64,000 nt of DNA from Haloarculaceae archaeon. Lineage in GTDB: Archaea; Halobacteriota; Halobacteria; Halobacteriales; Haloarculaceae. The notes below the pieces were generated by a model. The model was not told where the DNA came from. It worked only from the letters and a program-made list of their open reading frames with translations, and ran no database searches. Shown piece by piece: positions 1 through 64,000 of this stretch (positions are counted from its first letter, which is position 1; each line of letters opens with the position of its first letter). The position numbers were made by a program, and so were the translations under genes. The stretch lies in assembly GCA_036625595.1 (NCBI GenBank), contig JAZKTK010000002.1, forward strand, positions 3,552 through 67,551. The letters run 5' to 3'.

Positions 1-812
1 ATTCAGTGGAGGTCGACGCTGGAAAATCGACCACGCTAACGCTTACCCATGTGTTCGAGGAAACCGGAGATTATGACTTGACAGTGGCCGGTGAAGAACG
101 GCAGATAACGGTTTATGACACTTTGCTGCAGTACCTCGACTCGGAGGATACCGACCGCGGTGGTCTCGTCACAGAGGAAGAGACGGAAATTGATGCTGTG
201 ATGAATTACCAGGGGCAGCAGATCGATTTCAGCTCCGAGTCCACCGCAACGGTTCGCACGAATTACACGGCCGAAACGCAGTACACGGAGGCAGAATCGA
301 CGATCACGGTCGCAGAAGAGACCTGGGACGAGACCACCGAGGAATGGATCGTCGGTGGGACGCTGTACAAAAAAACCGTCGACCACAGTACGGGTGAAAC
401 AACGTACGTCAAGGAGCAATCCGACGAATTCGAAGACGATAGCAACCCACCCACAGAGGCGCAGGCAGAGTACGTTCGCACGGATCACACTGACGATGAA
501 TACGTCGTGATCGTCGAAGCCAACAATCCCGAGGACGCAGCGACCTTGGCCGCGTTGCTCAACGACGATTCCGAGGAAGATCTGCCACCTGAGTCGCTCG
601 AGAGTATCTATATGGAGTTCCACGTCGACCGACAGCTTGTTCGACCGAACTCGGTGAGTATGGACATCTCGGCCACTGACCTCCAGATGGACGACTCCGG
701 CGGAGGTTTCGAGACGTTCGACATGACGATGACTCAGGAGATGGTCGAGTACGACGCGACTGTCGACGTCGAGGTTCCCGACGAAGTGAAAGACTACGCC
801 GAATACGAATAG
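1..812 (+). CDS. C-terminal part of a very acidic hypothetical protein (5' end outside the window)
   Basis: The frame is open from the window edge to TAG at 810-812. The product is Asp/Glu/Thr-rich, as in halophilic secreted proteins. The opposite-strand ORFs are Arg/Cys-rich shadow frames. No catalytic motif recognised. Confidence 0.55.
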   Translation, partial: SVEVDAGKSTTLTLTHVFEETGDYDLTVAGEERQITVYDTLLQYLDSEDTDRGGLVTEEETEIDAVMNYQGQQIDFSSESTATVRTNYTAETQYTEAESTITVAEETWDETTEEWIVGGTLYKKTVDHSTGETTYVKEQSDEFEDDSNPPTEAQAEYVRTDHTDDEYVVIVEANNPEDAATLAALLNDDSEEDLPPESLESIYMEFHVDRQLVRPNSVSMDISATDLQMDDSGGGFETFDMTMTQEMVEYDATVDVEVPDEVKDYAEYE

Positions 813-1037
813 GTACTACACGAATGGTTATCATCCCACTTGAGAAAATTTTCCAACTCCGATCAAAGAAGAGGGATCTACTATGAGATAGATGAATACG
901 CGCGGAGCAGTCTAGTTGAGACACTCGACATCGGTTGATATAGAGCACTCGTATGCCGAGATGACTCCGATGTCTATGAAATGAGTCAGAAATTCAATAC
1001 ATGAGTCAAAGGATGCGGCCGGTGGGGGTGACCACGT

Positions 1038-2951
1038 TCACTCGGATTCGTCCTCAGAGAGTCGGCGGTTTAGCAGGTAGGCCGCGCCGCCGATGCCCGT
1101 GAGTGCGCCACCAATCCCGAAGCCAGGACCATCAGCATCAACTGAGTCCTCGTCGTCATTGGACTTGCCTTCCGCTTCACCGTCTTCCACGTGGCGATAC
1201 TCGAGTTTGACACTATCGTAGACGTGGAATTCGTCGTCCCCGGTTCGCGTCACGAGTTCGAGTTCTTCCGTTTCACCGTCTTCGACGCGGGGGAGGTGGT
1301 CGAGAGAGATCTGATCGCCCTGAATGCTGAAACTGTCCATATCCGCGGGAAGCGTCTGATTTTTATACCTGATGCTCGGCTCGAGTTCAGTATCCGATAG
1401 ACCTGCTACTTCCAATTCGATCGGGGTTTCCCCGCGAAGGTCGTGCTCGATCACGACGACGCCATCGGCGGACTGACCGTTGACCGATACGATTTCGAGA
1501 TCGACGGTTTCCGGATCGGTCGGCTCTCCGAGATTGACCTCAGCGACGTGGACCGCGGTTTCGGCGAGGACCGTTCGGTCTCCTCCACTGTCCCATACGA
1601 CTGCGAGTGTTTGATCGCCCTCACTCACGTCGCTGTCACTCCGGATTCGCAATGGCTCACCGGAGGATTCGAGGACCCCGATCACCTCACCGTCGATTTC
1701 AACGAAGAACCCACGGTCTGGAACCTCAGCCCCATCGAGTTCGATCTCCAATGACGACCCACGTTCCAGACGAAGTTCGTTTCGCTGATCGGGAGATTCG
1801 CCGTTCACTGAATCAATCGAAACCGCTTCCGGGTCGAACTCCGGCCGCTTTTGTCGATCGTCGTCACGATCGAGTTGGACCTCGGTGACGGTCACAGTCG
1901 TTTCGGCCACCACAACACGTCCGCCGGTGTCGAGTCGTTTCCGGATGATCAACTGGTGCTCCCCGGGTTCGACATCGGCGTCAGACCGTGGTCTGAACGA
2001 ATCCTCCCCCTCGTCCATGAATCCGATGGTTTCTCCATCAAGGCTCGCTATCAGGACGTGGTTCGTGGCATCCAGACCGTCCAACGAAATCGAGACTGTT
2101 TCGTTGTACCGGAGCGAAAGCGAGAGGTCCGACGCGTCCTGGCCATTGATGGTATCGAGGGACACGGCTGCCGGATCGAAATCCAGGTCAAACTTATCGT
2201 CCTGAGTGAGATCCACTCGGGTCACATCGACCTGTGTTTCGGCAATATCGATTCGCTCGGTTCTATCCAGGTAGAGGGATAACGTCTGTTGCCCCTCGGA
2301 AATATCCCGATTCTGTAATGGCCGGAAACTGTTCTCTCCCTCGGAAATGTACCCGATAAATGTTCCATCGAGTTCGACCCAGGCAACGTTTTCATACGTG
2401 TCCATACCGTCGAGTTCCAGTTCGATCTCCTCGTTCCACACGACCTCGATGTCGTTCACCTGGTCCGCATCCTGGCCATTCACCGATGCAACCTCCACGT
2501 TTTCAGGGTCGTAATCAAGCTTATCGACATCACCGCTAAGTTCGTCCCGGTCGAGGACGACTTCCGTCACGTCCACCTCCGTTTGGGCTATCACCGTTCT
2601 CTCTCCCCGATCCTCGTAGACGACCTGAAGCGTTTGTTGCCCAGTCGTGACGTCCGATCCGCTCCGCGGCCGTGTCTCATCAGTCGGTTCATCTATATAA
2701 GACAGGAGTTCCCCACCAATCTCGACCCTTACCGGTCGGTCAAATTCCTCGACACCGCTCAATTCAATGCGAATATCCTCGTTTAGATGGATTGGAACGT
2801 CATTCACCTGATCGGGATCCTCACCGTTGATGGAGACGATTTCCACGTCATCGGGGTTGAACGGCGGGTCATCGGCGACCACAATCCCAGGGATGGTCGC
2901 CGTCGCTATCACCATTATCAGAGCCATGAGAAATACTGGTTTCCCCTTCAT
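1038..2951 (-). CDS. Secreted repeat-domain surface protein with a PGF-CTERM archaeosortase sorting signal
   Basis: The N-terminal signal/TM segment is MKGKPVFLMALIMVIATATIPG. Four clear ~110-115 aa repeats plus one divergent copy follow (V.S.NG..D.....LELDG....FRPRSD.DV..G.QTL...AET.V.VTEV). The C-terminus reads GPGFGIGGALTGIGGAAYLLNRR, i.e. PGF motif + TM + basic tail. Confidence 0.85.
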   Translation of the reverse strand: MKGKPVFLMALIMVIATATIPGIVVADDPPFNPDDVEIVSINGEDPDQVNDVPIHLNEDIRIELSGVEEFDRPVRVEIGGELLSYIDEPTDETRPRSGSDVTTGQQTLQVVYEDRGERTVIAQTEVDVTEVVLDRDELSGDVDKLDYDPENVEVASVNGQDADQVNDIEVVWNEEIELELDGMDTYENVAWVELDGTFIGYISEGENSFRPLQNRDISEGQQTLSLYLDRTERIDIAETQVDVTRVDLTQDDKFDLDFDPAAVSLDTINGQDASDLSLSLRYNETVSISLDGLDATNHVLIASLDGETIGFMDEGEDSFRPRSDADVEPGEHQLIIRKRLDTGGRVVVAETTVTVTEVQLDRDDDRQKRPEFDPEAVSIDSVNGESPDQRNELRLERGSSLEIELDGAEVPDRGFFVEIDGEVIGVLESSGEPLRIRSDSDVSEGDQTLAVVWDSGGDRTVLAETAVHVAEVNLGEPTDPETVDLEIVSVNGQSADGVVVIEHDLRGETPIELEVAGLSDTELEPSIRYKNQTLPADMDSFSIQGDQISLDHLPRVEDGETEELELVTRTGDDEFHVYDSVKLEYRHVEDGEAEGKSNDDEDSVDADGPGFGIGGALTGIGGAAYLLNRRLSEDESE

Positions 2952-3858
2952 CTTTTAAATGTATTTATCACTAACATAGCCGTCGCGAGTTCAGCGACGG
3001 CTATTTCAGAATTAGCTGTGATGGTATCGCTTCGAGCAAGGTCTTCGAATAGCATTGGGACTTACTTACGAAAAACTACGGATAGATTTGTTTAAAAGAT
3101 TATCTGCGTTCCTGCTCGATGAGAATCTACCATTCTATTGTCGTGCACAATATGCATGTTACATTTTACATGACTTGCAGAAAACATATGAGAGTTGTTA
3201 GGATTCTAACAGTCACTCCGCACGCTTAGTAAGCGGACGGTTCAGCGTGAGGAAGGTGAACAAAACGAGGCGTAGTGCTGAATTCAAGCTCTGTATCTTG
3301 CACGGTAATTCTAACAGCTTCTTGGGAGGTGCGTTCGACGTGTACAAGAGAGACAGCGCCGAGGTAGGACGGAGGGTTCTCCTTGTCGGGACAGCCCGGA
3401 CGGTGGACGCAGAGAGACAAGATACCGCGGCGGTATTCGGTCTACTCCCACTCTTTCACGAGCGGTTTGCTGGAGTCATTACTCGTTTTCAATCTCCTCG
3501 GCATCATCCAGTTTCCCATGCTGGATCAAGATGGTGGGCCTGTCGGGCATTGTCTGAACTTTCCCTCAGGTGCGGCTATAGTAACAACTGAAACGATTTA
3601 CACACCGACCGCACCGCCCTCGTGCGGTCGTGTGTGCAATGGCTTTCAGTGGCTACTATAGATTGGTTTCAAAAGTGAGTATGCGCTGATAATAAAGGCA
3701 GTGAAGATTCAGAATGGGTTCTGTCTACCGTGCTGACTACAGGGTCGTATCGGAAATTGAGGTAGACGAGCCACAACTCGAACGGTGAAATTATCGGGGC
3801 GTGGTCACGACAGGCGAAGCCGTCTTGATCGTAAAATAGTGGAGTGAGAGGACCCTGT

Positions 3859-4128
3859 TCAGAGAGAGACGGAGCTACGGTTCCAGCCGGGATCGTGACC
3901 AGTCCTGTCGATAAGGTCAGACCGACACGCTGGGCAGTAATCGGGAATTTCAGATTCGCTTCGGGGGACGTACACCGCGTCGCCGCACTCTACGCACGCA
4001 TCTGCAACGACAGTCGCACAATCCGCGCAGACGTTGAAGTCGTCAACTGTGAGCTCACGCAGGGGTTCGAGTTGTTTATCAAGGAGATACTCGTCGATGG
4101 CCGCCTGACAGTTTTGACACGGTTTCAT
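3859..4128 (-). CDS. Small zinc-ribbon protein (four CxxC knuckles)
   Basis: The product MKPCQNCQ...CADC...CVEC...CPAC has paired CxxC motifs. I prefer the ATG at 4128 to the upstream ATG at 4161. It lies 67 nt downstream of the DICT gene on the same strand. Confidence 0.6.
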   Translation of the reverse strand: MKPCQNCQAAIDEYLLDKQLEPLRELTVDDFNVCADCATVVADACVECGDAVYVPRSESEIPDYCPACRSDLIDRTGHDPGWNRSSVSL

Positions 4129-4195
4129 AGCGATGCGAGTACCACCATGAGACCGGGACACAAATGCTTACCCCCGAGAGGTGGGACACAGACAG

Positions 4196-4945
4196 TTACG
4201 TCGGGCTGTAAGTGCGTTCGAGATAGTCCAGCACGTCGTCGACCACAGCAGGCCTGAACGTCCAGAAGCCGTCGTACTCGTTCGGACCCGTTTCGAGACA
4301 GACCAACGCAGCCTTCCGTTCGTCTGCGCCGTTTCCATCATGGACGACGAACCACGCTCGTGCCAGTTCGTCCTCGCCAGGGTGGACGTACACCCCCTGT
4401 GGTGCGTGGTTCCAGTCTGGAACGCCGTAAACGTGTACGTCGACATCGGTGTCTGACAGTTGTTTGTACGCTTTGTCCGTGCCGCGTTCGTCGTGGATAC
4501 GGGAGAGATACTGGAATCCGGAGTGAAGGACGCCGGACCCGGTTTCGAGTGCCATCCGCTCGACGTGGCGTGAGATGTGGATGAGCAGAAATTTGCTCTT
4601 TCCAGCGACGTTGAATATAGTGTCGTCGAGGTTTGCGACCACGTTGGCTGTCTCGACGCTGTCCAGCGAGCGCGTCCCGGTGATATACATATCCGAGTTG
4701 ACCAGCAGCAACTGATCGCGGATGTCGTCCAGACTGGACGTGGCGATTGCGACACCGTCTTCGTCCTGTAGCTGGACGATGTTCGCAGGGCCAGCAGGTT
4801 CCGTTCCCGACTCCGTTACGGTGACGTGCTCCGACTCGAACATCGACTCGAGGAGGTTCATCATCGGGTCGTGCGTCTTCCTGTTGAGAACCGTCAGCGT
4901 GCGCTCACGTGAGTCGATATCTGCAATGATGTCCGCAATGGCCAT
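4196..4945 (-). CDS. DICT-type sensory domain protein (assignment from memory of haloarchaeal homologs)
   Basis: 249-aa acidic cytosolic ORF with halophilic codon bias. The overall pattern (…LLIHISRHVERMA…GFQ.LSR…VHVYG) matches what I recall of DICT domain proteins. There is no kinase or output domain. Confidence 0.65.
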   Translation of the reverse strand: MAIADIIADIDSRERTLTVLNRKTHDPMMNLLESMFESEHVTVTESGTEPAGPANIVQLQDEDGVAIATSSLDDIRDQLLLVNSDMYITGTRSLDSVETANVVANLDDTIFNVAGKSKFLLIHISRHVERMALETGSGVLHSGFQYLSRIHDERGTDKAYKQLSDTDVDVHVYGVPDWNHAPQGVYVHPGEDELARAWFVVHDGNGADERKAALVCLETGPNEYDGFWTFRPAVVDDVLDYLERTYSPT

Positions 4946-5055
4946 TCAGTGAGGATACACTGTCTGGAACGTAAAAAAAGGCATCGCGTAATTATCGGCT
5001 TCGAAAGCGCCAAGCGAAACGAAGAACAGTCACCGCGGGAGTACCACGGAACAGT

Positions 5056-5841
5056 ATGCCGAGGGTGACACACAACGGGGTCGAGCTCCACTACCACACC
5101 GAGGGGGACGGCGAGACGGTCGCGTTCGTCTCGGACGTGGGCTACGGGGCGTGGCTATGGGGCTGGCAACACCGAGCTGTCGCCGGCCCACGTGAATCGC
5201 TGGTCTGGGACCTCCGAGGGACCGGTCGGTCAGACGCCCCGCCAGGCCCATACACCGTGGACACGCTCGCAGCAGACTTCGAGGCAGTGTTGCGAGACGC
5301 CGGCATCGACCGGGCACACGTCGTCGGCGCAGGACTGGGCGGGATGGTCGCGCTCCGGTACGCCAGAGAGTTCGACCGTGCACGGACGCTGACGCTCCTG
5401 TGTACGACTGCGAACGGCGGGGATATTGATGCCACCGAACTGGCCGCACTCCATCCCGAGGAGCGCAACGAGGAAGCGCTCCGGGAATCACTGACCGGTG
5501 CGTTCTCGTCGGGGCTTCTCGACGCTCGTCCGGACCTCGTCGACCAAATCGTCGAGTGGCGACGCGACGAGGACGCACCGGCCGACGCAGTTTCGGCACA
5601 GATTGGAGCAGCAACGTCGTTCGAGGCCGGGCCGCTGTACGAACTGTCGTTACCGACGCTGGTCTGCTGGGGACGTGAGGACCCCGCGGTTCCTCCCGCT
5701 GCAGCGAAGCGACTGGCCGAGGAGTTACCACGAGGGACCGGCGAGCCAGTCGAGGGGAAACACCTCTGTTTCGTCGAACACTCGCGAGCAGTCACCGAGC
5801 GGCTACTCGCTCACATCGACGGACAGGGCGAGCGGAGCTGA
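5056..5841 (+). CDS. Alpha/beta-fold hydrolase
   Basis: The oxyanion region is VAFVSDVGYG. The nucleophile-elbow-like motif is GAGLGGMVAL. The region LRGTGRSD follows beta-strand 4, and length and topology are typical of the fold. Confidence 0.8.
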   Translation: MPRVTHNGVELHYHTEGDGETVAFVSDVGYGAWLWGWQHRAVAGPRESLVWDLRGTGRSDAPPGPYTVDTLAADFEAVLRDAGIDRAHVVGAGLGGMVALRYAREFDRARTLTLLCTTANGGDIDATELAALHPEERNEEALRESLTGAFSSGLLDARPDLVDQIVEWRRDEDAPADAVSAQIGAATSFEAGPLYELSLPTLVCWGREDPAVPPAAAKRLAEELPRGTGEPVEGKHLCFVEHSRAVTERLLAHIDGQGERS

Positions 5842-6024
5842 CAGCCAAATCCAAATCTGAAATATTTTTATCGGGGCGTCTGTACCGGGCCGTGTCAGAC
5901 TCACACTCGGGATATGGTGGGCGGGAGTGAGACAGGAGCGACGCTCCTGTCTGATGGTATCGGGCGGCCCAGGTGGGCCGGTCGCCGACGCGTCACGCCC
6001 CGAGTGCGACGGAGACATACAACC

Positions 6025-7677
6025 ATGACAGTACACAATCACGGCGAGCGACCGTACGGCTGGGTCGGTGCACTGAGCGAACGGCGCGCACAGCTCTCTC
6101 CTGACCGCATCGGTCTCGTTGACGCCGACACCGGCGACGAGTACACCTACGCGGAACTCGACGAACGGGCGAATCGGACGGCACGACTGCTGCGCGAGCA
6201 CGGTGTCGAGAAGGGGGACCGTATCGCCGTCGTCTCGCGAAATCGGCCGGAGCTGGTCGACCTCTACTTCGCGACGGCCAAGGTCGGCGCGATTCTCGCG
6301 CCGCTCTCCTACCGGCTGGCACCCCGCGAGATTACGGAGATGCTCAACGACGTCGAGCCGGCGATGCTGTTCGTCGAGAAACCGTTCGAGGCCGACGTCG
6401 ACACCGCGCTCCGTCGGTTCGACCGGGAGTTCGCCGTCCCGCCGGTCATCGGTCTGCCCTCCGAAGAGCAGGGCGACTTCCGTGAACACAGCGCACCGGA
6501 GGGTCGCGAGTGGGAACGGCTGCCCGACGTGCTCCCCAACGAGGGGTCGTCCGTCGAGCGGGCGGACCTGGCGCTGTCGGACCCACATCTGTTCTTGCAC
6601 ACCGGCGGGTCGACGGGTCTCCCGAAGGAGGTCGTCCAGACCCACGGCGGCATCATGTGGAACGCGTTCAACACCATCATCTCGTGGGGGCTGCAGCCAC
6701 ACGACGTGACCCCGATGGTGTTCCCGATGTTCCACACCGGCGGGTGGAACGTCCTCACTATCCCCTTCTTTCACATGGGCGGAACGGTCCTCATCTCGCG
6801 GGACTTCGACCCACGCCAGGTGCTCGACCTCATCGAAAAGTACCAGTGTTCGGTACTGGTCGCCGTGCCTGCCGTCCTGCGCTTTATGGTCGAGGACGAG
6901 CAGTGGGAGAACACCGACCTCTCCAGTCTACGCTTTGCCAAAAGCGGCGGTGGTCCGTGCCGCGACTCCATCATCGAAGCGTGGAGCAATCGCGGCATCG
7001 ACCTCTCGCAGGGGTACGGCCTGACCGAGTGCGGCCCGAACAACTTCGCGATGCCCGACGACTTCGAGCGCGAGAAGACCGCGTCCATCGGAATGCCATC
7101 GCTGTACGTCGACGCTCGCATCGTCGATGAAGACGGCGAGGAACTCCCACCGGGTGAGGTCGGGGAACTCGAACTCGCCTCCCCACATTCGGGGGACCGC
7201 TACTGGAACAACGAGGAAGAAACAGAGGAAGTGTTTGGGGGCGGTTCCGCGAGCGAGGCGAGCGGAACGTCGGAAGCGGGGACCGCTTCCGGAAGCTGGG
7301 TGTCCACGGGCGACCTCGCTCGCGTCGACGACGACGGCTACTACCACATCGAGGGACGCAAGAAGAATCTCTTCGTCTCCGGTGGCGAGAACGTCTTCCC
7401 ACCGGAAGTCGAGGACGTCATCGCCGGCCACCCGAAAGTCGAGGACGTCATCGTCGTGCCAGTCCCCGACGAGAAGTGGGGCGAGGTCGGGAAGGCAGTC
7501 GTCGAGGGCGATGAAAGCCTGACGCTGGAAGAACTACAGGAGTATCTCGACGACCGGATTGCGGCGTTCAAGGTTCCGAAACACCTCGCGTTCGTCGACG
7601 AGATGCCGATGAGCGGGCCGTCGAAAATCGACCGGCAGGCACTCGAAGCGGAATACGGCGGCGATGCTCACAAGTAA
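6025..7677 (+). CDS. AMP-dependent acyl-CoA synthetase/ligase (fatty-acid-CoA ligase family)
   Basis: The AMP-binding motifs are LHTGGSTGLPKEV, GYGLTE, TGDLARVDDDGYYHIEGRKK and PSKIDR. I chose the ATG at 6025. The 37 codons upstream in the track ORF are Arg-rich and look non-coding. Confidence 0.85.
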   Translation: MTVHNHGERPYGWVGALSERRAQLSPDRIGLVDADTGDEYTYAELDERANRTARLLREHGVEKGDRIAVVSRNRPELVDLYFATAKVGAILAPLSYRLAPREITEMLNDVEPAMLFVEKPFEADVDTALRRFDREFAVPPVIGLPSEEQGDFREHSAPEGREWERLPDVLPNEGSSVERADLALSDPHLFLHTGGSTGLPKEVVQTHGGIMWNAFNTIISWGLQPHDVTPMVFPMFHTGGWNVLTIPFFHMGGTVLISRDFDPRQVLDLIEKYQCSVLVAVPAVLRFMVEDEQWENTDLSSLRFAKSGGGPCRDSIIEAWSNRGIDLSQGYGLTECGPNNFAMPDDFEREKTASIGMPSLYVDARIVDEDGEELPPGEVGELELASPHSGDRYWNNEEETEEVFGGGSASEASGTSEAGTASGSWVSTGDLARVDDDGYYHIEGRKKNLFVSGGENVFPPEVEDVIAGHPKVEDVIVVPVPDEKWGEVGKAVVEGDESLTLEELQEYLDDRIAAFKVPKHLAFVDEMPMSGPSKIDRQALEAEYGGDAHK

Positions 7678-7825
7678 TTAGCAGGCCAGCACCCAATATT
7701 CCAGTCGTTATATTTCCATTGCAATATTCGTACATCGGTTCGACTAATTTAAATACGGTTTCCATGCGTGAAGATATTCGGGAGGATAGGAAACTTAATT
7801 CGGCTACAAGAGAGAGTGGTTGGTA

Positions 7826-8851
7826 ATGACCAGCGTAGGTCTCACCGGCTATGGTCGGTATACGCCGGAAGAGGTGGTGACTGGGGAAGAGATTGCCAAC
7901 CGGAGTGGGATTCCGGAAGAAGTCGTCGTCGAGAAGATGGGGATGCGCGAAAAGCGCGTCTGTCCACCGGACGACGACCACGTAACAGATATGTCCATCG
8001 CGGCGGGCGAAGATGCCCTCGAGGATGCCGGCGTCGACGCCGACGAGTTGGACCTCGTGCTCTATCACGGCAGCGAGTACAAGGACTACGTCGTCTGGTC
8101 GGCTGCCGCGAACATCGCCGAGCGCATCGGTGCCGAGAACGCGTACGCGACCGAGAGTTACACGCTGTGTGCCGGCTGTCCCATCGCGATGCGGACGGTC
8201 CGCGCACAGTTGGTCGCCGACAGCGTCGACACAGCGCTGCTGGTGACGGCCTCCCGCGAGGAGGACCTGCTGGACTACGAGAACGAGAACTCCTCGTTCA
8301 TGTTCAACTTCGGCAGCGGCGCAGCGGCGTACGTAATGGAACGTGACCCAGCAGAAGAGCGCACACGCGCCTGGGTCCACGGGAGCGGTGCCATCACTGA
8401 CGGGTCCTTCTCAGAAGATGTCGTCATGCCCGCCGGTGGGTCGAAGAACCCACCGACACGGGAGACCGTCGAGCAGAACCGCCACACGCTCGACGTGCCC
8501 GACCCCGAGGGAATGAAAGAGCGCATCGCGCCCGTCTCGCTACCGAACTACCTCTCAGTGGCCGAGGAAGCACTGGACAAATCGGACTACGAACAGGACG
8601 ACGTAGATTTCGTCGCCGTCACGCACATGAAGCGGTCGTTCCACCAGACGTTGCTGGAGGAACTGGGTGTCGACCCCCAATCGGACGGCTACTACCTCGA
8701 CGAGTACGGTCACATGCAGAGTGTCGACCAGATTTTCGCGCTTGACGAGGGACTGGAGCGTGGGCGCGTCGAGGACGGTGACGTAGTGCTCTTTCTCGCG
8801 GCCGGGACCGGATACACCTGGTCTGCGACGGTGCTCGAGTGGCTCGGCTGA
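7826..8851 (+). CDS. Beta-ketoacyl synthase III (FabH)-like condensing enzyme
   Basis: The thiolase-fold pattern shows an active-site Cys in ESYTLCAGCP, a His in VAVTHMK, and GHMQS where FabH has GNTS. I prefer the ATG at 7826 to the TTG at 7820. Confidence 0.75.
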   Translation: MTSVGLTGYGRYTPEEVVTGEEIANRSGIPEEVVVEKMGMREKRVCPPDDDHVTDMSIAAGEDALEDAGVDADELDLVLYHGSEYKDYVVWSAAANIAERIGAENAYATESYTLCAGCPIAMRTVRAQLVADSVDTALLVTASREEDLLDYENENSSFMFNFGSGAAAYVMERDPAEERTRAWVHGSGAITDGSFSEDVVMPAGGSKNPPTRETVEQNRHTLDVPDPEGMKERIAPVSLPNYLSVAEEALDKSDYEQDDVDFVAVTHMKRSFHQTLLEELGVDPQSDGYYLDEYGHMQSVDQIFALDEGLERGRVEDGDVVLFLAAGTGYTWSATVLEWLG

Positions 8852-8931
8852 GCGTCACCGGCGTCCCAGACTGAGGCAACGCTAGCCGCCGATACGCATG
8901 CTTTTAGGGCCGGAACCGCTACCAACGGTCG

Positions 8932-9648
8932 ATGAGCCGACTACGCATCGCCCTGTTGAACGCGGCCCACGACGGCGCGGACACCCGCCGGAACTTCCGG
9001 CGCGAACTGGACGCAGACCTCGTGGAGTTTCACTGTCCTGAAGGTGAACTCCCCGAGACGTTCCAGTTCGACGCCTGTGTCCTCACGGGGTCGCGAGCCT
9101 CCGTCTACTGGGACAAGCCCTGGATTGGGGAGCTAAAGTCCTACGTGGGCGATGCCATCGACACCGGAATGCCGATGCTCGGCGTCTGTTACGGTCACCA
9201 GCTACTCGCGGACGTACTCGGCGGCAGCGTCGAGGACATGGGCGAGTACGAAATCGGCTATCGAACCGTCGAACACGACGGCGAGAACACGCTGCTCGCA
9301 GGCGTCGACGACCAGTTCACCGTCTTTACGACCCACTCCGACCGGGTGGCCGAGGCCCCGCCCGGAGCCGAGGTGTTCGCCCGCAACGAGTACGGCATCC
9401 ACGGCTTCCAGAAGGGCAACGTCTTCGCGGTGCAGTTCCACCCCGAGTACGACACGGCGACGGCCGAGGACGTGGCCTCCGGCAAGGACCTCCCCGAGGA
9501 GCGCATCCAGCAGGTTCTGGAGGGCATCAACGCAGCGAACTACGCTGCGGCCTGTGAAGCCAAGACGCTCTTCGACAACTTCACCCAGTTCGTTCGCGAG
9601 CGCGCACACGGCGGTCAGACCGGTACGGCGAGCGCTGCCGACGACTAA
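8932..9648 (+). CDS. Class I glutamine amidotransferase (GATase1) domain protein
   Basis: The nucleophile elbow is LGVCYGHQLL and the His-Glu pair sits in FHPEYD. The length (~240 aa) is typical. Confidence 0.8.
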   Translation: MSRLRIALLNAAHDGADTRRNFRRELDADLVEFHCPEGELPETFQFDACVLTGSRASVYWDKPWIGELKSYVGDAIDTGMPMLGVCYGHQLLADVLGGSVEDMGEYEIGYRTVEHDGENTLLAGVDDQFTVFTTHSDRVAEAPPGAEVFARNEYGIHGFQKGNVFAVQFHPEYDTATAEDVASGKDLPEERIQQVLEGINAANYAAACEAKTLFDNFTQFVRERAHGGQTGTASAADD

Positions 9649-9792
9649 CCAACAGGACTCGATATCGTCGACAGCGAGCGATCGAACACGCGACGACGAG
9701 GAGTCTATCTGCGGCCTCTGGGAGTGGCGAAAGGAGCCCCCAGTTGTCGGTCACGTCCCTGACGAGGCGAACAGATGCTCAGTAATTGCCCG

Positions 9793-10260
9793 TCAAGAGT
9801 GTCTGACAGTCTCTGCACCACACACCTCACAGATGCCCAGCAACGCGTCCCGGTCCTCGGTCGGTTCGACCCGAATCTGCTGGCGCTCGCCGCAGTCGGG
9901 ACACTCGCGAACGATTTCGGTTTCGCCGGTTGCTGCGGGCGCGCCGAGTGCGAGCGCGACGACGGGTTCGTCGCTCTCGTTGCGGCCAAGTTGCCACTCG
10001 CCGGGTGCAAATCGAATCGCCTCACCCGCGGACACCTCGACGTCGCCGCCTTCGGTTTCGAACGTCGCAGTTCCCTCCAGCACGTAGAACAGTTCCTCCT
10101 GGTCGGCGTGACGGTGGTAGCCAAAGCCGAAGGTCTCGCCGGGGGCGAGTTCGTAGTGGTTGAGTGCGAGATGCTCCGCACCGAGGGCATGTGAAATCGA
10201 GCGCTTGGCAGTTGCGGGGCTCATCCACGAATCGATGTCATCGAGACTGGTGTGGTCCAT
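9793..10260 (-). CDS. Cupin domain protein with a C-terminal zinc ribbon
   Basis: The cupin motifs are GYHRHADQEELFYVLEG and IRFAPGEW. The C-terminal CPDCG...CEVCG forms a zinc ribbon. Confidence 0.75.
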   Translation of the reverse strand: MDHTSLDDIDSWMSPATAKRSISHALGAEHLALNHYELAPGETFGFGYHRHADQEELFYVLEGTATFETEGGDVEVSAGEAIRFAPGEWQLGRNESDEPVVALALGAPAATGETEIVRECPDCGERQQIRVEPTEDRDALLGICEVCGAETVRHS

Positions 10261-10441
10261 ACGGTAGTGTGTCTCGGCCAGCGCAAATAGCGTATCGGCT
10301 GTGCTGATTCGGTGCAGTCGAACCCGCGCCGTCGGGCAAACGTGCCAACACTCCAGCAGGAATTCCGCCGAGGGCGGCAGTGTGGCCGAAAAAGGTGAGA
10401 AAGTTTATCCGCGCATACACGCGTAGTTTGATACACAAGAG

Positions 10442-12406
10442 ATGGTCGATGGGAACGACGCGGGACTGAGTACACATCAGCCCGCGGACGAACGGCTCTC
10501 GCCCCCCGAGTCGTTCATCGAACAGGCGAACGTCACCGACGAGTCGGTGTACGAAGAGTTCGAGGAGAACTGGCCCGACGCGTGGGACCGCGCGGCCGAC
10601 CTCCTCGACTGGGAAGCGGACTACGACCAGATACTCACCGAGGAAAACGACGCGTACCGGTGGTTCACCGGCGGGTCGCTCAACGCCTGTACGAACTGCG
10701 TCGACCGGCACCTGCCCGAACAGAAAAACCAGCGCGCGCTCGTCTGGGAGGGACAACTGGGCGAACGCCGCAGTTACACGTATCTCGAACTCTACCGCGA
10801 GGTGAACGAGTTCGCGGCCGCGCTCCGGTCAATTGGTGTCGAAGAGGGAGACATCGTCACGTTGTACATGCCGATGATTCCGGAGTTGCCGGTCGCGATG
10901 CTGGCGTGTGCTCGCATCGGCGCGCCCCACTCGGTCGTCTTCGCGGGTTTTTCGGCGGACGCGCTCGCGACACGGATGGACTCGGCTGACTCGGAGTATC
11001 TGGTCACCTGTGACGGCTACTACCGGCGCGGCGACGCCGTGACACTGAAAAACAAGGCAGACACCGCGAGTGCGGCCGTCGACCAGAACGTGACATCAGT
11101 CGTCGTCGACCGACTGGACGGCTACGAGTGTACCCTCGGCGACGACGAACACGACTACGCCACGCTCGTCGAGGCCCACGAGAGCGAGCGAGTGACCCCT
11201 GTCGAACGGGATGCGACCGACGACCTCTTTCGCATCTTCACTTCCGGGACGACCGGTGAGCCGAAGGGGGTCACCCACACGACCGGCGGATACCTCTCCT
11301 ACGTCGCGTGGACCTCCCATGCGGTGCTGGACATCAAACCCGAAGACACCTACTGGTGTTCGGCGGATATCGGCTGGATTACCGGCCACTCCTACATCGT
11401 TTACGGGCCACTCGCACTCGGAACGACGACGGTACTGTACGAGGGAGCGCCAGACCACCCCGAAAAGAACCGCCTCTGGGAGATTATCGAACGGCAGGCA
11501 GTCGACGTGTTTTACACCGCGCCCACGGCGATTCGGGCGTTCATGAAGTGGGGCGAAGAGTATCCCGACAAACACGACCTCTCCTCGCTTCGCCTGCTCG
11601 GCACGGTCGGCGAGCCGATTAATCCGCGCGCATGGAAGTGGTACTACAAACACATCGGCAACGAAAACTGCCCCATCGTCGACACCTGGTGGCAGACCGA
11701 AACTGGCGGGGTCCTCATCACCACACTTCCTGCTATCACGGACATGAAACCCGGCTCTGCCGGGCCGCCGCTGCCGGGAATCAGCGTCCGAATCGTCGAC
11801 GGCGACGGCGAGGAGGTACCGCCCGGAGACGGCGGGTATCTGGTGGTCGACAAGCAGTGGCCGGGGATGCCACGGGAACTCTGTGAAGGACGGGCGTGGG
11901 CCGCCGACGCGGGTGCCGTTGCATCGCCACCCGAGGACGCAGACTGGTCCTATCGAACCGAGGACGGGGCCCTTGCCGACGAAGATGGGTACGTCACCAT
12001 CCTGGGACGGGTCGACGACGTCATCAACGTCTCGGGCCACCGATTCGGGACGATGGAAATCGAGTCAGCAATCGTCGACGTCAAAGGAATCGCCGAAGCG
12101 GCCGTCGTCACCGGCACCCACGATATCCGCGGCAAGGCCATCTACGCGTACGTCAGCACGGAAGACGACTACGAGGACACCGATGGGTTGCGTCAGGCAG
12201 TCGTCGACGCCGTCGAAGACGCCATCGGCCCGATTGCCCGCCCGAAGGCGGTCGTGTTCTCGCCGGACCTCCCGAAAACACAGTCGGGCAAAATCATGCG
12301 TCGCCTGCTCGAAGATATCGCCAACGGCGAGGAACTGGGCGATTTGAGCGCGCTCAGAAATCCGGAAGTCGTCGGAGAAATCGAATCGGCAGTTCGGAGC
12401 GACTGA
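10442..12406 (+). CDS. acs: Acetyl-CoA synthetase (AMP-forming), paralog 1
   Basis: Full-length ACS pattern: FIEQANV..YEEFEENWPDAW, YMPMIPE, FTSGTTGEPKGV, DTWWQTETGG, and PKTQSGKIMRRLL carrying the conserved catalytic Lys. Confidence 0.9.
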   Translation: MVDGNDAGLSTHQPADERLSPPESFIEQANVTDESVYEEFEENWPDAWDRAADLLDWEADYDQILTEENDAYRWFTGGSLNACTNCVDRHLPEQKNQRALVWEGQLGERRSYTYLELYREVNEFAAALRSIGVEEGDIVTLYMPMIPELPVAMLACARIGAPHSVVFAGFSADALATRMDSADSEYLVTCDGYYRRGDAVTLKNKADTASAAVDQNVTSVVVDRLDGYECTLGDDEHDYATLVEAHESERVTPVERDATDDLFRIFTSGTTGEPKGVTHTTGGYLSYVAWTSHAVLDIKPEDTYWCSADIGWITGHSYIVYGPLALGTTTVLYEGAPDHPEKNRLWEIIERQAVDVFYTAPTAIRAFMKWGEEYPDKHDLSSLRLLGTVGEPINPRAWKWYYKHIGNENCPIVDTWWQTETGGVLITTLPAITDMKPGSAGPPLPGISVRIVDGDGEEVPPGDGGYLVVDKQWPGMPRELCEGRAWAADAGAVASPPEDADWSYRTEDGALADEDGYVTILGRVDDVINVSGHRFGTMEIESAIVDVKGIAEAAVVTGTHDIRGKAIYAYVSTEDDYEDTDGLRQAVVDAVEDAIGPIARPKAVVFSPDLPKTQSGKIMRRLLEDIANGEELGDLSALRNPEVVGEIESAVRSD

Positions 12407-12552
12407 GTCCGCCGAATTTCGCGTTTGGTGTGGGAAACGAAAACAATAGCGGATATAGACGCGGTTATTAATTATCATAATTGAGGTAGCGAAGGTGACG
12501 AGCCGGCGAAAGACCTTTACAACAGTTTCGCATACGCCCTGTAAGTCGAAGT

Positions 12553-14283
12553 ATGGCAGAAGCTGCAGAGGAGATTCGCCTGACAGAGCGAGAGTACGAG
12601 CAACTGCGTCAGTCGACGGAGACGTACCGCGAGGAACTGCTCGTGCGCCTCTGTGGCGAGGTGGGGCTCCGTGCAACCGAAATTCCGCGTCTCAAGCCTG
12701 CGGACGTGCAGAGTCTCGGTGGAGAGGGGCGGACCCAGTACTTCATCACAGTCCACGAAGGCGACAGTGGGACGCGAGAAGCGTATCTGCCACCGCGTGT
12801 CGCACACGATTTCTGGCAGTACGTCCGGAGCAACGACATCGAAACGGACCAGCCGGTTATCGACGTGTCGGCACGGCGGGTACAGATGCTCGTCGGTGAA
12901 GTCGGTGAACGAGCCGCAGAGTGGGCAGGACGGCCCACGCTCGCATCGGTGACACCCTCTATCCTCCGCCGGTATTTCGCCCAGCAGTTACTGGTCAGCA
13001 AAGGAGTTGACCCACGAATCGTGACCACTATCGGCGGCTGGGAAGGCGTCGACGGACTGCTCCCGCCGCTGGAGGAACCGCCGCGCGACGAGATTTCAGC
13101 GGCATTCGAACGGCTCGAAGACGGGCAACACGGAGCCGGGAAATCGGCCCGTCTTCGAGCGGTCGTCAAGACACTCGACGAAGTCGGCGAGGGACTCTCG
13201 GCAGCGGGCTCGAGAGGCGAGATAGAGGACAGCGTCTGCCAGACAATCGTCGCCGACGAAACCTACGAAGCGGCGTGGGTCACCGAGCGCGAGCGCCACC
13301 GCGAGCGCATCGACGTGCGCACGCACGCGGGAGAAGACCCGGAACGGTTCGACGGCGAGGGTGATACGACGCTCATCAGACAGGCACTCCAGAGCAACCG
13401 CGTTCTGGTCGCACCTGACAGACCACAGCCGGGAGCCGCCGAACGGGGACTGCTCGCAGCGATTCCGCTGGTCCACGGAGAGACGACCTACGGTGCGCTC
13501 GTGGTCCGTGCGGACACGCGCGGTGCGTTCGACGACCCCGAGCGGACAGCGCTTGCAGACCTCGGACGGCGTATTGGGCTAACGATCACTGCGACCGAGC
13601 GGCGCCAGTTACTACTCGGCGACACCGTCGTCAGGCTCACACTGCAGTACACCAATCGGTCGGCGGTTCTCGTCGACCTCTCGCGGACGCTCGACTGCGA
13701 TATCGAACTGACGGGCGTCGTGGCTGCCGACGCCCACTCGCTGTTGTGTTTCGTCACCGTCGACGGAACCGCTCCGGAGACGGTGTTGAACTGGGTGTCA
13801 GAAACTGACAGTGTGGGCGATGCACGCCTTATCCGGAGCTTCGAAGACGGGGCGCTGCTCGAGATGGTCATCGAGAGCGACTCACCGGCGCTTGCACTGA
13901 CCGAGCGCGGCGGAACAGTTACCGAACTCGGTGTCGAGAGCGGAACGGCGACGATAGTGACGGAGTTCGCTCCGAACGTCGGCGTTCGCCCGCTGATAGA
14001 CGAACTGAACCGACAGTTCCCCTCCGTCGAGTTGCGGAGCAAACAGGAGGTCACACCGACCGACCAGACGCCCGCTGGCTTCCGGGAATCGATAGACGAA
14101 AAGCTTACCGAGAAACAGCAGTCGGTGTTGCGGGCAGCGTATCACGCCGGATACTTCGAGTGGCCGCGCGGCTCGACCGCAGAAGAACTCGCCGAGTCGA
14201 TGGACATCTCCTCGCCGACACTCCACAACCACCTGCGGCGCGCCCAGCAGAAACTCCTCGGCGTCGCCTTCGACGACGAGTGA
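12553..14283 (+). CDS. Transcription regulator: degenerate tyrosine-recombinase-like domain + GAF + BAT + HTH_10 (Bat-type)
   Basis: The N-terminus aligns by eye to the integrase catalytic fold (GLRATEI..., TPSILRRYFAQ, IGGWEGVD), but the His and Tyr positions are replaced. The middle is GAF-like (…IPLVHGETTYGALVV…). The C-terminus LTEKQQSVLRAAYHAGYFEWPRGSTAEELAESMDISSPTLHNHLRRAQQKLL is a classic HTH_10. Confidence 0.8.
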   Translation: MAEAAEEIRLTEREYEQLRQSTETYREELLVRLCGEVGLRATEIPRLKPADVQSLGGEGRTQYFITVHEGDSGTREAYLPPRVAHDFWQYVRSNDIETDQPVIDVSARRVQMLVGEVGERAAEWAGRPTLASVTPSILRRYFAQQLLVSKGVDPRIVTTIGGWEGVDGLLPPLEEPPRDEISAAFERLEDGQHGAGKSARLRAVVKTLDEVGEGLSAAGSRGEIEDSVCQTIVADETYEAAWVTERERHRERIDVRTHAGEDPERFDGEGDTTLIRQALQSNRVLVAPDRPQPGAAERGLLAAIPLVHGETTYGALVVRADTRGAFDDPERTALADLGRRIGLTITATERRQLLLGDTVVRLTLQYTNRSAVLVDLSRTLDCDIELTGVVAADAHSLLCFVTVDGTAPETVLNWVSETDSVGDARLIRSFEDGALLEMVIESDSPALALTERGGTVTELGVESGTATIVTEFAPNVGVRPLIDELNRQFPSVELRSKQEVTPTDQTPAGFRESIDEKLTEKQQSVLRAAYHAGYFEWPRGSTAEELAESMDISSPTLHNHLRRAQQKLLGVAFDDE

Positions 14284-14563
14284 GGATGGGTAGTGTACGC
14301 ACACCCCATGAGAATCGATGACACTAGGTGTCTAGGGACTGGAGAGCCAAAGACGTTCCCCGAGGCCACAAATCGCTGATGGCGTCTCGGGACCAGTGGC
14401 GGGCAACGAAGTGGACAGATACGGGTATATAAAAATATGCGTTAACGACAATATTTTACAGTAATAATCGCCCATAATTTTCACATTGTTTTCCCGGAAT
14501 AATGTAAAATTGGGATAATTAGCGCTGTTCCTTAATATGGAGGTTGATGGAGGAGTGTCTGCA

Positions 14564-16543
14564 ATGTCAGACGACGACGAACTCGACGTAGAACTTGAGG
14601 CTCGGCTCGAAGAACAGGAGGAATTCGAGCCACCGGAATCGTTTGTCGAACAGGCAAACGTCACAGACGAGGGGATTTACGAGGAATTCGAGGAGAACTG
14701 GCCGGATGCGTGGGAACAGGCGGCCGACCTCCTCGACTGGGAGAGCGAGTACGACACCGTACTCGACGAGAGCGAAGCGCCGTTTTACAAGTGGTTCACC
14801 GGTGGGTCGCTCAACGCATCGGAGAACTGCCTCGACCGGCACCTCGACGAACGTGGTGACGAAGCCGCAATCGAATGGATTGGCGAACTCGGGGAAGAAC
14901 GCACGTACACGTACGAAGACCTCCATCGTGAGGTGAACGAGTTCGCGGCTGTGCTCCGTGACCAGGGCGTCCAGGAAGACGACGTGGTGACGATGTACAT
15001 GCCGATGATTCCAGAGCTGCCCATCGCGATGCTGGCGTGTGCCCGCATCGGCGCACCTCACGCCGTTGTTTTCGCGGGCTTCTCCGCAGATGCACTCGCG
15101 ACACGGATGAACGCCGCCGACTCGGAGCACCTCGTCACCTGTGACGGCTACTACCGGCGTGGTGACCCGCTTCAGCACCTCGACAAGGCCGAAGAGGGAC
15201 TCGAATCGGTCGACCAGGACGTGACCTCGATTGTCGTCGACCGCCTCGAAGACGACTTCGACCACGACCTCGGTCCGAGCCAGCACGACTACCACGACCT
15301 GCTGGCAGACCAGGAAGGCGCGACGGTCGAGCCGGTCAGCCGCGACGCCGAGGACATGCTGTTCCTGATGTACACGTCGGGAACCACGGGCAAACCGAAG
15401 GGTGTCAAACACACCACCGCAGGATACCTGGCCTACGCCGCCTGGACTTCCCACGCGGTGCTGGACATCAAGCCCGAGGACACCTACTTCTGCTCGGCAG
15501 ACATCGGCTGGATTACCGGCCACTCCTACATCGTCTACGGGCCACTCGCGCTCGGGACGACCTCGGTTATGTACGAGGGAACGCCGGACTACCCGGACAA
15601 AGACCGGATGTGGGAAATCGTCGACGACCACAACGTCAACCAGCTGTACACCGCGCCCACGGCGATTCGGGCGTTCATGAAGTGGGGCGAGGAGTACCCC
15701 AACAAACACGACCTCTCCTCGCTTCGCCTGCTCGGCACGGTCGGCGAGCCGATTAATCCGCGCGCATGGAAGTGGTACTACAAACACATCGGCAACGAAA
15801 ACTGCCCCATCGTCGACACCTGGTGGCAGACCGAAACTGGCGGGATGATGGTGACCACCATCCCCGCAATCAAGAACATGAAACCCGGCTCTGCCGGGCC
15901 GCCGCTGCCGGGAATCAGCGCGGATATCGTCGACGAGAAGGGGTCCCCGGTCGAGGCCGGCCGCGCGGGCTATCTCGTCGTCAACAAGCCGTGGCCCGGG
16001 ATGCTCCGGACGCTGTACAAAAACGACGAGCGATTCATCGACGAGTACTGGGACGAGTACTCGATTCCGGAGAAAGACCAGTGGGTCTACTTCCCGGAAG
16101 ACGGTGCGAAAATCGACGACGACGGCTTCATTACCGTGCTCGGACGCGTCGACGACGTCCTCAACGTCTCCGGACACCGCCTGGGAACGATGGAAATCGA
16201 ATCAGCAATCGTCGGTGTTCCCGGCGTCGCGGAAGCAGCAGTCGTCGGGGGCGACCACGAGATGAAAGGCGAAGCAGTTTACACCTACGTCATCACCGAG
16301 GATGGCTACGAAGGTAACGAAGAACTTCGCCAACAGATTATCGAAGCCGTCGAGGACAGCATCGGCCCGATCGCACGGCCCGAGGCAGTCGTGTTCACAC
16401 CCGAACTGCCCAAGACGCGCTCGGGCAAAATCATGCGCCGCCTACTCGAGGACATCGCCAACGGCGACGAACTCGGGAACACGTCCACGCTGCGTAATCC
16501 AGAAGTCGTCGAGGACATCGCCAAAAAGGCGCAAGACGACTAA
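14564..16543 (+). CDS. acs: Acetyl-CoA synthetase (AMP-forming), paralog 2
   Basis: It carries the same ACS motifs as paralog 1 (YTSGTTGKPKGV, DTWWQTETGG, PKTRSGKIMRRLL). I prefer the ATG at 14564; an alternative in-frame ATG lies at 14537. Confidence 0.9.
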   Translation: MSDDDELDVELEARLEEQEEFEPPESFVEQANVTDEGIYEEFEENWPDAWEQAADLLDWESEYDTVLDESEAPFYKWFTGGSLNASENCLDRHLDERGDEAAIEWIGELGEERTYTYEDLHREVNEFAAVLRDQGVQEDDVVTMYMPMIPELPIAMLACARIGAPHAVVFAGFSADALATRMNAADSEHLVTCDGYYRRGDPLQHLDKAEEGLESVDQDVTSIVVDRLEDDFDHDLGPSQHDYHDLLADQEGATVEPVSRDAEDMLFLMYTSGTTGKPKGVKHTTAGYLAYAAWTSHAVLDIKPEDTYFCSADIGWITGHSYIVYGPLALGTTSVMYEGTPDYPDKDRMWEIVDDHNVNQLYTAPTAIRAFMKWGEEYPNKHDLSSLRLLGTVGEPINPRAWKWYYKHIGNENCPIVDTWWQTETGGMMVTTIPAIKNMKPGSAGPPLPGISADIVDEKGSPVEAGRAGYLVVNKPWPGMLRTLYKNDERFIDEYWDEYSIPEKDQWVYFPEDGAKIDDDGFITVLGRVDDVLNVSGHRLGTMEIESAIVGVPGVAEAAVVGGDHEMKGEAVYTYVITEDGYEGNEELRQQIIEAVEDSIGPIARPEAVVFTPELPKTRSGKIMRRLLEDIANGDELGNTSTLRNPEVVEDIAKKAQDD

Positions 16544-16559
16544 CCCCTCTACACAAACA

Positions 16560-17003
16560 ATGACAGACAACGACACAACCGAGCCGACTGATGGCTCGAC
16601 TGACGACGTACGAACCGACGGAGGTGTGGTGTCCCAGGAGCGGTCCACCAACTACCTCGAAACCGAAATAAACATACTGAGTCCGAGTACGCCCTTTATG
16701 CGCGACCACCTCAAGGTGGTCTGGGGCGGCTTCATCGCGTGGCTCCTCATCACATGGGGGCCGTTCCTCGCGACGGTGGCCGCACCCGGAACGATGACTA
16801 CGCAGCTCCCGGTCATCGGCTTCCCGGCGCACTACTTCCTGATCGCGTTCGGCGCGCCGACCGGGTCGCTCATTCTCGCGTTCGTTTACGCGAAAAAGCG
16901 CGACCAGCTCGACGAGAAGTACGGTATCGACCCCGCGGCCGAGGGAGCGACCCAGACCAGCAGTGAGGGCGCTGCTGCCACCGACGGAGGGGTCGACGAA
17001 TGA
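16560..17003 (+). CDS. Small membrane subunit associated with the SSS symporter (DUF4212-like)
   Basis: 147 aa, with an acidic N-terminus and two TM helices (VVWGGFIAWLLITWGPFL, HYFLIAFGAPTGSLILAFVY). Its stop overlaps the start of the symporter gene (ATGA at 17000-17003). The family name is from memory. Confidence 0.7.
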   Translation: MTDNDTTEPTDGSTDDVRTDGGVVSQERSTNYLETEINILSPSTPFMRDHLKVVWGGFIAWLLITWGPFLATVAAPGTMTTQLPVIGFPAHYFLIAFGAPTGSLILAFVYAKKRDQLDEKYGIDPAAEGATQTSSEGAAATDGGVDE

Positions 17004-18640
17004 TAGAGGCAGTACCGCTGCAGGCTGAGGCGCTGGACATCTCGTTCAAGCCGGTCGGCGCGGCCATCGTCATCCTGATGATGCTGTCGTTCCTCGCCAT
17101 CGGCTACTTCTTCAAGGTGGCCGACACCGACGGGATGTGGGTCGCCGGCCGTGGTATCGGGAACATCGAAAACGGGATGGCAATCGGTGCCAACTGGATG
17201 TCCGCCGCGTCCTATCTGGGACTAGCCGGCCTGATTGCCCTCGCGGGCTTTTACGGTCTGGCATTCGTCGTCGGCTGGACGACCGGCTACTTCATCCTGC
17301 TCATCTTCATGGCCGCACAGATGCGCCGGTTCGGGAAGTACACCGCACCGGACTTCGTCGGTGACCGCTTCAATTCATCGACGGCGCGTGCGCTGGCAGC
17401 GTTCACGACGCTGCTCATCGCGTACGTCTACTCGGTCGGGCAGGCCTCCGGGATGGGTCTGGTCGGGCAGTACGTCTTCGGGCTCGACTTCGTCCCGATG
17501 GTCATCGTGATGATGGCCATCACCATCGGCTACCTCGCGCTGTCGGGGATGCTCGGCGCGACGAAGGGGATGGCCGTTCAGTACGTCATCCTCATCGTCG
17601 CCTTCCTCGCAGGCGTGTACGCGGTCGGCTTCTCGCAGGGCTACTCGACGGTTCTGCCACAGATCGAATACGGCGCACTGATCGGCGAACTCAACCGTCA
17701 GTTCTCCGAGCCGTTCGCCGGTGCCGGAGCGTGGCTCTGGGCGAGCACCGCGTTCTCGCTCATCGTCGGGACCTGCGGGCTCCCGCACGTCCTCGTGCGC
17801 TTCTACACGGTCGAAAGCGAGCGGACCGCCCGCTGGTCGACCGTGTGGGGACTGTTCTTCATTCTGCTGCTGTACTGGGCCGCACCCGCGATGGCCGCGT
17901 TCGGTGTCGACCTCTTCGAGACCACGCAGGGTGCCAGCGCCTTCGCCGCCGAGGGCGGCATGACCGGCGCGGAAGGTGACGTCATCGTCGTGCTCGCGGC
18001 GCAGTTCGCGAATCTCCCGCAGTGGTTCGTCGGCTTCGTCGCGGCCGGTGCGATGGCCGCCGCAATCGCGACCACGGCAGGCCTCTTCATCACGGCCTCC
18101 TCCGCGGTCTCACACGACATCTACTCGGAACTCATCAACCCCGACGCGACCCAGCGCCAGCAGGTCCTGCTGGGCCGTGCGACCATCATCGGCATCGGTG
18201 CGCTGGTCACCCTGACCGCGCTGGACCCGCCGGCGCTCATCGGACAGCTCGTCGCGCTGGCGTTCTCGCTGGCGGGCATGGTGCTGTTCCCGATGTTCTT
18301 CCTCGGTCTCTGGTGGGAGAACGCGAACCGCCAGGGCGCACTCGCCGGGATGATCACCGGGCTGGCACTCTGGACGCTCGCGACAATCAACACCACCGTC
18401 CTCGCCGAGCCGTTCAGCCCGCTGCTCGCCGAGTGGGTGCCCGGCATCGGCGCGGCACTCATCGGCACGCCGCTTGTCTTCCTTGTCACCATCGTCGTCT
18501 CGCTGGTGACCCCCGAACCGGACGAGCGGACCAAGCAGATCGTCCGCCAGTGTCACAGTCCCGAGCCGATGGGACAGCAACAGACCGCCGAAGACGTCGT
18601 CGCTGCCGACGGGGGCCAGGAGACCCCCGCGGACGACTAA
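17000..18640 (+). CDS. Sodium:solute symporter family permease, probable acetate/monocarboxylate transporter (ActP-like)
   Basis: 546-aa polytopic membrane protein with SSS-type features (…GIGNIENGMAIGANWMSAASYLGLAG…, ...GLPHVLVRFYT…). It is translationally coupled to the small subunit and lies downstream of acs. Confidence 0.8.
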   Translation: MIEAVPLQAEALDISFKPVGAAIVILMMLSFLAIGYFFKVADTDGMWVAGRGIGNIENGMAIGANWMSAASYLGLAGLIALAGFYGLAFVVGWTTGYFILLIFMAAQMRRFGKYTAPDFVGDRFNSSTARALAAFTTLLIAYVYSVGQASGMGLVGQYVFGLDFVPMVIVMMAITIGYLALSGMLGATKGMAVQYVILIVAFLAGVYAVGFSQGYSTVLPQIEYGALIGELNRQFSEPFAGAGAWLWASTAFSLIVGTCGLPHVLVRFYTVESERTARWSTVWGLFFILLLYWAAPAMAAFGVDLFETTQGASAFAAEGGMTGAEGDVIVVLAAQFANLPQWFVGFVAAGAMAAAIATTAGLFITASSAVSHDIYSELINPDATQRQQVLLGRATIIGIGALVTLTALDPPALIGQLVALAFSLAGMVLFPMFFLGLWWENANRQGALAGMITGLALWTLATINTTVLAEPFSPLLAEWVPGIGAALIGTPLVFLVTIVVSLVTPEPDERTKQIVRQCHSPEPMGQQQTAEDVVAADGGQETPADD

Positions 18641-18643
18641 CCA

Positions 18644-19117
18644 ATGTACGATAATATACTCGTTCCGACAGACGGTAGTGTGACCTCGGAAGTAGCAGTC
18701 GACAACGCCGTCGACATCGCCGAAAAGTACGGTGCGACGATACACGCACTGTACGTCATCGACGTCGACGCGACCAGTTACGGGCTGGGCACCGAACAGG
18801 TCGACCGCATCCGACAGGGCCACCTCGACGACATGCCCGAGGTGAAAGACGACGCCGACGAAGCGACCAGCTACGTCGCCGCCGCGGCCGAAGAGAGGGG
18901 CGTCGACTACGAAGAGCACATTCGTATCGGCGAACCCGCCCGGGCAATCCGGAACTTCGTCGAAGAGGAGAACATCGACCTCGTCGTCATGGGGTCACAC
19001 GGGCGGTCTGGCCTCTCGCGGGTCATCCTCGGCAGCGTCGCCGAGAAGGTCCTGCGACGGACCCACCTGCCCGTCCTCGTCGTGGACAGTCACGAACTCC
19101 ACGACGACGAGGAGTAA
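18644..19117 (+). CDS. Universal stress protein (UspA family)
   Basis: The N-terminus is MYDNILVPTDGS and the ATP-binding motif is VMGSHGRSGLSRVILGSVAEKVLRRTHLPVLVV. Confidence 0.85.
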   Translation: MYDNILVPTDGSVTSEVAVDNAVDIAEKYGATIHALYVIDVDATSYGLGTEQVDRIRQGHLDDMPEVKDDADEATSYVAAAAEERGVDYEEHIRIGEPARAIRNFVEEENIDLVVMGSHGRSGLSRVILGSVAEKVLRRTHLPVLVVDSHELHDDEE

Positions 19118-19164
19118 CGCTCCACATCGAGTTCCGTCGTCTTCGCGAACCGAACGCGACCGTC

Positions 19165-19170
19165 TTTTTT
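19165..19170 (+). terminator. Oligo-T tract, candidate archaeal terminator of the acs2-symporter-usp operon
   Basis: A T6 run lies 48 nt after the usp stop codon. Archaeal termination typically occurs at oligo-T. Confidence 0.4.
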
Positions 19171-19596
19171 GCCGAGTCGACGCAGAATAACTTCGCTTCC
19201 AGCCACTGTCTGGTACGGCCTGCTGAGAGTGTTGTCAGCGGGATTCGACAAACTGGACAGGCAAGAGTGAGTGGCTCATAGTGAGTATTGCGAGTCTGCA
19301 CCGCCGGATGAAGAAATATCCAGTCAGTCAGAGCCGGCGCAGCCGAGGTTTCGTGGCCGTGCCGAAACGTACCGCAATAATCACTATCAGGTCGCTCCCG
19401 ACGGCGCGTGGGTTTCGAAGGTGACAGCGGACACTCTCAGAAGCAGTCTGCTACCAATTATTTAGCCCATCCACCTTTTATTAGCACGTTCCAAACGTGT
19501 ATGTGTAGTGATAATCTGACGGGACAGTGGCACCGAACGTGGAGCCCGCGGTACGTCGCAGTAGACCACCCGTAGATAGCGGTCCCAGCGAACACC

Positions 19597-20457
19597 ATGA
19601 TACAGACACTCACAAACGGTGTGACGGTAGTACAGCCAGAGATTATCCTCCAGATGACACAGAGCGAGGCGTTCGAGTTTATCCACGACGACGCACTGCT
19701 CGCGTCGTCGCTGTGGGCGAATATCGCGCTCGCGGGGCTAGCGATACTCCTCTTTGTGTATATGGGTCGGAACATCGAAGACCCACGGGCACAGCTCATC
19801 TGGGTCGCCACGCTGCTGGTGCCGCTGGTCTCGATATCGAGTTACGTCGGACTCGTCTCCGGGCTGACCGTGGGATTCCTGGAGATGCCGGCAGGGCACG
19901 CCCTCGCCGGTGAAGGCGGTGTCTTCTCACCGTGGGGTCGATATCTCACGTGGACGTTCTCGACGCCGATGATTCTCGCGGCGCTCGGACTGCTCGCCGG
20001 GACGAACCGGGCAAAGCTCACAACGGCAATTACGATGGACATCGGGATGTGTATCACCGGACTGGCCGCCGCACTGACGACCGGCTCGTACCTGCTGCGA
20101 TGGGTGTTCTACGGTATCAGCTGTGCCTTCTTCGTCGCGGTGCTCTACGTCCTGCTGGTCGAGTGGCCTGCAGACGCAAACGCTGCCGGGACAAGCGAGA
20201 TCTTCGGGACGCTCAAGGTGCTGACTGTCGTGCTGTGGCTGGGCTATCCGATTCTGTGGGCGCTCGGCGCGGAGGGATTTGCCGTCCTCGACGTCGCACT
20301 CACGTCCTGGGGATACTCCGGACTGGACATCTTCGCGAAGTACGTCTTCGCGTTCCTGCTGTTGCGCTGGGTGGCTGCAAACGAGCGCATTATCGGCAGG
20401 ACAGACAGCATCGCTGAAGAGACGACGACAAGCAGCGCCAGTCCGGTCGACGACTGA
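19597..20457 (+). CDS. hop: Halorhodopsin (light-driven inward chloride pump)
   Basis: It is strongly similar to Halobacterium salinarum HR as I recall it: LASSLW.N.ALAG.AIL.FVYMGR, WGRYLTWTFSTPMIL (Arg, Thr and Ser of the chloride site replace the DTD of bacteriorhodopsin), GLAAALTT, VLWLGYPI.WA.G.EG, and DIFAKYVFAFLLL carrying the Schiff-base Lys. Confidence 0.92.
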   Translation: MIQTLTNGVTVVQPEIILQMTQSEAFEFIHDDALLASSLWANIALAGLAILLFVYMGRNIEDPRAQLIWVATLLVPLVSISSYVGLVSGLTVGFLEMPAGHALAGEGGVFSPWGRYLTWTFSTPMILAALGLLAGTNRAKLTTAITMDIGMCITGLAAALTTGSYLLRWVFYGISCAFFVAVLYVLLVEWPADANAAGTSEIFGTLKVLTVVLWLGYPILWALGAEGFAVLDVALTSWGYSGLDIFAKYVFAFLLLRWVAANERIIGRTDSIAEETTTSSASPVDD

Positions 20458-20490
20458 ACGAAAAAAATCAGGCAGAGGGAGACAGCGGCG

Positions 20491-20655
20491 TCATTCCCTG
20501 CGGTCGATGTCGAGCTGGTCTTCGACGTCGTCGAGCCAGTCCGCGTCGGCGAGGTCTTCCATCTGCTCCTGGAAGTGCGTCTTGCAGACGCCGACCTTGA
20601 TTCCGTCCTTCTCGACGGCGATATCGGCTTCGCGGTCGCAGTAGTGACACTGCAT
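20491..20655 (-). CDS. Small CxxC/CxxH metal-binding protein, conserved hypothetical
   Basis: The product MQCHYCDREADIAVEKDGIKVGVCKTHF... has an acidic tail. An A7 run on + (T7 on the coding strand) at 20461-20467 follows its stop. Confidence 0.55.
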   Translation of the reverse strand: MQCHYCDREADIAVEKDGIKVGVCKTHFQEQMEDLADADWLDDVEDQLDIDRRE

Positions 20656-20703
20656 ACGCGTTCCTTGGGGCGGCACACCATTGAACCCTGCGGCCGCGGC
20701 GAG

Positions 20704-21483
20704 TTACAACCTGACGTGCGAGCGAAAGTACTGATAGGCCTCGCTGTCCAGCCCAGCCAGTCCCAGCGTCTCCTCGTGGGCGTCGCTGCCTCCCGTCGGA
20801 ACGAGGTCGTGTCGCTCGATTGCGCGCTCGACGGGTCGCAAATCGACTTCCCGGCCGTAGGGATACCACCGTTCGACGGCATCGAGCGATTCGGTGAGGG
20901 CAAGCGCTGCCGCCGGGTCGTCGTACCGGAGCGGATGAGCCAGCCCCACGAGCCCGCAGGCGTCGGCGAGCAGGTCCCGTCCCGTCTCGAAGTCGGGAAT
21001 CTCGCGACCGACGAAACAGGGGCAGTCGTCGCCGATGAGGTCGGCAAAGGCGTCGTCGTACTCGTAGTCGGCCTCGGTTTCCGCGATAGCGCGAGCGATG
21101 TGTGGGCGACCGACACCGGGTTCGAACGCGACATCGAGCGACACACCGAGGCGGTCCTCGACACAGTCGACGATGCGGCGGGCGCGCTCGATGCGGTTCT
21201 CCTGGAGACGGTCGATTTCCGCGGTGAGTGCGTCCGTTCGGCGTGCGCCGTACCCCAGGAGGTCGACTTCTCCCGCCGGCGAGCGCACCCGGAGTTCGAT
21301 ACCGTGGACAACTGTGACACCACCGACGACTGCGACCGGCGTCTGCAGCCCTGGGTGGAGCCGGTCGTGGTCAGTGACGGCGACAACCTCGACACCGGCC
21401 TCGCGTGCCGCGTCGGGTATCGTCTCCAGCGTGAGCGCTCCGTCGGAGTTCGTCGTGTGGACGTGGAGGTCCGCGACTACCAT
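20704..21483 (-). CDS. PHP-domain metal-dependent phosphoesterase
   Basis: The N-terminal ADLHVHTTNSDGALT and VVAVTDHD are the PHP His/Asp motifs, and GGSDAH lies near the C-terminus. Confidence 0.85.
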   Translation of the reverse strand: MVVADLHVHTTNSDGALTLETIPDAAREAGVEVVAVTDHDRLHPGLQTPVAVVGGVTVVHGIELRVRSPAGEVDLLGYGARRTDALTAEIDRLQENRIERARRIVDCVEDRLGVSLDVAFEPGVGRPHIARAIAETEADYEYDDAFADLIGDDCPCFVGREIPDFETGRDLLADACGLVGLAHPLRYDDPAAALALTESLDAVERWYPYGREVDLRPVERAIERHDLVPTGGSDAHEETLGLAGLDSEAYQYFRSHVRL

Positions 21484-21640
21484 ACTGGACGGTCGGCCCC
21501 CGCGGGTATCGGTGTTTCTGCTCGGCTGTGTGAGTGAGTCGGGGGTGATTGTCTGTTCCTTAGATGCACTAGAATACCTAATTCAGTTATGCAATGATAG
21601 ATGGTGAAGTTTATGTGTCGCCGCACCCCGAGACAGAGAT

Positions 21641-21928
21641 ATGAGACTTATCAGCGACGTGGACGACTCGTTTGCAACGCACACGTTCCCGAGCACGACA
21701 GCCGAATTCGTCGAGGAACACGGCGAACTGGAACTCGAGCTGCCAAACGGTGCAGCCACTCTCGAAGAGGTCCTCGAATGTCTGCCGAACGAAGAGTTCG
21801 AGACCGAAGATGACGCGCGGCTGTCAGTGTACAGCGCGCTCGGCGAAGAGGCAATCGGCCGAAAGGGGTACAGCGACCGCGACGCGACCGCACCCGGTGA
21901 GAACGGTCACGACGTCGTCTCGCTGTAA
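21641..21928 (+). CDS. Small acidic conserved hypothetical protein
   Basis: 95-aa acidic ORF with good halophilic composition. It loosely resembles the ORF at 38659-38916 (F/YP.s....EF......L.L.dG...L.EV). I cannot name a family with confidence. Confidence 0.55.
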   Translation: MRLISDVDDSFATHTFPSTTAEFVEEHGELELELPNGAATLEEVLECLPNEEFETEDDARLSVYSALGEEAIGRKGYSDRDATAPGENGHDVVSL

Positions 21929-22017
21929 CCAACGAAGCCGAGTGGGCGGTCCCGGCGGGCATTGACATAGCAACCTTCTGTTCTTTTGGAATCCGGACCG
22001 TGAGGTCTGAATAGACC

Positions 22018-23640
22018 ATGAAAAAGCCACTGCTGGCTACGGAGTTCCTCGACAGAGCACGGGAGAACTTCGGTGGCCACGAGGCACTCCTCACCGTCGA
22101 GGGCGACCGACTGACGTACGACGAACTCGGTGACCGGGTCGACCGCCTCTCGGCTGCGCTGCAGGACCGCGGCATCGAGAAGGGCGACCGCGTCGCTGTG
22201 CTGGACCCGAACACACACTACCACCTCGAAACAGCCTACGCCGCCATCCAGATTGGCGCAATTCACACGCCGCTGAACTACCGGCTCAAACCCGGCGAGA
22301 ACGAGTATATTATAAACGATGCCGGTATCGACGCCATCGTCTGTGACTACGATTTCGTCGACAACGTCGACCCGGTCCGGGACGCCGTCGACGTGGAGAC
22401 CTACATCTGTACCGACCCCGAGCAGGCCGACACCGACGAGGAGTGGGCCGACTACGAATCGGTCATCGACGACTATGGCCCCGGCGAGCACGAGCGCCCG
22501 GAGATGGCCGAAGACGAGATTATCACCATCAACTACACCTCGGGAACGACTGGCGACCCGAAAGGCGTGATGCGCACCCACCGCACGGAGACGATTCACG
22601 CGTATCTCACCGCCCACCAGAACTCGATTACGAGCGACGACGTCTACTACTGGACGCTCCCGATGTTCCACGTCAACGGGTGGGGACACATCTTCGCTAT
22701 CACGGGCGTGGGCGCTCGACACATCTGTGCCCGTGGGTTCGACCCCGAACGCACCTTCGAGAAGATTGCCGAGGAAGACGTCTCCTACATGTGCTGTGCG
22801 CCGACGGTAATGAACATGCTCATCGAACACTGGGAGGCGCACGACCCCCAGACCACCGGCGACGCCGACCTTCGAATCGCCTCCGGCGGTGCAGCACCAC
22901 CCGAGGCGACAATGCGCACGCTGGAGGACGATATCGGCTGGTATTTCAAGCACATGTACGGCTCGACGGAGACCGGCCCGCTCATCGTCACCTCCGACTA
23001 CAACCGACTGTTCGACCAGGACGACGACTCCCGATTCGAAATCAAGAACAGACAGGGCTTTGCGATGCTCGGGACCGAAATCGACGTGGTCGACGGGGAG
23101 GGCAACTCCGTCCCCACTGACGACGAGACGATTGGCGAAATTGTCGTCCGGGGGAACCAGATTATGGAGGGGTACTGGAACAATCCCGAGGAGACAGCAG
23201 AGGCCTTTTCGGCACGACGGGAGGGGTGGTTCCACACCGGCGACCTCGCGACGCTCAACGAGGACGGAATGTTGAAAATCAAAGACCGCAAGAAGGACAT
23301 CATCGTCTCCGGCGGGGAAAATATCTCCAGTCTCCAGCTAGAGGACTGTCTGTACAATCACCCGGCAGTCCGCGAGGTGGCGATTATTCCGGTCCCAAGC
23401 GCAGAGTGGGGCGAGACGCCAAAAGCCTACATCATCCCGAAGAACGGCGACCCCGAGAATCCGGGCGTGACTGCCGAGGAAATAACAGCCTACACCAAAG
23501 AACACCTCGCCGACTACAAGGCCGTCCGCGTGGTAGAATTTGTCGACCAGCTCCCCAAGACCTCGACCGGAAAGATTCAGAAGTACGAACTCAGGCAGAC
23601 GGAGTGGGACGACCACGACCAGATGGTCGGCGAAGGATAG
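22018..23640 (+). CDS. AMP-dependent acyl-CoA synthetase (medium/short-chain type)
   Basis: Motifs are YTSGTTGDPKGV, YGSTETGP, TGDLATLNEDGMLKIKDRKKD and KTSTGKIQK. Confidence 0.88.
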   Translation: MKKPLLATEFLDRARENFGGHEALLTVEGDRLTYDELGDRVDRLSAALQDRGIEKGDRVAVLDPNTHYHLETAYAAIQIGAIHTPLNYRLKPGENEYIINDAGIDAIVCDYDFVDNVDPVRDAVDVETYICTDPEQADTDEEWADYESVIDDYGPGEHERPEMAEDEIITINYTSGTTGDPKGVMRTHRTETIHAYLTAHQNSITSDDVYYWTLPMFHVNGWGHIFAITGVGARHICARGFDPERTFEKIAEEDVSYMCCAPTVMNMLIEHWEAHDPQTTGDADLRIASGGAAPPEATMRTLEDDIGWYFKHMYGSTETGPLIVTSDYNRLFDQDDDSRFEIKNRQGFAMLGTEIDVVDGEGNSVPTDDETIGEIVVRGNQIMEGYWNNPEETAEAFSARREGWFHTGDLATLNEDGMLKIKDRKKDIIVSGGENISSLQLEDCLYNHPAVREVAIIPVPSAEWGETPKAYIIPKNGDPENPGVTAEEITAYTKEHLADYKAVRVVEFVDQLPKTSTGKIQKYELRQTEWDDHDQMVGEG

Positions 23641-23702
23641 GCACGCTCGGCGTGGCAGCCGATGCACAGAAATATATCCGCGGGGGTGTATCCGTCCGAT
23701 GA

Positions 23703-25523
23703 ATGGCTGATTCCGAGCCCGAGTCAGAGACAGACCCCGAGGAGAGCGTCCGGCAGGCCGTCGAGCGGTCCAGAAGTGGCGCACCCGCGGCCGGTCGGGT
23801 CGTCCGTGACCGCTTCTCCGCTGACGAAGTCTTCCAGCGAATCGTCGCCGCCGCCGACGAAGAGATTACCGCCGGAAGCCGGGAACTGTTCTTCAGCGGT
23901 CTCGCCGCTGGCTTTGCAATCACGATTACGTTCCTGCTGTACATCTCCCTGACGGCGTCGACGGACGGCCATCCCGTTCTCTCCGCGATGCTGTACCCGC
24001 TCGGATTTATTTACATCATCATCGGTGGCTACCAGCTCTACACCGAAAACACACTCCCGCCGGTCGCGCTGACACTCGAACGCATCGCGTCGATACCGGC
24101 GCTCTTGCGCAACTGGGTGGTCGTCCTGGCCGGAAACTTTACCGGTGGCACGTTCGGTGCCATGGCACTCGCGTGGGGTGGTGTCCTCTCGACGGACGGG
24201 GCGTCGGCCGCAGCCGACATCGCCTCGAAGGGTATCGAAACCGGCTCGACGGTGTTGTTCGTCAAGGCTGCCTTCGCCGGACTCATCGTCGCGGGCGTTG
24301 TCTGGGTCAGCTTCGCCGCCAGAGACACCATTTCACGGCTCGTCGTCGTCTATCTCGCCTTTTTGTCGATTCCGCTCGGTGGTCTGTTCCACGTCGTGGT
24401 CTCGTACACCGAGATGGTGTATCTCGTCTTGCTGGGTGAGCTCTCGGTGATTGTCGGGATGACCGAGTTCGTCATCCCAGTGTTGCTCGGGAACACCGCT
24501 GGCGGGGTCGTGCTGGTAACGGTCGTCAACTACTTCCAGACGACAGAAGAACGGCTGGAATCGGCCCGGTTTGAGGGCGCGAACCGTCGCCTCTCGATGC
24601 AGGAGTGGGTCATGGGGAGCCGCGCCGGACGGTCGTACGTGCCTCTCATCGACACGGCAGAACCGGCCACACAATCCGAAAACGGCCCGTTCCGTATCGT
24701 CGTCCCGATTACGAATCCCCGGACGGAGTCACGACTCGTCGAATTCGCCTGTACGCTGGCAAGCGACAGAGACGAGGCTATCGTCGACGTGGTCCACATC
24801 GTCCAGATGCCCCGTCAGTCCTCACAGGGATACGGCGTCAGACAGAGCAGGCGCATCATCGACGAATCGGAAGAGCTGATGGAGAATATGCGAGGTATCG
24901 CCAACAACTACGATGTCAGCTGTGAAACCTCGACAGTGCTGTCACACCGCTCGTTCGAGGAGATATTCACTGTGTCAAAACGCAAGGGCGCCGACCTCGT
25001 GGTGATGGAGTGGGGCGAAGACGGCGTGTGGAAGGCCGCGCGCGCGGACCGCCCCCTCGACGACCTCACACGACAGCTCCCCAGTGACTTTCTCGTCCTC
25101 AAGGACCGGGACCTCGACACCTCGCGGGTCCTCCTGCCGGTCGTGGGCGACCACTCCGACGACATGAGCGCCGACGTCGCACGGGCGCTCCGCGACGTCA
25201 AGGGGGCAGCGGTGAGCCTCCTGCACGTCGTCGACGGGCCCGAGAAGCGCGAACAGGGCGAAGAGTTCCTCGCCAACTGGGCGGCCGACCACGGACTCGA
25301 GGACGCCATCCGACTCGTCGATGACACCGGCAACGTCGAGGCAGCAATCGAACAGGAAGCCCAAGAACACACGCTGGTGCTGCTCGGTGCCTCCGAGCGA
25401 GGGCTGTTATCACGACTCGCCCGTGATGCACTCTATCTTGACGTTATCGATGACCTGGAAAGCTCCGTCGTGCTCGCGGAACCGGCGACAAAGCGAGGAC
25501 TCCTCAGCCGACTGTTCGGCTAA
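23703..25523 (+). CDS. Formate/nitrite transporter (FNT) family channel fused to two C-terminal universal-stress-protein domains
   Basis: The N-terminal ~290 aa are polytopic with FNT-like segments (FSGLAAGFAITITF, LYPLGFIYIIIGGYQLYTENT, LRNWVVVLAGNFTGG). The C-terminal ~270 aa contain two USP-like halves (RIVVPITNP...ADLVVMEWG; RVLLPVVGD...HTLVLLGASERG). Confidence 0.75.
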   Translation: MADSEPESETDPEESVRQAVERSRSGAPAAGRVVRDRFSADEVFQRIVAAADEEITAGSRELFFSGLAAGFAITITFLLYISLTASTDGHPVLSAMLYPLGFIYIIIGGYQLYTENTLPPVALTLERIASIPALLRNWVVVLAGNFTGGTFGAMALAWGGVLSTDGASAAADIASKGIETGSTVLFVKAAFAGLIVAGVVWVSFAARDTISRLVVVYLAFLSIPLGGLFHVVVSYTEMVYLVLLGELSVIVGMTEFVIPVLLGNTAGGVVLVTVVNYFQTTEERLESARFEGANRRLSMQEWVMGSRAGRSYVPLIDTAEPATQSENGPFRIVVPITNPRTESRLVEFACTLASDRDEAIVDVVHIVQMPRQSSQGYGVRQSRRIIDESEELMENMRGIANNYDVSCETSTVLSHRSFEEIFTVSKRKGADLVVMEWGEDGVWKAARADRPLDDLTRQLPSDFLVLKDRDLDTSRVLLPVVGDHSDDMSADVARALRDVKGAAVSLLHVVDGPEKREQGEEFLANWAADHGLEDAIRLVDDTGNVEAAIEQEAQEHTLVLLGASERGLLSRLARDALYLDVIDDLESSVVLAEPATKRGLLSRLFG

Positions 25524-25652
25524 GCGGTGACACTCGGCGACTTGCCATCCAAACGCCGACGTTTCGAGTGAGTGTACAAAAAGGCCGCCACGAACGTAGC
25601 TTCCTGAGAACGCCCCTGCCCACTAACGTGTTGATGACGGTTACCTGGGTGT

Positions 25653-26081
25653 ATGTACCGCGTACTGTTGCCGGTAGACGAGAACGAACAACGCGCCGAA
25701 CAGGCAGCCCAGAACGTTAGAAATCTCCCGAGAGACGCAGACGACATCGAAGTCGTCGTGCTGAACGTCGAAGCGCCGTACAGTGTCGGCGACGGCGGTG
25801 GGCGGGTTAGTTCCGAAGAGTTCTTCGACGAGACGGACTATCCGGAGAGCGTCGAAACAGTTCTCGACCTGCTAGAGGACGCAGGTATCGCGACGGAGAA
25901 GCGTCGCGTCCACGGCAGCCCGAGCGAAGAGATTCTGGCAGTTGCCGACGAGGTCGACGCCGACACGATTGCGATGAGCGGTCGCAAACGAAGTCCCTCT
26001 GGGAAAGTCCTGTTCGGGAGCGTCACGCAGTCGGTGTTACTGGACGCGAACCGTCCAGTACTGGTGTCGGCGCTGGGATGA
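25653..26081 (+). CDS. Universal stress protein
   Basis: The N-terminus is MYRVLLPVDENE and the USP ATP-binding motif is IAMSGRKRSPSGKVLFGSVTQSVLLDANRPVLV. Confidence 0.85.
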   Translation: MYRVLLPVDENEQRAEQAAQNVRNLPRDADDIEVVVLNVEAPYSVGDGGGRVSSEEFFDETDYPESVETVLDLLEDAGIATEKRRVHGSPSEEILAVADEVDADTIAMSGRKRSPSGKVLFGSVTQSVLLDANRPVLVSALG

Positions 26082-26082
26082 G

Positions 26083-26499
26083 CTAGTCTTTTTCCAGAAA
26101 GTCCGGTCGTTCGACGGCTTCGTTCTTGCCCGGTTCCGGGCGGTCGAGCGCATCCATCTTGTCGATAGCGTCGGGCAACCCGTCGCGGCCGCCGGTCGGA
26201 ACCTCGTCCTCGTCGACGGTGACCGTCTCGCCCTCGACGAGTTCCGCCCAGACGGGGGCGTCTGCGCCACGGGCAGTGTCCGCGTCGAACTCGCGGGCCT
26301 CGTTTTTCCCCTCGTCGAAGGCCAGGTCGACCACACTCTTGTTGTAGGAGGTGTCCATCTCCGCACGAACGCGTTCGAGTTCCTCCGGATGGTACTCCCC
26401 GAGAGACGTGGCGACACCGAGTGCGTACGCGCGGTCGATGGCCTCGTCCTTGTCGAGTGCATCCCAGTCGGTTCCGTAGGCGCGTTCGTACTTGCTCAT
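26083..26499 (-). CDS. Acidic conserved hypothetical protein, last gene of the minus-strand KaiC-like operon
   Basis: The ATG at 26497-26499 (MSKYERAYG...) lies 1 nt after the stop of the upstream ATPase gene. The product is 138 aa, acidic, with no TM segment and no recognised motif. Confidence 0.65.
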   Translation of the reverse strand: MSKYERAYGTDWDALDKDEAIDRAYALGVATSLGEYHPEELERVRAEMDTSYNKSVVDLAFDEGKNEAREFDADTARGADAPVWAELVEGETVTVDEDEVPTGGRDGLPDAIDKMDALDRPEPGKNEAVERPDFLEKD

Positions 26500-26500
26500 G

Positions 26501-27187
26501 TTATCCCTGGACCTTCCGGTCACCGTGAACGCGCAATCCCTGATCGGAAAAACTTATCTCCCGGATATCACAGTCGATTGCAGTCCCGCGCATTTTGATG
26601 ACCTGTATCCCCCGAGTCATTCCGGATGAATCGAGGAAATTGTGGAAGAAAATGACCCCGTGTGCGAGGTAGTGTTCGTCCGAGTAGGAGGTCGGGTCGG
26701 TCATCTCCGAGATGAGCAGTGTGGTCGCGTCAGTCTGTTTCAGCGCGGAGAGAAAGCCCGTAATTTCGTCGCTCATGTCCGAGAAGAAGTGCTGGAGGAG
26801 CATCGTAGAGTCGATGACGACCCGGTCGACGTCGTTCGATTCGATGAACGCAACCAGGCGATTCGTGAGGCCACCGTCGGTCCCGAACTGAGTTATCGTC
26901 CGTTTGCCGGCCTCGGTAACGAGATTCAGGAACTGTACGTTCTCGGACTGGACGGCCCGGTCGAAGCCAAAGTCGTAGCCCGACATATCCTGGATCAGTT
27001 CCTCTTTGGTCTCGTGCATCGTCACGTAGAGGCAGTCCGCACCCTCTTTTGCACCCTGTGTGATAAACTGTGAGCAGAAGGTCGTCTTTCCGCTTCCTGG
27101 CGGTCCGCTCACGACGTAGAGTCGGTCGTCCAGAAGTCCCCCCTCGACGAGTTCGTCGAATCCAGGGACGCCACTCGAAAGTCGCAT
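26501..27187 (-). CDS. Single-domain KaiC/RecA-superfamily ATPase (COG0467-like, RAD55/KaiC family)
   Basis: The N-terminus SSGVPGFDELVEGGLLDDRLYVVSGPPGSGKTTFCSQF carries Walker A, and RVVIDS is Walker B-like. I prefer the ATG at 27187 to the one at 27274. Confidence 0.8.
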   Translation of the reverse strand: MRLSSGVPGFDELVEGGLLDDRLYVVSGPPGSGKTTFCSQFITQGAKEGADCLYVTMHETKEELIQDMSGYDFGFDRAVQSENVQFLNLVTEAGKRTITQFGTDGGLTNRLVAFIESNDVDRVVIDSTMLLQHFFSDMSDEITGFLSALKQTDATTLLISEMTDPTSYSDEHYLAHGVIFFHNFLDSSGMTRGIQVIKMRGTAIDCDIREISFSDQGLRVHGDRKVQG

Positions 27188-27233
27188 GCGAGGGTCAACG
27201 CCGTATCGAGATATAGATGTTTGCTCTGTGTTC

Positions 27234-27998
27234 TCAGTGTTGATAATCCACCACGCCAGTCGCGAACGATTCACGGACGGCGAGCAGTTTGCGGGTCGCC
27301 CGCTCGTCGAATCTGAGGGGACGCCGCCACCACGGCCCCTTTCCGGAGTCAGCCGAGAGCTCGGTCACGAGTTCGTTCGCGTCGACGCCGCCAGACGGGT
27401 TCGAGAGTGGTACTGCACGGTCGTACAGCGCTGATTCAGACGGGTCACCAGTCAGGAGGACGCGAGCATCAGTCGTCTCGTCGTGGCGGGAATCACCGTT
27501 CCGAGACATCGCGTGCGTCTCGCGGCGAACGTGGGCGTTGTTCGCAAACGGTGCCCGCCCGTCGGCGTCGAGCGCCGCGTACTCTTCGCCGGTGAGTGGG
27601 TCCTGTGCCAGTCGGAACTGACCGATACAGAACGCACCCCACTCCGGCGGGAGCCACTCCGCCGACTCACGAACTGAAAGCGTCGCATAAAAGATGACGT
27701 AATCGCCCGCCGTCAGTTCCGAGAGCGGGCCGGCCTTGATACCGTGGTCGTCGCCGTAGGTGTAGCGCTCACAGCAGGGATACTCGGGAAACTCCGGGTC
27801 GAGGTGGACGGGCTGGTCGGAGAGTGCGTCCGGAATCGTCGTCGTCAGGTGGTCCGCGAGGTCGCCGTACGTCGGCGGGTCGACGGCGGGTTCGGTTTCG
27901 GGAATCGGGATGTACTCGAAGGAGCCGTCGGGCCAGACGGGGCCACGAAATCCCGGTTCATTCGTGTTGGCACCGACGTTGATAGCGAGAGCTCGCAT
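27234..27998 (-). CDS. Uncharacterised cytosolic protein, possibly Nmad3-like (nucleotide-modification-associated domain); tentative
   Basis: 254-aa ORF beginning MRALAINVGANTNEPGFRGPVWPDGSFEYIPIPE. The composition is protein-like throughout. The family suggestion comes from memory of the N-terminal pattern only. Confidence 0.6.
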   Translation of the reverse strand: MRALAINVGANTNEPGFRGPVWPDGSFEYIPIPETEPAVDPPTYGDLADHLTTTIPDALSDQPVHLDPEFPEYPCCERYTYGDDHGIKAGPLSELTAGDYVIFYATLSVRESAEWLPPEWGAFCIGQFRLAQDPLTGEEYAALDADGRAPFANNAHVRRETHAMSRNGDSRHDETTDARVLLTGDPSESALYDRAVPLSNPSGGVDANELVTELSADSGKGPWWRRPLRFDERATRKLLAVRESFATGVVDYQH

Positions 27999-28036
27999 TG
28001 CGTACGGGTCGGTAGCCAACGAGCAAAAGAACTCCG

Positions 28037-28306
28037 TCAGCGCAGCGGCTCGGCACACTCGCGACAGTAGCTGAACATGCCGTCACGGTCGTTGAGCGCT
28101 CCGCATTGCTGGCAGACGACGGCGTCATCAGGGCCACGGTCGGCGTCAATATCAGTCGCGGCAGCCGACCCTTCCAGTCGCTTGTACCCCGGTTCCCGCG
28201 ACTCCCCGTCGTGCGTGGACTCACCCCGCTGGAAGTACCGGTACAGCACCAGCTGCAGCAGCGCGAACCCGATGAGGTACGCCGCGAGCCAGGCCCAAGC
28301 CTCCAT
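28037..28306 (-). CDS. Small membrane protein with a C-terminal zinc ribbon
   Basis: The N-terminal TM helix is MEAWAWLAAYLIGFALLQLVLY, followed by an acidic linker and CQQCG...CRECAEPL. I chose the ATG at 28306. Confidence 0.6.
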   Translation of the reverse strand: MEAWAWLAAYLIGFALLQLVLYRYFQRGESTHDGESREPGYKRLEGSAAATDIDADRGPDDAVVCQQCGALNDRDGMFSYCRECAEPLR

Positions 28307-28535
28307 GTTCCATGCTAGGCGTTCACAGTACTTGGATGTTCGGCTCGAAGTCACGGCGTGGTTCTTCTTCGCTGAGTTGCCGCAGGTCCGAGGTGATTTT
28401 GAACACTTTGGCAGTCTGTTGCTCGTTGGCGGTTGCGACCTCGTTGATTTCGTTGCTGCGGTCGGTCGCGTCGTCTACATATTCGACACCAGGAGAGTTT
28501 CTCACGACCAATACTCCATTCTGGGAGCGCGCCTG

Positions 28536-28548
28536 ATATTTATATAAG
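28536..28548. promoter_or_regulatory. Near-palindromic TATA-like element in the divergent KaiC intergenic region
   Basis: ATATTTATATAAG lies ~21 nt upstream of the kaiC ATG at 28569. It also lies ~25 nt upstream of a candidate minus-strand start at 28511. Confidence 0.4.
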
Positions 28549-28568
28549 CACCAGCCTGAGAGGTGGGT

Positions 28569-30038
28569 ATGGAGACTTCGGCCGTGCGGATTAGTAGCGG
28601 CATCACTGGGCTTGACGAACTGTTGCGCGGCGGGTTCGTGTCCGGTCGAATGTATCTGGTCTGTGGTGAACCGGGGACCGGCAAGACGCTGCTCGGGATG
28701 CACTTTCTCGAGGCCGGCATGGACAACGACGAGACAGTACTGTGTATTCACGGCGAGGAGTCACGAGACGAAATCCTTCTGAATGGAGCACAGGTCGGTA
28801 TCGACATTCAGGACGCGCAGTTTCTGGACCTGGGACCGAACTCCGAGTTCTTCACCGAGGACCGAAACTACGACCTGGTCGAGCCGGGCGCAGTCGAACG
28901 TGACCGATACACAGCGGACATCCACGACGCCATCAGGGATATCAATCCCGACCGGGTCGTCCTCGACCCAATCACGCAACTGCGATACATCGAAGCAAAC
29001 GAACACCAGTTCCGAAAGCGAATTCTCTCGTTTATGCGGTTTCTCAAGGAACGGGATACGACTGTCGTCGGGACCGCAACGCTGTCCAGCGACACCGGGT
29101 ACCAGACTGAGATGCGCTCGTTGAGCGACGGGGTCATCCAACTGTCCCACACGGACCGGGGTCGACGGCTCAAGGTCGCAAAGCACCGTGGGTTCGGACA
29201 GCAAGACGGCAGCCACGGTCTCGCAATCAGAGACAGCGGTGTCGAGGTGTTCCCGTCACTGATTCCGGAACAGCTCGACAGCACCCTGGAGACGTCCCGT
29301 ATCAGGTCCGGAATCGATAACCTCGACGACCTGCTCGGCGGCGGTCTCGAGAAAGGGACGGTGACGTTCATCAGCGGTCCGACAGGTGTCGGGAAGACAA
29401 CGACGGCGACACAGTTTCTCGCGGAAGCTGCGAACCAGGGGACGGACTCGATTGCCTACCTGTTCGAGGAGGGAACGGACACCTTCACACACCGGTCCGA
29501 ATCAATGGGCATCCCACTCTCGGACCTGCGCGAGCAGGGGGCGGTGTCGCTCAGAGCGGTCGAACCGCTCGCGCAGTCGGCCGAAGAGTTCGCACAGACG
29601 GTCAAGCGCGAAATCGACCGGACCGGTTCGGAAGTCGTCCTCATCGACGGTATCGACGGGTACAAGATGTCGATTCAGGGGACAGATGCGACGCTCGTCG
29701 AGAAGATACATGCGCTGACACGGCACCTCAAGAACCGCGACGTGACGGTGATAATAACTGACGAAGTGTCACAGATAACCGGCATGCGGACGGCAACGAG
29801 TACGAACCTCAGCTACATCGCCGACAACATCCTCTTTTTGAGTTATATCGAGACTGAGGGAACACTCGAGAAAATCATCGGGGTCCTGAAAAAGCGGGCA
29901 GGCGGCTTCGAGAACACACTCAGAGAGTTCGACCTCGACGGCGGCATCCACGTCGGCGACCCGCTGACCAACGCATCGGGAATTTTGCAGGGGACGCCAC
30001 AGATGAACCCGGGTCGCGGGAATCAGACCGATGACTGA
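28569..30038 (+). CDS. Two-domain KaiC-family ATPase (circadian clock protein KaiC homolog)
   Basis: There are two RecA-like halves, each with Walker A (GEPGTGKT and GPTGVGKT). The KaiC-style N-terminal signatures are ISSGITGLDELLRGGF and IRSGIDNLDDLLGGGL. An alternative GTG start lies at 28563. Confidence 0.88.
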   Translation: METSAVRISSGITGLDELLRGGFVSGRMYLVCGEPGTGKTLLGMHFLEAGMDNDETVLCIHGEESRDEILLNGAQVGIDIQDAQFLDLGPNSEFFTEDRNYDLVEPGAVERDRYTADIHDAIRDINPDRVVLDPITQLRYIEANEHQFRKRILSFMRFLKERDTTVVGTATLSSDTGYQTEMRSLSDGVIQLSHTDRGRRLKVAKHRGFGQQDGSHGLAIRDSGVEVFPSLIPEQLDSTLETSRIRSGIDNLDDLLGGGLEKGTVTFISGPTGVGKTTTATQFLAEAANQGTDSIAYLFEEGTDTFTHRSESMGIPLSDLREQGAVSLRAVEPLAQSAEEFAQTVKREIDRTGSEVVLIDGIDGYKMSIQGTDATLVEKIHALTRHLKNRDVTVIITDEVSQITGMRTATSTNLSYIADNILFLSYIETEGTLEKIIGVLKKRAGGFENTLREFDLDGGIHVGDPLTNASGILQGTPQMNPGRGNQTDD

Positions 30039-31560
30039 GGACGACGACACCACTGGTCCGGGCGCTGTCGCGCAACCGAGCGACGAGCGGTCGACAGTGC
30101 AACTACTCGTCGGTGACGAGGGCAATCGGTCGGCGCTCCGGGCAATGCTCGACGATCGGTACGTCGTCGGCACCAACCAGTCCGTCACCGATGCCGACCT
30201 CTACCTCGTCGAGGACCGACTGTTCACCGAGCACGTCGACGACCTTCGCGCGGTCGTCGAGCGGGAGGCTCCTGTGTTCTGTCCGGTCGTTCTTCTTCGT
30301 CGAGATTCGAGCAACTCGTCGGTATCACTCCGGACGCTCGGCAAGCGCGAGACGCCGGTGGTACTCGACGATGTCATCGACGCCCCCGTCAGCCAGGCCG
30401 TGCTCGTGCGACGGCTGGAGACGCTGCTCATCCGGCGCAGACAGGCACAGCAACTCCAGACGCAGGTGTCGACACTCGAAAAGCGCGAGCGCGAACTCCG
30501 AAGTTTCAAACAGGCAGTCGAACACTCTGGCCACTCGATTACGATTACAAAGACAGACGGAACAATCCAGTTTGTCAACAGTGCCTTCGAGGAGACGACG
30601 GGGTACAGTGCCGAGGAGGCAATCGGAAACACCCCCCGAATCCTCAATTCAGGCGAGCACGACAAGGCGTTTTACGCAGACCTCTGGAAGACAATTCTTG
30701 CCGGAGACATCTGGGACGGCAATGTGATAAACGAGCGCAAAAACGGCGAGCGATACGTCGTCGAACAGACGATTGCACCGATACTCGACAGTGGCGAAAT
30801 AGAGGGGTTTATTTCGGTCAATGCAGAGATAACCGAGCGTATCCGGCGCGAGAAGAAACTCCAACACCAGCGACAGGAACTCGACCTTCTGCGACAGATT
30901 CTCACTCGCGTTCTCAGACACAACATCCGCAACGACCTCAACGTCGTTATGGGACACGCAGAGCGCCTCGCCAACGAACGAGAATCAGATGAGGGGTTGG
31001 CCAAGATTGTCCAGAAGGCCGAATCCATCGCAGAGACCAGCGAGACTGCACGAGAAATCGCCGCGCTCATCGAACGGAGCGAAACCCCGTCACAACAGGA
31101 TATCGTCCCGCTCGTGGAGCGAGTCGCTGCCGACGTGCGTGATCGATTCCCCGAAACGACAGTCAGGGTCGACCTGCCAGCGGAGTGTGCTGCGTACGCC
31201 AGCGAGGAACTCGAGCGCGCCCTCACTGAACTCGTCGAGAACGCCGCCGAGTACAACGACGCCAACGACCCATGGGTCGATATCACGCTCGAACGGAACG
31301 AGACAATTCGACTCGCAATCGAAGACAATGGGCCGGGAATCCCGGAGAGTGAACTCGTGCCGCTCAGACAGGACGAAGAGACTTCGCTCGAACACGGAAG
31401 CAGTGTCGACCTGTGGCTCGTCAACTGGATTATCGAACAGTGCGACGGCACGATTCACTTCCACAGGCGCGATAACGGAACGCGTGTCGAACTCGAACTC
31501 CCGAAGAAAAAGGTCGTCGACGGAGCAGTTCTCACCACGACCGACAACGACAGCTACTGA
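30031..31560 (+). CDS. Signal-transduction histidine kinase: receiver-like (probably pseudo-receiver) + PAS + HisKA/HATPase
   Basis: The start overlaps the kaiC stop by 8 nt (ATGACTGA). The PAS segment is FKQAVEHSGHSITITKTDGTIQFVNSAFEETTGYSAEEAIG. The H-box is LRHNIRNDLNVVMGH and the ATPase motifs are ELVENAAEYN and IEDNGPGIP. Confidence 0.85.
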   Translation: MTEDDDTTGPGAVAQPSDERSTVQLLVGDEGNRSALRAMLDDRYVVGTNQSVTDADLYLVEDRLFTEHVDDLRAVVEREAPVFCPVVLLRRDSSNSSVSLRTLGKRETPVVLDDVIDAPVSQAVLVRRLETLLIRRRQAQQLQTQVSTLEKRERELRSFKQAVEHSGHSITITKTDGTIQFVNSAFEETTGYSAEEAIGNTPRILNSGEHDKAFYADLWKTILAGDIWDGNVINERKNGERYVVEQTIAPILDSGEIEGFISVNAEITERIRREKKLQHQRQELDLLRQILTRVLRHNIRNDLNVVMGHAERLANERESDEGLAKIVQKAESIAETSETAREIAALIERSETPSQQDIVPLVERVAADVRDRFPETTVRVDLPAECAAYASEELERALTELVENAAEYNDANDPWVDITLERNETIRLAIEDNGPGIPESELVPLRQDEETSLEHGSSVDLWLVNWIIEQCDGTIHFHRRDNGTRVELELPKKKVVDGAVLTTTDNDSY

Positions 31561-31599
31561 AGCGCTATCGCAGCACTTCGACGTTCCCGTAGCGACAGT

Positions 31600-32508
31600 T
31601 CAGGCGTCAGGTGGGGTCAAATCACGCTGGAACTCGTCGAAGACGTTCAAATTGTCGGGTATCTCGGTGGGGATGCGACGCTCCTCGCGTCTGTCGACAT
31701 TGTCGTCTTCCAGCGGGTCGGCGACCGACTCCCAGCCGTCTTTGATCGCGATACTCGTTGCGGGAGAGCCTGCGGCGATGTGGTGGGCCGGAATGTCTTT
31801 CGAGAGTGCGGACTTGGCGGCCAGAACCGAATTCCGGCCGACCTTGACGCCGGCGCGGACCATCGAATCGTAGGTGACGCGTGCGTCGTCCTCGATGATG
31901 GTGTGGTAGTTGGTCACGACAGTCTGGTCGACGACATCGTGGTCGTGCGTGTAAATCGCGGCGTTGTCGGAGATAGAGACGCGGTCGCCGATACTGAGTT
32001 TCCCGCGGTCGTCAAGGTGAACATCGTCGTGGACGACGACGTTGTCACCGACGGTGATGTTGTGGCCGTAGGTGAAGGTAATACCCTTGAAAAATCGGCA
32101 GTTGTCACCGCACTCTTCGAAGAGGTGTTTGGCGAGCATCCGGCGAAACCGGAGCGCGAAGGCGATGTTGTCGGCCATCGGAGTGGCGTCGAACTGCCGC
32201 CAGAGCCACTGGAGGTACTTCGACTGCTGGAAGTCCGCGTCCATCGTCTCGACTTCGGCGTAGTACTCGCTTTCGAGGGTCGCGTTGCAGGGGTTGTACC
32301 CCTGCAGTCGGACCCGTTCAGCGGGCGTCACGTCGCCGCCGGCCTGCCAGCGCTCGTAGGCATCGCGGTCACCCATCAGGTCCACGAGTGTCTCCTTGAC
32401 GACCTCGCAGGTGTCCTCGTCGCTGGCGAGACGGGTGTCGACCTCGTCGATGAACTCCTGTACCCCTTCCTCGGCAGCGGGTGGCAACGACACGTGTCGC
32501 TTCGTCAT
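31600..32508 (-). CDS. Left-handed beta-helix (hexapeptide-repeat) acyl/acetyltransferase
   Basis: Hexapeptide repeats are ITVGDNVVVHDDVHLDDRGKLSIGDRVSISDNAAIYTHDH. I chose the ATG at 32508 (MTKRHV). Confidence 0.75.
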   Translation of the reverse strand: MTKRHVSLPPAAEEGVQEFIDEVDTRLASDEDTCEVVKETLVDLMGDRDAYERWQAGGDVTPAERVRLQGYNPCNATLESEYYAEVETMDADFQQSKYLQWLWRQFDATPMADNIAFALRFRRMLAKHLFEECGDNCRFFKGITFTYGHNITVGDNVVVHDDVHLDDRGKLSIGDRVSISDNAAIYTHDHDVVDQTVVTNYHTIIEDDARVTYDSMVRAGVKVGRNSVLAAKSALSKDIPAHHIAAGSPATSIAIKDGWESVADPLEDDNVDRREERRIPTEIPDNLNVFDEFQRDLTPPDA

Positions 32509-32646
32509 GTTCCGCCATTGCCCGGCAGCACGCATAGGGGTTTCCGTTACACGTTCGTCACCCGGTATCGTCTCCGTTACTGCGGCACTATTCGAACCGG
32601 GTCGAACCCGTGTGGATTTATCATCGCCGCACCGTTGTCGGTGTGC

Positions 32647-33633
32647 ATGAGCGGAATACTCGGCAGCATCAAGGGCCTCTTCTGGAACTCCGAGGAGCTG
32701 CGACTGCGTGCGCTGTTTCGAGTGCTGGCCACGACCGGTCTCCTCCTGTTGGTGGTCACGCTCGTTCTCTCTCTCGTCGGTGTGGTAAACAGCGTCCTCG
32801 GTCTCCCCAGCATCTTCCCGCAGGTGGCTGCCTTCTCACTCGTTATCGTCGGGCTGGTCGCACTCACGTGGTTCATCGACCGTCGCCGAATTCGAGACGT
32901 GGGGCTGTCGCTGGACCGGCAGTGGGGGCTGGACCTACTCGTCGGATTCGGTGTCGGCGGTCTGATGGTGGCCGTCGCCGTCGCGTTGCTCCTCGTCGGC
33001 GGGCTGGCTACTGTCAGCGCTACGTACGCCGTCGAGAACCCTGACTTCACGTTCGACGCGGGGTCGACCGCCGTCGGTGTCCTCTATGGCTTTCTCTTTT
33101 TCACCGTCTTCGCAACGCTCGAAGAGGTGCTTGTCAGGGGGTATCTGCTCGTCAATATCGCCGAAGGGATTCGCCAGTACAGTTCGACCGACCGCCGCGC
33201 CGTCGTCGGCGCTATCGCACTCACGGCAGCCCTGTTTGGCCTGCTCCACGCCGCTAATCCCGGCGGAACAGCACTCAGTCTGGTGAATATCGCTGTCGCT
33301 GGGGTCTTCTTCGGCGTCGCCTACGCCGCGACCGACCGGCTTGCGTTCCCCATCGGCGCACACGTCGGCTGGAACTTCACCGTCGGCTCGGTGTTCGGAC
33401 TGCCGGTCAGCGGCCTCCGCACCGACAGCGCCCTGCTCGCTGTCGAACCCGACGGCCCGACGCTTCTCACTGGCGGCAGTTTCGGTCCCGAAGGTGGCGT
33501 CGTCATGCTCGTTGGCCTGCTGGCCGGTATCGCTGTCTTCGTCTGGTGGGTCCACCAGCAGTACGGGACTCTCGCTATCGACGAACGTATCGCCATTCCG
33601 GACCTGTGGGTCGCCGAAGGCGACGATTCCTGA
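32647..33633 (+). CDS. CPBP-family intramembrane glutamic protease (CAAX protease-like)
   Basis: Motifs are EEVLVRGYL, FGLLHAANP and HVGWNF in a polytopic protein. Only the last 329 codons of the 617-aa track ORF are credible, because the upstream part is antisense to the acetyltransferase gene. Confidence 0.8.
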   Translation: MSGILGSIKGLFWNSEELRLRALFRVLATTGLLLLVVTLVLSLVGVVNSVLGLPSIFPQVAAFSLVIVGLVALTWFIDRRRIRDVGLSLDRQWGLDLLVGFGVGGLMVAVAVALLLVGGLATVSATYAVENPDFTFDAGSTAVGVLYGFLFFTVFATLEEVLVRGYLLVNIAEGIRQYSSTDRRAVVGAIALTAALFGLLHAANPGGTALSLVNIAVAGVFFGVAYAATDRLAFPIGAHVGWNFTVGSVFGLPVSGLRTDSALLAVEPDGPTLLTGGSFGPEGGVVMLVGLLAGIAVFVWWVHQQYGTLAIDERIAIPDLWVAEGDDS

Positions 33634-33744
33634 CCCGTCCATTTCGGCTCGAACCCGCGCTCAGTCGTGCGGTTCCATCTCACGGGAGACACTTTCACCG
33701 TCCCCCGTCAGACACATATCAGAAGGCGGGAATCAGCCGCTCCG

Positions 33745-34794
33745 TTACTCTGCCTTCAACCCCTCGCCCTTGACACGCATGACAGCCTCGCCGTCGGCGA
33801 GGTTCGGCGCGTCCACGAGGCGGACGATGCGTTTGTCGGCCTTTGACTTGCGGAGATAGATACGGAACGTGGAGGTGTGGCCGAGGATGTTGCCACCGAT
33901 GGGCTGGGTCGGGTCGCCGAAGAAGGAGTCGGGGTTGGCAGCGACCTGGTTTGTGACGACGACAGCGGTGTTGTTCAGGTCGCCGACGCGCATCAGGTCG
34001 TGGAGGTGTTTGTTGAGTTTCTGCTGGCGGTCCGCGAGTTCGCCACGGCCGACGTACTCCGCACGGAAGTGTGCGGTCAGCGAGTCGACACAGAGCAGTC
34101 GAACAGGGAACTCCCCGTCCTGGCTCTCGCCGGCGATTTCCTGTGCTTTCTCCGCGAGGAGAATCTGGTGATTGGAGTTGAACGCCTTTGCGACGTGAAT
34201 CTTGTCGAGGAAGGCTTCCAGCAGGTCTTCGAGCAGGCCATCATCGTCAGCGTCGGCATCGGCTTCCTCTTCGACGACTTCGTGGGTGACCATCGCCGCT
34301 TCGATGGCGTCGTCCGGCAGGCCACGGAGCATGTCGTCGATACGCTCCGGGCGGAAGGTGTCCTCGCTGTCGATGAAGATACAGCTGCCTTCGAGACCGC
34401 CGTACTCGGACGGAAGCTGGACGTTGACCGCGAGCTGGTGGGTGACCTGCGACTTGCCGGCCCCGAACTCGCCGTACACTTCGGTGATAGACTGGGTCTC
34501 GACGCCCCCGCCGAGCAGTTCGTCGACCTCGTCGACGCCCCACGTCAGCTTGCCGATCTGTTCGCGTCGCTCCAGGACTGTCGAGCCAGATTCGAAGCCA
34601 CCGATATCAGCGGCGTCACGAGCGGCGTTGATGATATCTGCAGCGCTGGACTCCCCGATGTCGGCCGTATTCGAGAGTTCGCCGGGACTGGCGACGGCGA
34701 TACCCTGGTAGTTGTCGAATCCGTTGTCTTTGAGCTTCTCTGCTGTCGCCGGCCCGACGCCGGGGAGGTCTTCGAGGTCTTCACCTGTGGACAT
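33745..34794 (-). CDS. radA: DNA repair and recombination protein RadA
   Basis: The N-terminal HhH is [15 protein letters not shown], Walker A is GEFGAGKSQ, and the rest follows the RadA/Rad51 core pattern. Length is 349 aa. Confidence 0.93.
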
Positions 34795-34926
34795 ACCCGG
34801 TCGTTGCGCCCCCTGTCACATAAACCCCCGTTAACAGGAGAGTGAAAGTGAAAGTGCATGACGTGAGGCGGATAGTTTCCAGAGTCGGCAAGGATTGATA
34901 CGAGAAGGTGGGAATCGCGGCGGCTG

Positions 34927-35538
34927 TCACTCCCAGGGGTGGCCGCCTGGCGTGTCGGGCCACAGCGGATACCAGTACGCCTGGTCGTCCTCCAGGGTGA
35001 GTTCGCCGTCGAGCACGCTCTGGAGTTTGAACTCCGTCTGGCTGTCCCGTTCCTGGCCCGACTCGGGGACGAACGGATAGTACGACCCCCGTCGGAACGA
35101 GTAAATCCAGTAGACTGTGCGATTCTCCTCGGGTTTCTCGAACGCGAAGACGGCAGCGAGTAACCGCGACCCGAACCCGTGGTCGACGAGCGTACGAACC
35201 GCGAAGTGGATGGTCGTCACCAGGTCTTCGAACGTCTCGTCTTCCAGGACAATCCACCGGTAGCCGTAGTCGTCCTCGTGCAGTTGTGCGACCGTCCCAG
35301 TCTCTTCTTCACCCACCGACAGTATGGCCTCGACCTCCTCGACCGCCTGTGCAAACCGCGTGCTGTCGACACCGCTAAAACACAGCGCGGCGTCTCCGGC
35401 AGGGACGTAATCGAGATTCGCCTCCATCGTGATGTACGCCGAGGTCATCTCGAAGAGGTCGTCTGGGTTCGCCGCGCGGGTCGCGTCGACCTCCGCTTTC
35501 ACGCCGAGAATCTGTTTTATCGTATCGAACAGTCCCAT
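34927..35538 (-). CDS. Conserved hypothetical acidic protein, coupled to htpX
   Basis: The ATG at 35536-35538 (MGLFDTIKQILG...) lies 1 nt after the htpX stop at 35540-35542. The 37 upstream codons of the track ORF are Ser/Arg-rich and overlap htpX. Confidence 0.7.
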   Translation of the reverse strand: MGLFDTIKQILGVKAEVDATRAANPDDLFEMTSAYITMEANLDYVPAGDAALCFSGVDSTRFAQAVEEVEAILSVGEEETGTVAQLHEDDYGYRWIVLEDETFEDLVTTIHFAVRTLVDHGFGSRLLAAVFAFEKPEENRTVYWIYSFRRGSYYPFVPESGQERDSQTEFKLQSVLDGELTLEDDQAYWYPLWPDTPGGHPWE

Positions 35539-35539
35539 A

Positions 35540-36412
35540 TCAGATCTCCAGTTCCCGTTCGAGGTCGCGGAGTTTGGCGACCCGTTTCTCGGTCGGCGGG
35601 TGTGTGCGGGCGATGCGGCCGACGAAACCGCGGTCGATGGGGATGACAAAAAACGCGTTCATCTCGGCTTGCTCGCGCAGGTCTTCTTTTGGAACTCTGT
35701 CCATCCGGCCATCGATAGTCACGAGCGCGGAGGCGAGCGCGCCGGGGTTGCCCGTGATGAGCGCGCCACCACGGTCGGCCGCATACTCGCGATAGCGCGA
35801 TAGCGCCCGCACGAGCAGGAAAGAGACGACCCACACCACCAGCGAGACCGCGATAGCGACGAAAATAGAGGGGTTGCCCCGGCGGTTGTGTCCACCGCCG
35901 AAGAACCAGCCCCAGCGGACGATGAGAAAGGCAATCGTCGACAGAAACGAGGCGATGGTCATCACGGCCACGTCGCGGTTCTTGATGTGGGCCAGTTCGT
36001 GAGCGATGACCCCCTCGAGTTCCGCGCGGTCGAGCGTCTGGAGGAGACCCGCGGTGACACAGACCGTCGAGGTGTCCTGTGAACGGCCGGTGGCGAAGGC
36101 GTTTGGCACGCTCGTCTCCGCGACGGCGACCGTCGGTTTCGGCAGGTCCGCCTGCTGTGCGAGGCGGTCGACCGAGCGGTGGAGTTCGGGATACTCCGTC
36201 GGGTCGACTTCACTGGCACCCATGCTCCAGAGTGCGAGGCGGTCGCTGTAGAAAAACTGCACCAGTGAGAACGACCCGAAAAGAAGGACGACGGTTAGCA
36301 GGCTCTGGAAGGCCGTCCAGAGGACAGCCAGGAAGACAACGTAGAGACCACCGAGCAAGAGGATGGTGAGAGCCATCCGTCCGCGGAGTCCCCAATCAGT
36401 GCGCCACTGCAT
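35540..36412 (-). CDS. htpX: Zinc metalloprotease HtpX (peptidase M48)
   Basis: The HEXXH motif is HELAHIKNRD, set among four TM segments. The C-terminal THPPTEKR is typical of HtpX. Confidence 0.9.
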   Translation of the reverse strand: MQWRTDWGLRGRMALTILLLGGLYVVFLAVLWTAFQSLLTVVLLFGSFSLVQFFYSDRLALWSMGASEVDPTEYPELHRSVDRLAQQADLPKPTVAVAETSVPNAFATGRSQDTSTVCVTAGLLQTLDRAELEGVIAHELAHIKNRDVAVMTIASFLSTIAFLIVRWGWFFGGGHNRRGNPSIFVAIAVSLVVWVVSFLLVRALSRYREYAADRGGALITGNPGALASALVTIDGRMDRVPKEDLREQAEMNAFFVIPIDRGFVGRIARTHPPTEKRVAKLRDLERELEI

Positions 36413-36516
36413 ACCGGGGGATACGCCCGGAAGGAACTAAACGACACTGCCGTCCCGTGCAGTGTGACAGCCATCGAACGGACAACTTAAACGCCACAGC
36501 GGCCTAGCCAGGTTCA

Positions 36517-37617
36517 ATGAGTCGTTCCGGGGAATTCTGTCCGCGCTGTGGGGACGCTATCGAGCGAGACGTATCGCTCGACGTGGAGGGGCCGGATGCC
36601 GCACTCTGTGACGCCTGTTATCTCGACGAGTACGACCTCGTTGACGCACCCGACCGCGTCGAAGTCAACGTCTGTGCCCGCTGTGGCGCGGTCCACCGCG
36701 GCAACCGCTGGGTCGACGTGGGCGCAGAGGACTACACCGACATCGCCATCGAAGAGGTGACCGAAGCGCTCTCGGTCCACGTCGCCGCCACCAGCATCTC
36801 CTGGCAGGTCAGCCCGGAACAGGTCGACGAGACGACCATCCGGATGCACTGCCAGTTCTCCGGCGTCCTCCGCGGGACGCCGGTCGCCGAAGAAGTCACC
36901 GTGCCGGTGAAAATCGGCCGCCAGACGTGCACGCGGTGTGGGCAGATTGCCGGCGGTTCCTACGCCGCCACGGTGCAGATTCGCGCCCGTGAGCGGACGC
37001 CGACCGAGGAAGAGACCGACCGCGCCGTCGAAATCGCCGAAGCGTACATCGACGACCGGGAGGGGAAGGGCGACCGCAACGCCTTCATCAGCGAAATCAA
37101 CGACGCCCGCGACGGCGTCGACGTGAAAGTCTCGACCAGTCAGATTGGTCGCGCCATCGCCGACCGCATCGTCCGGGAACTCGGCGGCACCGTCGACGAA
37201 GCACGTCGCCTCGTCAGTGAAGACGACGACGGCCAGCGCCTCTACCGGATGGCATACGCCGCCCGTCTGCCCGCTTACCGCCCGGGCGAGGTCATCGCCC
37301 CCGACGACGACGACGGACCGGTACTGGTGACCAGCGTCCAGGGGAACCTCAAGGGAACTCGCCTGGCGACTGGCGAGCGCTACGAAGCGCCCTTCGAGGA
37401 CGGTGAGGCGCCCGACGCAGAGCGGTTGGGCTGGCGCGAGGACGCCCAGGAAACGACGCTCGTCGCCATCGAGGACGAGCGCGCAGTCCAGGTACTCGAC
37501 CCTGAAACCTACGAGGCGAAGACCATCGCTCGGCCGGACTATATGGACGCTGACGCCGACGAGGTGCCGGTGCTAAAGAGCCACGCCGGCGTGTTCGTGG
37601 TACCCGACGATGAGTGA
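36517..37617 (+). CDS. NMD3-family protein (archaeal homolog of the 60S export adaptor)
   Basis: The N-terminal Cys clusters CPRCG...CDAC...CARCG are followed by RW.. in the NMD3 pattern. Length is 366 aa. Confidence 0.75.
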   Translation: MSRSGEFCPRCGDAIERDVSLDVEGPDAALCDACYLDEYDLVDAPDRVEVNVCARCGAVHRGNRWVDVGAEDYTDIAIEEVTEALSVHVAATSISWQVSPEQVDETTIRMHCQFSGVLRGTPVAEEVTVPVKIGRQTCTRCGQIAGGSYAATVQIRARERTPTEEETDRAVEIAEAYIDDREGKGDRNAFISEINDARDGVDVKVSTSQIGRAIADRIVRELGGTVDEARRLVSEDDDGQRLYRMAYAARLPAYRPGEVIAPDDDDGPVLVTSVQGNLKGTRLATGERYEAPFEDGEAPDAERLGWREDAQETTLVAIEDERAVQVLDPETYEAKTIARPDYMDADADEVPVLKSHAGVFVVPDDE

Positions 37618-38626
37618 CGAATTTCTCGCGGCCGTCGTCGAGAAAGCACGCACACAGGCGGCTATCGGCTCGCTCCGTGCGGAGGGCGTCTACGACGACG
37701 ACCGGTCGGTGTTCGAGGCAAGCGGTGAGACGGTGGCGATTCCAGTCACCGAGACGCCCACCGAGACACAGATCCTGAAAGTCATCCGCGAGGAAGGCGA
37801 GCCACGCCTGCGGACGCTGGCCGATCATCTTCAGGCGGACGGGTGGACGGACGACCAGATAGAGACTGCGCCGTCGTCGTGGGCCGTTCTCGGCAGTGTC
37901 GTGCTGGTCGAGATGGGCGATGCACACGACCCCGAGGCGGTCGGCGAGGCGCTGCTGGCGATGCACGGCCAGGCAGACACCGTCCTCTCCCGCGGCGGTA
38001 TCGACGGCCAGCACCGCGAACCCGATGTGACTGTCGTCGCCGGCGAGGGCGATACAGAAACTGTGCACCGCGAGCACGGCACTGAGTACGCGATGGATGT
38101 AGCCGAGGTGATGTTCTCGCCGGGCAACAAGGCCGAACGGGCGCGGATGGGCAACGTGACCACGGACGGTGAGCGCGTCCTCGACATGTTCGCCGGCATC
38201 GGCTACTTCACGCTCCCGATAGCCCGCGCCGGTGCCCACGTCACCGCCATCGAACGCAATCCCGACTCCTTCCAGTATCTCCTGGAAAACGCGATGCGAA
38301 ACGGCGTTTCCGACCGGGTAGAGCCGTACCGGGCCGACAACCGCGACGTGCTCGACTCCTACGACGGCGAGCAGTTCGACCGGGTTGTGATGGGGTACTA
38401 CGACGCTCACGAGTTCCTGCCAGAGGCGCTGTCGGTACTCGCACCCGGCGGCACGCTACACATGCACGAGGCGACCCCGGAAGCGCTGGTCCCGGACCGC
38501 CCAGTCGGACGGCTAGACGATGCCGCCGCCGAACTGGGACGGTCCGTCGAGATACTGGACGTGCGGGAAGTCAAGGGGTACAGCGAGGGCGTCGTCCACG
38601 TCGTCGTCGACGTACGGGTAAATTAG
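37610..38626 (+). CDS. Class I SAM-dependent methyltransferase of the Trm5/TYW2 (Met-10+) family
   Basis: The SAM motif VLDMFAGIGYFTLPIA lies in the Met-10+ context FSPGN. The start overlaps the NMD3 gene end by 8 nt. Confidence 0.75.
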   Translation: MSDEFLAAVVEKARTQAAIGSLRAEGVYDDDRSVFEASGETVAIPVTETPTETQILKVIREEGEPRLRTLADHLQADGWTDDQIETAPSSWAVLGSVVLVEMGDAHDPEAVGEALLAMHGQADTVLSRGGIDGQHREPDVTVVAGEGDTETVHREHGTEYAMDVAEVMFSPGNKAERARMGNVTTDGERVLDMFAGIGYFTLPIARAGAHVTAIERNPDSFQYLLENAMRNGVSDRVEPYRADNRDVLDSYDGEQFDRVVMGYYDAHEFLPEALSVLAPGGTLHMHEATPEALVPDRPVGRLDDAAAELGRSVEILDVREVKGYSEGVVHVVVDVRVN

Positions 38627-38658
38627 TCCGTCTGCCGACACCCTTCAGGAGTCACCGG

Positions 38659-38916
38659 CTATCCCTCGCCTTCGGACTGGAACGGTTCGCCGACGGCCCG
38701 TCGGGGTAGCAGTGACATCACTTCCAACGCCAGTTCGTCTGAAGACTCGAACTCATCGCTGCTGGAATCGGCAATGACCTCGCCGAGATTCACTGTCCCG
38801 TCAGCAAGTAAGAGCGTCACGTCGTCGAACGCTTCAGCGGCTGTCTGTACCGAATGCGGGTACTCTACTTCCTCGAGAAACGTGTACAGCTGCTCGAGTT
38901 TGAGTTCTCTGGCCAT
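38659..38916 (-). CDS. Small acidic conserved hypothetical protein
   Basis: 85-aa acidic ORF whose pattern resembles the ORF at 21641-21928. Confidence 0.5.
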   Translation of the reverse strand: MARELKLEQLYTFLEEVEYPHSVQTAAEAFDDVTLLLADGTVNLGEVIADSSSDEFESSDELALEVMSLLPRRAVGEPFQSEGEG

Positions 38917-39067
38917 GGCGAATGGAAGGGACGAAGCGATTTAGATGTATGCCTGACACAACCTCGGTCGGTCGCTCGCAGAAGACGACGAACGCGGAGA
39001 CGACACTCGACCATCGAGTTGCCCTTCGGCACGAAAACTCTAATTGTCCGGGTGCATACAGCCAGGT

Positions 39068-39154
39068 ATGAACAAACAGCAGATCATCGCCATCCTCTTC
39101 GTCCTCCTGATGGTCGGGTCGTCGGTCATCTACGGCGTATCCGCGCTGTTCTAA
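39068..39154 (+). CDS. Candidate 28-aa single-TM micro-protein (absent from the ORF track)
   Basis: An ATG at 39068 opens MNKQQIIAILFVLLMVGSSVIYGVSALF, ending with TAA at 39152-39154. An AT-rich TATA-like CTCTAATTG lies ~25-30 nt upstream. GC3-rich codons are typical of the host. Confidence 0.4.
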   Translation: MNKQQIIAILFVLLMVGSSVIYGVSALF

Positions 39155-39176
39155 GCCGCGAGCAAGACGCCCGCCG

Positions 39177-40916
39177 TCAGTCCCACACGTCCGAGAGCGG
39201 GTGGTCCCCGTCATCGGTCGCTGACTGTGACCGGGTCCGCGACCGGGAGTGGCTCCGTGTCCGCGCATCCGACACACCACCCAGCGCTTCACCAGGTGCA
39301 AACTCGGGCAGATCTGGTGGCGTCATCCGGTCGACCTGTTCGCGGAACCAATCTGGCATGTCCGTTCGCGCTCGCTCGAAGAGGTCGACCAGCGAGGAGT
39401 CCGCGAGATACGTCGCCCCATGGTCGTCGGGGGCGCGCACGACGCGCCCACAGGCCTGGATGACCGTCCGGAGCGCCGTCCGGTAGTACCAGGCCCACTG
39501 CCCTTCCTCCAGTCGGTGTGCGACTCGCGAGTCGCGGGTGTTCGGGTACGGCGCCTTACAGAGTAGTTGCCACCGGCAGAGGTCGCCCTCCAGGTCCAGC
39601 GCTTCTTCCATCTTCACCGAGAGGAACACGTCGGGGTCGTCAGCGCGCTTCCACGCGGCGAGTTGCCCGTCGCGGTCTGCCGACTCGTGGGAACGCACCC
39701 GCGACCCGACGCCGAAATCCGCGAGCAGCGACTGGAGTTGGTCCTGAATCGCATAGGAGTGACAGTGGACCAGCCCCTTCTCGTCGGGGTGGTGTTGCAT
39801 GATACGAACGAGCGTGCGCGCAATCTTCGGGAGCGTCTCCTCGCGGTGTTCGTAGGTCATCTTCCCCTGTGTCACGTCGTACAGCGGTCGGTTCTCGACG
39901 GGAAAGGTATGGGGTACCTCCACCAGCGCGACGTTTTCGGGTGCCAGGCCGACGTTCGCACAGAACGCCTCCTTGTTGAGAATTGTCGCCGACAGCAGTG
40001 CGAACTTCGTCCCGCGGTCCCAGACGGTGTGTTTGAGATACCGCTCGGGACTCATCGGCTTTATCGTGACGCGGGTTCCCTCGCCGTCGGGCTGGTCGAC
40101 GACCCACGTCGTCGCGCTCTCGGGGTCGCGGTACTCCTCGGCGAACCACTTCAAATCCGAGCGGAGTTCGTTCACCCGGTCGCGTTCGCTGGCCTCCTCA
40201 GGCGTGAGTTCGGCGTTGCCCCGCAGTTGTTCGAGCCGGCGCGTACTCAGCGTCTGGAGGTAGTCGGCGTACTCGGCGGCGTCGTCCAAATCCTCGATAT
40301 CCGGCGCTTTCGCCTCGTCCCAGAAGGGAACAGTCTCGGGTGAGAGCTCGATGGTCGCATACATCTCCGCCCAGTTGCCGAGCCCGTGCGCCTCGTCGAT
40401 GACCACCACGTCCCGCGTGCCGAACACGTCCGAGCCGGCAGTCTGCATGAAGTACGCGAGCGTCATCGCCGCGATGGACTGGTTGGCAGCGATAGTCCGG
40501 TCCGAAAAGTACGGACAGCGGTGTTTGACCTCGCAGTCGAACTCCCGTTCCCGGACACAGGGAGCCTGGTTGACCGGTGTATCCGTCTCGCCGGGGAGGA
40601 TACAGGAGTAGTTGTTCTTCCCGCGGATGATAGAGAGGTCGGCGAGTAACGAATCGCTCTCGACGTCGTCGAGCTGAGAGACCTGCGGCGTGGTGTAGTA
40701 GGCGCGAGCAGGTGCAGTCGGGTCGCCACTGCCGGTGCGGCGCGCACAGCCGGCGATGGCCCGAGCGAGCAGGGACTTCCCGCTGCCGGTGGGCGCGCGG
40801 ACCAGCACCACGTCGTTGCCGTCGTCGAAGGCAGCTGCGATGTCGTGGAGTGCCTGCTCCTGGGCACCGCGATAGCTGGGGGCTGGGAACTCCTCGAAGA
40901 TGCGCGACGTATCCAC
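39177..40916 (-). CDS. XPD/Rad3-related (DinG-family) DNA helicase with an Fe-S cluster domain
   Basis: Walker A is APTGSGKS and the DEAH box is VVIDEAHGL. Four Cys sit between motifs I and II (CILPG...C...C...C). The C-terminal helicase motif is GRVVRAPDDHG. Confidence 0.85.
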   Translation of the reverse strand: MDTSRIFEEFPAPSYRGAQEQALHDIAAAFDDGNDVVLVRAPTGSGKSLLARAIAGCARRTGSGDPTAPARAYYTTPQVSQLDDVESDSLLADLSIIRGKNNYSCILPGETDTPVNQAPCVREREFDCEVKHRCPYFSDRTIAANQSIAAMTLAYFMQTAGSDVFGTRDVVVIDEAHGLGNWAEMYATIELSPETVPFWDEAKAPDIEDLDDAAEYADYLQTLSTRRLEQLRGNAELTPEEASERDRVNELRSDLKWFAEEYRDPESATTWVVDQPDGEGTRVTIKPMSPERYLKHTVWDRGTKFALLSATILNKEAFCANVGLAPENVALVEVPHTFPVENRPLYDVTQGKMTYEHREETLPKIARTLVRIMQHHPDEKGLVHCHSYAIQDQLQSLLADFGVGSRVRSHESADRDGQLAAWKRADDPDVFLSVKMEEALDLEGDLCRWQLLCKAPYPNTRDSRVAHRLEEGQWAWYYRTALRTVIQACGRVVRAPDDHGATYLADSSLVDLFERARTDMPDWFREQVDRMTPPDLPEFAPGEALGGVSDARTRSHSRSRTRSQSATDDGDHPLSDVWD

Positions 40917-40965
40917 ACCGGAAGGGAGTGGCGCGACCCGTCTTAAGCTATCGGATGGAACCCAG

Positions 40966-41175
40966 TCACTCCGAGAGCGCAGCCACGTCCTCGGCGGTCA
41001 CATCGTGGTCGTCGGGCAACCGCTCGATACACTCGAAACAGAGAAAGTGCTCGGTCCCGTCGGCCAGTTCCAGCTCGATGCCACCGGTGGTATCCTTTTC
41101 GAGCGTCCAGATGTTTGCGATACCGCCGGCTATCGATACCTGTTTGCCACACCCGTCGCAGGGTTGGCGTGCCAT
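40966..41175 (-). CDS. Small zinc-finger protein
   Basis: The product MARQPCDGCGK...FLCFECIE has two Cys pairs and an acidic tail. I chose the ATG at 41175. Confidence 0.55.
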   Translation of the reverse strand: MARQPCDGCGKQVSIAGGIANIWTLEKDTTGGIELELADGTEHFLCFECIERLPDDHDVTAEDVAALSE

Positions 41176-41285
41176 AGCTGGTCCTGGGGGACCAAGGCTG
41201 AAACAGTTTCCGTCGTCGCGGCGAGGGGGGTGGTCCACAGCAGTCGGGCCACCGAATTAAGACGCCAGAGACCTACGGATTAGAT

Positions 41286-42227
41286 ATGGATGTACTTGTG
41301 ACGGGGGCAACCGGATTCGTCGGCGGTCGGCTCGTCCCGGCCCTGCTGGCTGCTGGCCACGATGTGCGCGTGCTCGTCCGAGATAGAACTCGGTACGACG
41401 CCGCCGAGAGCGTCACGGTGTTCGAAGGCGACCTGCTGGAACCGGGCAGTTTCGACGCTGCCCTCGCCGGTGTGGACGCGGCTTACTACCTCGTCCACTC
41501 GATGAAAGCGGGGGAAGATTTCGAGGAGCGCGACCGGACCGCAGCGAAGAACTTCGCCGACGCCGCGAGTGCGGCCAGCGTCGACCGCGTCGTCTACCTC
41601 GGCGGTCTCGGCGAGGAAGGCGAAGAACTCTCTCGGCACCTCAAATCGCGTCGCGAAGTCGAACAGGTACTCGGCGAGGGAGACTACGAGTTGACGACGC
41701 TTCGGGCAGCCATCATCATCGGCCACGGCAGCGCCAGCTTCGAGATGGTCAAGCAACTGGCCTCCCGCCTACCGATAATGGTGACGCCGCGCTGGGTGCA
41801 AAACGAGTGTCAGCCAATCGCTATCGACGACGTCATCTCCTACCTCGTCGGGGTGCTCGACCACCCGGAAACGGCGGGAGAGACCTACGAGATTGGCGGT
41901 CCGGACGTGCTGACCTACGGTGAAATCCTCCGACTGACTGCACGCGAGATGGGACGGCGGCCACCGACCATTGTTCCTGTTCCCGTGTTGACGCCGCGAC
42001 TCTCCTCGTACTGGGTCGGGTTCGTCACCGACGTGGACCCCGAGGTGGCGCGCCCCCTCATCGACGGTCTCCGGAACGCCGTCGTCGTCCGGGACGACAG
42101 CATCCGCGACCACCTCGACTTCGAGGTGACGCCGTTCGTGACGGCCGTCAGGCGCGCGCTTGCGGCCAACCAGGGCGAGCGCGACCCCACCGCAAAAGCC
42201 GTCCAGCAGACCGGGGGCCAGGCCTGA
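41286..42227 (+). CDS. NAD(P)-binding Rossmann protein (NmrA/SDR atypical epimerase-like)
   Basis: The N-terminal VLVTGATGFVGGRLV dinucleotide-binding motif is present and the length is ~310 aa. Confidence 0.8.
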   Translation: MDVLVTGATGFVGGRLVPALLAAGHDVRVLVRDRTRYDAAESVTVFEGDLLEPGSFDAALAGVDAAYYLVHSMKAGEDFEERDRTAAKNFADAASAASVDRVVYLGGLGEEGEELSRHLKSRREVEQVLGEGDYELTTLRAAIIIGHGSASFEMVKQLASRLPIMVTPRWVQNECQPIAIDDVISYLVGVLDHPETAGETYEIGGPDVLTYGEILRLTAREMGRRPPTIVPVPVLTPRLSSYWVGFVTDVDPEVARPLIDGLRNAVVVRDDSIRDHLDFEVTPFVTAVRRALAANQGERDPTAKAVQQTGGQA

Positions 42228-43000
42228 TGGCCGGCGGCGAGCACGACCGACAAACTCCACGACAGGACGACGGCACCGCCCGCCAAGATGGCGAGAGAGT
42301 CCCCCCGGAATACGGCGAGACGTGGGTCTACGAGAGTATCATCGGGGCGCTCCCGGGTATCCACATCAGCCCGACGGTCGCCCTGGCTATCCAGTTCGTC
42401 GGGTTCGAGGTCGCCATCCTCCTGCTGGCGTGGTACTACCAGCTCTGGACGGCTGCCATCGCGGGCACGATTGCGGTCGCCGTCGCGACTGTCGGGAGCG
42501 CCGAGATGCTGCGCATCGCTCGCGTGACCCGTGGTGAAGATGTCCCCGACGCCTACCGACGACTGCTCTTCTCCTCGAACGTCGAGGTCGTCCTCTCGGT
42601 GCTGGCCTACATCGCACTCATCACGCATCTGTTCGTCTGGGACCCCCGGACGGCCACAGAGCCACTTGTAACGCGGCTGTTCGGCACTGAACCGCCGATT
42701 CTGGTGGTATATCTGATGCTCCTGATACTGTGGGACGTGTGCTACCGCATCGGAACGGGGTGGTGGGCGTCGATTACGGCGCTGTGGCGGTCGGCACGGT
42801 TCCGATTCGACGCCGAAACACGCCGGTCGCTGCGCAGAGCCGACCTCGAAGCGTTCGGGTTCGGACTGCTCCAGCTCGCGTTCGTTCCCTTTCTCCTGGA
42901 CCAGCCGGTGCTACTCGCTGCCGTCGTCGGCCACGTTATCGCGGTCCTGACGGTAACGGGACTAGCTGTTGCCCTGCCTAGAATCCGGAGAGAGAACTAG
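42227..43000 (+). CDS. Conserved hypothetical multi-pass membrane protein
   Basis: The start abuts the stop of the upstream gene. There are several hydrophobic helices and no motif I recognise. Confidence 0.65.
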   Translation: MAGGEHDRQTPRQDDGTARQDGERVPPEYGETWVYESIIGALPGIHISPTVALAIQFVGFEVAILLLAWYYQLWTAAIAGTIAVAVATVGSAEMLRIARVTRGEDVPDAYRRLLFSSNVEVVLSVLAYIALITHLFVWDPRTATEPLVTRLFGTEPPILVVYLMLLILWDVCYRIGTGWWASITALWRSARFRFDAETRRSLRRADLEAFGFGLLQLAFVPFLLDQPVLLAAVVGHVIAVLTVTGLAVALPRIRREN

Positions 43001-43170
43001 CTCGACTGGATTTCTTTGAACTGGTCGAGGAGCTCTTCAGCCGAGTCACCGCCTTCGTACTCGACGCTGCCCTCGTACTCGTCGCGCTCGTCGTCGAAAC
43101 TCGCGTCGACTTCGCTGTTCTTTCGTTCCCGGCGTTCGTGCTCGGCTTCGTCATATGCGCCCATCGACAT
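42997..43170 (-). CDS. Small acidic haloarchaeal protein (MGAYDE...HERRERK type)
   Basis: The product MSMGAYDEAEHERRERKNSEVD... matches a small acidic protein type I recall as widespread in Halobacteria. The exact start (43182/43170/43164) is uncertain. Confidence 0.6.
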   Translation of the reverse strand: MSMGAYDEAEHERRERKNSEVDASFDDERDEYEGSVEYEGGDSAEELLDQFKEIQSS

Positions 43171-43238
43171 TGTGAACCACACTCACACTTGCCAACTGAT
43201 ACATATCAATGCATCGGTTAATATCGTAATAAGATTCC

Positions 43239-43245
43239 AAAAAAA
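43239..43245 (-). terminator. Oligo-T tract (T7 on the minus strand) after the beta-propeller gene
   Basis: An A7 run on the plus strand lies 13 nt beyond the stop at 43258. Confidence 0.4.
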
Positions 43246-43257
43246 GAATCGGCGGCC

Positions 43258-45300
43258 CTACTCGTCGAGATTGAGCGTCGTCGTCTCGGTCCAGGACGTT
43301 TCGTCGACGACAGTCACAGAACGACCAGCAAAGACGTACAGCGAATCCTCGACGTAGCGAGTTCGGGTGGCGGGGATGTCCGTCCGGACGGTCATCTCCA
43401 GTTCGAGAGAGTCAGCAGTGTAGTCCACGACGAGACTCTGCTGGCCCGCTGGAAGGACAAACACGTCGTGTTTCCGGTCGATGAGGAACGCGTGGTGACT
43501 CCGGCTGACCGCTGAGTAGTGCTGGTCAAAGCGCTTCGAGTCGGCGATAGTGGGATTCGCCGGGTCGCTGACATCGAACAGCACTGCCTTGACCTCGCCG
43601 TCTTCCTCGCCAATACCGAGCACACGGTCGTCATCGATTGGGTGCAGGTACGACGAGTAGCCGGGCAGTTCCAGCGTACCCCGTTCGACGGGATTCGACG
43701 GGGTAGAGAGGTCAACGACGTGGAGGGGGTCGACCTGTCGGAAGGTAACGACGTAGGCCATGTCGTCGACGTATCGAACGGAGTAGACCCGCTGATCCGT
43801 GCCCATTCCGGTAACCGAGCCCTGTCGTTCCAGCGAGCGGGCACCGAGCGTGTAGAGGTCGTTCTCACTCTCACCGTCGCCCGTCCGCGGGATGGTCGTC
43901 GCGACGCGCAGCGTCCCGTTGTGCTCATCGAGCGAGAACTGATTGAGCGGTTCACCAGGGACCACACCGGTCGATCCGACCGACAGGTCGGTGTCGGACA
44001 CGTCAATCCGGACAATACCCGTCCGGGTGAGATTGCGCTTGTGTTCGCTCAAGTACGCCGCCAGTCCCTCGTGGAAGTCCCGCTCGACCTGGTGGCGCTC
44101 GTCAGCGGGCAGTGACTGGAGCCACCGGTCGACCGCCACGCGCATCTCGCGGAGTTGCGACTGCGTGGAGATGTCATAGGACCGGATTTCGCTGACGCGG
44201 TCGGTGACTGACTGGGGTGTGCGGTCGAACGCCTGAATGTAGTTCCCCAGCACTTTCGCACGGTCGGCCTCCTGCGTGTAGGTCACGTACAGCGCGTCGG
44301 GCGACATGTAGACGACGGAGTTTCGAGCGGTGCCGACGAAACTCACCGAATCGCGGACTGTCCCATCGTCGGCGTCGATACTGAACGCGGCGTACGTGGC
44401 ATCGACTGGAATCTGCGTGCCCGGACGATAGATGTCAGTACAGGCGATGGCGTTGTCTCCGCCAAGCGGTCGAATCGGGCATGCAGTCCCGAGCCCAACC
44501 GACGACTCGGTGACGAGATAGACCGTCCCGTTGTGCTCTCGTGCGGAGACGAGCGTCCCGTTCATCGGCTGTGACCACACGTCGGTCGGACGCTGGGGGT
44601 CGCTCACGTCGTAGCCGACTATCCGCTCGTTCTCGAAGACGAGGAGTCGGTCGCCGGTCCGGAGGAGTTTCCCGGACGTGTCAATCTGAGCAGCTACCTC
44701 GGGTGCGTCGGGGTCGGTCGCGTCGATGACGTGTGTGGTGGGCCGTTCGTGCTCGCGCGGGTCTGCCGACTCCACGTCGCGTCGCGGCTCCGGACGAACG
44801 GGAGCAAAGTGGTTCCGCTGGGGTGCGTAGTAGAAATTCGACCCGTCAGTCTTGACGATATCCGGTTCGTCGAGGCTATCGACCTGGACGTTTGTCCCTG
44901 CGATGCGTGAGGGCGATGGGGCTGTCGGAGCGCCACCGTCGTCGCCGGCTGTTGCCTCGACGCGGTCGGGAGTTTCAAGAGATGGTCTCGCGGTGTCCAG
45001 TGCCGCCGTCGGACGCCACAACCGACCGGACGCAACGCGACGCTGGCCCTCGGCGACGTAGGACTCGAACGCGGTGCGGTTCTGGAACTGGGTGACCGTC
45101 GCCTGGTCGGCCGACAGCTGCGTTGCGGGGAACGATACCGGTGTCGCTCCACGTTGGTCAGTCTGGTTTTGCTCCGCCGGAGCGTGGTCCGACGAGCCGG
45201 GTGAGGCTGAATCGACGGCTGCCAGTACGAGGCCGCCACCGACGACTGACCCAACCAGCAGTGCGACCACCGCGAGCGTGCGTGCACTATGGGCTGTCAT
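43258..45300 (-). CDS. Secreted beta-propeller domain protein (COG4880/Beta_propel-like)
   Basis: The signal/TM segment is RTLAVVALLVGSVVGGGLVLAAV. The protein is 680 aa with recurring D...V.Y.SP..LYV / V.F..VDPL.V.DLS patterns typical of that family as I recall it. Confidence 0.7.
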   Translation of the reverse strand: MTAHSARTLAVVALLVGSVVGGGLVLAAVDSASPGSSDHAPAEQNQTDQRGATPVSFPATQLSADQATVTQFQNRTAFESYVAEGQRRVASGRLWRPTAALDTARPSLETPDRVEATAGDDGGAPTAPSPSRIAGTNVQVDSLDEPDIVKTDGSNFYYAPQRNHFAPVRPEPRRDVESADPREHERPTTHVIDATDPDAPEVAAQIDTSGKLLRTGDRLLVFENERIVGYDVSDPQRPTDVWSQPMNGTLVSAREHNGTVYLVTESSVGLGTACPIRPLGGDNAIACTDIYRPGTQIPVDATYAAFSIDADDGTVRDSVSFVGTARNSVVYMSPDALYVTYTQEADRAKVLGNYIQAFDRTPQSVTDRVSEIRSYDISTQSQLREMRVAVDRWLQSLPADERHQVERDFHEGLAAYLSEHKRNLTRTGIVRIDVSDTDLSVGSTGVVPGEPLNQFSLDEHNGTLRVATTIPRTGDGESENDLYTLGARSLERQGSVTGMGTDQRVYSVRYVDDMAYVVTFRQVDPLHVVDLSTPSNPVERGTLELPGYSSYLHPIDDDRVLGIGEEDGEVKAVLFDVSDPANPTIADSKRFDQHYSAVSRSHHAFLIDRKHDVFVLPAGQQSLVVDYTADSLELEMTVRTDIPATRTRYVEDSLYVFAGRSVTVVDETSWTETTTLNLDE

Positions 45301-45491
45301 AACCCAACGTGTGGTCGAGAGTAGCTATAACATAGCGCAAAGTGAAACGCGGCTTTGACCTATGCCGACAAGCAGGCAGTCACAGGTGGGCGGTCGAAAC
45401 TGGGACTAGTCGCTAGCTGGGTGAGAACAGATGGCGTCGTGCGGCCCGGCGGCCGACAGTATATATGTGCTCACCGACCTAGAACTCCCCA

Positions 45492-46478
45492 GTGGCAGGG
45501 CCGATACGATTTCGCCGCGACACGCGGCCGTGGACCAGTGACCGGGTCGACCGAGACCTCTATGCGCCGTTGAACAGCCGCTTCGGTGCCAACCGTCGCG
45601 CGCCGGCTCACGACCCACCGCCGGGGTACGAGGCGTGCCAGCTCCGCATGGACAACGGTGACCTCGCACTCTTTGCGTGGGGTGAAGACGCGTTCTGGCT
45701 GGGCAACACCGAGACGCCGAAAACCCTCTGGCGGACGGACAAGTACACCTTCTCCGAAGTCCCCTATCCCATCGCGCGGTGGGCACAGCGGGAGTTGCTG
45801 ACCGAACTTCAGGTCTCGGACCCGTGGCTGGCCGAGTACGCCTACGTCTCGTGGTACTTTCTCCCGGTGTTGTTCTCGAAAGACGGCAAAGAGACGACGC
45901 GGGCCTTCTTCCGGGACCACGCGTCGGGCTTTCCCGACGCGACCCGCGAGGAGGGACTACAGTTCTACGAGCGGCTGCTGTCGGCAACGGACCTGGACGA
46001 CCACCGGTACACGATGGCGTCGAAACTCGGTACCAGCGAGGCGGTCGACCTCGTGCGGATGCGCGCGACGATGGCCGAGTTCAACGCCGCCAAACTCCTG
46101 ACCGACGCCGGCTACGACTACACCCCCGAGGTCGCACTTGATTCCGGCTACGCGCTCGATTTCCGCGTCCACAAACCGAATAGCCTCGTGGAAGTGACAC
46201 GACCGGAACCGCCGACGCGTCGGCGGGCAGGGACGCCTGCAGCCGCACTCCGAGAGACGGTCGGCGGAAAGACGAACGACCAGCTCAGCGCCCACGCAGA
46301 CGCGGTGGTTTTCGCCGACTGCACGTCGTTTCGGGACGACGAGTGGAACGCCGTCGCCGCCGACCAGCCGGCGGCCGGACACGAGCCAGCCGTCGTCTAC
46401 CGAATGCGACCCGACGGAACCGTCGCGGGCTACACCTGTGGTGACGTGCCACTGGCACTCGATTCCATCCTCGAGTAG
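45492..46478 (+). CDS. Conserved hypothetical protein
   Basis: 328-aa ORF with a GTG start ~25 nt downstream of a TATA-like GTATATATG. Composition is halophilic and I recognise no motif. Confidence 0.65.
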   Translation: MAGPIRFRRDTRPWTSDRVDRDLYAPLNSRFGANRRAPAHDPPPGYEACQLRMDNGDLALFAWGEDAFWLGNTETPKTLWRTDKYTFSEVPYPIARWAQRELLTELQVSDPWLAEYAYVSWYFLPVLFSKDGKETTRAFFRDHASGFPDATREEGLQFYERLLSATDLDDHRYTMASKLGTSEAVDLVRMRATMAEFNAAKLLTDAGYDYTPEVALDSGYALDFRVHKPNSLVEVTRPEPPTRRRAGTPAAALRETVGGKTNDQLSAHADAVVFADCTSFRDDEWNAVAADQPAAGHEPAVVYRMRPDGTVAGYTCGDVPLALDSILE

Positions 46479-46583
46479 TGGCAAAGCGGCGGAAACAGTC
46501 CATGTTACTGAGCCTCACATACCCATACAGCGAGATACCGACACCCCGTATCTGTACTGCGATTTCGGGATTAATCAGCAGTC

Positions 46584-46591
46584 TTATATAT
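46584..46591 (+). promoter_or_regulatory. TATA-box-like element upstream of the SBP gene
   Basis: TTATATAT lies ~29 nt upstream of the ATG at 46620, consistent with a leaderless transcript. Confidence 0.45.
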
Positions 46592-46619
46592 GAACTAACT
46601 ATTGTACGACATAACAGAG

Positions 46620-48416
46620 ATGAGCGGTGAGCACGCCAACGAGGAGCGGGCCGTCAGCCGCCGTGCAGTCCTCGGGACTGCGGCAGGTGTCGGTGCAGGG
46701 TTGGCCGGCGGTTGCGTCGGCGCAGTCCGAAACTTCCTCGGTGGCGGCGGTCCCTCCCAGCTCTCACTGACGGTCAAGTCGGTCCCCGCAGACACCGACC
46801 CAGTGGTCACACAGATTGCGCGCCAGCTCGTCAACCGGTTGATGGATGTCGGCATCGACGCACGCGTTCAGCTGGAATCCCGAACGCAGCTCCGCCAGGA
46901 CGTGTTGATGAACAACGAATACGACATCTACATCGACGAGTACCCGGCTCACGACGACCCCGACATGATACGTCCGATGATGCATTCGGTGTTTACCAGC
47001 GAGTCGGGCTGGCAGAATCCCTTCGACTACACGGACCTCACCGTGGACGAGCAGCTCGGGACACAGCGAGCAGCGACCGACAGCGACCGACAGCTCGCCG
47101 TCGACGACATCCAGCGCAAAACTGCTCGTGAGCAACCGTTCGGCGTGGTCGCCTTTCCGAAAGACATCTGGACGGCACGCACCGACCGCTACACCGGATG
47201 GGACGAGTTCTCGCCGACGAATCCGCTGGCGTTCATCGCACTCGACAAGCGCGACCGTGCCGACGACGGCGAGGGTCGACTCCGCGTCACGACGACCGAC
47301 GCGAAGCCAACCGAGAATCTAAACCCATTGTCGGCCGTTCACCGCTACTACGGGACGTTCACGGACCTGTTGTACGACCCACTGGGTCGCCGCTACGATG
47401 GGGGTGTCAACCCGTGGTTGGCCGAAGGGTGGGACATCAAGCGGTCTGGCGGCACCACCACAGCGACAGTGAGCCTCCGGTCTGGCCTGCGCTGGCACGA
47501 CGGGCAGCCGTTGACCGCCAGCGATGTTGCCTTCACCTTCCGCTTTCTGAACGATACGACGCTCGAAAACGGCGAAGCGGAAGTCCCGGCACCGCGCCTC
47601 CGGGGTCGTGCCGCACTGGTCGAATCGACGGACGTTCGTAACACGCGGACGGTCGAACTTCAGTTTGGAGATACGAACCCGGCGGTTGCACGACGAGCGT
47701 TGACGGTACCGATACTCCCGGCGCACGTCTGGGAGTCGATGACAGCACGGGCGTCGGCAGCCGGACTGAACATGACGCCGTACCCGACGGAAGCGCTCGT
47801 CACGCCGAACAGCGAGCCGATGGGTAGCGGCGTCCTGCAGTTCGAGGGGGCGACCAACGGCGAGTCGCTCGTGTTGACTCGGTTCGACGACCATTTCCTG
47901 CACCGCGAGCCCTCGACAGAGCCTGCAAAGTACTTCGCCGGCGGCGTCCCGTTCAATCGACTCTCAGTCCGAATCGTCCCTTCGGACGCCGCTGCAGTCG
48001 AACTGGTCGCCGCCGACGAGGCGGACGCAACGGCGATGAGTATCTCTCCGAACAGCGTCTCCCGGGTCGGCGAGTACGACAGTCTCGAACTGTACACGGC
48101 CGACTCACGGACGTTCTATCACGTCGGCTTCAACACCCGACAGGTTCCACTCGGAAACGGACATTTCCGGCGGCTGATTATGCGACTGCTCGACAAGGAA
48201 CAGATCGTCGAGGAGACGCTAGATGGCTACGCAACACCGGGCGTGACACCGCTGAGCGGCACCGACTGGGTTCCCGCAGACCTCGCCTGGCAGGGGCGCG
48301 ACCCACAGGTTCCCTTCATCGGCAGCGACGGGACGTTCGATGGGGAACGAGCCAGGGAACTGTTCAGAGAAGCGGGCTTCAAATACGACGACACAGGGAG
48401 GATGATAGCTAGATGA
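46620..48416 (+). CDS. ABC-transporter substrate-binding lipoprotein, family 5 (peptide/nickel type), Tat-exported
   Basis: The twin-arginine signal is VSRRAVLGTAAGVGAGLAGGC, with a lipobox Cys. The ~600-aa SBP_bac_5-like body includes LR.GL.WHDG.PLTA.DV.F. Confidence 0.8.
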   Translation: MSGEHANEERAVSRRAVLGTAAGVGAGLAGGCVGAVRNFLGGGGPSQLSLTVKSVPADTDPVVTQIARQLVNRLMDVGIDARVQLESRTQLRQDVLMNNEYDIYIDEYPAHDDPDMIRPMMHSVFTSESGWQNPFDYTDLTVDEQLGTQRAATDSDRQLAVDDIQRKTAREQPFGVVAFPKDIWTARTDRYTGWDEFSPTNPLAFIALDKRDRADDGEGRLRVTTTDAKPTENLNPLSAVHRYYGTFTDLLYDPLGRRYDGGVNPWLAEGWDIKRSGGTTTATVSLRSGLRWHDGQPLTASDVAFTFRFLNDTTLENGEAEVPAPRLRGRAALVESTDVRNTRTVELQFGDTNPAVARRALTVPILPAHVWESMTARASAAGLNMTPYPTEALVTPNSEPMGSGVLQFEGATNGESLVLTRFDDHFLHREPSTEPAKYFAGGVPFNRLSVRIVPSDAAAVELVAADEADATAMSISPNSVSRVGEYDSLELYTADSRTFYHVGFNTRQVPLGNGHFRRLIMRLLDKEQIVEETLDGYATPGVTPLSGTDWVPADLAWQGRDPQVPFIGSDGTFDGERARELFREAGFKYDDTGRMIAR

Positions 48417-49411
48417 TACTGTCGATTCCGCTTGGCTTACTCAAACAGATTGTCCTCGTCGTCGGTGCCCTCCTCCTCTTTTTTTCGCTGACTATCATCG
48501 GCATCGGCCGTCTCGGTCGGTTACGGCGAAATCTCGTGAATCGCCTCGAGGAGGTGTACCCCTACATACTGCTGCTGGCAATCGTACTGGCGCTAAATTC
48601 CTTCGTGAGAACGCGCGGAGAGATACTCTCCTGGCTGCTGGACTGGCAGGTGACCGGCTTTATTTACTCCATCGAGGGGGACCTGGTCGCGAACCTCCAG
48701 GCGTATCTGACCGGTCGCTTCCTCACCCTCCCGGGAATCACGCAACTGACCGCCAGCATTCAGGAGTACACCGGCGTCGTTCCCGCCGACCAGGTGATTG
48801 CCTTCTTTTCGTTCGTATACGTCTACGGCTACGTGTTCCTCATGGTCTTTCCGTTCGTCGCCTACTTGGCGAAAGACAGGATGGGGTCCTTTCGGACGTT
48901 GATGCTTGCCTACGCGTTCAACTACACCATCGGCGTGCTCTGTTACGTTCTGTTTATCTCTTACGGGCCGCGGAACCTGTTGTATCCCGAAGTTCAGTCG
49001 CTGATGTACGAGTGGTGGCCGCGCTCGCAGATTCTGACCGGCGAAATTAACTCGAACACGAACGTCTTCCCGTCGCTACACAGTTCTATCGCGGCGACAG
49101 TCGCGTTGCTCGCCTACCGCACGCGAGATACCTACCCGGCGTGGCTGTACATCTCGACGCCGATCGCACTCGGCGTCCTCGTCGCCACGATGTTCCTCGG
49201 CATCCACTGGGGCGTCGACGTCGTCGCCGGCGTGGGGCTTGCAGTAATAAGTATCGCGCTCGCAGACAAGGTGACCGACGAGAACGGGGAAAGCGCCTGG
49301 CTGAATCGAGTGGCAGAGCGCACTGTCATGGCTCTCGACCGGCGCTTCCAACTTACCCGGGAGTGGCTCTCGAATCTCCGCTCGGAGGAGACTGACAGTC
49401 AGAGTCGGTAA
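48413..49411 (+). CDS. PAP2-superfamily membrane phosphatase
   Basis: The start overlaps the SBP stop (ATGA). The protein is polytopic with the phosphatase motifs PSLHSS and GIHWGVDVVAG. Confidence 0.75.
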   Translation: MILSIPLGLLKQIVLVVGALLLFFSLTIIGIGRLGRLRRNLVNRLEEVYPYILLLAIVLALNSFVRTRGEILSWLLDWQVTGFIYSIEGDLVANLQAYLTGRFLTLPGITQLTASIQEYTGVVPADQVIAFFSFVYVYGYVFLMVFPFVAYLAKDRMGSFRTLMLAYAFNYTIGVLCYVLFISYGPRNLLYPEVQSLMYEWWPRSQILTGEINSNTNVFPSLHSSIAATVALLAYRTRDTYPAWLYISTPIALGVLVATMFLGIHWGVDVVAGVGLAVISIALADKVTDENGESAWLNRVAERTVMALDRRFQLTREWLSNLRSEETDSQSR

Positions 49412-50010
49412 CTCGCGCTCGACGACCGCCGCCGGGGGATGTCGAGAGCACCAACTCGACCGGCAGCCAGTCCGCAGGCCAGCCCCGTCGCGTGACCGAT
49501 GACCGCAGAGCCCGGACCGCTGGCGACCACCGTCACCACGACAACGATGAGACCGAACAGGACAGTCTGCGCACGAGCGGAGAGCTGGACGCGGTCGAGA
49601 ATCCGCGTCGAGACGACGTTCCCCCCGAGCAGATAGCCCAGAAACGCGAGAACCGCACCACTGGCACCCCAGACGGCGTGTGGCGGACCGACCAGTCCCC
49701 CGAGAAACACCTCCGCCAGTCCGGCGAGCGCGCCGGTCGTGAGAAAGAACACGTGGTAGCGGATAGCGGTCGTCTTACGAGCGACCAGCGGTCCGACGAC
49801 GGCCAGCGCGACCAGGTTCGCCAGCAGGTGTGGGAGGCCGCTGTGGGCGTAGATACTCGTCACGAGCGCCCACGGGCGCGCCAGCACAGTCGCATCGAGG
49901 ACAAAGAGGAGATACTCGACCGTCCAGAACAGGCTGACGACCTGCTGAGCGAGGAAGACGACGAGAATGACGGCGAGCGTCTGGAGCGTCGGGCGGCCGC
50001 GCAGTCGCAT
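49399..50010 (-). CDS. Rhomboid-family intramembrane serine protease
   Basis: Motifs are YAHSGLPHLLANL, the GASGAV catalytic Ser, and a His in GHATGL. The start is either 50010 or 50061. Confidence 0.8.
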   Translation of the reverse strand: MRLRGRPTLQTLAVILVVFLAQQVVSLFWTVEYLLFVLDATVLARPWALVTSIYAHSGLPHLLANLVALAVVGPLVARKTTAIRYHVFFLTTGALAGLAEVFLGGLVGPPHAVWGASGAVLAFLGYLLGGNVVSTRILDRVQLSARAQTVLFGLIVVVVTVVASGPGSAVIGHATGLACGLAAGRVGALDIPRRRSSSASYRL

Positions 50011-50171
50011 ACCTAATATCGGGGCTCCATCGGCAAAACCCTCCGGGTGAACACCGGCCACCTGTCCGTGGCACGGCGTCTATTGGTCTACGCACGTTGG
50101 GAGAGAAGCTTCCGTCGCATGTAGCGATGTTCGGCTGCACCCAGCCATTACGCAGACCCGTGCTGCCCTGT

Positions 50172-50543
50172 TCAGAGATCTCGTTCGAGGGCTTCCCGAC
50201 GTTGTTCGTACTCTTCGTCAGTCAGTTCGCCGCGAGCGTACGCAAGACGGAGTTCTTCAAGCGCCTGATCCGAGTCGCTATCGCGTCCCGTGACTGTCCG
50301 GTAAATGAGGTAGCCACCGCCGATGAGGACGGCCAGAAACAGGAGTTGCATCACGATTCCTGCGATGAACATCCAGCCCGGTATCGTTCCGCCACCCCAC
50401 ATTCCGCTCCCCCACGTTCCACCCATCATCGGGCCGAATCCCATCATTCCAAAGCCCATGAACAACAGCGGGAAGATGACGAACGCACCGATAATGAGGA
50501 GCACAATCGTGACAAGTCGTGTATCGTCTGTCTGGTTTGACAT
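50172..50543 (-). CDS. SHOCT-domain membrane protein
   Basis: Two TM helices flank a Gly/Met-rich loop. The C-terminal LEELRLAYARGELTDEEYEQRREAL is a SHOCT motif. Confidence 0.8.
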   Translation of the reverse strand: MSNQTDDTRLVTIVLLIIGAFVIFPLLFMGFGMMGFGPMMGGTWGSGMWGGGTIPGWMFIAGIVMQLLFLAVLIGGGYLIYRTVTGRDSDSDQALEELRLAYARGELTDEEYEQRREALERDL

Positions 50544-50721
50544 GTATTTTCTCCGTGAGGTCCGCCTCTAGCTCTCAATACGCGGTCACTATTCAATGCG
50601 GTTGCGGCTTCGATTTCGCTGTACTAGTTCGATTTCTCCCTTAGATTCCATAGTTTTGATGCCAGATGGGATTGATTTTCTAAGGGGAATTGCAATAGAT
50701 TAGCCCACCGTTGGTACACCT

Positions 50722-52116
50722 ATGCAGGCGACGATACTCAACGGAGTTCTCGAAGCACTCCATATCGGTGTCGGATTTCTCTGGACGGCGGTGTGGGCGA
50801 TTATTATGGGGCTTACAATCACGAGTCTCGTGCAGGTGTACGTCTCGAAGGAACGGATGGCACAGCTTCTCGGCGAGGGTGATTTTGCTGGAGTAGCGAA
50901 AGCGACCGTATTCGGTGCGGCGAGCAGTGGGTGCAGTTTCGGAGCCGTCGCCATCGCCAAAGGGCTGTTCAAAAAAGGCGCTCACGCCGTGAACTTCATG
51001 GCGTTTATGTTCGCGTCGACGAACCTCATCGTCGAGCTCGGATTGATGATTCTCATTCTGCTGGGCTGGGAGTTCCTCGTTGCTGAACTGCTCGGCGGCC
51101 TCATCCTCATTGCCGTCATGGCAGTCATCGTTCATCTGACGCTCCCGGAAAGCCTCTTTGACGAGATTCGAGCAACGCTCACTGCGCACGACAGGGAATC
51201 GGGCGTCACTGAAGACCCCACCTGCGGGATGGAGGGCAAAGACGAGTACACGCTCACGACCGATGGTGGTGAGACGCTGAAATTCTGTTCTGAGGGTTGT
51301 ATGGAGACGTATCTGCAGGAAACGTCGAGCAATGGCGGCTGGCGCGAGGAGTTGCTGTCGTGGGGTGGCTGGTACAAAATCGGTAATCAGTACCGCAAGG
51401 AGTGGTCGATGATCTGGAAGGACGTTATCGCGGGCTTTCTCATCTCAGGGTTCGTAATCGTCTTCGTCCCGCAGTGGGTGTGGAACACTCTGTTCATTCA
51501 GGGTGATGGCCTGCTCGTAACTGCCGAGAACGCAATTATGGGAGTCACCATCGCCGTTATCAGCTTCGTCGGCAGTATGGGCAACGTCCCGTTCGCGGTC
51601 GCCCTCTGGGGCGGTGGCATCAGCTTCGCGGGCGTCATCGCGTTCGTCTACGCCGATCTCATCACGATTCCCGTATTGAACATCTACCGGAAGTACTACG
51701 GCTGGAAGATCATGCTGTACATTCTCGGTGTCTTCTTCGTGACGATGGCATTCACCGGCTTCCTCATGGAGTTACTGTTCGACGCCTTCGGCATTGTTCC
51801 CGACCTTGCAGGCGGGGAGACGGCGGCCGAGCAGACCTACTTCGAACTCAACTACACGTTCTACCTCAACCTCATCGCGTTCACCCTCTCCGGCTTCCTC
51901 CTGTTCGTCTACCGACGGGGACTCGGCGCACCCGGACAGTACCGAGACCCAGTGTGTGGGATGCGAGCCGACGATGACGGTCCGAGCACTTCGCACGAGG
52001 GAACCACGTACTACTTCTGTTCAAACGCTTGCAAGCGAGCGTTCGAAGACGACCCGGGGACGTTTGCAGAGCAGGGTCCGCAGGTCACGAGCCACGGTCA
52101 CAACCATGACCACTGA
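50722..52116 (+). CDS. Permease (DUF318/ArsP-like) with one internal and one C-terminal YHS/TRASH metal-binding domain
   Basis: The protein is polytopic. The loop PTCGMEGKDEYTLTTDGGETLKFCSEGCMETY spans nt ~51217-51312, and the tail DPVCGMRADD...TTYYFCSNACKRAFEDDP spans nt ~51946-52065. Both carry the CGM...FCS..C pattern of YHS/TRASH domains. The tail is His-rich (HGHNHDH). Confidence 0.8.
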   Translation: MQATILNGVLEALHIGVGFLWTAVWAIIMGLTITSLVQVYVSKERMAQLLGEGDFAGVAKATVFGAASSGCSFGAVAIAKGLFKKGAHAVNFMAFMFASTNLIVELGLMILILLGWEFLVAELLGGLILIAVMAVIVHLTLPESLFDEIRATLTAHDRESGVTEDPTCGMEGKDEYTLTTDGGETLKFCSEGCMETYLQETSSNGGWREELLSWGGWYKIGNQYRKEWSMIWKDVIAGFLISGFVIVFVPQWVWNTLFIQGDGLLVTAENAIMGVTIAVISFVGSMGNVPFAVALWGGGISFAGVIAFVYADLITIPVLNIYRKYYGWKIMLYILGVFFVTMAFTGFLMELLFDAFGIVPDLAGGETAAEQTYFELNYTFYLNLIAFTLSGFLLFVYRRGLGAPGQYRDPVCGMRADDDGPSTSHEGTTYYFCSNACKRAFEDDPGTFAEQGPQVTSHGHNHDH

Positions 52117-52236
52117 TGGTGTGAGTTCTCTCCGGTGCCCCCGGTAGGTTACCTCCTGTCTCGGGTTTAGATACTCCTTGCTGTCCTCTGTAACTAGGAC
52201 GATTCCATCGACTTTGTTCTCAGTGCTGTGCGTCAT
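52021..52236 (-). pseudogene. Orphan short ORF, possibly the N-terminal remnant of a lost gene (integrase?), running antisense into the permease 3' end
   Basis: The product is MTHSTENKVDGIVLVTEDSKEYLNPRQEVTYRGHRREL..., with a TATA-like TTATTAAAAAT ~40 nt upstream. The distal half overlaps the permease gene and looks non-coding. It sits in a lower-GC patch beside the duplicated tRNA-Thr 3' end. Confidence 0.25.
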
Positions 52237-52429
52237 TTTCGACACCTCTGCCTAGAAGCCAGAACTAGTGGAACCCAATTTTTAATAATGCACTGTGTCA
52301 CCCATGACACTTTTCTATAATCGAATGACTGCGTCGGTGTACCCGTCACACCCGGGTACTCGTTCTTGCGCGGTGGACATTGTTTCACCGACGAAGAACC
52401 CGATAACTACCGGACATTACAGGGAGAGA

Positions 52430-52455
52430 AAGCCTAGGCCGGAATTTGAATCCGG
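52430..52455 (-). repeat. 26-nt exact direct repeat of the tRNA-Thr 3' end (T-arm 3' part + acceptor + 1 nt): att-like duplication
   Basis: AAGCCTAGGCCGGAATTTGAATCCGG occurs at 52430-52455 and again at 52564-52589 inside the intact tRNA-Thr. Confidence 0.85.
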
Positions 52456-52564
52456 AGATAGACTCGCTTCGCTCGCCTTTCAGGGATTCAAATACCGTGT
52501 CCGGCATCACCGACCACAGCGGTCGCTCGGCGACAGAGCGCCTCGCAGAAGTGTGGTCGGATGA

Positions 52565-52636
52565 AGCCTAGGCCGGAATTTGAATCCGGGGTCTCGTCCT
52601 TACCAAGGACGCGCTTTACCGCTAAGCTACCCAGGC
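52565..52636 (-). tRNA. tRNA-Thr (anticodon GGU)
   Basis: The reverse complement folds into a canonical 72-nt cloverleaf. Acceptor GCCUGGG pairs with CCUAGGC, the D arm is GCUU/AAGC, and the anticodon stem CGUCC/GGACG closes loop UUGGUAA. The T arm is CCGGA-UUCAAAU-UCCGG and the discriminator is U. Confidence 0.9.
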
Positions 52637-52684
52637 ACGCATGAGTCTGTTGCGTCGTACTGTCTTTAGGCGTTTCGATTCGCA

Positions 52685-53356
52685 TCACTGGTCGGCGGAC
52701 GTTGTCACACCTGCACCGCCAGTCGCATCTGTCCCGAGTCGGCCGATAGTGTCCGTGACCGTCTCGGGGAAGAACGATTCCGCGTCCGGAAACGGACTCC
52801 CGTTTGCCATGTCCGCAGCGAACTCTCGGAGACGGGGTGCGACGCCGCCATCTGCCAGCGTCGCGCCGGCGACGACGGCCAGTTCGAGGACGTTCGCTTC
52901 CAGATTCCGCGCGAGCCCGGGGTCGCCGGTCTCGCGGCTGACGGTCTGGTCGCGACCGAATGCCCGAACCGTGCTGACGGCAGCGTCGGCAGCCTCCGTT
53001 CGCGCGAGCAGGTAGAAACCCCTGGCAACGAGTACGTCGGCGGCCAGCACCGCGAGGTCGCCGTCGTCTTTGTCGCCCGAGAGCCACGGCTCGTCGTCGG
53101 CAAGCTGTCGGGTCAGTCGCAGCCCGTCGTAGATGAGCTGGACGCCGGCTGCACGCTCTGCGACGGGCTCTGATAACGCTCCATCAGGAGCGTCGACACT
53201 GGTTGTGTCGAGAGCCCGGACAGTGAGTATCGTCAACACACCCGGAGCCATCGACCCCTTACCGAGCTGTGTTTCGATACGCTCCCGGAGCGGTGCAGGT
53301 TCGACGTCGCCGACTGCATCCATCGCGGCTCGGCGGACCGCCGCGGCTTCCTCCAT
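52685..53356 (-). CDS. Conserved hypothetical helical protein, faintly polyprenyl-synthase-like but without DDxxD motifs
   Basis: 223-aa ORF. The segments AAGVQLIYDGLRLTRQL and DLAVLAADVLVARGFYLLA resemble the helices that carry the first Asp-rich motif in trans-isoprenyl diphosphate synthases, but the Asp residues are absent. Confidence 0.6.
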   Translation of the reverse strand: MEEAAAVRRAAMDAVGDVEPAPLRERIETQLGKGSMAPGVLTILTVRALDTTSVDAPDGALSEPVAERAAGVQLIYDGLRLTRQLADDEPWLSGDKDDGDLAVLAADVLVARGFYLLARTEAADAAVSTVRAFGRDQTVSRETGDPGLARNLEANVLELAVVAGATLADGGVAPRLREFAADMANGSPFPDAESFFPETVTDTIGRLGTDATGGAGVTTSADQ

Positions 53357-53416
53357 CGGACTGTTCTAGCGGCGGGGAAGGCAAAGACCTTTGGAAACGA
53401 GGAGGAAGTAGAAATC

Positions 53417-54109
53417 ATGATACGGAGTACAGTTGAGGACGACTACCGCGTCGTTACTCTCGACCGTCCGGACCGTCGCAACGCACTCACGCGTGACGGG
53501 CTCGGCGAACTGGCCGAGACATTCGAGACGGCCAGCGAACCGGTCGTCTACCTCCGGGGAGCCGGCGATGCATTCTGTGCCGGTGCCGACCTCGATGTCG
53601 TCGCCGACCTCGACAGCGACGAGGCGGCTGCATTCGCCGAGCGCGGCCAGGATGCAGCAAACGCTATCGCCGACTACGACGGGGCAGTCGTCGCCGGCAT
53701 CGATGGCCCGGCACGCGGCGGCGGTGTCGAACTCGCACTCGCCTGTGACGTGCGCGTTGCCACGCCCGCAGCGACGCTGGCCGAAACCGGCGTCGCGCTG
53801 GGCCTGTTCGGCGCGTGGGGCGGGACCACCCGCCTGCCAGCAATCGTCGGCGAAGGCAACGCACTGGACCTCTCGCTCTCCGGTCGGACTGTCGACGCCG
53901 AGGAAGCACTCGAGATGGGGCTGGTCAGCCGCATCGTCGCCGACCCGTCGACAGTGGCAGCAGAGATTGCGGCCAACGACCCCGACGCGATCCGGGCTAT
54001 CAAGGGACGCATCCGCGACCGGGCAGACAGCGACACGCAGGAGCGTCGCGAGGCCACGGCATTCAGGAGCCTCGTCGAGTCGTTCGAACCGCCAAACCGA
54101 AACGGCTGA
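53417..54109 (+). CDS. Enoyl-CoA hydratase/isomerase (crotonase family)
   Basis: The sequence LDRPDRRNAL...GAGDAFCAGADL...GPARGGGVELALACD is the classic crotonase signature. Confidence 0.88.
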   Translation: MIRSTVEDDYRVVTLDRPDRRNALTRDGLGELAETFETASEPVVYLRGAGDAFCAGADLDVVADLDSDEAAAFAERGQDAANAIADYDGAVVAGIDGPARGGGVELALACDVRVATPAATLAETGVALGLFGAWGGTTRLPAIVGEGNALDLSLSGRTVDAEEALEMGLVSRIVADPSTVAAEIAANDPDAIRAIKGRIRDRADSDTQERREATAFRSLVESFEPPNRNG

Positions 54110-54135
54110 ATGTCTCAGACTCGTTCGAGAGGACA

Positions 54136-54804
54136 ATGCCGGAGTGCAACTACTGTGGCGACTCGTTCGAGGACGACCGGTCTCACCTCGAACACCTCCG
54201 GAACGAACACGAAGGGGAGTTGGGAACGATAGACAGGCGCCGGGTCGAAGCGGAGTTGGGGACCGGCGACGACACCGAGGGACTGCCAACCGGGCCGGTC
54301 GTCCTCGGAATTGTCCTCGCGGTAGCCGTCGCCATCGTCGGCTACGTCATCTTCGTCCACGGTGCCGGCGGTGCTGGTGGGGCAGGGACGGTCAACGGCA
54401 TCGACGTGGCACAGACGCCCGGCCAGCCAAGTCAGAGCGAACACGGGCACGGTCTCATCAACGTCACCATCGACGGGCAGGAACTGGACTTTAGTCAGAG
54501 CCGATTCCAGCGCCCCCGGGAGTTCGCAGCCTTCCACTTCGAAGGTGGCGACGGGCGCGTCTGGCACAAACACGCCGCTGGTGTCACACTGGAGTACGCG
54601 ATGGCGACGCTGGGTATCGACGTGAGCGACGACAGCGTCACCTTCGACGGCACGACCTACCGTGACAGCGACGCCGACACGAACGTCACGGTCACCGTCG
54701 ACGGGCAACCGGTCAACCCAGAAACGTACGAACTCTCGGGGTCGAGCGACCAGCGTCCGGAGCAGGGCGACTTCATCCGCATCATCGTCACGACCGAAAG
54801 CTAA
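54136..54804 (+). CDS. Membrane-anchored protein with an N-terminal C2H2 zinc finger and an extracytoplasmic domain
   Basis: The product starts MPECNYCGDSFEDDRSHLEHLRNEH (C-x2-C...H-x3-H), followed by the TM helix VVLGIVLAVAVAIVGYVIFV and a ~150-aa Thr/Asp-rich domain. The upstream part of the track ORF overlaps the crotonase gene. Confidence 0.7.
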   Translation: MPECNYCGDSFEDDRSHLEHLRNEHEGELGTIDRRRVEAELGTGDDTEGLPTGPVVLGIVLAVAVAIVGYVIFVHGAGGAGGAGTVNGIDVAQTPGQPSQSEHGHGLINVTIDGQELDFSQSRFQRPREFAAFHFEGGDGRVWHKHAAGVTLEYAMATLGIDVSDDSVTFDGTTYRDSDADTNVTVTVDGQPVNPETYELSGSSDQRPEQGDFIRIIVTTES

Positions 54805-54808
54805 CCAC

Positions 54809-55651
54809 TCAGTACAGCGCCCCCGGCCCCGGTGGGAACTCGCGTTTGTGTGCACTCTGCTCGGACAGCCCGGCCACCCGCTCGACGAGGTCTACCTCGA
54901 CGCCGATGTGGTGTGCCGTCGCCGTCGGTGAGAGTGGCCCGTCGACGTGGAGTGCCAGAATCGAATCGAGCGTGTCGTAGTCGACGCCCATCTCCTCTTC
55001 GTCGGTCTGGTCTGCCCACAGCTCCGCACTCGCCGTCTTGGCTGCCAAATTGTCCGGGACGCCGAGGTGACGGGCCAGCTGTCGGACCTGCTGTTTGTAC
55101 AGCGGCGCAATCGGCAGACAGTCGACAGCGCCGTCACCGTACTTGGTGAAGTAGCCCACGAGTGCCTCGCTCCGGTTTCCAGTGCCCAGCACGAGCGCGT
55201 TCCGGCTGTTGGCCGCGAAATAATTGAGGACTGCGCGCATGCGTGCACGCAGGTTCCCCACCGCGGTCCGGGCACGGTCATCATCGTCCGCGTGCATCGG
55301 CTCGGGTGTCCCCTCCAGCACGGCATCGACCATCGGCCCGATTTCGACGACATCGTACTCGATGCCCAGCAGTTCGCTGGCGACGCGCTCGGCGTCGCTC
55401 ATGTTCTGCTCGCGGTTGACTTCGCTCGGCAGGACCAGTCCGTACACCGAGTCTGCACCGAGCGCCTCGACAGCGAGATACGCGGTGAGTGTGCTGTCGA
55501 TACCGCCGGAGAGGGCGATAATCGCCTCGCTGACGCCAGCAGCGTCCGTCGACGCTTCGATAAACGACGTGATGTGCTCGCGGTACGCCTCCAGTTCTGA
55601 CTCCGAGAGGGAGAGATCCAGCGGGTCTTCAGCACGAGCTACGTCAGACAT
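54809..55651 (-). CDS. nadE: NH3-dependent NAD+ synthetase
   Basis: The PP-loop is ALSGGIDSTLTAYL. NadE-type motifs include GTGNRSE..GYFTKYGDG and ELW..QTDE.E.G..Y..LD. Confidence 0.9.
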   Translation of the reverse strand: MSDVARAEDPLDLSLSESELEAYREHITSFIEASTDAAGVSEAIIALSGGIDSTLTAYLAVEALGADSVYGLVLPSEVNREQNMSDAERVASELLGIEYDVVEIGPMVDAVLEGTPEPMHADDDDRARTAVGNLRARMRAVLNYFAANSRNALVLGTGNRSEALVGYFTKYGDGAVDCLPIAPLYKQQVRQLARHLGVPDNLAAKTASAELWADQTDEEEMGVDYDTLDSILALHVDGPLSPTATAHHIGVEVDLVERVAGLSEQSAHKREFPPGPGALY

Positions 55652-55799
55652 GGACAGCGGTTAGGACTGCACGATAAAATATGGTCCGTTTGCCACACAA
55701 GAGTGGACACTTGTTAGATTTCAGAGGCACAAAGGAGTTCGCTGGTCGGGACTGAGCGAAATCAAAGATTCCGCGAAGGTCGTCGCGACACAGTCGCTA

Positions 55800-55873
55800 C
55801 GGGAATTGAACCCGACTGCGAGACGGTCACCCTCGCTCCGCTCGGGTGCTGCGACTCGCTTGCTCAATTCCCG
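55800..55873 (-). repeat. tRNA-like fragment / inverted T-arm repeat element downstream of tRNA-Gly
   Basis: CGGGAATTGA (55800-55809) and TCAATTCCCG (55864-55873) form a 10-bp inverted repeat derived from the tRNA-Gly T-arm sequence. They enclose the hairpin CACCC-TCGCTCCGCTC-GGGTG (55828-55848). No complete cloverleaf can be drawn. Confidence 0.6.
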
Positions 55874-55913
55874 GCTGCTCGTACACGACATTCACTGGCG
55901 TTCGTGTCGGTAC

Positions 55914-55984
55914 TGCGCCGGCCGGGAATTGAACCCGGGCTATGAGCTTGGGAAGCTCATGTCCTACCACTAGACCACCGGCGC
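55914..55984 (-). tRNA. tRNA-Gly (anticodon CCC)
   Basis: The reverse complement gives a 71-nt cloverleaf. Acceptor GCGCCGG pairs with CCGGCGC, and the anticodon stem UGAGC/GCUCA closes loop UUCCCAA. The T arm is CCGGG-UUCAAUU-CCCGG and the discriminator is A. Confidence 0.9.
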
Positions 55985-56017
55985 GCATCGCTCACTTCGG
56001 TCGCTCGCGTGCCGAGC

Positions 56018-56040
56018 CTCACCTCGTTCCGCTCGGTGAG
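56018..56040 (-). repeat. Hairpin CTCACC-TCGTTCCGCTC-GGTGAG upstream of tRNA-Gly, a paralog of the hairpin at 55828-55848
   Basis: The two hairpins have the same orientation and near-identical 11-nt loops (TCGYTCCGCTC). One lies 33 nt upstream of tRNA-Gly and the other sits inside the tRNA-like fragment. Confidence 0.6.
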
Positions 56041-56131
56041 ACACCGGCACTCACTACGTTCATAGACAGTCGTCGCGTAATGGATGTTTCCCTTCACCGT
56101 GCTGTTTTCACCCCCGAATTCCCCGACCGTT

Positions 56132-56386
56132 TCAGGGCTGATTCCGCGACTGGTCGAGAACGATATCTTCCTCAGCCAGTGAACTCCAGACGACGACACC
56201 AATCGCTGTTGCAGCGACGAGTACTACGAACAGCCTCGTGGCCGAATCGACCGCAAACACCGGCACCTCTGGAAAAAGAAAGGACAACGAGAGATATCCG
56301 AGCGACGCAACTCCCGTCAGCAGCGAGAGCACGACGACCCAGAAGCGAACGAGTGCGTGCATCGTTCGATACTGAACGTCCAGCAA
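56132..56386 (-). CDS. Small two-TM membrane protein (hypothetical)
   Basis: Hydrophobic helices are FWVVVLSLLTGVASLGYLSLSFLF and LFVVLVAATAIGVVVW. The start is ambiguous (56386 or 56362). Confidence 0.45.
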   Translation of the reverse strand: MLDVQYRTMHALVRFWVVVLSLLTGVASLGYLSLSFLFPEVPVFAVDSATRLFVVLVAATAIGVVVWSSLAEEDIVLDQSRNQP

Positions 56387-56431
56387 TATATCTCTTTCTC
56401 AATTTTGATACTGGTCCGCGAATTCGACGGG

Positions 56432-57421
56432 TCACTCCTCGTCCAACTGAGCGACAACTTCGCGGACGCGCTGGGACTGTTCGCGGGGGACAACGAGAGT
56501 CTTCCCGTCGTATGAGGCGACGACGAGACCGTCGACGCCGACAACACTGACGTGACCATCCGAGGCGAGAACGCAGTCTGACGCATCGATTGTCAGACCG
56601 TCACCGAGTATGACGGTACCGTCGCTATCACTGTCGAGAACGCGACCGACGGCGTCCCACGAGCCGAGGTCGTCCCACTCGAAACTTGCGGGGACGACGA
56701 ACACGTCGTCGGCGCGTTCGAGGACGGCGTAGTCGATGCTCACCGACTCGACGTCCCCGAACCCACGTTCAGGCTCGCCGTCGTCGAGTGCGTCGACCAG
56801 CGGTTCCAGTGGGGTGTCGCGTGCAGCGTCGAGGAGTGCGGTCGGCGTCCACGCGAAGATGCCAGCATTCCAGTAGTGGCCCGCCTCGACATACGCTTTT
56901 GCAGTGTCCTCGTCTGGTTTCTCGACGAACTGGGCGACTCGGGCGAAGCCGTTGGGTTGCTCACCGGGTTCGATGTAGCCGTAGCCGGTGGCTGGCCGGC
57001 TCGGCTCGACACCGACGGTGACCAGTCCCTCTGTCTCGGCAGCGACGCGGGCAGCAGTTCGGGCGGTGGTTGCGAAGTCGCCCGCGACGTAGTGGTCGCT
57101 TGGCAGCGAGAGCATGACACAGTCACCAATCTGCTCGTGGATGCGGTGGGCCGCGTAGACGAGCGCCGGTCCAGTGTCCCGGGGTTCGGGTTCGGTGAGA
57201 ACACCAGCTGCAGGCGCATGGTCGCGCACGTCATCCACGTACGCGGGCCGTGTCAGGACGTACGTCTCCTCGGCGAAGCCAGTCCGGTCGACAGTCCGAG
57301 TGAGCAACGAGCGGTCATCGCCGAACGAGAGGTGCTGTTTCGGTCGGTCGGGGCTGCTGGCTGGGTAGAGACGCGTGCCTTGACCGCCTGCCAGCACGAC
57401 AGCAACGAGCGGGAGGTCCAT
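56432..57421 (-). CDS. Sugar-phosphate nucleotidyltransferase (mannose-1-phosphate guanylyltransferase-like)
   Basis: The N-terminal G-loop is VVLAGGQGTRLYPAS..PKQ, and the GT-A nucleotidyltransferase pattern follows. I chose the ATG at 57421. Confidence 0.8.
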   Translation of the reverse strand: MDLPLVAVVLAGGQGTRLYPASSPDRPKQHLSFGDDRSLLTRTVDRTGFAEETYVLTRPAYVDDVRDHAPAAGVLTEPEPRDTGPALVYAAHRIHEQIGDCVMLSLPSDHYVAGDFATTARTAARVAAETEGLVTVGVEPSRPATGYGYIEPGEQPNGFARVAQFVEKPDEDTAKAYVEAGHYWNAGIFAWTPTALLDAARDTPLEPLVDALDDGEPERGFGDVESVSIDYAVLERADDVFVVPASFEWDDLGSWDAVGRVLDSDSDGTVILGDGLTIDASDCVLASDGHVSVVGVDGLVVASYDGKTLVVPREQSQRVREVVAQLDEE

Positions 57422-57475
57422 ATCCACACCACGGCAAACAGCCACTAAATCCCCGGTGGAACGCTCGATGCGGGC

Positions 57476-57763
57476 CTACTCCCAGGTCTCGATACAGCCG
57501 GCGTGGATGTCCTCGACACAGCCCTGGCAGTCGGGGTGGTCGCTCTCGAAACAGGCCGGCCGAGCGTCGGCGTCGAGTCTGGCGGCCCGGCGCTCGGCAT
57601 AGCGGCGGCAGACGATCTGGGCCCGACCCTCGTCGTCAGTCGGGAGGTCCGCAAGCGCGCTCTGGCGTGCGCTATCGAACGCGCGCCGGGCCTCCTCGTA
57701 CTGTCGGCCCGCGTTCCGAATGGTGGTCTGCAAAAAGCGCGTCAGCCGGTCCCGGTCGGTCAT
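57476..57763 (-). CDS. Small Cys-rich conserved hypothetical protein
   Basis: The product MTDRDRLTRFL... ends with the Cys cluster C...CFESDHPDCQGCVEDIHAGC. I chose the ATG at 57763. Confidence 0.5.
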   Translation of the reverse strand: MTDRDRLTRFLQTTIRNAGRQYEEARRAFDSARQSALADLPTDDEGRAQIVCRRYAERRAARLDADARPACFESDHPDCQGCVEDIHAGCIETWE

Positions 57764-57962
57764 TGCAGGTCGTTCGGCCGGCACGCACAAAATCCCGTCG
57801 GCAACTGCGAAGCCAACCGAAACGGAGGTATCCGAGGCGTTCACGTCGGTCGGTCACCGCCCGACTGCACCACTTTCACCCCGCCTACGGAACTTTTTAT
57901 ACCAGTGGGAACCAAACAGCGTATGTCTCCCATCGAAAACAACGCGGAGACAGTGAACACCA

Positions 57963-58901
57963 ATGACTGAGACAGATTTGCGTACCCACGCAGAGGAGAT
58001 ACACGACCAGTTTTCCGACCGCCTCGACCTCACCGTCGAGGAGGTCCAAGAGCGACTCGAGACGCTCGTCGACGAGTACAAAGTGCCCGTTAGCGAGGCA
58101 CGGCGCAGCGTCACCAACACCTATCTCGACGACGCGGGCATGGACCGCGACGACCTGATGGGTGGTGGGGGCAACGAGACCAAGGAAGTCCAGGATATCG
58201 ACACCGCCGAGGAGTGGATAGACATCACCGCGAAGGTTGTCGAACTCTGGGACGCCCGGAGCGACGCCGTTGCACAGGTTGGGCTGCTCGGTGACGAGAC
58301 GGGAACTGTGAAGTTCACCAAGTGGTCGAAATCCGACCTCCCCGAACTCGAAGAAGGGAACGTTTACAGCCTGCGAAACGTCGTCACCGACGAGTACGAG
58401 GGTCGGTTCTCGGTGAAACTCAACCGGACGACGACCATCGAAGAACTCGACGAGGACATCGAAGTCGGCGACGACAGCGTCGAAGTCGAAGGCGCACTCG
58501 TCGACATCCAGTCCGGGTCGGGACTCATCAAGCGCTGTCCGGAGGAGGACTGCACGCGCGTCCTCCAGAACGGCCGCTGCAGCGAACACGGCGAAGTCGA
58601 AGGCGAGTTCGACCTCCGCATCAAGGGCGTGCTGGACGACGGCGACAGCGTCCACGAGGTCATCTTCGACCAGGAAGCCACGGAGAATCTCACAGGCATT
58701 CCGCTCGAAGAAGCAAAGGAGATGGCGATGGACGCACTCGACACCTCCGTCGTCGCCGACGAGATGCGCGAGAAGACGCTCGGACGATACTACCGCGTGA
58801 CGGGGCCGACGCTCGGTCGGTACGTCCTGGCGAACGAGACCGAACAGCTGACCGATGCAGTCGACCCTGAAGCTGCCCTGATCAAAGCGAGGTCGATCTA
58901 G
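57963..58901 (+). CDS. rpa3: Replication protein A (single-stranded DNA-binding protein, Rpa3-type: one OB fold + zinc finger)
   Basis: The OB-fold segment is ITAKVVELWD...GLLGDETGTVKFTKW and the zinc finger is RCPEEDCTRVLQNGRCSEHG. The gene is followed immediately by the COG3390-type partner gene, as in the Haloferax volcanii rpa3 operon. Confidence 0.85.
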   Translation: MTETDLRTHAEEIHDQFSDRLDLTVEEVQERLETLVDEYKVPVSEARRSVTNTYLDDAGMDRDDLMGGGGNETKEVQDIDTAEEWIDITAKVVELWDARSDAVAQVGLLGDETGTVKFTKWSKSDLPELEEGNVYSLRNVVTDEYEGRFSVKLNRTTTIEELDEDIEVGDDSVEVEGALVDIQSGSGLIKRCPEEDCTRVLQNGRCSEHGEVEGEFDLRIKGVLDDGDSVHEVIFDQEATENLTGIPLEEAKEMAMDALDTSVVADEMREKTLGRYYRVTGPTLGRYVLANETEQLTDAVDPEAALIKARSI

Positions 58902-59501
58902 ATGGCGAGTACACCCACCCGCGAAGTCGCCCGCCGCGTCTTCGCACGCGAGTTCAACGACGCAACGTACACGTTCAAAGAGAGCGACGACGAGCGCGCG
59001 CCCGTCTACGTCCTCCTGCCGACCGGGCAGCGAGCGAACCGCGTGTTCATCGTTGGCACACTCACCGAAACCGAGGACGTGGGCGAGGATTCCGAATACT
59101 GGCAAGGCCGGGTCGTCGACCCGAACGGTGACACCTTCTTTACCTACGCTGGCCAGTACCAGCCCGATGCCGCCTCGATGCTCCGGGAACTCGAACCACC
59201 TGCCTACGTCGCCGTCGTGGGCAAACCCCGGACCTACGAAACCGACGAGGGCGAGGTGAACGTCTCGGTCCGTCCCGAATCAATCAACGAAGTCGGTGAC
59301 GGAGAGCGCGACCGCTGGGTCGTCGAGACGGCAGAGCGGACCATCGAACGGATTCAGGCGTTCGAACGGGACGACACCGCCGACGAGTACGTCGAGATGG
59401 CCCACGAGCAGTACGACCACCCCGTCGAGAACTACAAGCGGATGGTCGAAGACGCCCTCGAAAGTCTCGAAGGCGAACAGGCCGAAGCCAGCGCAGACTG
59501 A
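58902..59501 (+). CDS. rpap3: RPA-associated protein (COG3390 family, Rpap3-type)
   Basis: The ATG directly abuts the rpa3 stop. The OB-like pattern is RVFAREFNDAT...RVFIVGTLTE...WQGRVVDPNGDTFF.YAGQYQP. Confidence 0.8.
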   Translation: MASTPTREVARRVFAREFNDATYTFKESDDERAPVYVLLPTGQRANRVFIVGTLTETEDVGEDSEYWQGRVVDPNGDTFFTYAGQYQPDAASMLRELEPPAYVAVVGKPRTYETDEGEVNVSVRPESINEVGDGERDRWVVETAERTIERIQAFERDDTADEYVEMAHEQYDHPVENYKRMVEDALESLEGEQAEASAD

Positions 59502-59545
59502 TCGCCAGGACGCCCACTTCGACTTGCAGTCCCGCCGCCGTCTAG

Positions 59546-59551
59546 TTTTTT
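59546..59551 (+). terminator. Oligo-T terminator candidate after rpap3
   Basis: A T6 run lies 45 nt after the rpap3 stop. Confidence 0.4.
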
Positions 59552-59622
59552 CCGCACGTGTCAGTTCCGTGTAATCGTCTGACAAACCGTTAAGTGGACG
59601 GAGCGACGACAGGACGCTAGCA

Positions 59623-60072
59623 ATGGGCAACAAAAACAAAACAATCTCCTTTCGCGTCAGCCAGGAGAAGTTCGAGACGCTCCGGGATATCGCGGAGGAG
59701 CGTGACATCTCGCTGTCTGCCGTCTTCCGGGACTACGTGGACATGCTCGTTGCCCACGATGGCCAGGTCGAAGTCGTCCCAGAACACGAGGTCAGCGAAT
59801 CCAGCGGCTCCGCCAGCAGCACGGCCGAAACCTTCCCGCCGAAGGTCGAGGTACCCAAGAGTTTCGTCCGCGAACACGAGCGACTGGAACTGGAGGCCGA
59901 ACACCTCCGCGAACAACTCGAAGAGCACAAGCGCTACGTGACAAAGCTCCGTCAGGAGCTCGACGAGGCCGACCAGGAGGACGTCGTTCAACTCGAAGAC
60001 CTAGATGGCGAAGAGGAGGATGGCGAACCCTCCTACCGCATCGGCAGTAGCTTCGACGAATCGAACTTCTGA
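59623..60072 (+). CDS. Ribbon-helix-helix (CopG-like) DNA-binding protein with a coiled-coil and acidic tail
   Basis: The N-terminal KTISFRVSQEKFETLRDIAEERDISLSAVFRDYV is an RHH pattern. LELEAEHLREQLEEHKRYVTKLRQELDE forms a coiled coil. Confidence 0.7.
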   Translation: MGNKNKTISFRVSQEKFETLRDIAEERDISLSAVFRDYVDMLVAHDGQVEVVPEHEVSESSGSASSTAETFPPKVEVPKSFVREHERLELEAEHLREQLEEHKRYVTKLRQELDEADQEDVVQLEDLDGEEEDGEPSYRIGSSFDESNF

Positions 60073-60099
60073 CCGCGGCTGTTCTGGGGTATCGCCGTT

Positions 60100-60555
60100 T
60101 TACCGGACGAGGTTCCCACGGAGTTGCTGGGCCTGTTTTGCCGCGTCATGGTGACCCTCGACATCTGCGAGCGTCTCGACTGCTTCGAGCGTCCGGACGC
60201 TGTTGTCGAGAAAAGAGAGTACGTCGCCCGGATACGCATAGAGCATGTAGTCGTCGCCCATCACGTCGACGATGGCGTCGGGACCAAGCCCCTGCTCGCG
60301 CAGTTCCAGCAGGTAGCGGACGAACTTCTCCTCGGCACAGCCACAGTGGGGGCTGGCCTGGCAGTCACAGTCCAGAAAGTCTTCTGCGAAGTCGAGGATG
60401 CGGTCCTGTGTGGCGTCGTCGAGTTTGGCCAGTCCCTCACCCTGAAAGAGGATGTCCAGCGTCGCCCCTGAGAAGGCACTCTTGGGGAACGAGGTCTCGA
60501 TCTGTGAGACGAGTTGCTGGTGGTTCTTGATGTAGATTTTGTCCGTGATGGCCAC
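60100..60555 (-). CDS. Conserved archaeal hypothetical protein with a Cys cluster (CDCQASPHCGC)
   Basis: 151-aa ORF with good composition. It has a Cys-rich metal-binding-like motif and I cannot name a family confidently. Confidence 0.65.
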   Translation of the reverse strand: MAITDKIYIKNHQQLVSQIETSFPKSAFSGATLDILFQGEGLAKLDDATQDRILDFAEDFLDCDCQASPHCGCAEEKFVRYLLELREQGLGPDAIVDVMGDDYMLYAYPGDVLSFLDNSVRTLEAVETLADVEGHHDAAKQAQQLRGNLVR

Positions 60556-60683
60556 GCGTACCCGACAGTAAGGGGTTGAGGGGCAAAAGCCCCTCGAAAG
60601 GGTGTGTGAGACTGTGACGCCACCCCTGAGAGTCGTAACGTATTTCAGGTGCCACAGTCCTACCTTTTGATGCGCCTCAGCGT

Positions 60684-60755
60684 GTCCGGGCTGGGGTAGT
60701 GGTATCCTTCAGCCTTGTGGGGGCTGAGACGTGGGTTCAATTCCCGCGCCCGGAC
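60684..60755 (+). tRNA. tRNA-His (anticodon GUG) with encoded G-1
   Basis: G-1 pairs with C73. Acceptor UCCGGGC pairs with GCCCGGA, and the anticodon stem CAGCC/GGCUG closes loop UUGUGGG. The T arm is GUGGG-UUCAAUU-CCCGC. The D arm is slightly irregular. Confidence 0.85.
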
Positions 60756-60864
60756 TTGAAATTATATAACCATCAGTTATAGCTACAATAGAGACGGCTA
60801 TTACGTCCACTTACACTGCGGCAGGCCGAGATTCAAATAATAACGAAACGTAACCGTCGGTAAC

Positions 60865-61713
60865 ATGGTGGAACATGACTGTCCCACTTGTGGGGTAACT
60901 TTCGACAGTAGGCGGGGTCTGGGAGTACACCACAGTTCAGTCCACGACGAGCGGTTGCCCAACAGAGAGTGCAACGAGTGCGAGTCAGCATTTTACTGTG
61001 AGTACGAGAGAAAATACTGTTCTGAAACGTGTCGTAAAAAAGCAGTTACGTTTGCTGGCGCGGAAAATCCAAATTACGACGGCGGGAAAGACACAACACT
61101 GTGTGAGTTCTGTGGTGATGAATTTGAATACTATCCATCCGAAAAAGAAGGGTTGTACTGTCCATCGTGTGTCGAGACAGAAGACTGGCGGGACCCACCT
61201 ATAATCAGAGAAGACGACCATCCACGGTGGAATGGCGGGAAAGTAGAGGTAGACTGTGCTGTCTGTGACAAAACTGTCGAACGCTATCCGAGTCATATCA
61301 ACGGCGAAGCAACACTCTGCAGTGACGAGTGTCGATACGATTGGCTCTCAGAGACGTTCACTGGCGACGGCCACCCCAACTGGAAGGGTGGCGACACGGG
61401 CAACTACGGTCCGGGGTGGAACCGTGTCCGTCGAGAGGCGCTCGAACGAGACGGACACGAATGCGTACTCTGTGGGGCGACAAAAGCCGACATCGGCCGC
61501 AATCCGGACGTTCACCACATCGTCCCGGTGCGGGTGTTCGCCGAGAGCGACGGATGCGAGAAGACCGACGCACACCGTCTTGACAACGTCATTTCGCTGT
61601 GTCTCCCCTGCCACCGAAAGGCCGACTTCGGACAGGTATCGAAAGAGCGTCTCTGGGGTGAACTCGGTGTGGAATCCGACGACCGGCCACTGAGCAGCGG
61701 AAGCACAGCCTGA
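60865..61713 (+). CDS. HNH endonuclease with multiple zinc fingers and repeated NP.W.GG motifs
   Basis: The N-terminal C2H2 finger is CPTCG...HHSSVH. The motif repeats three times (NPNYDGGK, HPRWNGGK, HPNWKGGD), each next to a CxxC pair. The C-terminal HNH core is ECVLCG...VHHIVP...N...LCLPCHRK. The first half is visibly less GC-rich than neighbouring genes. Confidence 0.85.
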   Translation: MVEHDCPTCGVTFDSRRGLGVHHSSVHDERLPNRECNECESAFYCEYERKYCSETCRKKAVTFAGAENPNYDGGKDTTLCEFCGDEFEYYPSEKEGLYCPSCVETEDWRDPPIIREDDHPRWNGGKVEVDCAVCDKTVERYPSHINGEATLCSDECRYDWLSETFTGDGHPNWKGGDTGNYGPGWNRVRREALERDGHECVLCGATKADIGRNPDVHHIVPVRVFAESDGCEKTDAHRLDNVISLCLPCHRKADFGQVSKERLWGELGVESDDRPLSSGSTA

Positions 61714-61978
61714 GCTACCAAATCGTATTCTCTAAAAAGATACCGTGGTCTCTCGCTCAGAACTCCTGAACAGCGAGCCACGCTTCGTCGTCTTCTGGCT
61801 CACGCTCCGTCCGCGTTCGCCGCCCTGCCAGACGGGTTCGCTCGTCTGTTTCCCTCCATCTTTCGAGCATGTGGAATCGAACTCATCGCGACCGACGTCA
61901 ACAACATACATTCGCATATAGGTCCGTATCAGTGTCACACAGAGTGTTCACGGATGCGACAGACGGAAACGACGACTC

Positions 61979-62398
61979 TCAGACGACGCCGAGTTGCTGG
62001 AACATCCCGAAGCGGTCGAAGACGAGCGTGTACTCGTCGATGAGGCCCTCTTCGAGTGTGGCAACGCCGACGCCTTTCGCTTCGAAGGATTCCCCCGTCG
62101 GCGGGATGTCTGCGAGTTCGCCCTTCTGGGTGCCGCGGACGACGTACTCGAAGGTGATTTCCCCATCGTCGACGACAGTTTCCGTGATGTCGGCTTCGAG
62201 GTCGGGGACGGCCTGCTGCCACATTCTGGCCTGGTCGACGAGGTCCTCGACAGTGCCGTCCTCGATACCAGCAGTGGAGTAGGTCGCATCGTCGGTGTAG
62301 AACTGGTGTGTTTTCTCGACATCGCCCCGATTCAACGTCGCGATACAGCCCAGATGGACGAGCGTCTCGGGGTCGAGGTCGGACGGGTCTTTACTCAT
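61979..62398 (-). CDS. SnoaL-like ester/polyketide cyclase family protein
   Basis: The pattern is ...NRGD......Y.DD......G.....E........A.PDL...I....... followed by GT..GEL..IPPTG..F...GV. I chose the ATG at 62398. Confidence 0.7.
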   Translation of the reverse strand: MSKDPSDLDPETLVHLGCIATLNRGDVEKTHQFYTDDATYSTAGIEDGTVEDLVDQARMWQQAVPDLEADITETVVDDGEITFEYVVRGTQKGELADIPPTGESFEAKGVGVATLEEGLIDEYTLVFDRFGMFQQLGVV

Positions 62399-62440
62399 AC
62401 GGATAGTATACACCAGCACGCGGTATCAGTGTGCTGGCTT

Positions 62441-63634
62441 TCAGGGTTGTGACTGCCAGCCGTCGGCCTCACCCGCCTCAGTCGAGGGTTTATCGAACTG
62501 TCCACTCGTTTTGATAATCGACAGGGCAGTCATGATATCCGTCCGAGTCAACAGCCCCACAAACTCCTCGTCGGCGACGATGAGTCGGCCGATGCTGTTC
62601 TCCTGCATCTCCGTCAGTGCCTCCATGACATCGGCCGCCGGGTGAACAGTGTGAATGTCCCGCGACATCACGTCGCCGACGGTGTACGCGTCCTGTTCGA
62701 CATCCCTGACTGCACGTGCGTCCTCCAGCGTGACGATACCGACAATCTCACCGTCTCGTTCGACCGGGTAGCCGGTGTGCCGATACGCGAGCATCTTCTC
62801 GACGAGCGTGGCGACCGAGGTGTCCTCGTCGACCGTCTCGACGCGGTCGGCCGGCGTCATGATGTCGGCAACCGTAACGCCCTCGAAGGCCGCGCGCATG
62901 ATGGTCTGCTGGGCTTCGCTGGACGCGCCGATGTAGATGAAGAAGGCAAGCGCAATCAGGAAGGGGTTGAACACGACGAACACGCCGGCCAGTCCGAGGA
63001 AGATAGCGAACACCTTGCCGACCTCCGCAGCAATCTTCGTCGCCTGTGCGTACGGACGGTTCCGAACGAGCAACGCCCGCAGGACGCGCCCACCGTCCAT
63101 CGGAAACCCCGGGAGCATGTTGAACACTGCCAGCGCGACGTTCATCACGGCCAGATACCCAAGCAGGAATCGAATCGCCTCCAGCGCCAGTGTCTCGGAT
63201 GGCGGCACGAGGAGAAACGCCCCGTAGGAAATCACACCCAGTGCGACGCTGACGATGGGACCGGCAATGGCGACGTACAGTTCCTGTTGCCACTCCTCCG
63301 GGAACTCCTCCAGTTGGGCGATACCGCCAAAGAGCCAGAGCGTAATCGAGTCGATAGCAACGCCGTAGCGCATCGCCACGAGCGAATGCCCCAGTTCGTG
63401 GAGGACGATACCAGCGAAAAGGCCGAGAGCAGCCGTCAGCCCGAGTATCCACGAGACGGGCGGGTCCGAGAGCGGAGCCGGGTCGATGTTGGCCGCCCAG
63501 AACTGGTTGAGCATCCCCGTCCAGGTTCCCACCTGTATCGCGATGACCACCGCAAACAGTGGGAGGACGAGCAGAAAGGTCAGATCCAGTTTGATGGGGA
63601 TGCCGAAGGCAGAGCCGATACGAAACCGACGCAT
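62441..63634 (-). CDS. Site-2 protease family (M50) zinc metalloprotease with a C-terminal CBS pair
   Basis: The HEXXH motif is HELGHSLV and the second S2P motif is NMLPGFPMDGGRVL. The C-terminus has tandem CBS-like segments (VADIMTP...GIVTLED; VGDVMSRD...GLLTRTD). Confidence 0.88.
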   Translation of the reverse strand: MRRFRIGSAFGIPIKLDLTFLLVLPLFAVVIAIQVGTWTGMLNQFWAANIDPAPLSDPPVSWILGLTAALGLFAGIVLHELGHSLVAMRYGVAIDSITLWLFGGIAQLEEFPEEWQQELYVAIAGPIVSVALGVISYGAFLLVPPSETLALEAIRFLLGYLAVMNVALAVFNMLPGFPMDGGRVLRALLVRNRPYAQATKIAAEVGKVFAIFLGLAGVFVVFNPFLIALAFFIYIGASSEAQQTIMRAAFEGVTVADIMTPADRVETVDEDTSVATLVEKMLAYRHTGYPVERDGEIVGIVTLEDARAVRDVEQDAYTVGDVMSRDIHTVHPAADVMEALTEMQENSIGRLIVADEEFVGLLTRTDIMTALSIIKTSGQFDKPSTEAGEADGWQSQP

Positions 63635-63737
63635 ACCTCAGCCTACGACTGGCGCACTCTTAAAGCGTGGTTCGACGGCAGTGTGGAACGACCGTTCCGT
63701 CGACACTGCTTAGCCGCTCGCCACCGAACGGTACTGC

Positions 63738-64000
63738 ATGGGCGATTCCAACCACGACCACGCCGAACGAGCGCTGCTTCGCCGCCACGATGATATCGAG
63801 TACGAGCCCGTTGACGCTGCCGCTGGCCTCGAAAAAGGAATCCTCATCGACGAGACGCACGGCGCGCCGAACGTTGCACTCCGGCGCTTTACGCTGGCTG
63901 CCGGTGGCGAAGTGCCGAGACACACAAACGACATCGAACACGAACAGTACGTCCTCAGTGGAGAGTATGTCGTGGGCATCGACGACGAGGAATACACCGT
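63738..64000 (+). CDS. Cupin-domain protein, N-terminal part (3' end outside the window; absent from the ORF track)
   Basis: The ATG at 63738 opens MGDSNHDHAERALLRRHDDIEYEPVDAAAGLEKGILIDETHGAPNVALRRFTLAAGGEVPRHTNDIEHEQYVLSGEYVVGIDDEEYT. The cupin motif-1 context is (G..PRH.H..EHE.YVLSG). The competing minus-strand ORFs are Arg/Ser-rich. Confidence 0.6.
   Translation, partial: MGDSNHDHAERALLRRHDDIEYEPVDAAAGLEKGILIDETHGAPNVALRRFTLAAGGEVPRHTNDIEHEQYVLSGEYVVGIDDEEYT

Follow-up and report, generated by a model that had tools for sequence, protein, structure and literature searches.

A haloarchaeal Bat-type protein with a degenerate tyrosine-recombinase domain is a candidate regulator of an acetate uptake and activation cluster

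The canonical Bat protein possesses a PAS domain at its N-terminus. In animals, Crypton tyrosine recombinases have reportedly been domesticated into host regulatory proteins, an observation ascribed to Kojima & Jurka in 2011. A bacterial protein with a recombinase fold that acts as a DNA-binding regulator and has no recombinase activity is MrpR (YopR), the master repressor of the Bacillus subtilis prophage SPbeta (PMC10516654). MrpR keeps Lys and Tyr of the active site and loses both Arg and His (Table 3 in PMC10516654). In the relevant passages of the review by Badel, Da Cunha & Oberto (2021, FEMS Microbiol Rev, PMC8371274), a group named fam30-04 appears as one of 17 'tyrosine recombinase' families defined by domain content. 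With respect to acetate metabolism, it is known from Haloferax volcanii that acs7-HVO_A0155-ssf-uspA28 are transcribed together, as a 4.6-kb mRNA, exclusively on acetate and that the ActP/ssf protein transports acetate (PMC7746861). The two papers on acetate name no regulator, and a literature search on HVO_A0157 found no mention of it; nothing relevant was found for 'bacterio-opsin activator' together with acs.

The window analyzed here is a stretch of 64,000 nucleotides from a Haloarculaceae archaeon (GCA_036625595.1, contig JAZKTK010000002.1, positions 3,552 to 67,551). It contains the features compiled in Table 1. The regulator, labelled 'bacterio-opsin activator domain-containing protein' in RefSeq, had been predicted to carry GAF, BAT and HTH_10 domains downstream of an integrase-like N-terminus, and all three scored above their Pfam cut-offs. 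GAF_2 was matched at residues 223-345 with 34.2 bits (cut-off 28.6) and GAF_3 with 30.4 bits (cut-off 27), BAT (PF15915) with 143.4 bits over the whole model (1-156/156) and HTH_10 (PF04967) with 86.7 bits. AF2 modelled an alpha/beta fold over residues 221-357, i.e. in the GAF region. A PAS domain was not detected by Pfam in the regulator of the window; longer orthologs contain one between the recombinase-like domain and GAF. Judged by its domains, the protein probably belongs to the Bat/HTH_10 class of haloarchaeal one-component transcription regulators.

Table 1. Positions of the regulator, its domains, candidate regulatory sites and neighbouring genes in the window
Feature	Coordinates	Strand	Details
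acsA, AMP-forming acetate--CoA ligase, H. volcanii acs8 counterpart	10442..12406	+	TIGR02188, 791.6 bits
Distal inverted repeat TTTCG-N16-CGAAA (TTTCGCGTTTGGTGTGGGAAACGAAA), intergenic between acsA and the regulator gene	12417..12442	.	pattern match G000:C125:15968-15993
Proximal inverted repeat TTTCGC-N14-TCGAAG, candidate autoregulatory operator	12526..12551	.	
Regulator CDS	12553..14283	+	576 aa ORF
Degenerate tyrosine-recombinase catalytic domain	12577..13044	+	residues 9-164, PF00589
GAF domain, presumed ligand sensor	13219..13587	+	residues 223-345, GAF_2
BAT domain	13621..14088	+	residues 357-512, PF15915
HTH_10 DNA-binding domain	14104..14259	+	residues 518-569, PF04967
acsB promoter, candidate activator site	14515..14537	+	ATAATTAG box 14515-14522, 8-nt spacer, TATA-like CTTAATA
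acsB, acetate--CoA ligase, H. volcanii acs7 counterpart	14564..16543	+	TIGR02188, 853.7 bits
Sodium/substrate symporter small subunit, DUF4212, HVO_A0155 counterpart	16560..17003	+	TIGR03647, 61.5 bits
VC_2705-family SSF symporter, H. volcanii ActP/ssf counterpart	17000..18640	+	TIGR03648, 502 bits
Universal stress protein, uspA28 counterpart	18644..19117	+	

The N-terminal domain was confirmed by profile comparisons and a predicted structure to be a tyrosine-recombinase catalytic domain, which had been the central point of the original prediction. Phage_integrase (PF00589, cut-off 27.1 bits) matched residues 9-164 with 28.5 bits when the whole protein was searched and with 32.3 bits when residues 1-190 were submitted alone, as had been proposed along with the prediction. 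The score against the NCBIfam model of archaeal XerA was 42-45 bits, far under the equivalog cut-off of 220 bits, and XerA of P. abyssi (4a8e, E 8.7e-7) was the sole sequence match of the regulator in a phmmer search of the PDB. An AF2 model of residues 1-215 (pLDDT 89.6, pTM 0.80) yielded 66 Foldseek matches in the PDB at E<=0.001, of which the first 49 were all tyrosine recombinases. The best of them were XerA, Tn1549 Int, XerH, IntI, Cre and lambda Int (prob 1.00, TMq <=0.64); superposition on XerA 5hxy gave a TM of 0.64 and an rmsd of 3.7 A. According to AF2, residues 162-177 form a coil where the helix bearing the Tyr is expected. The full-length model reached a pTM of 0.40, thus the packing of the domains is not interpretable from it. 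The catalytic domain begins at about residue 9, and a core-binding (SAM-like) domain was not matched in the regulator by Pfam (PF02899/PF13495). Recombinases of the size of FimB/FimE also do without this domain. In real recombinases it completes the DNA clamp, and its lack was counted against a DNA grip of the regulator domain.

To what extent the active site has decayed was assessed in the window protein, in 128 fused homologs and in 15 stand-alone relatives. The predicted correspondences (R40 to Arg-I, S136/R139/R140 to the HxxRH box, W163 to the GH histidine) all proved tenable. The window protein keeps Arg-I (R40), Glu (E43), R75, Arg-II (R139) and Trp (W163), and R75 aligns with the position of the catalytic Lys of XerA. 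By contrast, S136 stands in for His-II and P172 (nt 13066-13068) occupies the column of the Tyr nucleophile, W163+9; there is no Tyr in residues 142-200. Because of these two replacements, recombination by the window protein is excluded as far as its residues tell, in agreement with the predicted loss of the nucleophile and of the first box-II histidine. Examination of the orthologs, which had likewise been suggested, revealed that Arg, Arg and Trp are kept while His-II and Tyr are mostly lost. Arg-I is R in 118/128 fused homologs, Glu and R75 are each kept in 127/128 and Arg-II and Trp in 128/128, i.e. conservation of the R/E/R/R/W set amounts to 92-100%. His-II is H in 4/128 (3%) fused homologs and in 15/15 stand-alone relatives. 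Tyr is retained by 17/128; the other 111 fused homologs lack it, with 13 different residues at this hypervariable column. Four of the 128 (P0120, L034, L041 and L042) still possess R-H-R-W-Y. Hence, inactivation applies to the window copy but not to the whole family, in which the decay of catalysis is, by residue counts, graded and not all-or-none. Most members of fam30-04, judged in the same way, cannot be recombinases. The Trp in place of the GH histidine, which had been read as a further sign of inactivation, is none, since it is invariant in the 128 fused and 15 stand-alone sequences, the latter being intact, and since Cre has W315 at the His-III position (Table 3 in PMC10516654).

The closest relatives of the domain are haloarchaeal plasmid integrases of approximately 200 aa that share 35-43% identity with it over ~185 residues, for instance WP_011222149.1 on H. 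marismortui pNG200 and WP_012289605.1 on H. salinarum PHS4. Such stand-alone forms, annotated as site-specific integrases, were detected on 82 haloarchaeal plasmid records. Like the fused domain, they comprise only the catalytic domain and carry R75 as well as Trp at the His-III position. Unlike it, they exhibit the full R...GK..GGKPR...HxxR...W...Y set in 15/15 sequences, and unlike the regulator gene, their genes are plasmid-borne, often multicopy and located away from acs. The hairpin of the stand-alone relatives is longer and contains two invariant Lys residues (GK..GGKPR), a stretch which is deleted in all fused forms. Fused and stand-alone domains are split in the tree with 100/100 support. 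Rooting this tree with the canonical recombinase of the genome was abandoned on account of an outgroup branch of 7 substitutions per site, which is too long. A phage origin was dismissed, as the stand-alone form had no match in 50,697 phage records. The N-terminal domain would share common ancestry with the ~200-aa plasmid integrases, and its fusion to the regulator may have taken place early in Halobacteria.

The recombinase-like domain was found in 149 of 201 Halobacteria genomes and its architecture has already been listed as fam30-04, so that its description as unusual was overstated. Over 67 orthologs with identities down to 38%, 16 residues are invariant in the recombinase-like domain and 18 in HTH_10, compared to one in GAF and three in BAT. 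Invariant basic residues are also present beyond the pocket (R26, R108, R109 and R120). The recombinase-like domain is the least acidic region of the regulator, its K+R content being 13.6% versus 14.3% in true recombinases.

The regulator gene is situated between two acs paralogs, as predicted: both flanking ORFs surpass the equivalog cut-off of TIGR02188 (724.95 bits). This arrangement is not confined to the window. Among 20 loci from ten haloarchaeal families, on chromosomes as well as on megaplasmids, acs genes flank the regulator on both sides in 20/20 cases, which answers the question raised with the prediction whether orthologs always adjoin acs. The order and orientation of acs, regulator and acs are identical in all of them, and the whole downstream cluster including the Usp gene is present in 16/20. 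H. volcanii pHV4 shares the order acs8-regulator-acs7-DUF4212-ssf-usp, DUF4212 being the annotation of the small subunit gene on this replicon. The proposed link to acetate assimilation is thus strongly supported by the acs-regulator-acs arrangement in 20/20 loci and by the gene order of the acetate-induced operon of H. volcanii. A Bat-like tie to the rhodopsin gene that lies close by in the window was considered and discarded, the rhodopsin being absent in 20/20 other loci. The start of acsB is probably the ATG at 14564, since the alternative at 14537 overlaps the TATA box; in other loci, the distance from TATA to ATG before acsB is 31-37 nt.

Possible binding sites were sought in the intergenic regions. 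The proximal inverted repeat starts just past a TTTA (12516-12519) and ends 2 nt ahead of the regulator ATG. Across 21 loci, CGAAA/TTTCG words amount to 26 per kb in the spacer between acsA and the regulator gene compared to 2.5-3.4 per kb in two neighbouring promoter regions. A TTCG-N12-26-CGAA repeat lies <=75 nt from the regulator start in 17/21 loci (shuffle mean 0.21, max 2) and ends 0-8 nt, mostly 2-5 nt, 5' of the ATG. With ~26-30 bp, the TTTCG...CGAAA repeats have the size and symmetry of recombinase core sites. Inheritance of the repeat from the stand-alone integrases was rejected: TTCG...CGAA occurs upstream of only 1/15 of their genes, which have a palindrome of their own, CGACTTGT-N4-6-ACAAGTCG. 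As TTTCG...CGAAA differs from this palindrome, there is no obvious sign that it is the remnant of a recombination site. A scan of the genome for a regulon with TTTCG-N15-21-CGAAR was unspecific (154 matches versus 29 in the control). At the acsB promoter, TTAG-N8-11-YTT[AT] was identified in 13/20 loci (shuffle mean 0.62, max 5), with an extended conservation of GNATARTTAG. Promoter patterns of this type number only three in the 3-Mb genome, and the ATARTTAG-TATA pattern also precedes two unrelated genes of the same genome. It is conceivable that the conserved motifs are bound by other factors or are ordinary elements of the promoters.

We consider it rather probable that the protein regulates the acetate cluster and that its domesticated recombinase domain acts without catalysis, by binding of the DNA backbone and/or by bridging of subunits. 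HTH_10 would bind promoter DNA, and the GAF module, possibly with BAT, would sense a metabolite tied to acetate supply. In the fused domain, selection on catalysis would have been lost, with the Lys hairpin shortened and His-II and Tyr mostly replaced; the residues gripping the scissile phosphate (Arg-I, Glu, R75, Arg-II and Trp) would have stayed nearly invariant. From the replacement of catalytic residues and the near-invariance of the phosphate-gripping ones it follows that the domain is most likely non-catalytic. It may serve as a second module for DNA-backbone binding and/or bridging that aids assembly on the targets. The best candidates for such targets would be the ATAATTAG box just 5' of the acsB TATA box, in the position of an activator site, and the ~26-30 bp TTTCG...CGAAA repeat over the regulator's own promoter, in a position suited to autoregulation. 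By analogy with Bat, the regulator probably acts upstream of the TATA box. Acetate responsiveness, the assignment of domains to sites and activation as opposed to repression are points that we infer. A more far-reaching and doubtful extension is that the recombinase-like domain reads DNA sequence as a second binding module, and that its dimers on the TTTCG...CGAAA repeats of the spacer between acsA and the regulator gene and HTH_10 on the ATAATTAG box bridge sites ~2 kb apart, by which autoregulation would be coupled to acetate-dependent activation. If this bridging were true, a cellular metabolic switch would have been made from a domesticated plasmid recombinase whose pocket grips DNA without cutting it.

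Tyrosine recombinases assemble via their catalytic domains. XerA was crystallised as a dimer (title of 4a8e), and in the regulator HTH_10 is already strong and well conserved and a core-binding domain is lacking; it might therefore be supposed that the N-terminal domain is an oligomerisation scaffold only, which joins regulator subunits in the way that catalytic domains pack in synaptic complexes of recombinases, makes no contact with DNA and leaves all recognition to HTH_10. This is rather unlikely, as it leaves unexplained why Arg-I, Arg-II, Trp and Glu are conserved at 92-100% while the adjoining catalytic positions drift, and why the domain is relatively basic within an acidic halophile protein. 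A small anion would be an equally possible partner of the conserved Arg/Arg/Trp pocket. Conservation of the pocket but not of the nucleophile, the location of the domain at the N-terminal place taken by PAS sensors in Bat paralogs, and the carboxylates and phosphates carried by metabolites of the pathway would suit a ligand sensor whose Arg-Arg-Trp pocket holds a metabolic anion, be it acetate, acetyl phosphate or a phosphate group of AMP, CoA or acetyl-CoA. A sensor is nevertheless quite unlikely: the protein already contains GAF, longer orthologs have PAS beside the recombinase-like domain, and the invariant R26, R108, R109 and R120 outside the pocket suggest an extended surface for a polyanion. 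To our knowledge, no tyrosine-recombinase fold binds small molecules.

Two further explanations concern what the protein does at the locus. Its fixed place between acs genes in 20/20 loci of ten families would hardly have persisted if the two had no functional connection, and conserved motifs lie on both sides of its gene. We thus regard it as very unlikely that the regulator is a passenger that controls genes elsewhere, with another factor inducing acs-ssf on acetate, even though the presence of ATARTTAG-TATA ahead of two unrelated genes would agree with this. Extremely improbable is a regulator that is still an enzyme and acts as a recombinase, an invertase or in the manner of a nicking enzyme or topoisomerase at the acs promoters. 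R-H-R-W-Y in 4/128 fused members and stand-alone relatives that look fully competent would speak for it. By contrast, the window protein has P172 and S136 and lacks any Tyr in residues 142-200, Tyr is absent in 111/128, a shortened Lys hairpin is common to every fused form, and inverted repeats bracketing an invertible segment were not found in 10000-17200. In this region, 17 inverted-repeat pairs were inspected and rejected, all of them imperfect and in GC-rich coding sequence, and none convincingly bracketing a promoter. Given identical gene order and orientation in 20/20 loci, no rearrangement was seen either.

The protein preferred here as regulator of the acetate cluster is a concrete candidate for the control of the acetate-inducible uptake and activation of acetate by haloarchaea. 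The genetically tractable Haloferax volcanii has an ortholog, located between acs8 and acs7 on pHV4 (HVO_RS02565, WP_004043086.1), so that a single knockout would suffice to test the idea. In addition, intact plasmid recombinases and fused decaying forms within the same genomes provide an example of the domestication of an enzyme into a regulator, and the classification of fam30-04 among the recombinases is corrected.

Compared to Bat of Halobacterium salinarum and other HTH_10 regulators, the window protein has the C-terminal GAF-BAT-HTH_10 cassette in common. It differs in the recombinase catalytic domain that takes the place of PAS, and its proposed target is acetate assimilation and not the bop/carotenoid genes. 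The Crypton-derived proteins described by Kojima & Jurka in 2011 are said to be eukaryotic and transposon-derived, with an architecture unrelated to that of the regulator. The architecture itself is not new: fam30-04 of the 2021 review is Phage_integrase + BAT + HTH_10, in some members with GAF_2, and the window protein, whose Pfam architecture is identical, is a member (PMC8371274). In the passages found on fam30-04, that review is silent on whether catalytic residues are lost, on the neighbourhood of acs genes and on any part in regulation (PMC8371274). What appears not to have been described before is the pattern of decay, the sister family on plasmids, the universal linkage to acs and the candidate operators. 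MrpR (PDB 8bj6/8A0A) ranked 50th among the Foldseek matches of the 1-215 model (E 2.3e-4), and a sequence relationship to the regulator was not detected by phmmer against the PDB; it is an analogue and not a family member. MrpR stands alone as a phage protein and comprises both core-binding and catalytic domains, whereas the haloarchaeal domain lacks the former and forms part of a fusion with GAF-BAT-HTH_10 in what is probably a cellular regulator of metabolism. With respect to the active site, the two are opposites, as the haloarchaeal domain keeps both Arg and Trp and has lost Tyr and His. Selection has visibly preserved the half of its active site that binds phosphate, while the chemistry was abandoned; in this respect, the domain is the mirror image of MrpR, the only characterised repressor derived from a dead recombinase.

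The N-terminus of the regulator, in which the original prediction had recognized an integrase fold, contains a domain that is related to tyrosine recombinases. Both the whole protein and residues 1-190 alone scored above the gathering cut-off of the Pfam integrase model (see table), and residues 8-162 reached 42-45 bits with the archaeal XerA model of NCBIfam. Since this score lies far below the equivalog cut-off of 220 bits, the domain is a relative of XerA and not XerA itself. Among PDB sequences, XerA of Pyrococcus abyssi (4a8e) was the sole match (E 8.7e-7). Residues 1-215 were modelled by AlphaFold2 from 36 sequences of the family (mean pLDDT 89.6, pTM 0.80), and comparison of this model to the PDB by Foldseek returned 66 matches at E<=0.001. 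The first 49 were all tyrosine recombinases, among them Tn1549 Int, XerA 5hxy (TM 0.64, rmsd 3.7 A), XerH, the integron integrase IntI, Cre, lambda Int and P2 Int. As profile, sequence and structure comparisons agree, the domain is real and no chance profile match. The full-length model reached a pTM of only 0.40, and the relative placement of the domains therein is unreliable.

Features of the window and residues at the catalytic positions of the recombinase-like domain. Part of the homolog set is skewed to the window's own clade, and family-wide percentages are approximate.
Feature	Position	Detail	Fused members	Stand-alone members
Thiolase/KAS-III-like ORF	7820-8851	by eye from sequence		
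Glutamine-amidotransferase-like ORF	8932-9648	by eye from sequence		
Cupin-like ORF	9793-10260 (-)	by eye from sequence; C-terminal CxxC...CxxC		
Inverted repeat, second copy	12417-12442	acsA-regulator spacer		
Inverted repeat	12526-12551	acsA-regulator spacer		
Regulator ORF	12553-14283 (+)	576 aa		
Phage_integrase PF00589	residues 9-164	28.5 bits (whole protein), 32.3 bits (residues 1-190); gathering cut-off 27.1 bits		
GAF_2	residues 223-345	Pfam		
BAT	residues 357-512	Pfam, 143 bits, full model length		
HTH_10	residues 518-569	Pfam, 87 bits		
Arg-I	R40	kept	R 118/128	15/15
Glu	E43	kept	127/128	15/15
R75, at the hairpin Lys position	R75		127/128	15/15
His-II	S136	replaced by Ser	H 4/128 (S 69, R 27, T 12, A 8 ...)	15/15
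Arg-II	R139	kept	128/128	15/15
His/Trp-III	W163		Trp 128/128	15/15
Tyr nucleophile	P172	Pro instead	Y 17/128, 13 other residues at column	15/15
acsB promoter box	14515-14522	ATAATTAG		
TATA-like element, acsB promoter	14531-14537	CTTAATA		
Rhodopsin gene	19597-20457 (+)	motif RYLTWTFSTPMIL		
ATARTTAG-N8-10-YTTA site	G000:C64:32074-32093 (L072 1001-1020)	window genome, outside the window		
ATARTTAG-N8-10-YTTA site	G000:C111:19517-19536 (L073 1001-1020)	window genome, outside the window		

The catalytic positions were assigned by alignment to XerA and to the protein's own family, and by the spacings in Cre, XerH and lambda Int (PMC10516654, Table 3), where Glu follows Arg-I by three residues, Arg-II follows His-II by three and Tyr follows His/Trp-III by nine. 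All residue assignments made from the sequence alone proved to be correct, and there is no intact catalytic set. The tryptophan noticed at the position of the GH histidine is indeed present, but it is no sign of decay since Trp is a normal variant of the Cre type. No tyrosine was found between residues 142 and 200, and in both AlphaFold2 models the helix bearing the nucleophile in recombinases is essentially missing (162-177). Without a nucleophile, the window protein cannot form the covalent 3'-phosphotyrosyl intermediate. Among its orthologs, His-II and Tyr are mostly lost while both arginines and Trp are largely kept, and the two-lysine hairpin is shortened in every fused form aligned. Judged by these sequences, decay of the active site is graded and lineage-specific, around a conserved core. 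In 67 full-length orthologs with identities down to 38%, 16 residues of the recombinase-like domain are invariant (T24, R26, L29, G38, E43, R75, R108, R109, Q111, M112, L138, R139, L147, G161, G162, W163), compared to one in GAF, three in BAT and 18 in HTH_10. Together with the residue counts, this demonstrates that the domain is under strong purifying selection, which by the pattern of kept residues acts on those holding the scissile phosphate and on further arginines, not on the chemistry.

Six-frame translations of 201 Halobacteria genomes were searched with the domain (190 aa), and 149 genomes (52 of 67 genera) had a match. The matches fall into two size classes, fused regulators of 555-970 aa and short frames of approximately 200-233 aa; of the 150 matches listed, about 110 were of fused and about 40 of short size (own count of open frames). 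When 1.84 billion representative proteins were compared to a profile of the domain, the same pattern emerged (131 representatives at E<=1e-30), and the domain was invariably N-terminal. The longest members carry a PAS domain inserted between the recombinase-like domain and GAF. The window's own genome, which is 95% complete, possesses a single copy. Its sole other PF00589 match (G000:C71:1017-1568, locus L066) is a recombinase of about 340 aa reading GMRAGE...NKRKRP...PHYFRH...YLRGD...DTYTH, with Asp instead of His or Trp at the His-III position.

The short proteins share 35-43% identity with the domain of the regulator, score 34-46 bits with PF00589, which is above the cut-off, and are annotated as 'site-specific integrase'. 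Their genes are carried by plasmids and megaplasmids of haloarchaea, with 82 plasmid records that include pNRC100/200, PHS4 and pNG200 of H. marismortui, while a search of phage records for the short form gave none. All 15 examined have the complete set (GLR...E, a GK..GGKPR hairpin, SSHDLRR, GGW and EPYL, whose Tyr lies at W+9). Recombinases of this minimal kind, with a catalytic domain only and R-K-H-R-W-Y, do not seem to have been characterised. A maximum-likelihood tree separated fused and stand-alone domains with a support of 100/100, the fused forms having the longer branches; its root is unreliable. Stand-alone integrases are often multicopy, with eight matches in genome G121. About 100-115 nt upstream of their genes lies a common, nearly perfect palindrome, CGACTTGT-N4-6-ACAAGTCG (L055-L065; e.g. 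L059, L063), which may be a recombination or autoregulatory site.

Both neighbours of the regulator gene encode acetate--CoA ligases scoring over the TIGR02188 equivalog cut-off. They are followed by a symporter small subunit (TIGR03647), an SSF symporter of the VC_2705 family (TIGR03648) and Usp. As to whether orthologs always flank acs genes, 20 of 20 fused loci, taken from ten GTDB families, have the regulator gene with an acs gene on either side and on the same strand, and in 16 of them the small subunit, SSF and Usp genes follow in the same order. By contrast, acs was never adjacent to a stand-alone form in the loci compared. On pHV4 of Haloferax volcanii the order is acs, HVO_RS02565, acs, DUF4212, VC_2705 symporter and Usp. 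HVO_RS02565 is annotated as 'bacterio-opsin activator domain-containing protein' and, from its position, presumably corresponds to the old tag HVO_A0157, of which no mention was found in the searchable literature. Kuprat et al. (2020, PMC7746861) reported that acs7 (HVO_A0156), HVO_A0155, ssf and uspA28 form one 4.6-kb RNA in acetate-grown cells only, that the symporter of this operon transports acetate and that acs8 is HVO_A0158. Neither this study nor the 2024 H. mediterranei acs paper names a regulator of the cluster. Upstream of the window cluster lie three further ORFs (see table), of which the cupin-like one had no NCBIfam match at E<=1e-5. The rhodopsin gene follows the Usp gene at a distance of 480 nt; its Thr at the position of bacteriorhodopsin D85 is typical of halorhodopsin chloride pumps. 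As none of 20 other loci has a rhodopsin neighbour, its closeness to a 'Bat-type' regulator is coincidental.

Three promoter regions were compared across the loci by an alignment-free approach. Upstream of the downstream acs gene (acsB in the window), a box GNATARTTAG (ACACCTAG in some lineages) precedes a YTTA TATA element by 8-11 nt, the latter being located 31-37 nt upstream of the ATG. The strict combination occurred in 13 of 20 loci, while shuffled sequences gave an expectation of 0.62 (maximum 5). The TATA-like element in the window is overlapped by the first in-frame ATG of acsB (14537); given the TATA spacing, the start is probably ATG 14564 (MSDDDELD...), and the mRNA would then probably be leaderless or near-leaderless. 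The spacer between the upstream ligase gene (acsA) and the regulator is rich in CGAAA/TTTCG words (26 per kb vs 2.5-3.4 in the other two regions). Here, an inverted repeat TTCG-N12-26-CGAA was detected in 17 of 21 loci (0.21 expected, maximum 2), with its end 0-8 nt (in most cases 2-5 nt) upstream of the regulator ATG. By what is generally known of archaeal promoters, the box is placed like an upstream activator site, and the repeat overlaps the region between TATA and start as an autorepressor site would; both are candidates. The 3-Mb genome contains only three strict box-plus-TATA sites, all 5-38 nt upstream of a same-strand ORF start. The acsB site lies 5 nt before ATG 14537 and 30 nt before the preferred start. 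Of the other two, one precedes a 526-aa ORF resembling a PAS-containing chemotaxis transducer by 28 nt and one a 266-aa HTH-regulator-like ORF by 38 nt (both by eye). These genes could be further targets of the acetate-cluster regulator, or of whatever factor reads the box. Definition of a regulon by the inverted repeat was rejected as this pattern is too common genome-wide.

The most likely mechanism that we infer is that the GAF (and BAT) module would sense an acetate-linked metabolite and HTH_10 would bind promoter DNA, by which the regulator would switch on the acsB-symporter operon and control its own promoter. The recombinase-derived domain would have lost catalysis and kept the phosphate-gripping pocket and a basic surface, its role being to contact DNA and/or to act as a bridge, without catalysis. 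Across the family, it is less acidic than any other part of the protein (net charge per 100 aa -4.0 vs -8.6 for GAF and BAT), and its K+R content of 13.6% is similar to the 14.3% of true recombinases. Less likely readings see the domain as a pure oligomerisation scaffold, which would not account for its conserved phosphate-contacting residues and relatively basic composition, or as a sensor of an anion or ligand, against which speak invariant basic residues outside the pocket. Residual enzymatic activity is another rival; R-H-R-W-Y is complete in only four of 128 fused members. The regulator might also be a passenger gene of the acs cluster, to be set beside its constant placement and the conserved motifs flanking it. 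Regulation of the cluster by this protein is directly testable in H. volcanii.

The window protein combines known kinds, a Bat-type regulator and a domesticated recombinase fold. According to Badel, Da Cunha and Oberto (2021, PMC8371274), 'fam30-04', one of 17 archaeal tyrosine-recombinase families, comprises Phage_integrase, BAT and HTH_10 (plus GAF_2), and this architecture, being the same, is thus not new. In RefSeq, the family proteins are named 'bacterio-opsin activator domain-containing'. What appears to be undescribed in the searchable literature is that most members, including the window protein, cannot be recombinases, and likewise the pattern of kept and lost active-site residues, the small plasmid integrases with an intact active site as a sister family and the invariant placement in the acetate cluster with conserved flanking motifs. 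A precedent by analogy for a non-catalytic regulator with this fold is MrpR/YopR of phage SPbeta, for which experiments have demonstrated repressor function and a lack of recombinase activity (PMC10516654). In MrpR, Lys and Tyr are retained and both arginines are gone, which is opposite to the family of the window protein.

Follow-up and report, generated by a model that had tools for sequence, protein, structure and literature searches.

In haloarchaea, described KaiC homologues include the Cir proteins. Haloferax volcanii has a single two-domain KaiC, CirC, whose gene adjoins a gene annotated as fixL, an oxygen-sensor protein (PMC3941300), and CirA, a single-domain KaiC paralogue of haloarchaea, has been associated with motility and cell shape (PMC13464002, PMC10983859). 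The cirC/fixL adjacency is paralleled in a Haloarculaceae MAG by a two-domain kaiC gene followed by a histidine kinase gene, both located in the window of 64,000 nt. A preliminary description of positions 26083–31560 of this window had seen there one KaiC-centred system, in which the kaiC–kinase pair was joined through a shared control region to a minus-strand operon of four genes. The six ORFs of the region were confirmed at their coordinates (Table 1) and none of them is a chance ORF, because every one has conserved homologues in many genomes. The gene identifications and domain calls also hold: Pfam and NCBIfam profiles run on the ORFs support the KaiC, Nmad3, zinc-ribbon and PAS/kinase calls, including the guess that the 254-aa protein is related to Nmad3. 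The comparison of gene order indicates that the region is probably a mosaic of three separable modules (kaiC–kinase, zinc-ribbon/Nmad3 and KaiC1/DUF8057) rather than one KaiC-centred system.

Table 1. Genes and sequence elements of the region (window coordinates)
Feature	Position	Strand	Basis or remark
DUF8057 (PF26244) protein, 138 aa	26083..26499	-	homologues up to 94% identical pre-annotated PF26244
KaiC1, single-domain KaiC-like ATPase, 228 aa	26501..27187	-	Pfam PF06745, E 2.3e-41
TATA-like box CTATAT, -29 to -24 from KaiC1 ATG, preceded by AAAC	27211..27216	-	fixed offset in 46/46 KaiC1 loci
Palindrome TTATCA-ACAC-TGAGAA (family TTNTCA-N4-TGANAA), 59 nt upstream of KaiC1 ATG	27231..27246		cross-locus conservation
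Stand-alone Nmad3 protein, 254 aa	27234..27998	-	PF18754
Membrane-anchored zinc-ribbon protein, 89 aa	28037..28306	-	DUF7577 PF24463, E 1.5e-11
Promoter-like element GCCGAACATCCAAGTA, -38 to -23 from zinc-ribbon ATG	28329..28344	-	fixed position across genera
MCP-type transducer 3′-end remnant (pseudogene fragment)	28365..28481	-	tblastn, 81% identity over 43 aa
Deletion junction	28478..28481		blastn blocks vs Salinibaculum salinum (L001)
TATA box TTTATATAA, ~26 nt upstream of two-domain kaiC ATG	28539..28547	+	read from sequence
Two-domain KaiC homologue (CirC-like), 489 aa	28569..30038	+	two KaiC stretches, Pfam E 1e-66
Histidine kinase, 509 aa: receiver-like N-domain (~residues 20–135), PAS, HisKA H-box, HATPase_c	30031..31560	+	Pfam, NCBIfam, PDB matches
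Hexapeptide-repeat acyltransferase, 311 aa	31600..32535	-	Pfam, NCBIfam; outside the region first described

The proposal that the kaiC–kinase pair is a self-contained unit was supported by its relatives. The 8-nt overlap between the kaiC stop and the kinase start (ATGACTGA) was confirmed by direct reading of the sequence, and in all five homologues sampled from other lineages (Halobiforma, Halobacterium, Halorientalis, Halobellus and a metagenome contig; KaiC identity 44–65%) the start of the kinase gene and the end of kaiC overlap by 4 or 8 nt and the receiver-like N-domain is kept. No Nmad3, DUF7577 or DUF8057 gene was found near the pair in these five lineages. The sensor part of the kinase varies across lineages: it may be absent, or be formed by a NifL-like PAS, by a true LOV domain or by several PAS domains. 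This conservation points to an operon with translational coupling, an arrangement common among haloarchaea, and 1723 homologues of the two-domain KaiC (E ≤ 1e-30) were found across haloarchaeal families. The TATA box upstream of kaiC, in a region that aligns to the S. salinum sequence upstream of its kaiC, would be the promoter of the operon and suggests a leaderless transcript. Alignment to KaiC structures indicated that Walker A, Walker B and the catalytic Glu-Glu pair are retained in both halves of the protein, which looks catalytically competent; the equivalent of Ser431 is also retained and Thr432 is replaced by Tyr. In the kinase, Pfam recognised PAS and HATPase_c together with a weak HisKA match, and the PAS domain is NifL/MmoS/Aer-like and has no LOV cysteine. 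The pseudo-receiver call for the N-terminus is plausible and falls short of proof, as the profile–profile comparison (hhalign) with CheY/Spo0F/PhoB is collinear over 103 columns and weak (E 0.022).

The position of this pair beside the minus-strand genes turned out to be exceptional. Near Nmad3, kaiC–kinase was found in only two of 80 loci from other genomes, those of S. salinum (L001) and S. rarum (L005), where it forms an insertion that separates the acetyltransferase gene from the zinc-ribbon gene, so that neither the single system nor a physical and regulatory link between the pair and a second module was borne out. The next-closest relatives, L002, L003 and L004, lack the pair, and blastn against these places the limits of the island at about window 28346–31599. 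The S. salinum spacer holds in addition a hemerythrin gene and an intact MCP transducer gene (PF00015, MCPsignal). The MCP remnant of the window corresponds to residues 334–376 of the 377-aa S. salinum protein, of which the last 43 codons remain. Blastn aligned window 26001–28477 with L001 11956–9509 and window 28482–32600 with L001 7491–3374, and the intervening 2,017 bp of S. salinum (L001 7492–9508), which take in all of the hemerythrin gene and the MCP gene as far as its nt 1,003, are absent. What had been described as a shared AT-rich control region is therefore best read as a scar left when these 2,017 bp were deleted; that the event was a loss is deduced, on parsimony, from the gene fragment still present. 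The 262-nt spacer between kaiC and the zinc-ribbon gene is merely mildly AT-rich, because its G+C content is 53% against 61% for the window, and the deletion would have created the apparent divergent promoter region. On these alignments, the modules appear to have been juxtaposed by insertion and then by a later 2-kb deletion.

On the minus strand, the zinc-ribbon protein has a hydrophobic/transmembrane helix at its N-terminus and a DUF7577 domain, with the motif CxxC...CxxC, at its C-terminus. At least 45 of 81 loci have its gene upstream of Nmad3, the two being separated by a median of 36 nt, and Haloarcula sensu stricto is without it. The acyltransferase gene is near Nmad3 in 58 of the 81 loci, at 51 nt to 5.3 kb from the zinc-ribbon gene. 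This distribution suggests that the acyltransferase gene is the ancestral same-strand upstream neighbour and that zinc-ribbon/Nmad3 is a chromosomal pair kept beside it in Haloarculaceae and related haloarchaeal lineages. Nmad3 matches its profile far above the cut-off (E 4.6e-46; 157.9 bits vs 27), has 1227 homologue clusters and carries a 14-aa insertion that is missing from all aligned homologues. The top Foldseek matches of its AF2 model (pLDDT 80) are all EVE/YTH/ASCH-type PUA-like folds and are weak (best E 6.6e-3, TM 0.3–0.5). Among its close relatives there are fusions with Nmad2 or with aGPT-Pplase3/ADDT DNA-hypermodification domains, and a plasmid paralogue adjoins an AAA+ ATPase gene, a QueC-like gene and a kinase/deoxyribosyltransferase gene. 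The fusion partners and fold matches are consistent with the earlier hint that the Nmad3 gene is nucleic-acid-directed.

The second minus-strand pair begins with KaiC1, whose Walker A (GPPGSGKT) and Walker B motifs are intact. KaiC1 is 78–99% identical across Haloarculaceae genera, scores under every NCBIfam equivalog cut-off and has KaiC CI domains as best PDB relatives. Direct reading of the sequence confirmed the 1-nt spacing between its stop and the DUF8057 start; the median gap in 45 loci is -4 or +1 nt, suggesting that the DUF8057 gene is translationally coupled to KaiC1. The DUF8057 protein had no match in the local Pfam copy, and its 281 homologue clusters are all pre-annotated PF26244. 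The AF2 model predicts a confident helical N-domain (residues 1–76, with residues 1–70 in blocks of mean pLDDT 86–98) and a disordered acidic tail (pLDDT below 60) with conserved PTGG and PDFL motifs, and returned no fold match. In these searches, the KaiC1/DUF8057 pair was found only in Haloarculaceae lineages, and searches of phages, viral contigs and plasmids gave no relatives of either protein.

The region upstream of KaiC1 contains a palindrome that overlaps the end of the Nmad3 reading frame (its last codons, D Y Q H, and the stop codon). It lies 58–60 nt upstream of the KaiC1 ATG in all 46 loci with KaiC1, followed by the TATA-like box, and its spacer measures 4 nt in 45 of them. A relaxed pattern matched 56 times in 1.34 Mb, where 3.5 matches were expected: 44 upstream of KaiC1, nine upstream of the zinc-ribbon gene and three elsewhere. 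The variable half-site position displayed no covariation in the 46-locus listing. The palindrome may be bound by a dimeric transcription factor, and the TATA-like box implies a separate, probably leaderless, KaiC1–DUF8057 transcript, so that this pair seems to be served by a conserved promoter and a predicted operator of its own. Together with the independent losses of sub-blocks described below, this argues against the four minus-strand genes forming one operon, as had been assumed; they probably constitute at least two transcription units.

Of the 75 loci with enough downstream DNA, 44 have the zinc-ribbon, Nmad3, KaiC1 and DUF8057 genes co-linear on the same strand. The Nmad3-to-KaiC1 gap is about 50–170 nt. 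Nmad3 occurs without KaiC1/DUF8057 in 29 loci, in some with the flanking genes intact (L008, L021, L009, L010, L011 and L019), and one locus (L086) has the acyltransferase, zinc-ribbon, KaiC1 and DUF8057 genes and no Nmad3, a pattern that points to independent loss of each pair in relatives. The neighbourhood comparison did recover KaiC1/DUF8057 with Nmad3 in 45 of 81 loci. This co-occurrence is no greater than family-level synteny, because the flanking PHP, DUF5789, CPBP and aldo-keto reductase genes are kept almost as often (32–36 of 81). The conservation of neighbours, on which the preliminary description had staked its reading beforehand, is thus absent between kaiC–kinase and the remainder and partial among the four minus-strand genes.

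These losses and synteny levels, and the separate promoter of KaiC1–DUF8057, would also be expected if the minus-strand genes were functionally unrelated and kept together solely by vertical synteny in Haloarculaceae, KaiC1–DUF8057 being a Cir-like regulatory ATPase pair without relation to Nmad3; the single-domain KaiC paralogues, of which haloarchaea have several, are known in diverse roles. This explanation is possible but doubtful. In about 9–11 Haloarcula-type loci (nine by strict pattern match, besides L039 and L043 with variant sites) the palindrome is also found upstream of the zinc-ribbon gene at the same distance, so both pairs may share a regulator in these genomes, which argues for some functional coupling. 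The overlap of the operator with the Nmad3 stop codon, in a fixed architecture kept across genera, points the same way. A less probable alternative makes the acyltransferase, zinc-ribbon, Nmad3, KaiC1 and DUF8057 genes one nucleic-acid-directed chromosomal system (repair, modification surveillance or defence), in which Nmad3 would recognise a modified base, the zinc-ribbon protein would provide membrane localisation, and KaiC1, of the RecA superfamily, would with its DUF8057 adaptor work on the nucleic acid so bound or signal from it. The same strand and order across Salinibaculum, Haloarcula, Halorientalis and Halovenus, the palindrome before both pairs, the fusions, plasmid neighbours and PUA-like matches of Nmad3, and the presence of RadA 4–5 kb upstream in many loci favour it. 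This proposal is nonetheless unlikely, given that every sub-block has been lost independently, housekeeping genes are nearly as syntenic, known defence-system models gave only P-loop matches, KaiC1 and DUF8057 were without relatives in the mobile elements searched, and chromosomal Nmad3 adjoins no modifying enzyme except the sugar-type acetyltransferase. An integrated six-gene KaiC system, with a divergent promoter coupling the KaiC–kinase unit to a second KaiC-like module of membrane zinc ribbon and nucleotide-modifying enzyme, has in its favour the adjoining genes, the two KaiC paralogues and the divergent layout around a spacer with a kaiC TATA box, but is highly improbable and largely refuted already by comparative genomics: the adjacency is limited to this MAG lineage and two Salinibaculum species, the latter with 2.3 kb of other genes intervening, the spacer is a scar holding an MCP gene fragment, kaiC–kinase homologues elsewhere in the sampled genomes are never near Nmad3 or DUF8057, and the KaiC1 operator was not found in the kaiC/zinc-ribbon spacer.

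Under the mosaic reading, the kaiC–kinase pair would have arrived in the Salinibaculum lineage in a 5.3-kb sensory island with hemerythrin and MCP transducer genes, which entered the spacer between the hexapeptide acyltransferase gene and the zinc-ribbon gene; in this MAG, the deletion would later have removed the hemerythrin gene entirely and left no more than the 3′ end of the MCP gene. Nmad3 may be a PUA-like protein that binds modified nucleotides or nucleic acid, perhaps tethered to the membrane through the zinc-ribbon protein, and KaiC1 may act as a KaiC-type regulatory ATPase with DUF8057 as adaptor. In the inserted pair, the ATPase state of KaiC (nucleotide-bound or autophosphorylated) would be read by the receiver-like N-domain of the kinase, its NifL-like PAS domain may contribute redox or oxygen input, and the kinase would then phosphorylate a response regulator encoded elsewhere.

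All six open reading frames that had been proposed to form one KaiC-centred system were recovered at their coordinates, and reading of the sequence bore out both the 1-nt spacing between the stop of the gene for KaiC1, a single-domain KaiC-like ATPase, and the start of the DUF8057 gene, and the 8-nt overlap (ATGACTGA) between the genes for the two-domain KaiC (KaiC2) and the histidine kinase. Domain identities were checked against Pfam and NCBIfam, which confirmed those of KaiC1, the Nmad3 protein, the membrane zinc-ribbon DUF7577 protein, KaiC2 and the kinase; the DUF8057 assignment was made via homologues up to 94% identical, with a precomputed PF26244 match in 120/120 of those listed. The observation itself was confirmed; the reading placed on it in the preliminary description is only partly supported. 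If true throughout, it would have meant a new composite KaiC system joining timing or sensing to nucleic-acid modification, and this was ruled not to be so. What appears to be new is modest: a Haloarculaceae-restricted KaiC1/DUF8057 pair with a strictly placed, putative palindromic operator.

Features of the KaiC1/Nmad3 neighbourhood in the window and of the corresponding interval in Salinibaculum salinum
Feature	Position	Strand	Remark
DUF8057 protein	26083-26499	minus	
KaiC1, single-domain KaiC-like ATPase	26501-27187	minus	
TATA-like box of KaiC1	27211-27216		
Palindrome TTATCA-ACAC-TGAGAA	27231-27246		overlaps final codons and stop of Nmad3
Nmad3 protein	27234-27998	minus	
Membrane zinc-ribbon DUF7577 protein	28037-28306	minus	
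MCP transducer pseudogene fragment	28365-28481	minus	final 43 codons of MCP gene retained
Deletion junction	28478-28481		2,017 bp absent relative to S. salinum
Archaeal TATA box TTTATATAA	28539-28547		about 26 nt before KaiC2 ATG, in KaiC2-proximal spacer
KaiC2, two-domain KaiC	28569-30038	plus	
Histidine kinase	30031-31560	plus	
Hexapeptide acyltransferase	31600-32535	minus	outside the six-gene set
Intact hemerythrin and MCP genes	L001 7574-8014 and 8506-9639		S. salinum locus

The linkage of the genes was examined by comparing neighbourhoods across genomes. With one genome scanned per species, 219 Nmad3 matches were returned, the best 80 of which were analysed with flanks of up to 10 kb each, and the gene content of the loci was established by tblastn with the window proteins and by all-against-all clustering of open reading frames, totals being given of 81. 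The hexapeptide acyltransferase gene lies near Nmad3 in 58/81 loci and the zinc-ribbon gene is found in at least 45 of the 81. KaiC2 and the kinase had been claimed to be linked to a second ATPase module, but they occur near Nmad3 in the loci of only two relatives, S. salinum (L001), the closest cultured relative of the window, and S. rarum (L005), in both cases between the acyltransferase and zinc-ribbon genes and in the opposite orientation. Both are absent from S. litoreum (L004) and from the loci of the next closest MAGs, L002 and L003; the zinc-ribbon gene directly follows the acyltransferase gene in the two MAGs, and an unrelated transporter-like open reading frame follows it in S. litoreum. 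Across loci, the acyltransferase and zinc-ribbon genes are 51 nt to 5.3 kb apart. Because the KaiC2-kinase pair is confined to two loci and missing from L002-L004, it is read as an insertion into this variable spacer.

The spacer between KaiC2 and the zinc-ribbon gene, which had been taken for a shared divergent control region, is best read as the scar of a deletion. The same interval in S. salinum and S. rarum holds a hemerythrin gene (PF01814) and a gene for a 377-aa MCP-type transducer (PF00015), both on the strand of the zinc-ribbon gene. Comparison by blastn matched window positions 26001-28477 to L001 11956-9509 and positions 28482-32600 to L001 7491-3374, from which it follows that the intervening 2,017 bp are missing from the window, where a remnant of the MCP gene persists. 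The spacer measures 262 nt and is no more than slightly AT-rich (53% G+C vs 61% in the window). A promoter-like element, GCCGAACATCCAAGTA, in its zinc-ribbon-proximal part is conserved before the zinc-ribbon gene in many genera. Since the spacer is a scar and each side has its own promoter-like element, the divergent layout is a recent accident of the window's lineage. The same neighbourhood contains a second lineage-specific insertion at 22018-26081, where genes encoding an acyl-CoA synthetase, a fusion of a formate/nitrite transporter with Usp, and a Usp protein separate DUF8057 from the DUF5789/PHP genes; in Haloarcula, unlike the window, the DUF5789/PHP genes come immediately after DUF8057. 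A homologue of PspA-associated protein B (PF22742; 34927-35466) and RadA (33745-34794) lie a few kb from the cassette and keep this synteny in Haloarcula and Salinibaculum.

The part of the earlier interpretation that regarded KaiC2 and the kinase as a self-contained unit was upheld by the homologues of KaiC2, which number 1723 at E<=1e-30 across haloarchaeal families. In five homologues (44-65% identity) from a metagenome contig, Halobiforma, Halobacterium, Halorientalis and Halobellus, a kinase gene comes next, with an overlap of 4 or 8 nt at the kaiC stop (5/5), and no Nmad3, DUF7577 or DUF8057 gene was found near these five loci. Judged from gene order, the kaiC-kinase pair is a self-contained and widespread haloarchaeal module, independent of Nmad3, that appears to have arrived here by insertion. 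The paired kinases have in common an N-terminal domain of ~115 aa, and their sensor part ranges from none through one NifL-like PAS or a true LOV domain to many PAS domains. A metagenome scan with KaiC2 returned one locus, L081, in which (7421-10450) a kinase with a true LOV motif, GRNCRFLQGE, is coupled to a 44%-identical KaiC; because of this motif, some members of the pair family may sense blue light.

KaiC2 itself contains two tandem KaiC stretches (PF06745, Pfam E 1e-66) and aligns over its full length, residues 7-478, with KaiC structures. Walker A, Walker B and the catalytic Glu-Glu are kept in both halves in the alignment to KaiC (GEPGTGKT, GEES and VVLD in the first half; GPTGVGKT, FEEG and VLID in the second), the equivalents of Ser431 and Thr426 are retained, a Tyr stands in place of Thr432 and the C-terminal tail is short. 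The protein falls below the NCBIfam cut-offs for circadian KaiC, with 273.2 vs 408 bits for PRK09302 and 172.7 vs 546 for TIGR02655. In the kinase, HATPase_c was matched at E 2.9e-16, HisKA weakly and below its cut-off (E 6e-4), and an H-box, RVLRHNIRNDL, is present. The PAS domain (E 4.4e-14) has its best matches in NifL, MmoS and Aer, which are flavin-binding redox sensors; the LOV motif with the flavin-binding Cys (GRNCRFLQ) is not found in this kinase, which reads GNTPRILNSG at that place. No receiver domain was matched at the N-terminus in Pfam. Comparison of this domain with a CheY/Spo0F/PhoB profile by hhalign gave a collinear alignment over 103 columns that is weak (E 0.022, probability 2%), in which the equivalent of Asp57 is retained and the Thr87 and Lys109 positions are replaced (Lys to Ala); the domain is compatible with a pseudo-receiver.

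In cyanobacteria, KaiC output passes through the histidine kinases SasA and CikA, and CikA uses a pseudo-receiver domain. The pair in the window resembles that system in combining a hexameric KaiC-type ATPase with a histidine kinase in which a non-catalytic domain at the N-terminus might serve for docking on KaiC. It differs in that neither KaiA nor KaiB was found in the 64-kb window (best E 1.1 in a tblastn search with an approximate KaiB query), as well as in the sub-threshold circadian scores, the replacement of Thr432 by Tyr and the short tail. No relation of the kinase N-terminal domain to KaiB-like or CikA domains was detectable, and the 64-kb window yielded no CheY-like gene. Rhythmicity is not implied for the pair. 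A parallel by layout is found in Haloferax volcanii, where the gene next to that of CirC, the sole two-domain KaiC of the species, carries the annotation fixL, which denotes an oxygen-sensor protein (Maniscalco et al., 2014; PMC3941300). Both haloarchaeal pairs comprise a two-domain KaiC with Walker A/B and catalytic glutamates in each half and a neighbouring kinase of PAS/oxygen-sensor type, and KaiA and KaiB are absent from both; in contrast, the PAS domain of the window kinase is NifL/MmoS-like, without a haem-PAS or LOV signature, and its locus is an accessory island. Because the cirC/fixL adjacency is published (PMC3941300), the pair is a further example of a known haloarchaeal kind. The arrangement has thus already been noted in the literature, and the receiver-like N-terminal domain of the kinase offers a handle on archaeal KaiC-to-two-component signalling.

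The four minus-strand genes had been described as a single tight operon running from the zinc-ribbon gene to DUF8057, of which the close spacing of KaiC1 and DUF8057 held good and the single unit probably did not. The median distance is -4 or +1 nt between KaiC1 and DUF8057, a spacing that implies translational coupling, and 36 nt between the zinc-ribbon gene and Nmad3; from Nmad3 to KaiC1 the distance is ~50-170 nt. The four genes are often co-linear in relatives, yet their sub-blocks are lost separately. Nmad3, often together with the zinc-ribbon and acyltransferase genes, is found without KaiC1-DUF8057 in 29 loci, and in L008, L021, L009, L010, L011 and L019 the flanking genes are intact despite this absence. 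Conversely, L086 has the acyltransferase, zinc-ribbon, KaiC1 and DUF8057 genes and lacks Nmad3, and Haloarcula sensu stricto lacks the zinc-ribbon gene. The minus-strand genes therefore probably make up at least two evolutionarily separable units, zinc-ribbon/Nmad3 and KaiC1/DUF8057. Of the 75 loci whose downstream sequence reaches far enough, 44 have both KaiC1 and DUF8057. This co-occurrence alone does not rise above family-level synteny, because flanking housekeeping genes are kept nearly as often (PHP, DUF5789, CPBP protease and aldo-keto reductase in 32-36/81 loci, KaiC1-DUF8057 in 45/81).

The separate standing of KaiC1/DUF8057 is reflected in the DNA before it. Alignment of the 70 nt upstream of KaiC1 disclosed a palindrome, TT(A/C/G)TCA-N4-TGA(G/A)AA, at 58-60 nt from the ATG in 46/46 loci with KaiC1, followed by an AAAC motif and a TATA-like box at -29 to -24 from the ATG. 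The fixed palindrome and TATA-like box fit an independent KaiC1-DUF8057 transcript, probably leaderless, with an upstream factor-binding site. A relaxed form of the pattern matched 56 times in 1.34 Mb of loci (3.5 expected), with 44 matches upstream of KaiC1, 9 upstream of the zinc-ribbon gene and 3 elsewhere, one of the last in L010, which lacks KaiC1-DUF8057, at the end of the Nmad3 gene. The 9 sites upstream of the zinc-ribbon gene stand at the same distance as at KaiC1, in Haloarcula-type genomes that have this gene, and variant sites in L039 and L043, of the same clade, make about nine to eleven loci. The window has the palindrome before KaiC1 only; a match at 2915-2932, with a 6-nt spacer and inside a coding region, was judged to be due to chance. 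The alternative that the palindrome acts as an RNA hairpin was ruled out, as the variable half-site positions do not covary and no T-run follows; the lack of covariation favours a protein-binding DNA site. The sharing of this putative site is the best evidence that, in one clade at least, the zinc-ribbon/Nmad3 and KaiC1/DUF8057 units may be under common regulation.

KaiC1 has a single KaiC domain (PF06745, Pfam E 2.3e-41), its nearest structures are KaiC CI domains and its identity across genera is 78-99%. The G+C content of its gene is 56% vs 64-66% in the neighbours, although no other protein of the cassette is as conserved as KaiC1. KaiC hubs have reportedly been treated by Makarova and colleagues in 2017. 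DUF8057 has 281 homologue clusters, the named ones all from Haloarculaceae or unclassified Halobacteriales, and its model consists of a confident helical N-terminal domain and an acidic, disordered tail in which short motifs are conserved; for this model Foldseek gave no meaningful fold match. Searches of plasmids by tblastn found no DUF8057 and, for KaiC1, only ~30%-identical KaiC/GvpD paralogues. By domain type, KaiC1 can be compared with CirA (HVO_1212) of H. volcanii, which regulates motility and cell shape and is, like KaiC1, a P-loop ATPase of KaiC type with a single domain, ~230-250 aa and an intact Walker A (PMC13464002, PMC10983859). The two differ in setting, since cirA lies in the archaellum gene cluster whereas KaiC1 lies beside Nmad3, always with DUF8057 after it, and the KaiC1-DUF8057 pair was found in Haloarculaceae lineages only in the searches done.

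The other unit is formed by the zinc-ribbon protein, which has an N-terminal transmembrane helix, a DUF7577 zinc ribbon (PF24463, 44.1 bits vs 28) and, from sequence, the CxxC pairs CQQC...CREC, and by a full-length Nmad3 protein (PF18754, 157.9 bits vs a cut-off of 27, profile positions 1-245/247). Nmad domains are said to have been treated by Iyer and colleagues in 2013; our literature search found no paper on DUF8057 or DUF7577 and no relevant one on Nmad3. The Nmad3 homologues form 1227 clusters in a word-indexed search and 653 representative clusters in an exhaustive one, and no relatives were found in phage genomes (tblastn) or viral contigs (scan). The window corresponds to a Haloarculaceae MAG, its Nmad3 being 100% identical to P0001. 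P0362, which looked like an N-terminal fusion to Nmad3, was dismissed as a mis-called high-GC shadow open reading frame. At residues ~160-175 (approximately 27480-27530 of the window) the protein carries a 14-aa insertion, THAMSRNGDSRHDE, missing in 14/14 aligned homologues, including the closest aligned (P0002, S. salinum), and AF2 confidence is low there. Among fused relatives, the closest have Nmad2 or aGPT-Pplase3/ADDT domains, which are parts of enzymes for DNA thymidine hypermodification. A 45%-identical paralogue on a Halorientalis plasmid is found beside AAA+ ATPase and QueC-like genes and a gene that joins a kinase to a nucleoside deoxyribosyltransferase, and a Cupriavidus plasmid copy adjoins a restriction endonuclease. 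On plasmid pHOS300 of Halorientalis sp. IM1011 (L084, 5182-9928), the neighbours of a 430-aa Nmad3 fusion protein are an AAA+ ATPase, a QueC-like protein and a fusion of a PfkB kinase with a nucleoside 2-deoxyribosyltransferase; this locus is a candidate nucleotide/DNA modification island in a haloarchaeon.

The AlphaFold model of the window Nmad3 (pLDDT 80) gave in Foldseek, from PDB and viral libraries alike, top matches that are all PUA-like EVE/YTH/ASCH folds, such as the McrB N-domain of Thermococcus gammatolerans, THYN1 and PH1033, all of them weak (E 6.6e-3 or worse, TM 0.3-0.5, ~10% identity). A sequence-profile search against PDB returned no match, so that the PUA-like relationship is absent at the sequence level, and Nmad3, at ~240 aa, is larger than these readers: this is resemblance, not membership. 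Given the fusions, the plasmid neighbours and the fold matches, the protein may reasonably be taken to bind modified nucleotides or nucleic acid. It has in common with the Nmad3 hypermodification loci a full-length Nmad3 domain and fused or plasmid relatives with modification-type domains, but differs from them in being stand-alone, chromosomal and vertically inherited, with no adjacent base-modifying enzyme of those families. Comparison with known anti-phage defence (PADLOC-DB 2.0) gave short P-loop matches to KaiC1 and KaiC2 only (mad8, Mko, Nhi) and none for DUF8057, Nmad3, the zinc-ribbon protein or the kinase. Scans for tRNAs and Rfam families were negative for the region; a sigma-70/terminator scan was blank, such models not being applicable to archaea.

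One further step, which we consider doubtful, would make KaiC1-DUF8057 an undescribed Haloarculaceae KaiC circuit, placed in one regulon with a membrane-tethered, PUA-like reader of modified nucleotides and with its operator bound by DUF8057 or by an unlinked factor. The operator of such a circuit may be centred ~51 nt upstream of a leaderless start and may have been duplicated before the zinc-ribbon/Nmad3 unit in some Haloarcula-type genomes. The cassette, made up of Nmad3, a KaiC-like ATPase with its private DUF8057 partner and the putative operator, provides a small and tractable entry point for specialists, and bears on the roles of single-domain archaeal KaiC paralogues and on the ligand of Nmad3.
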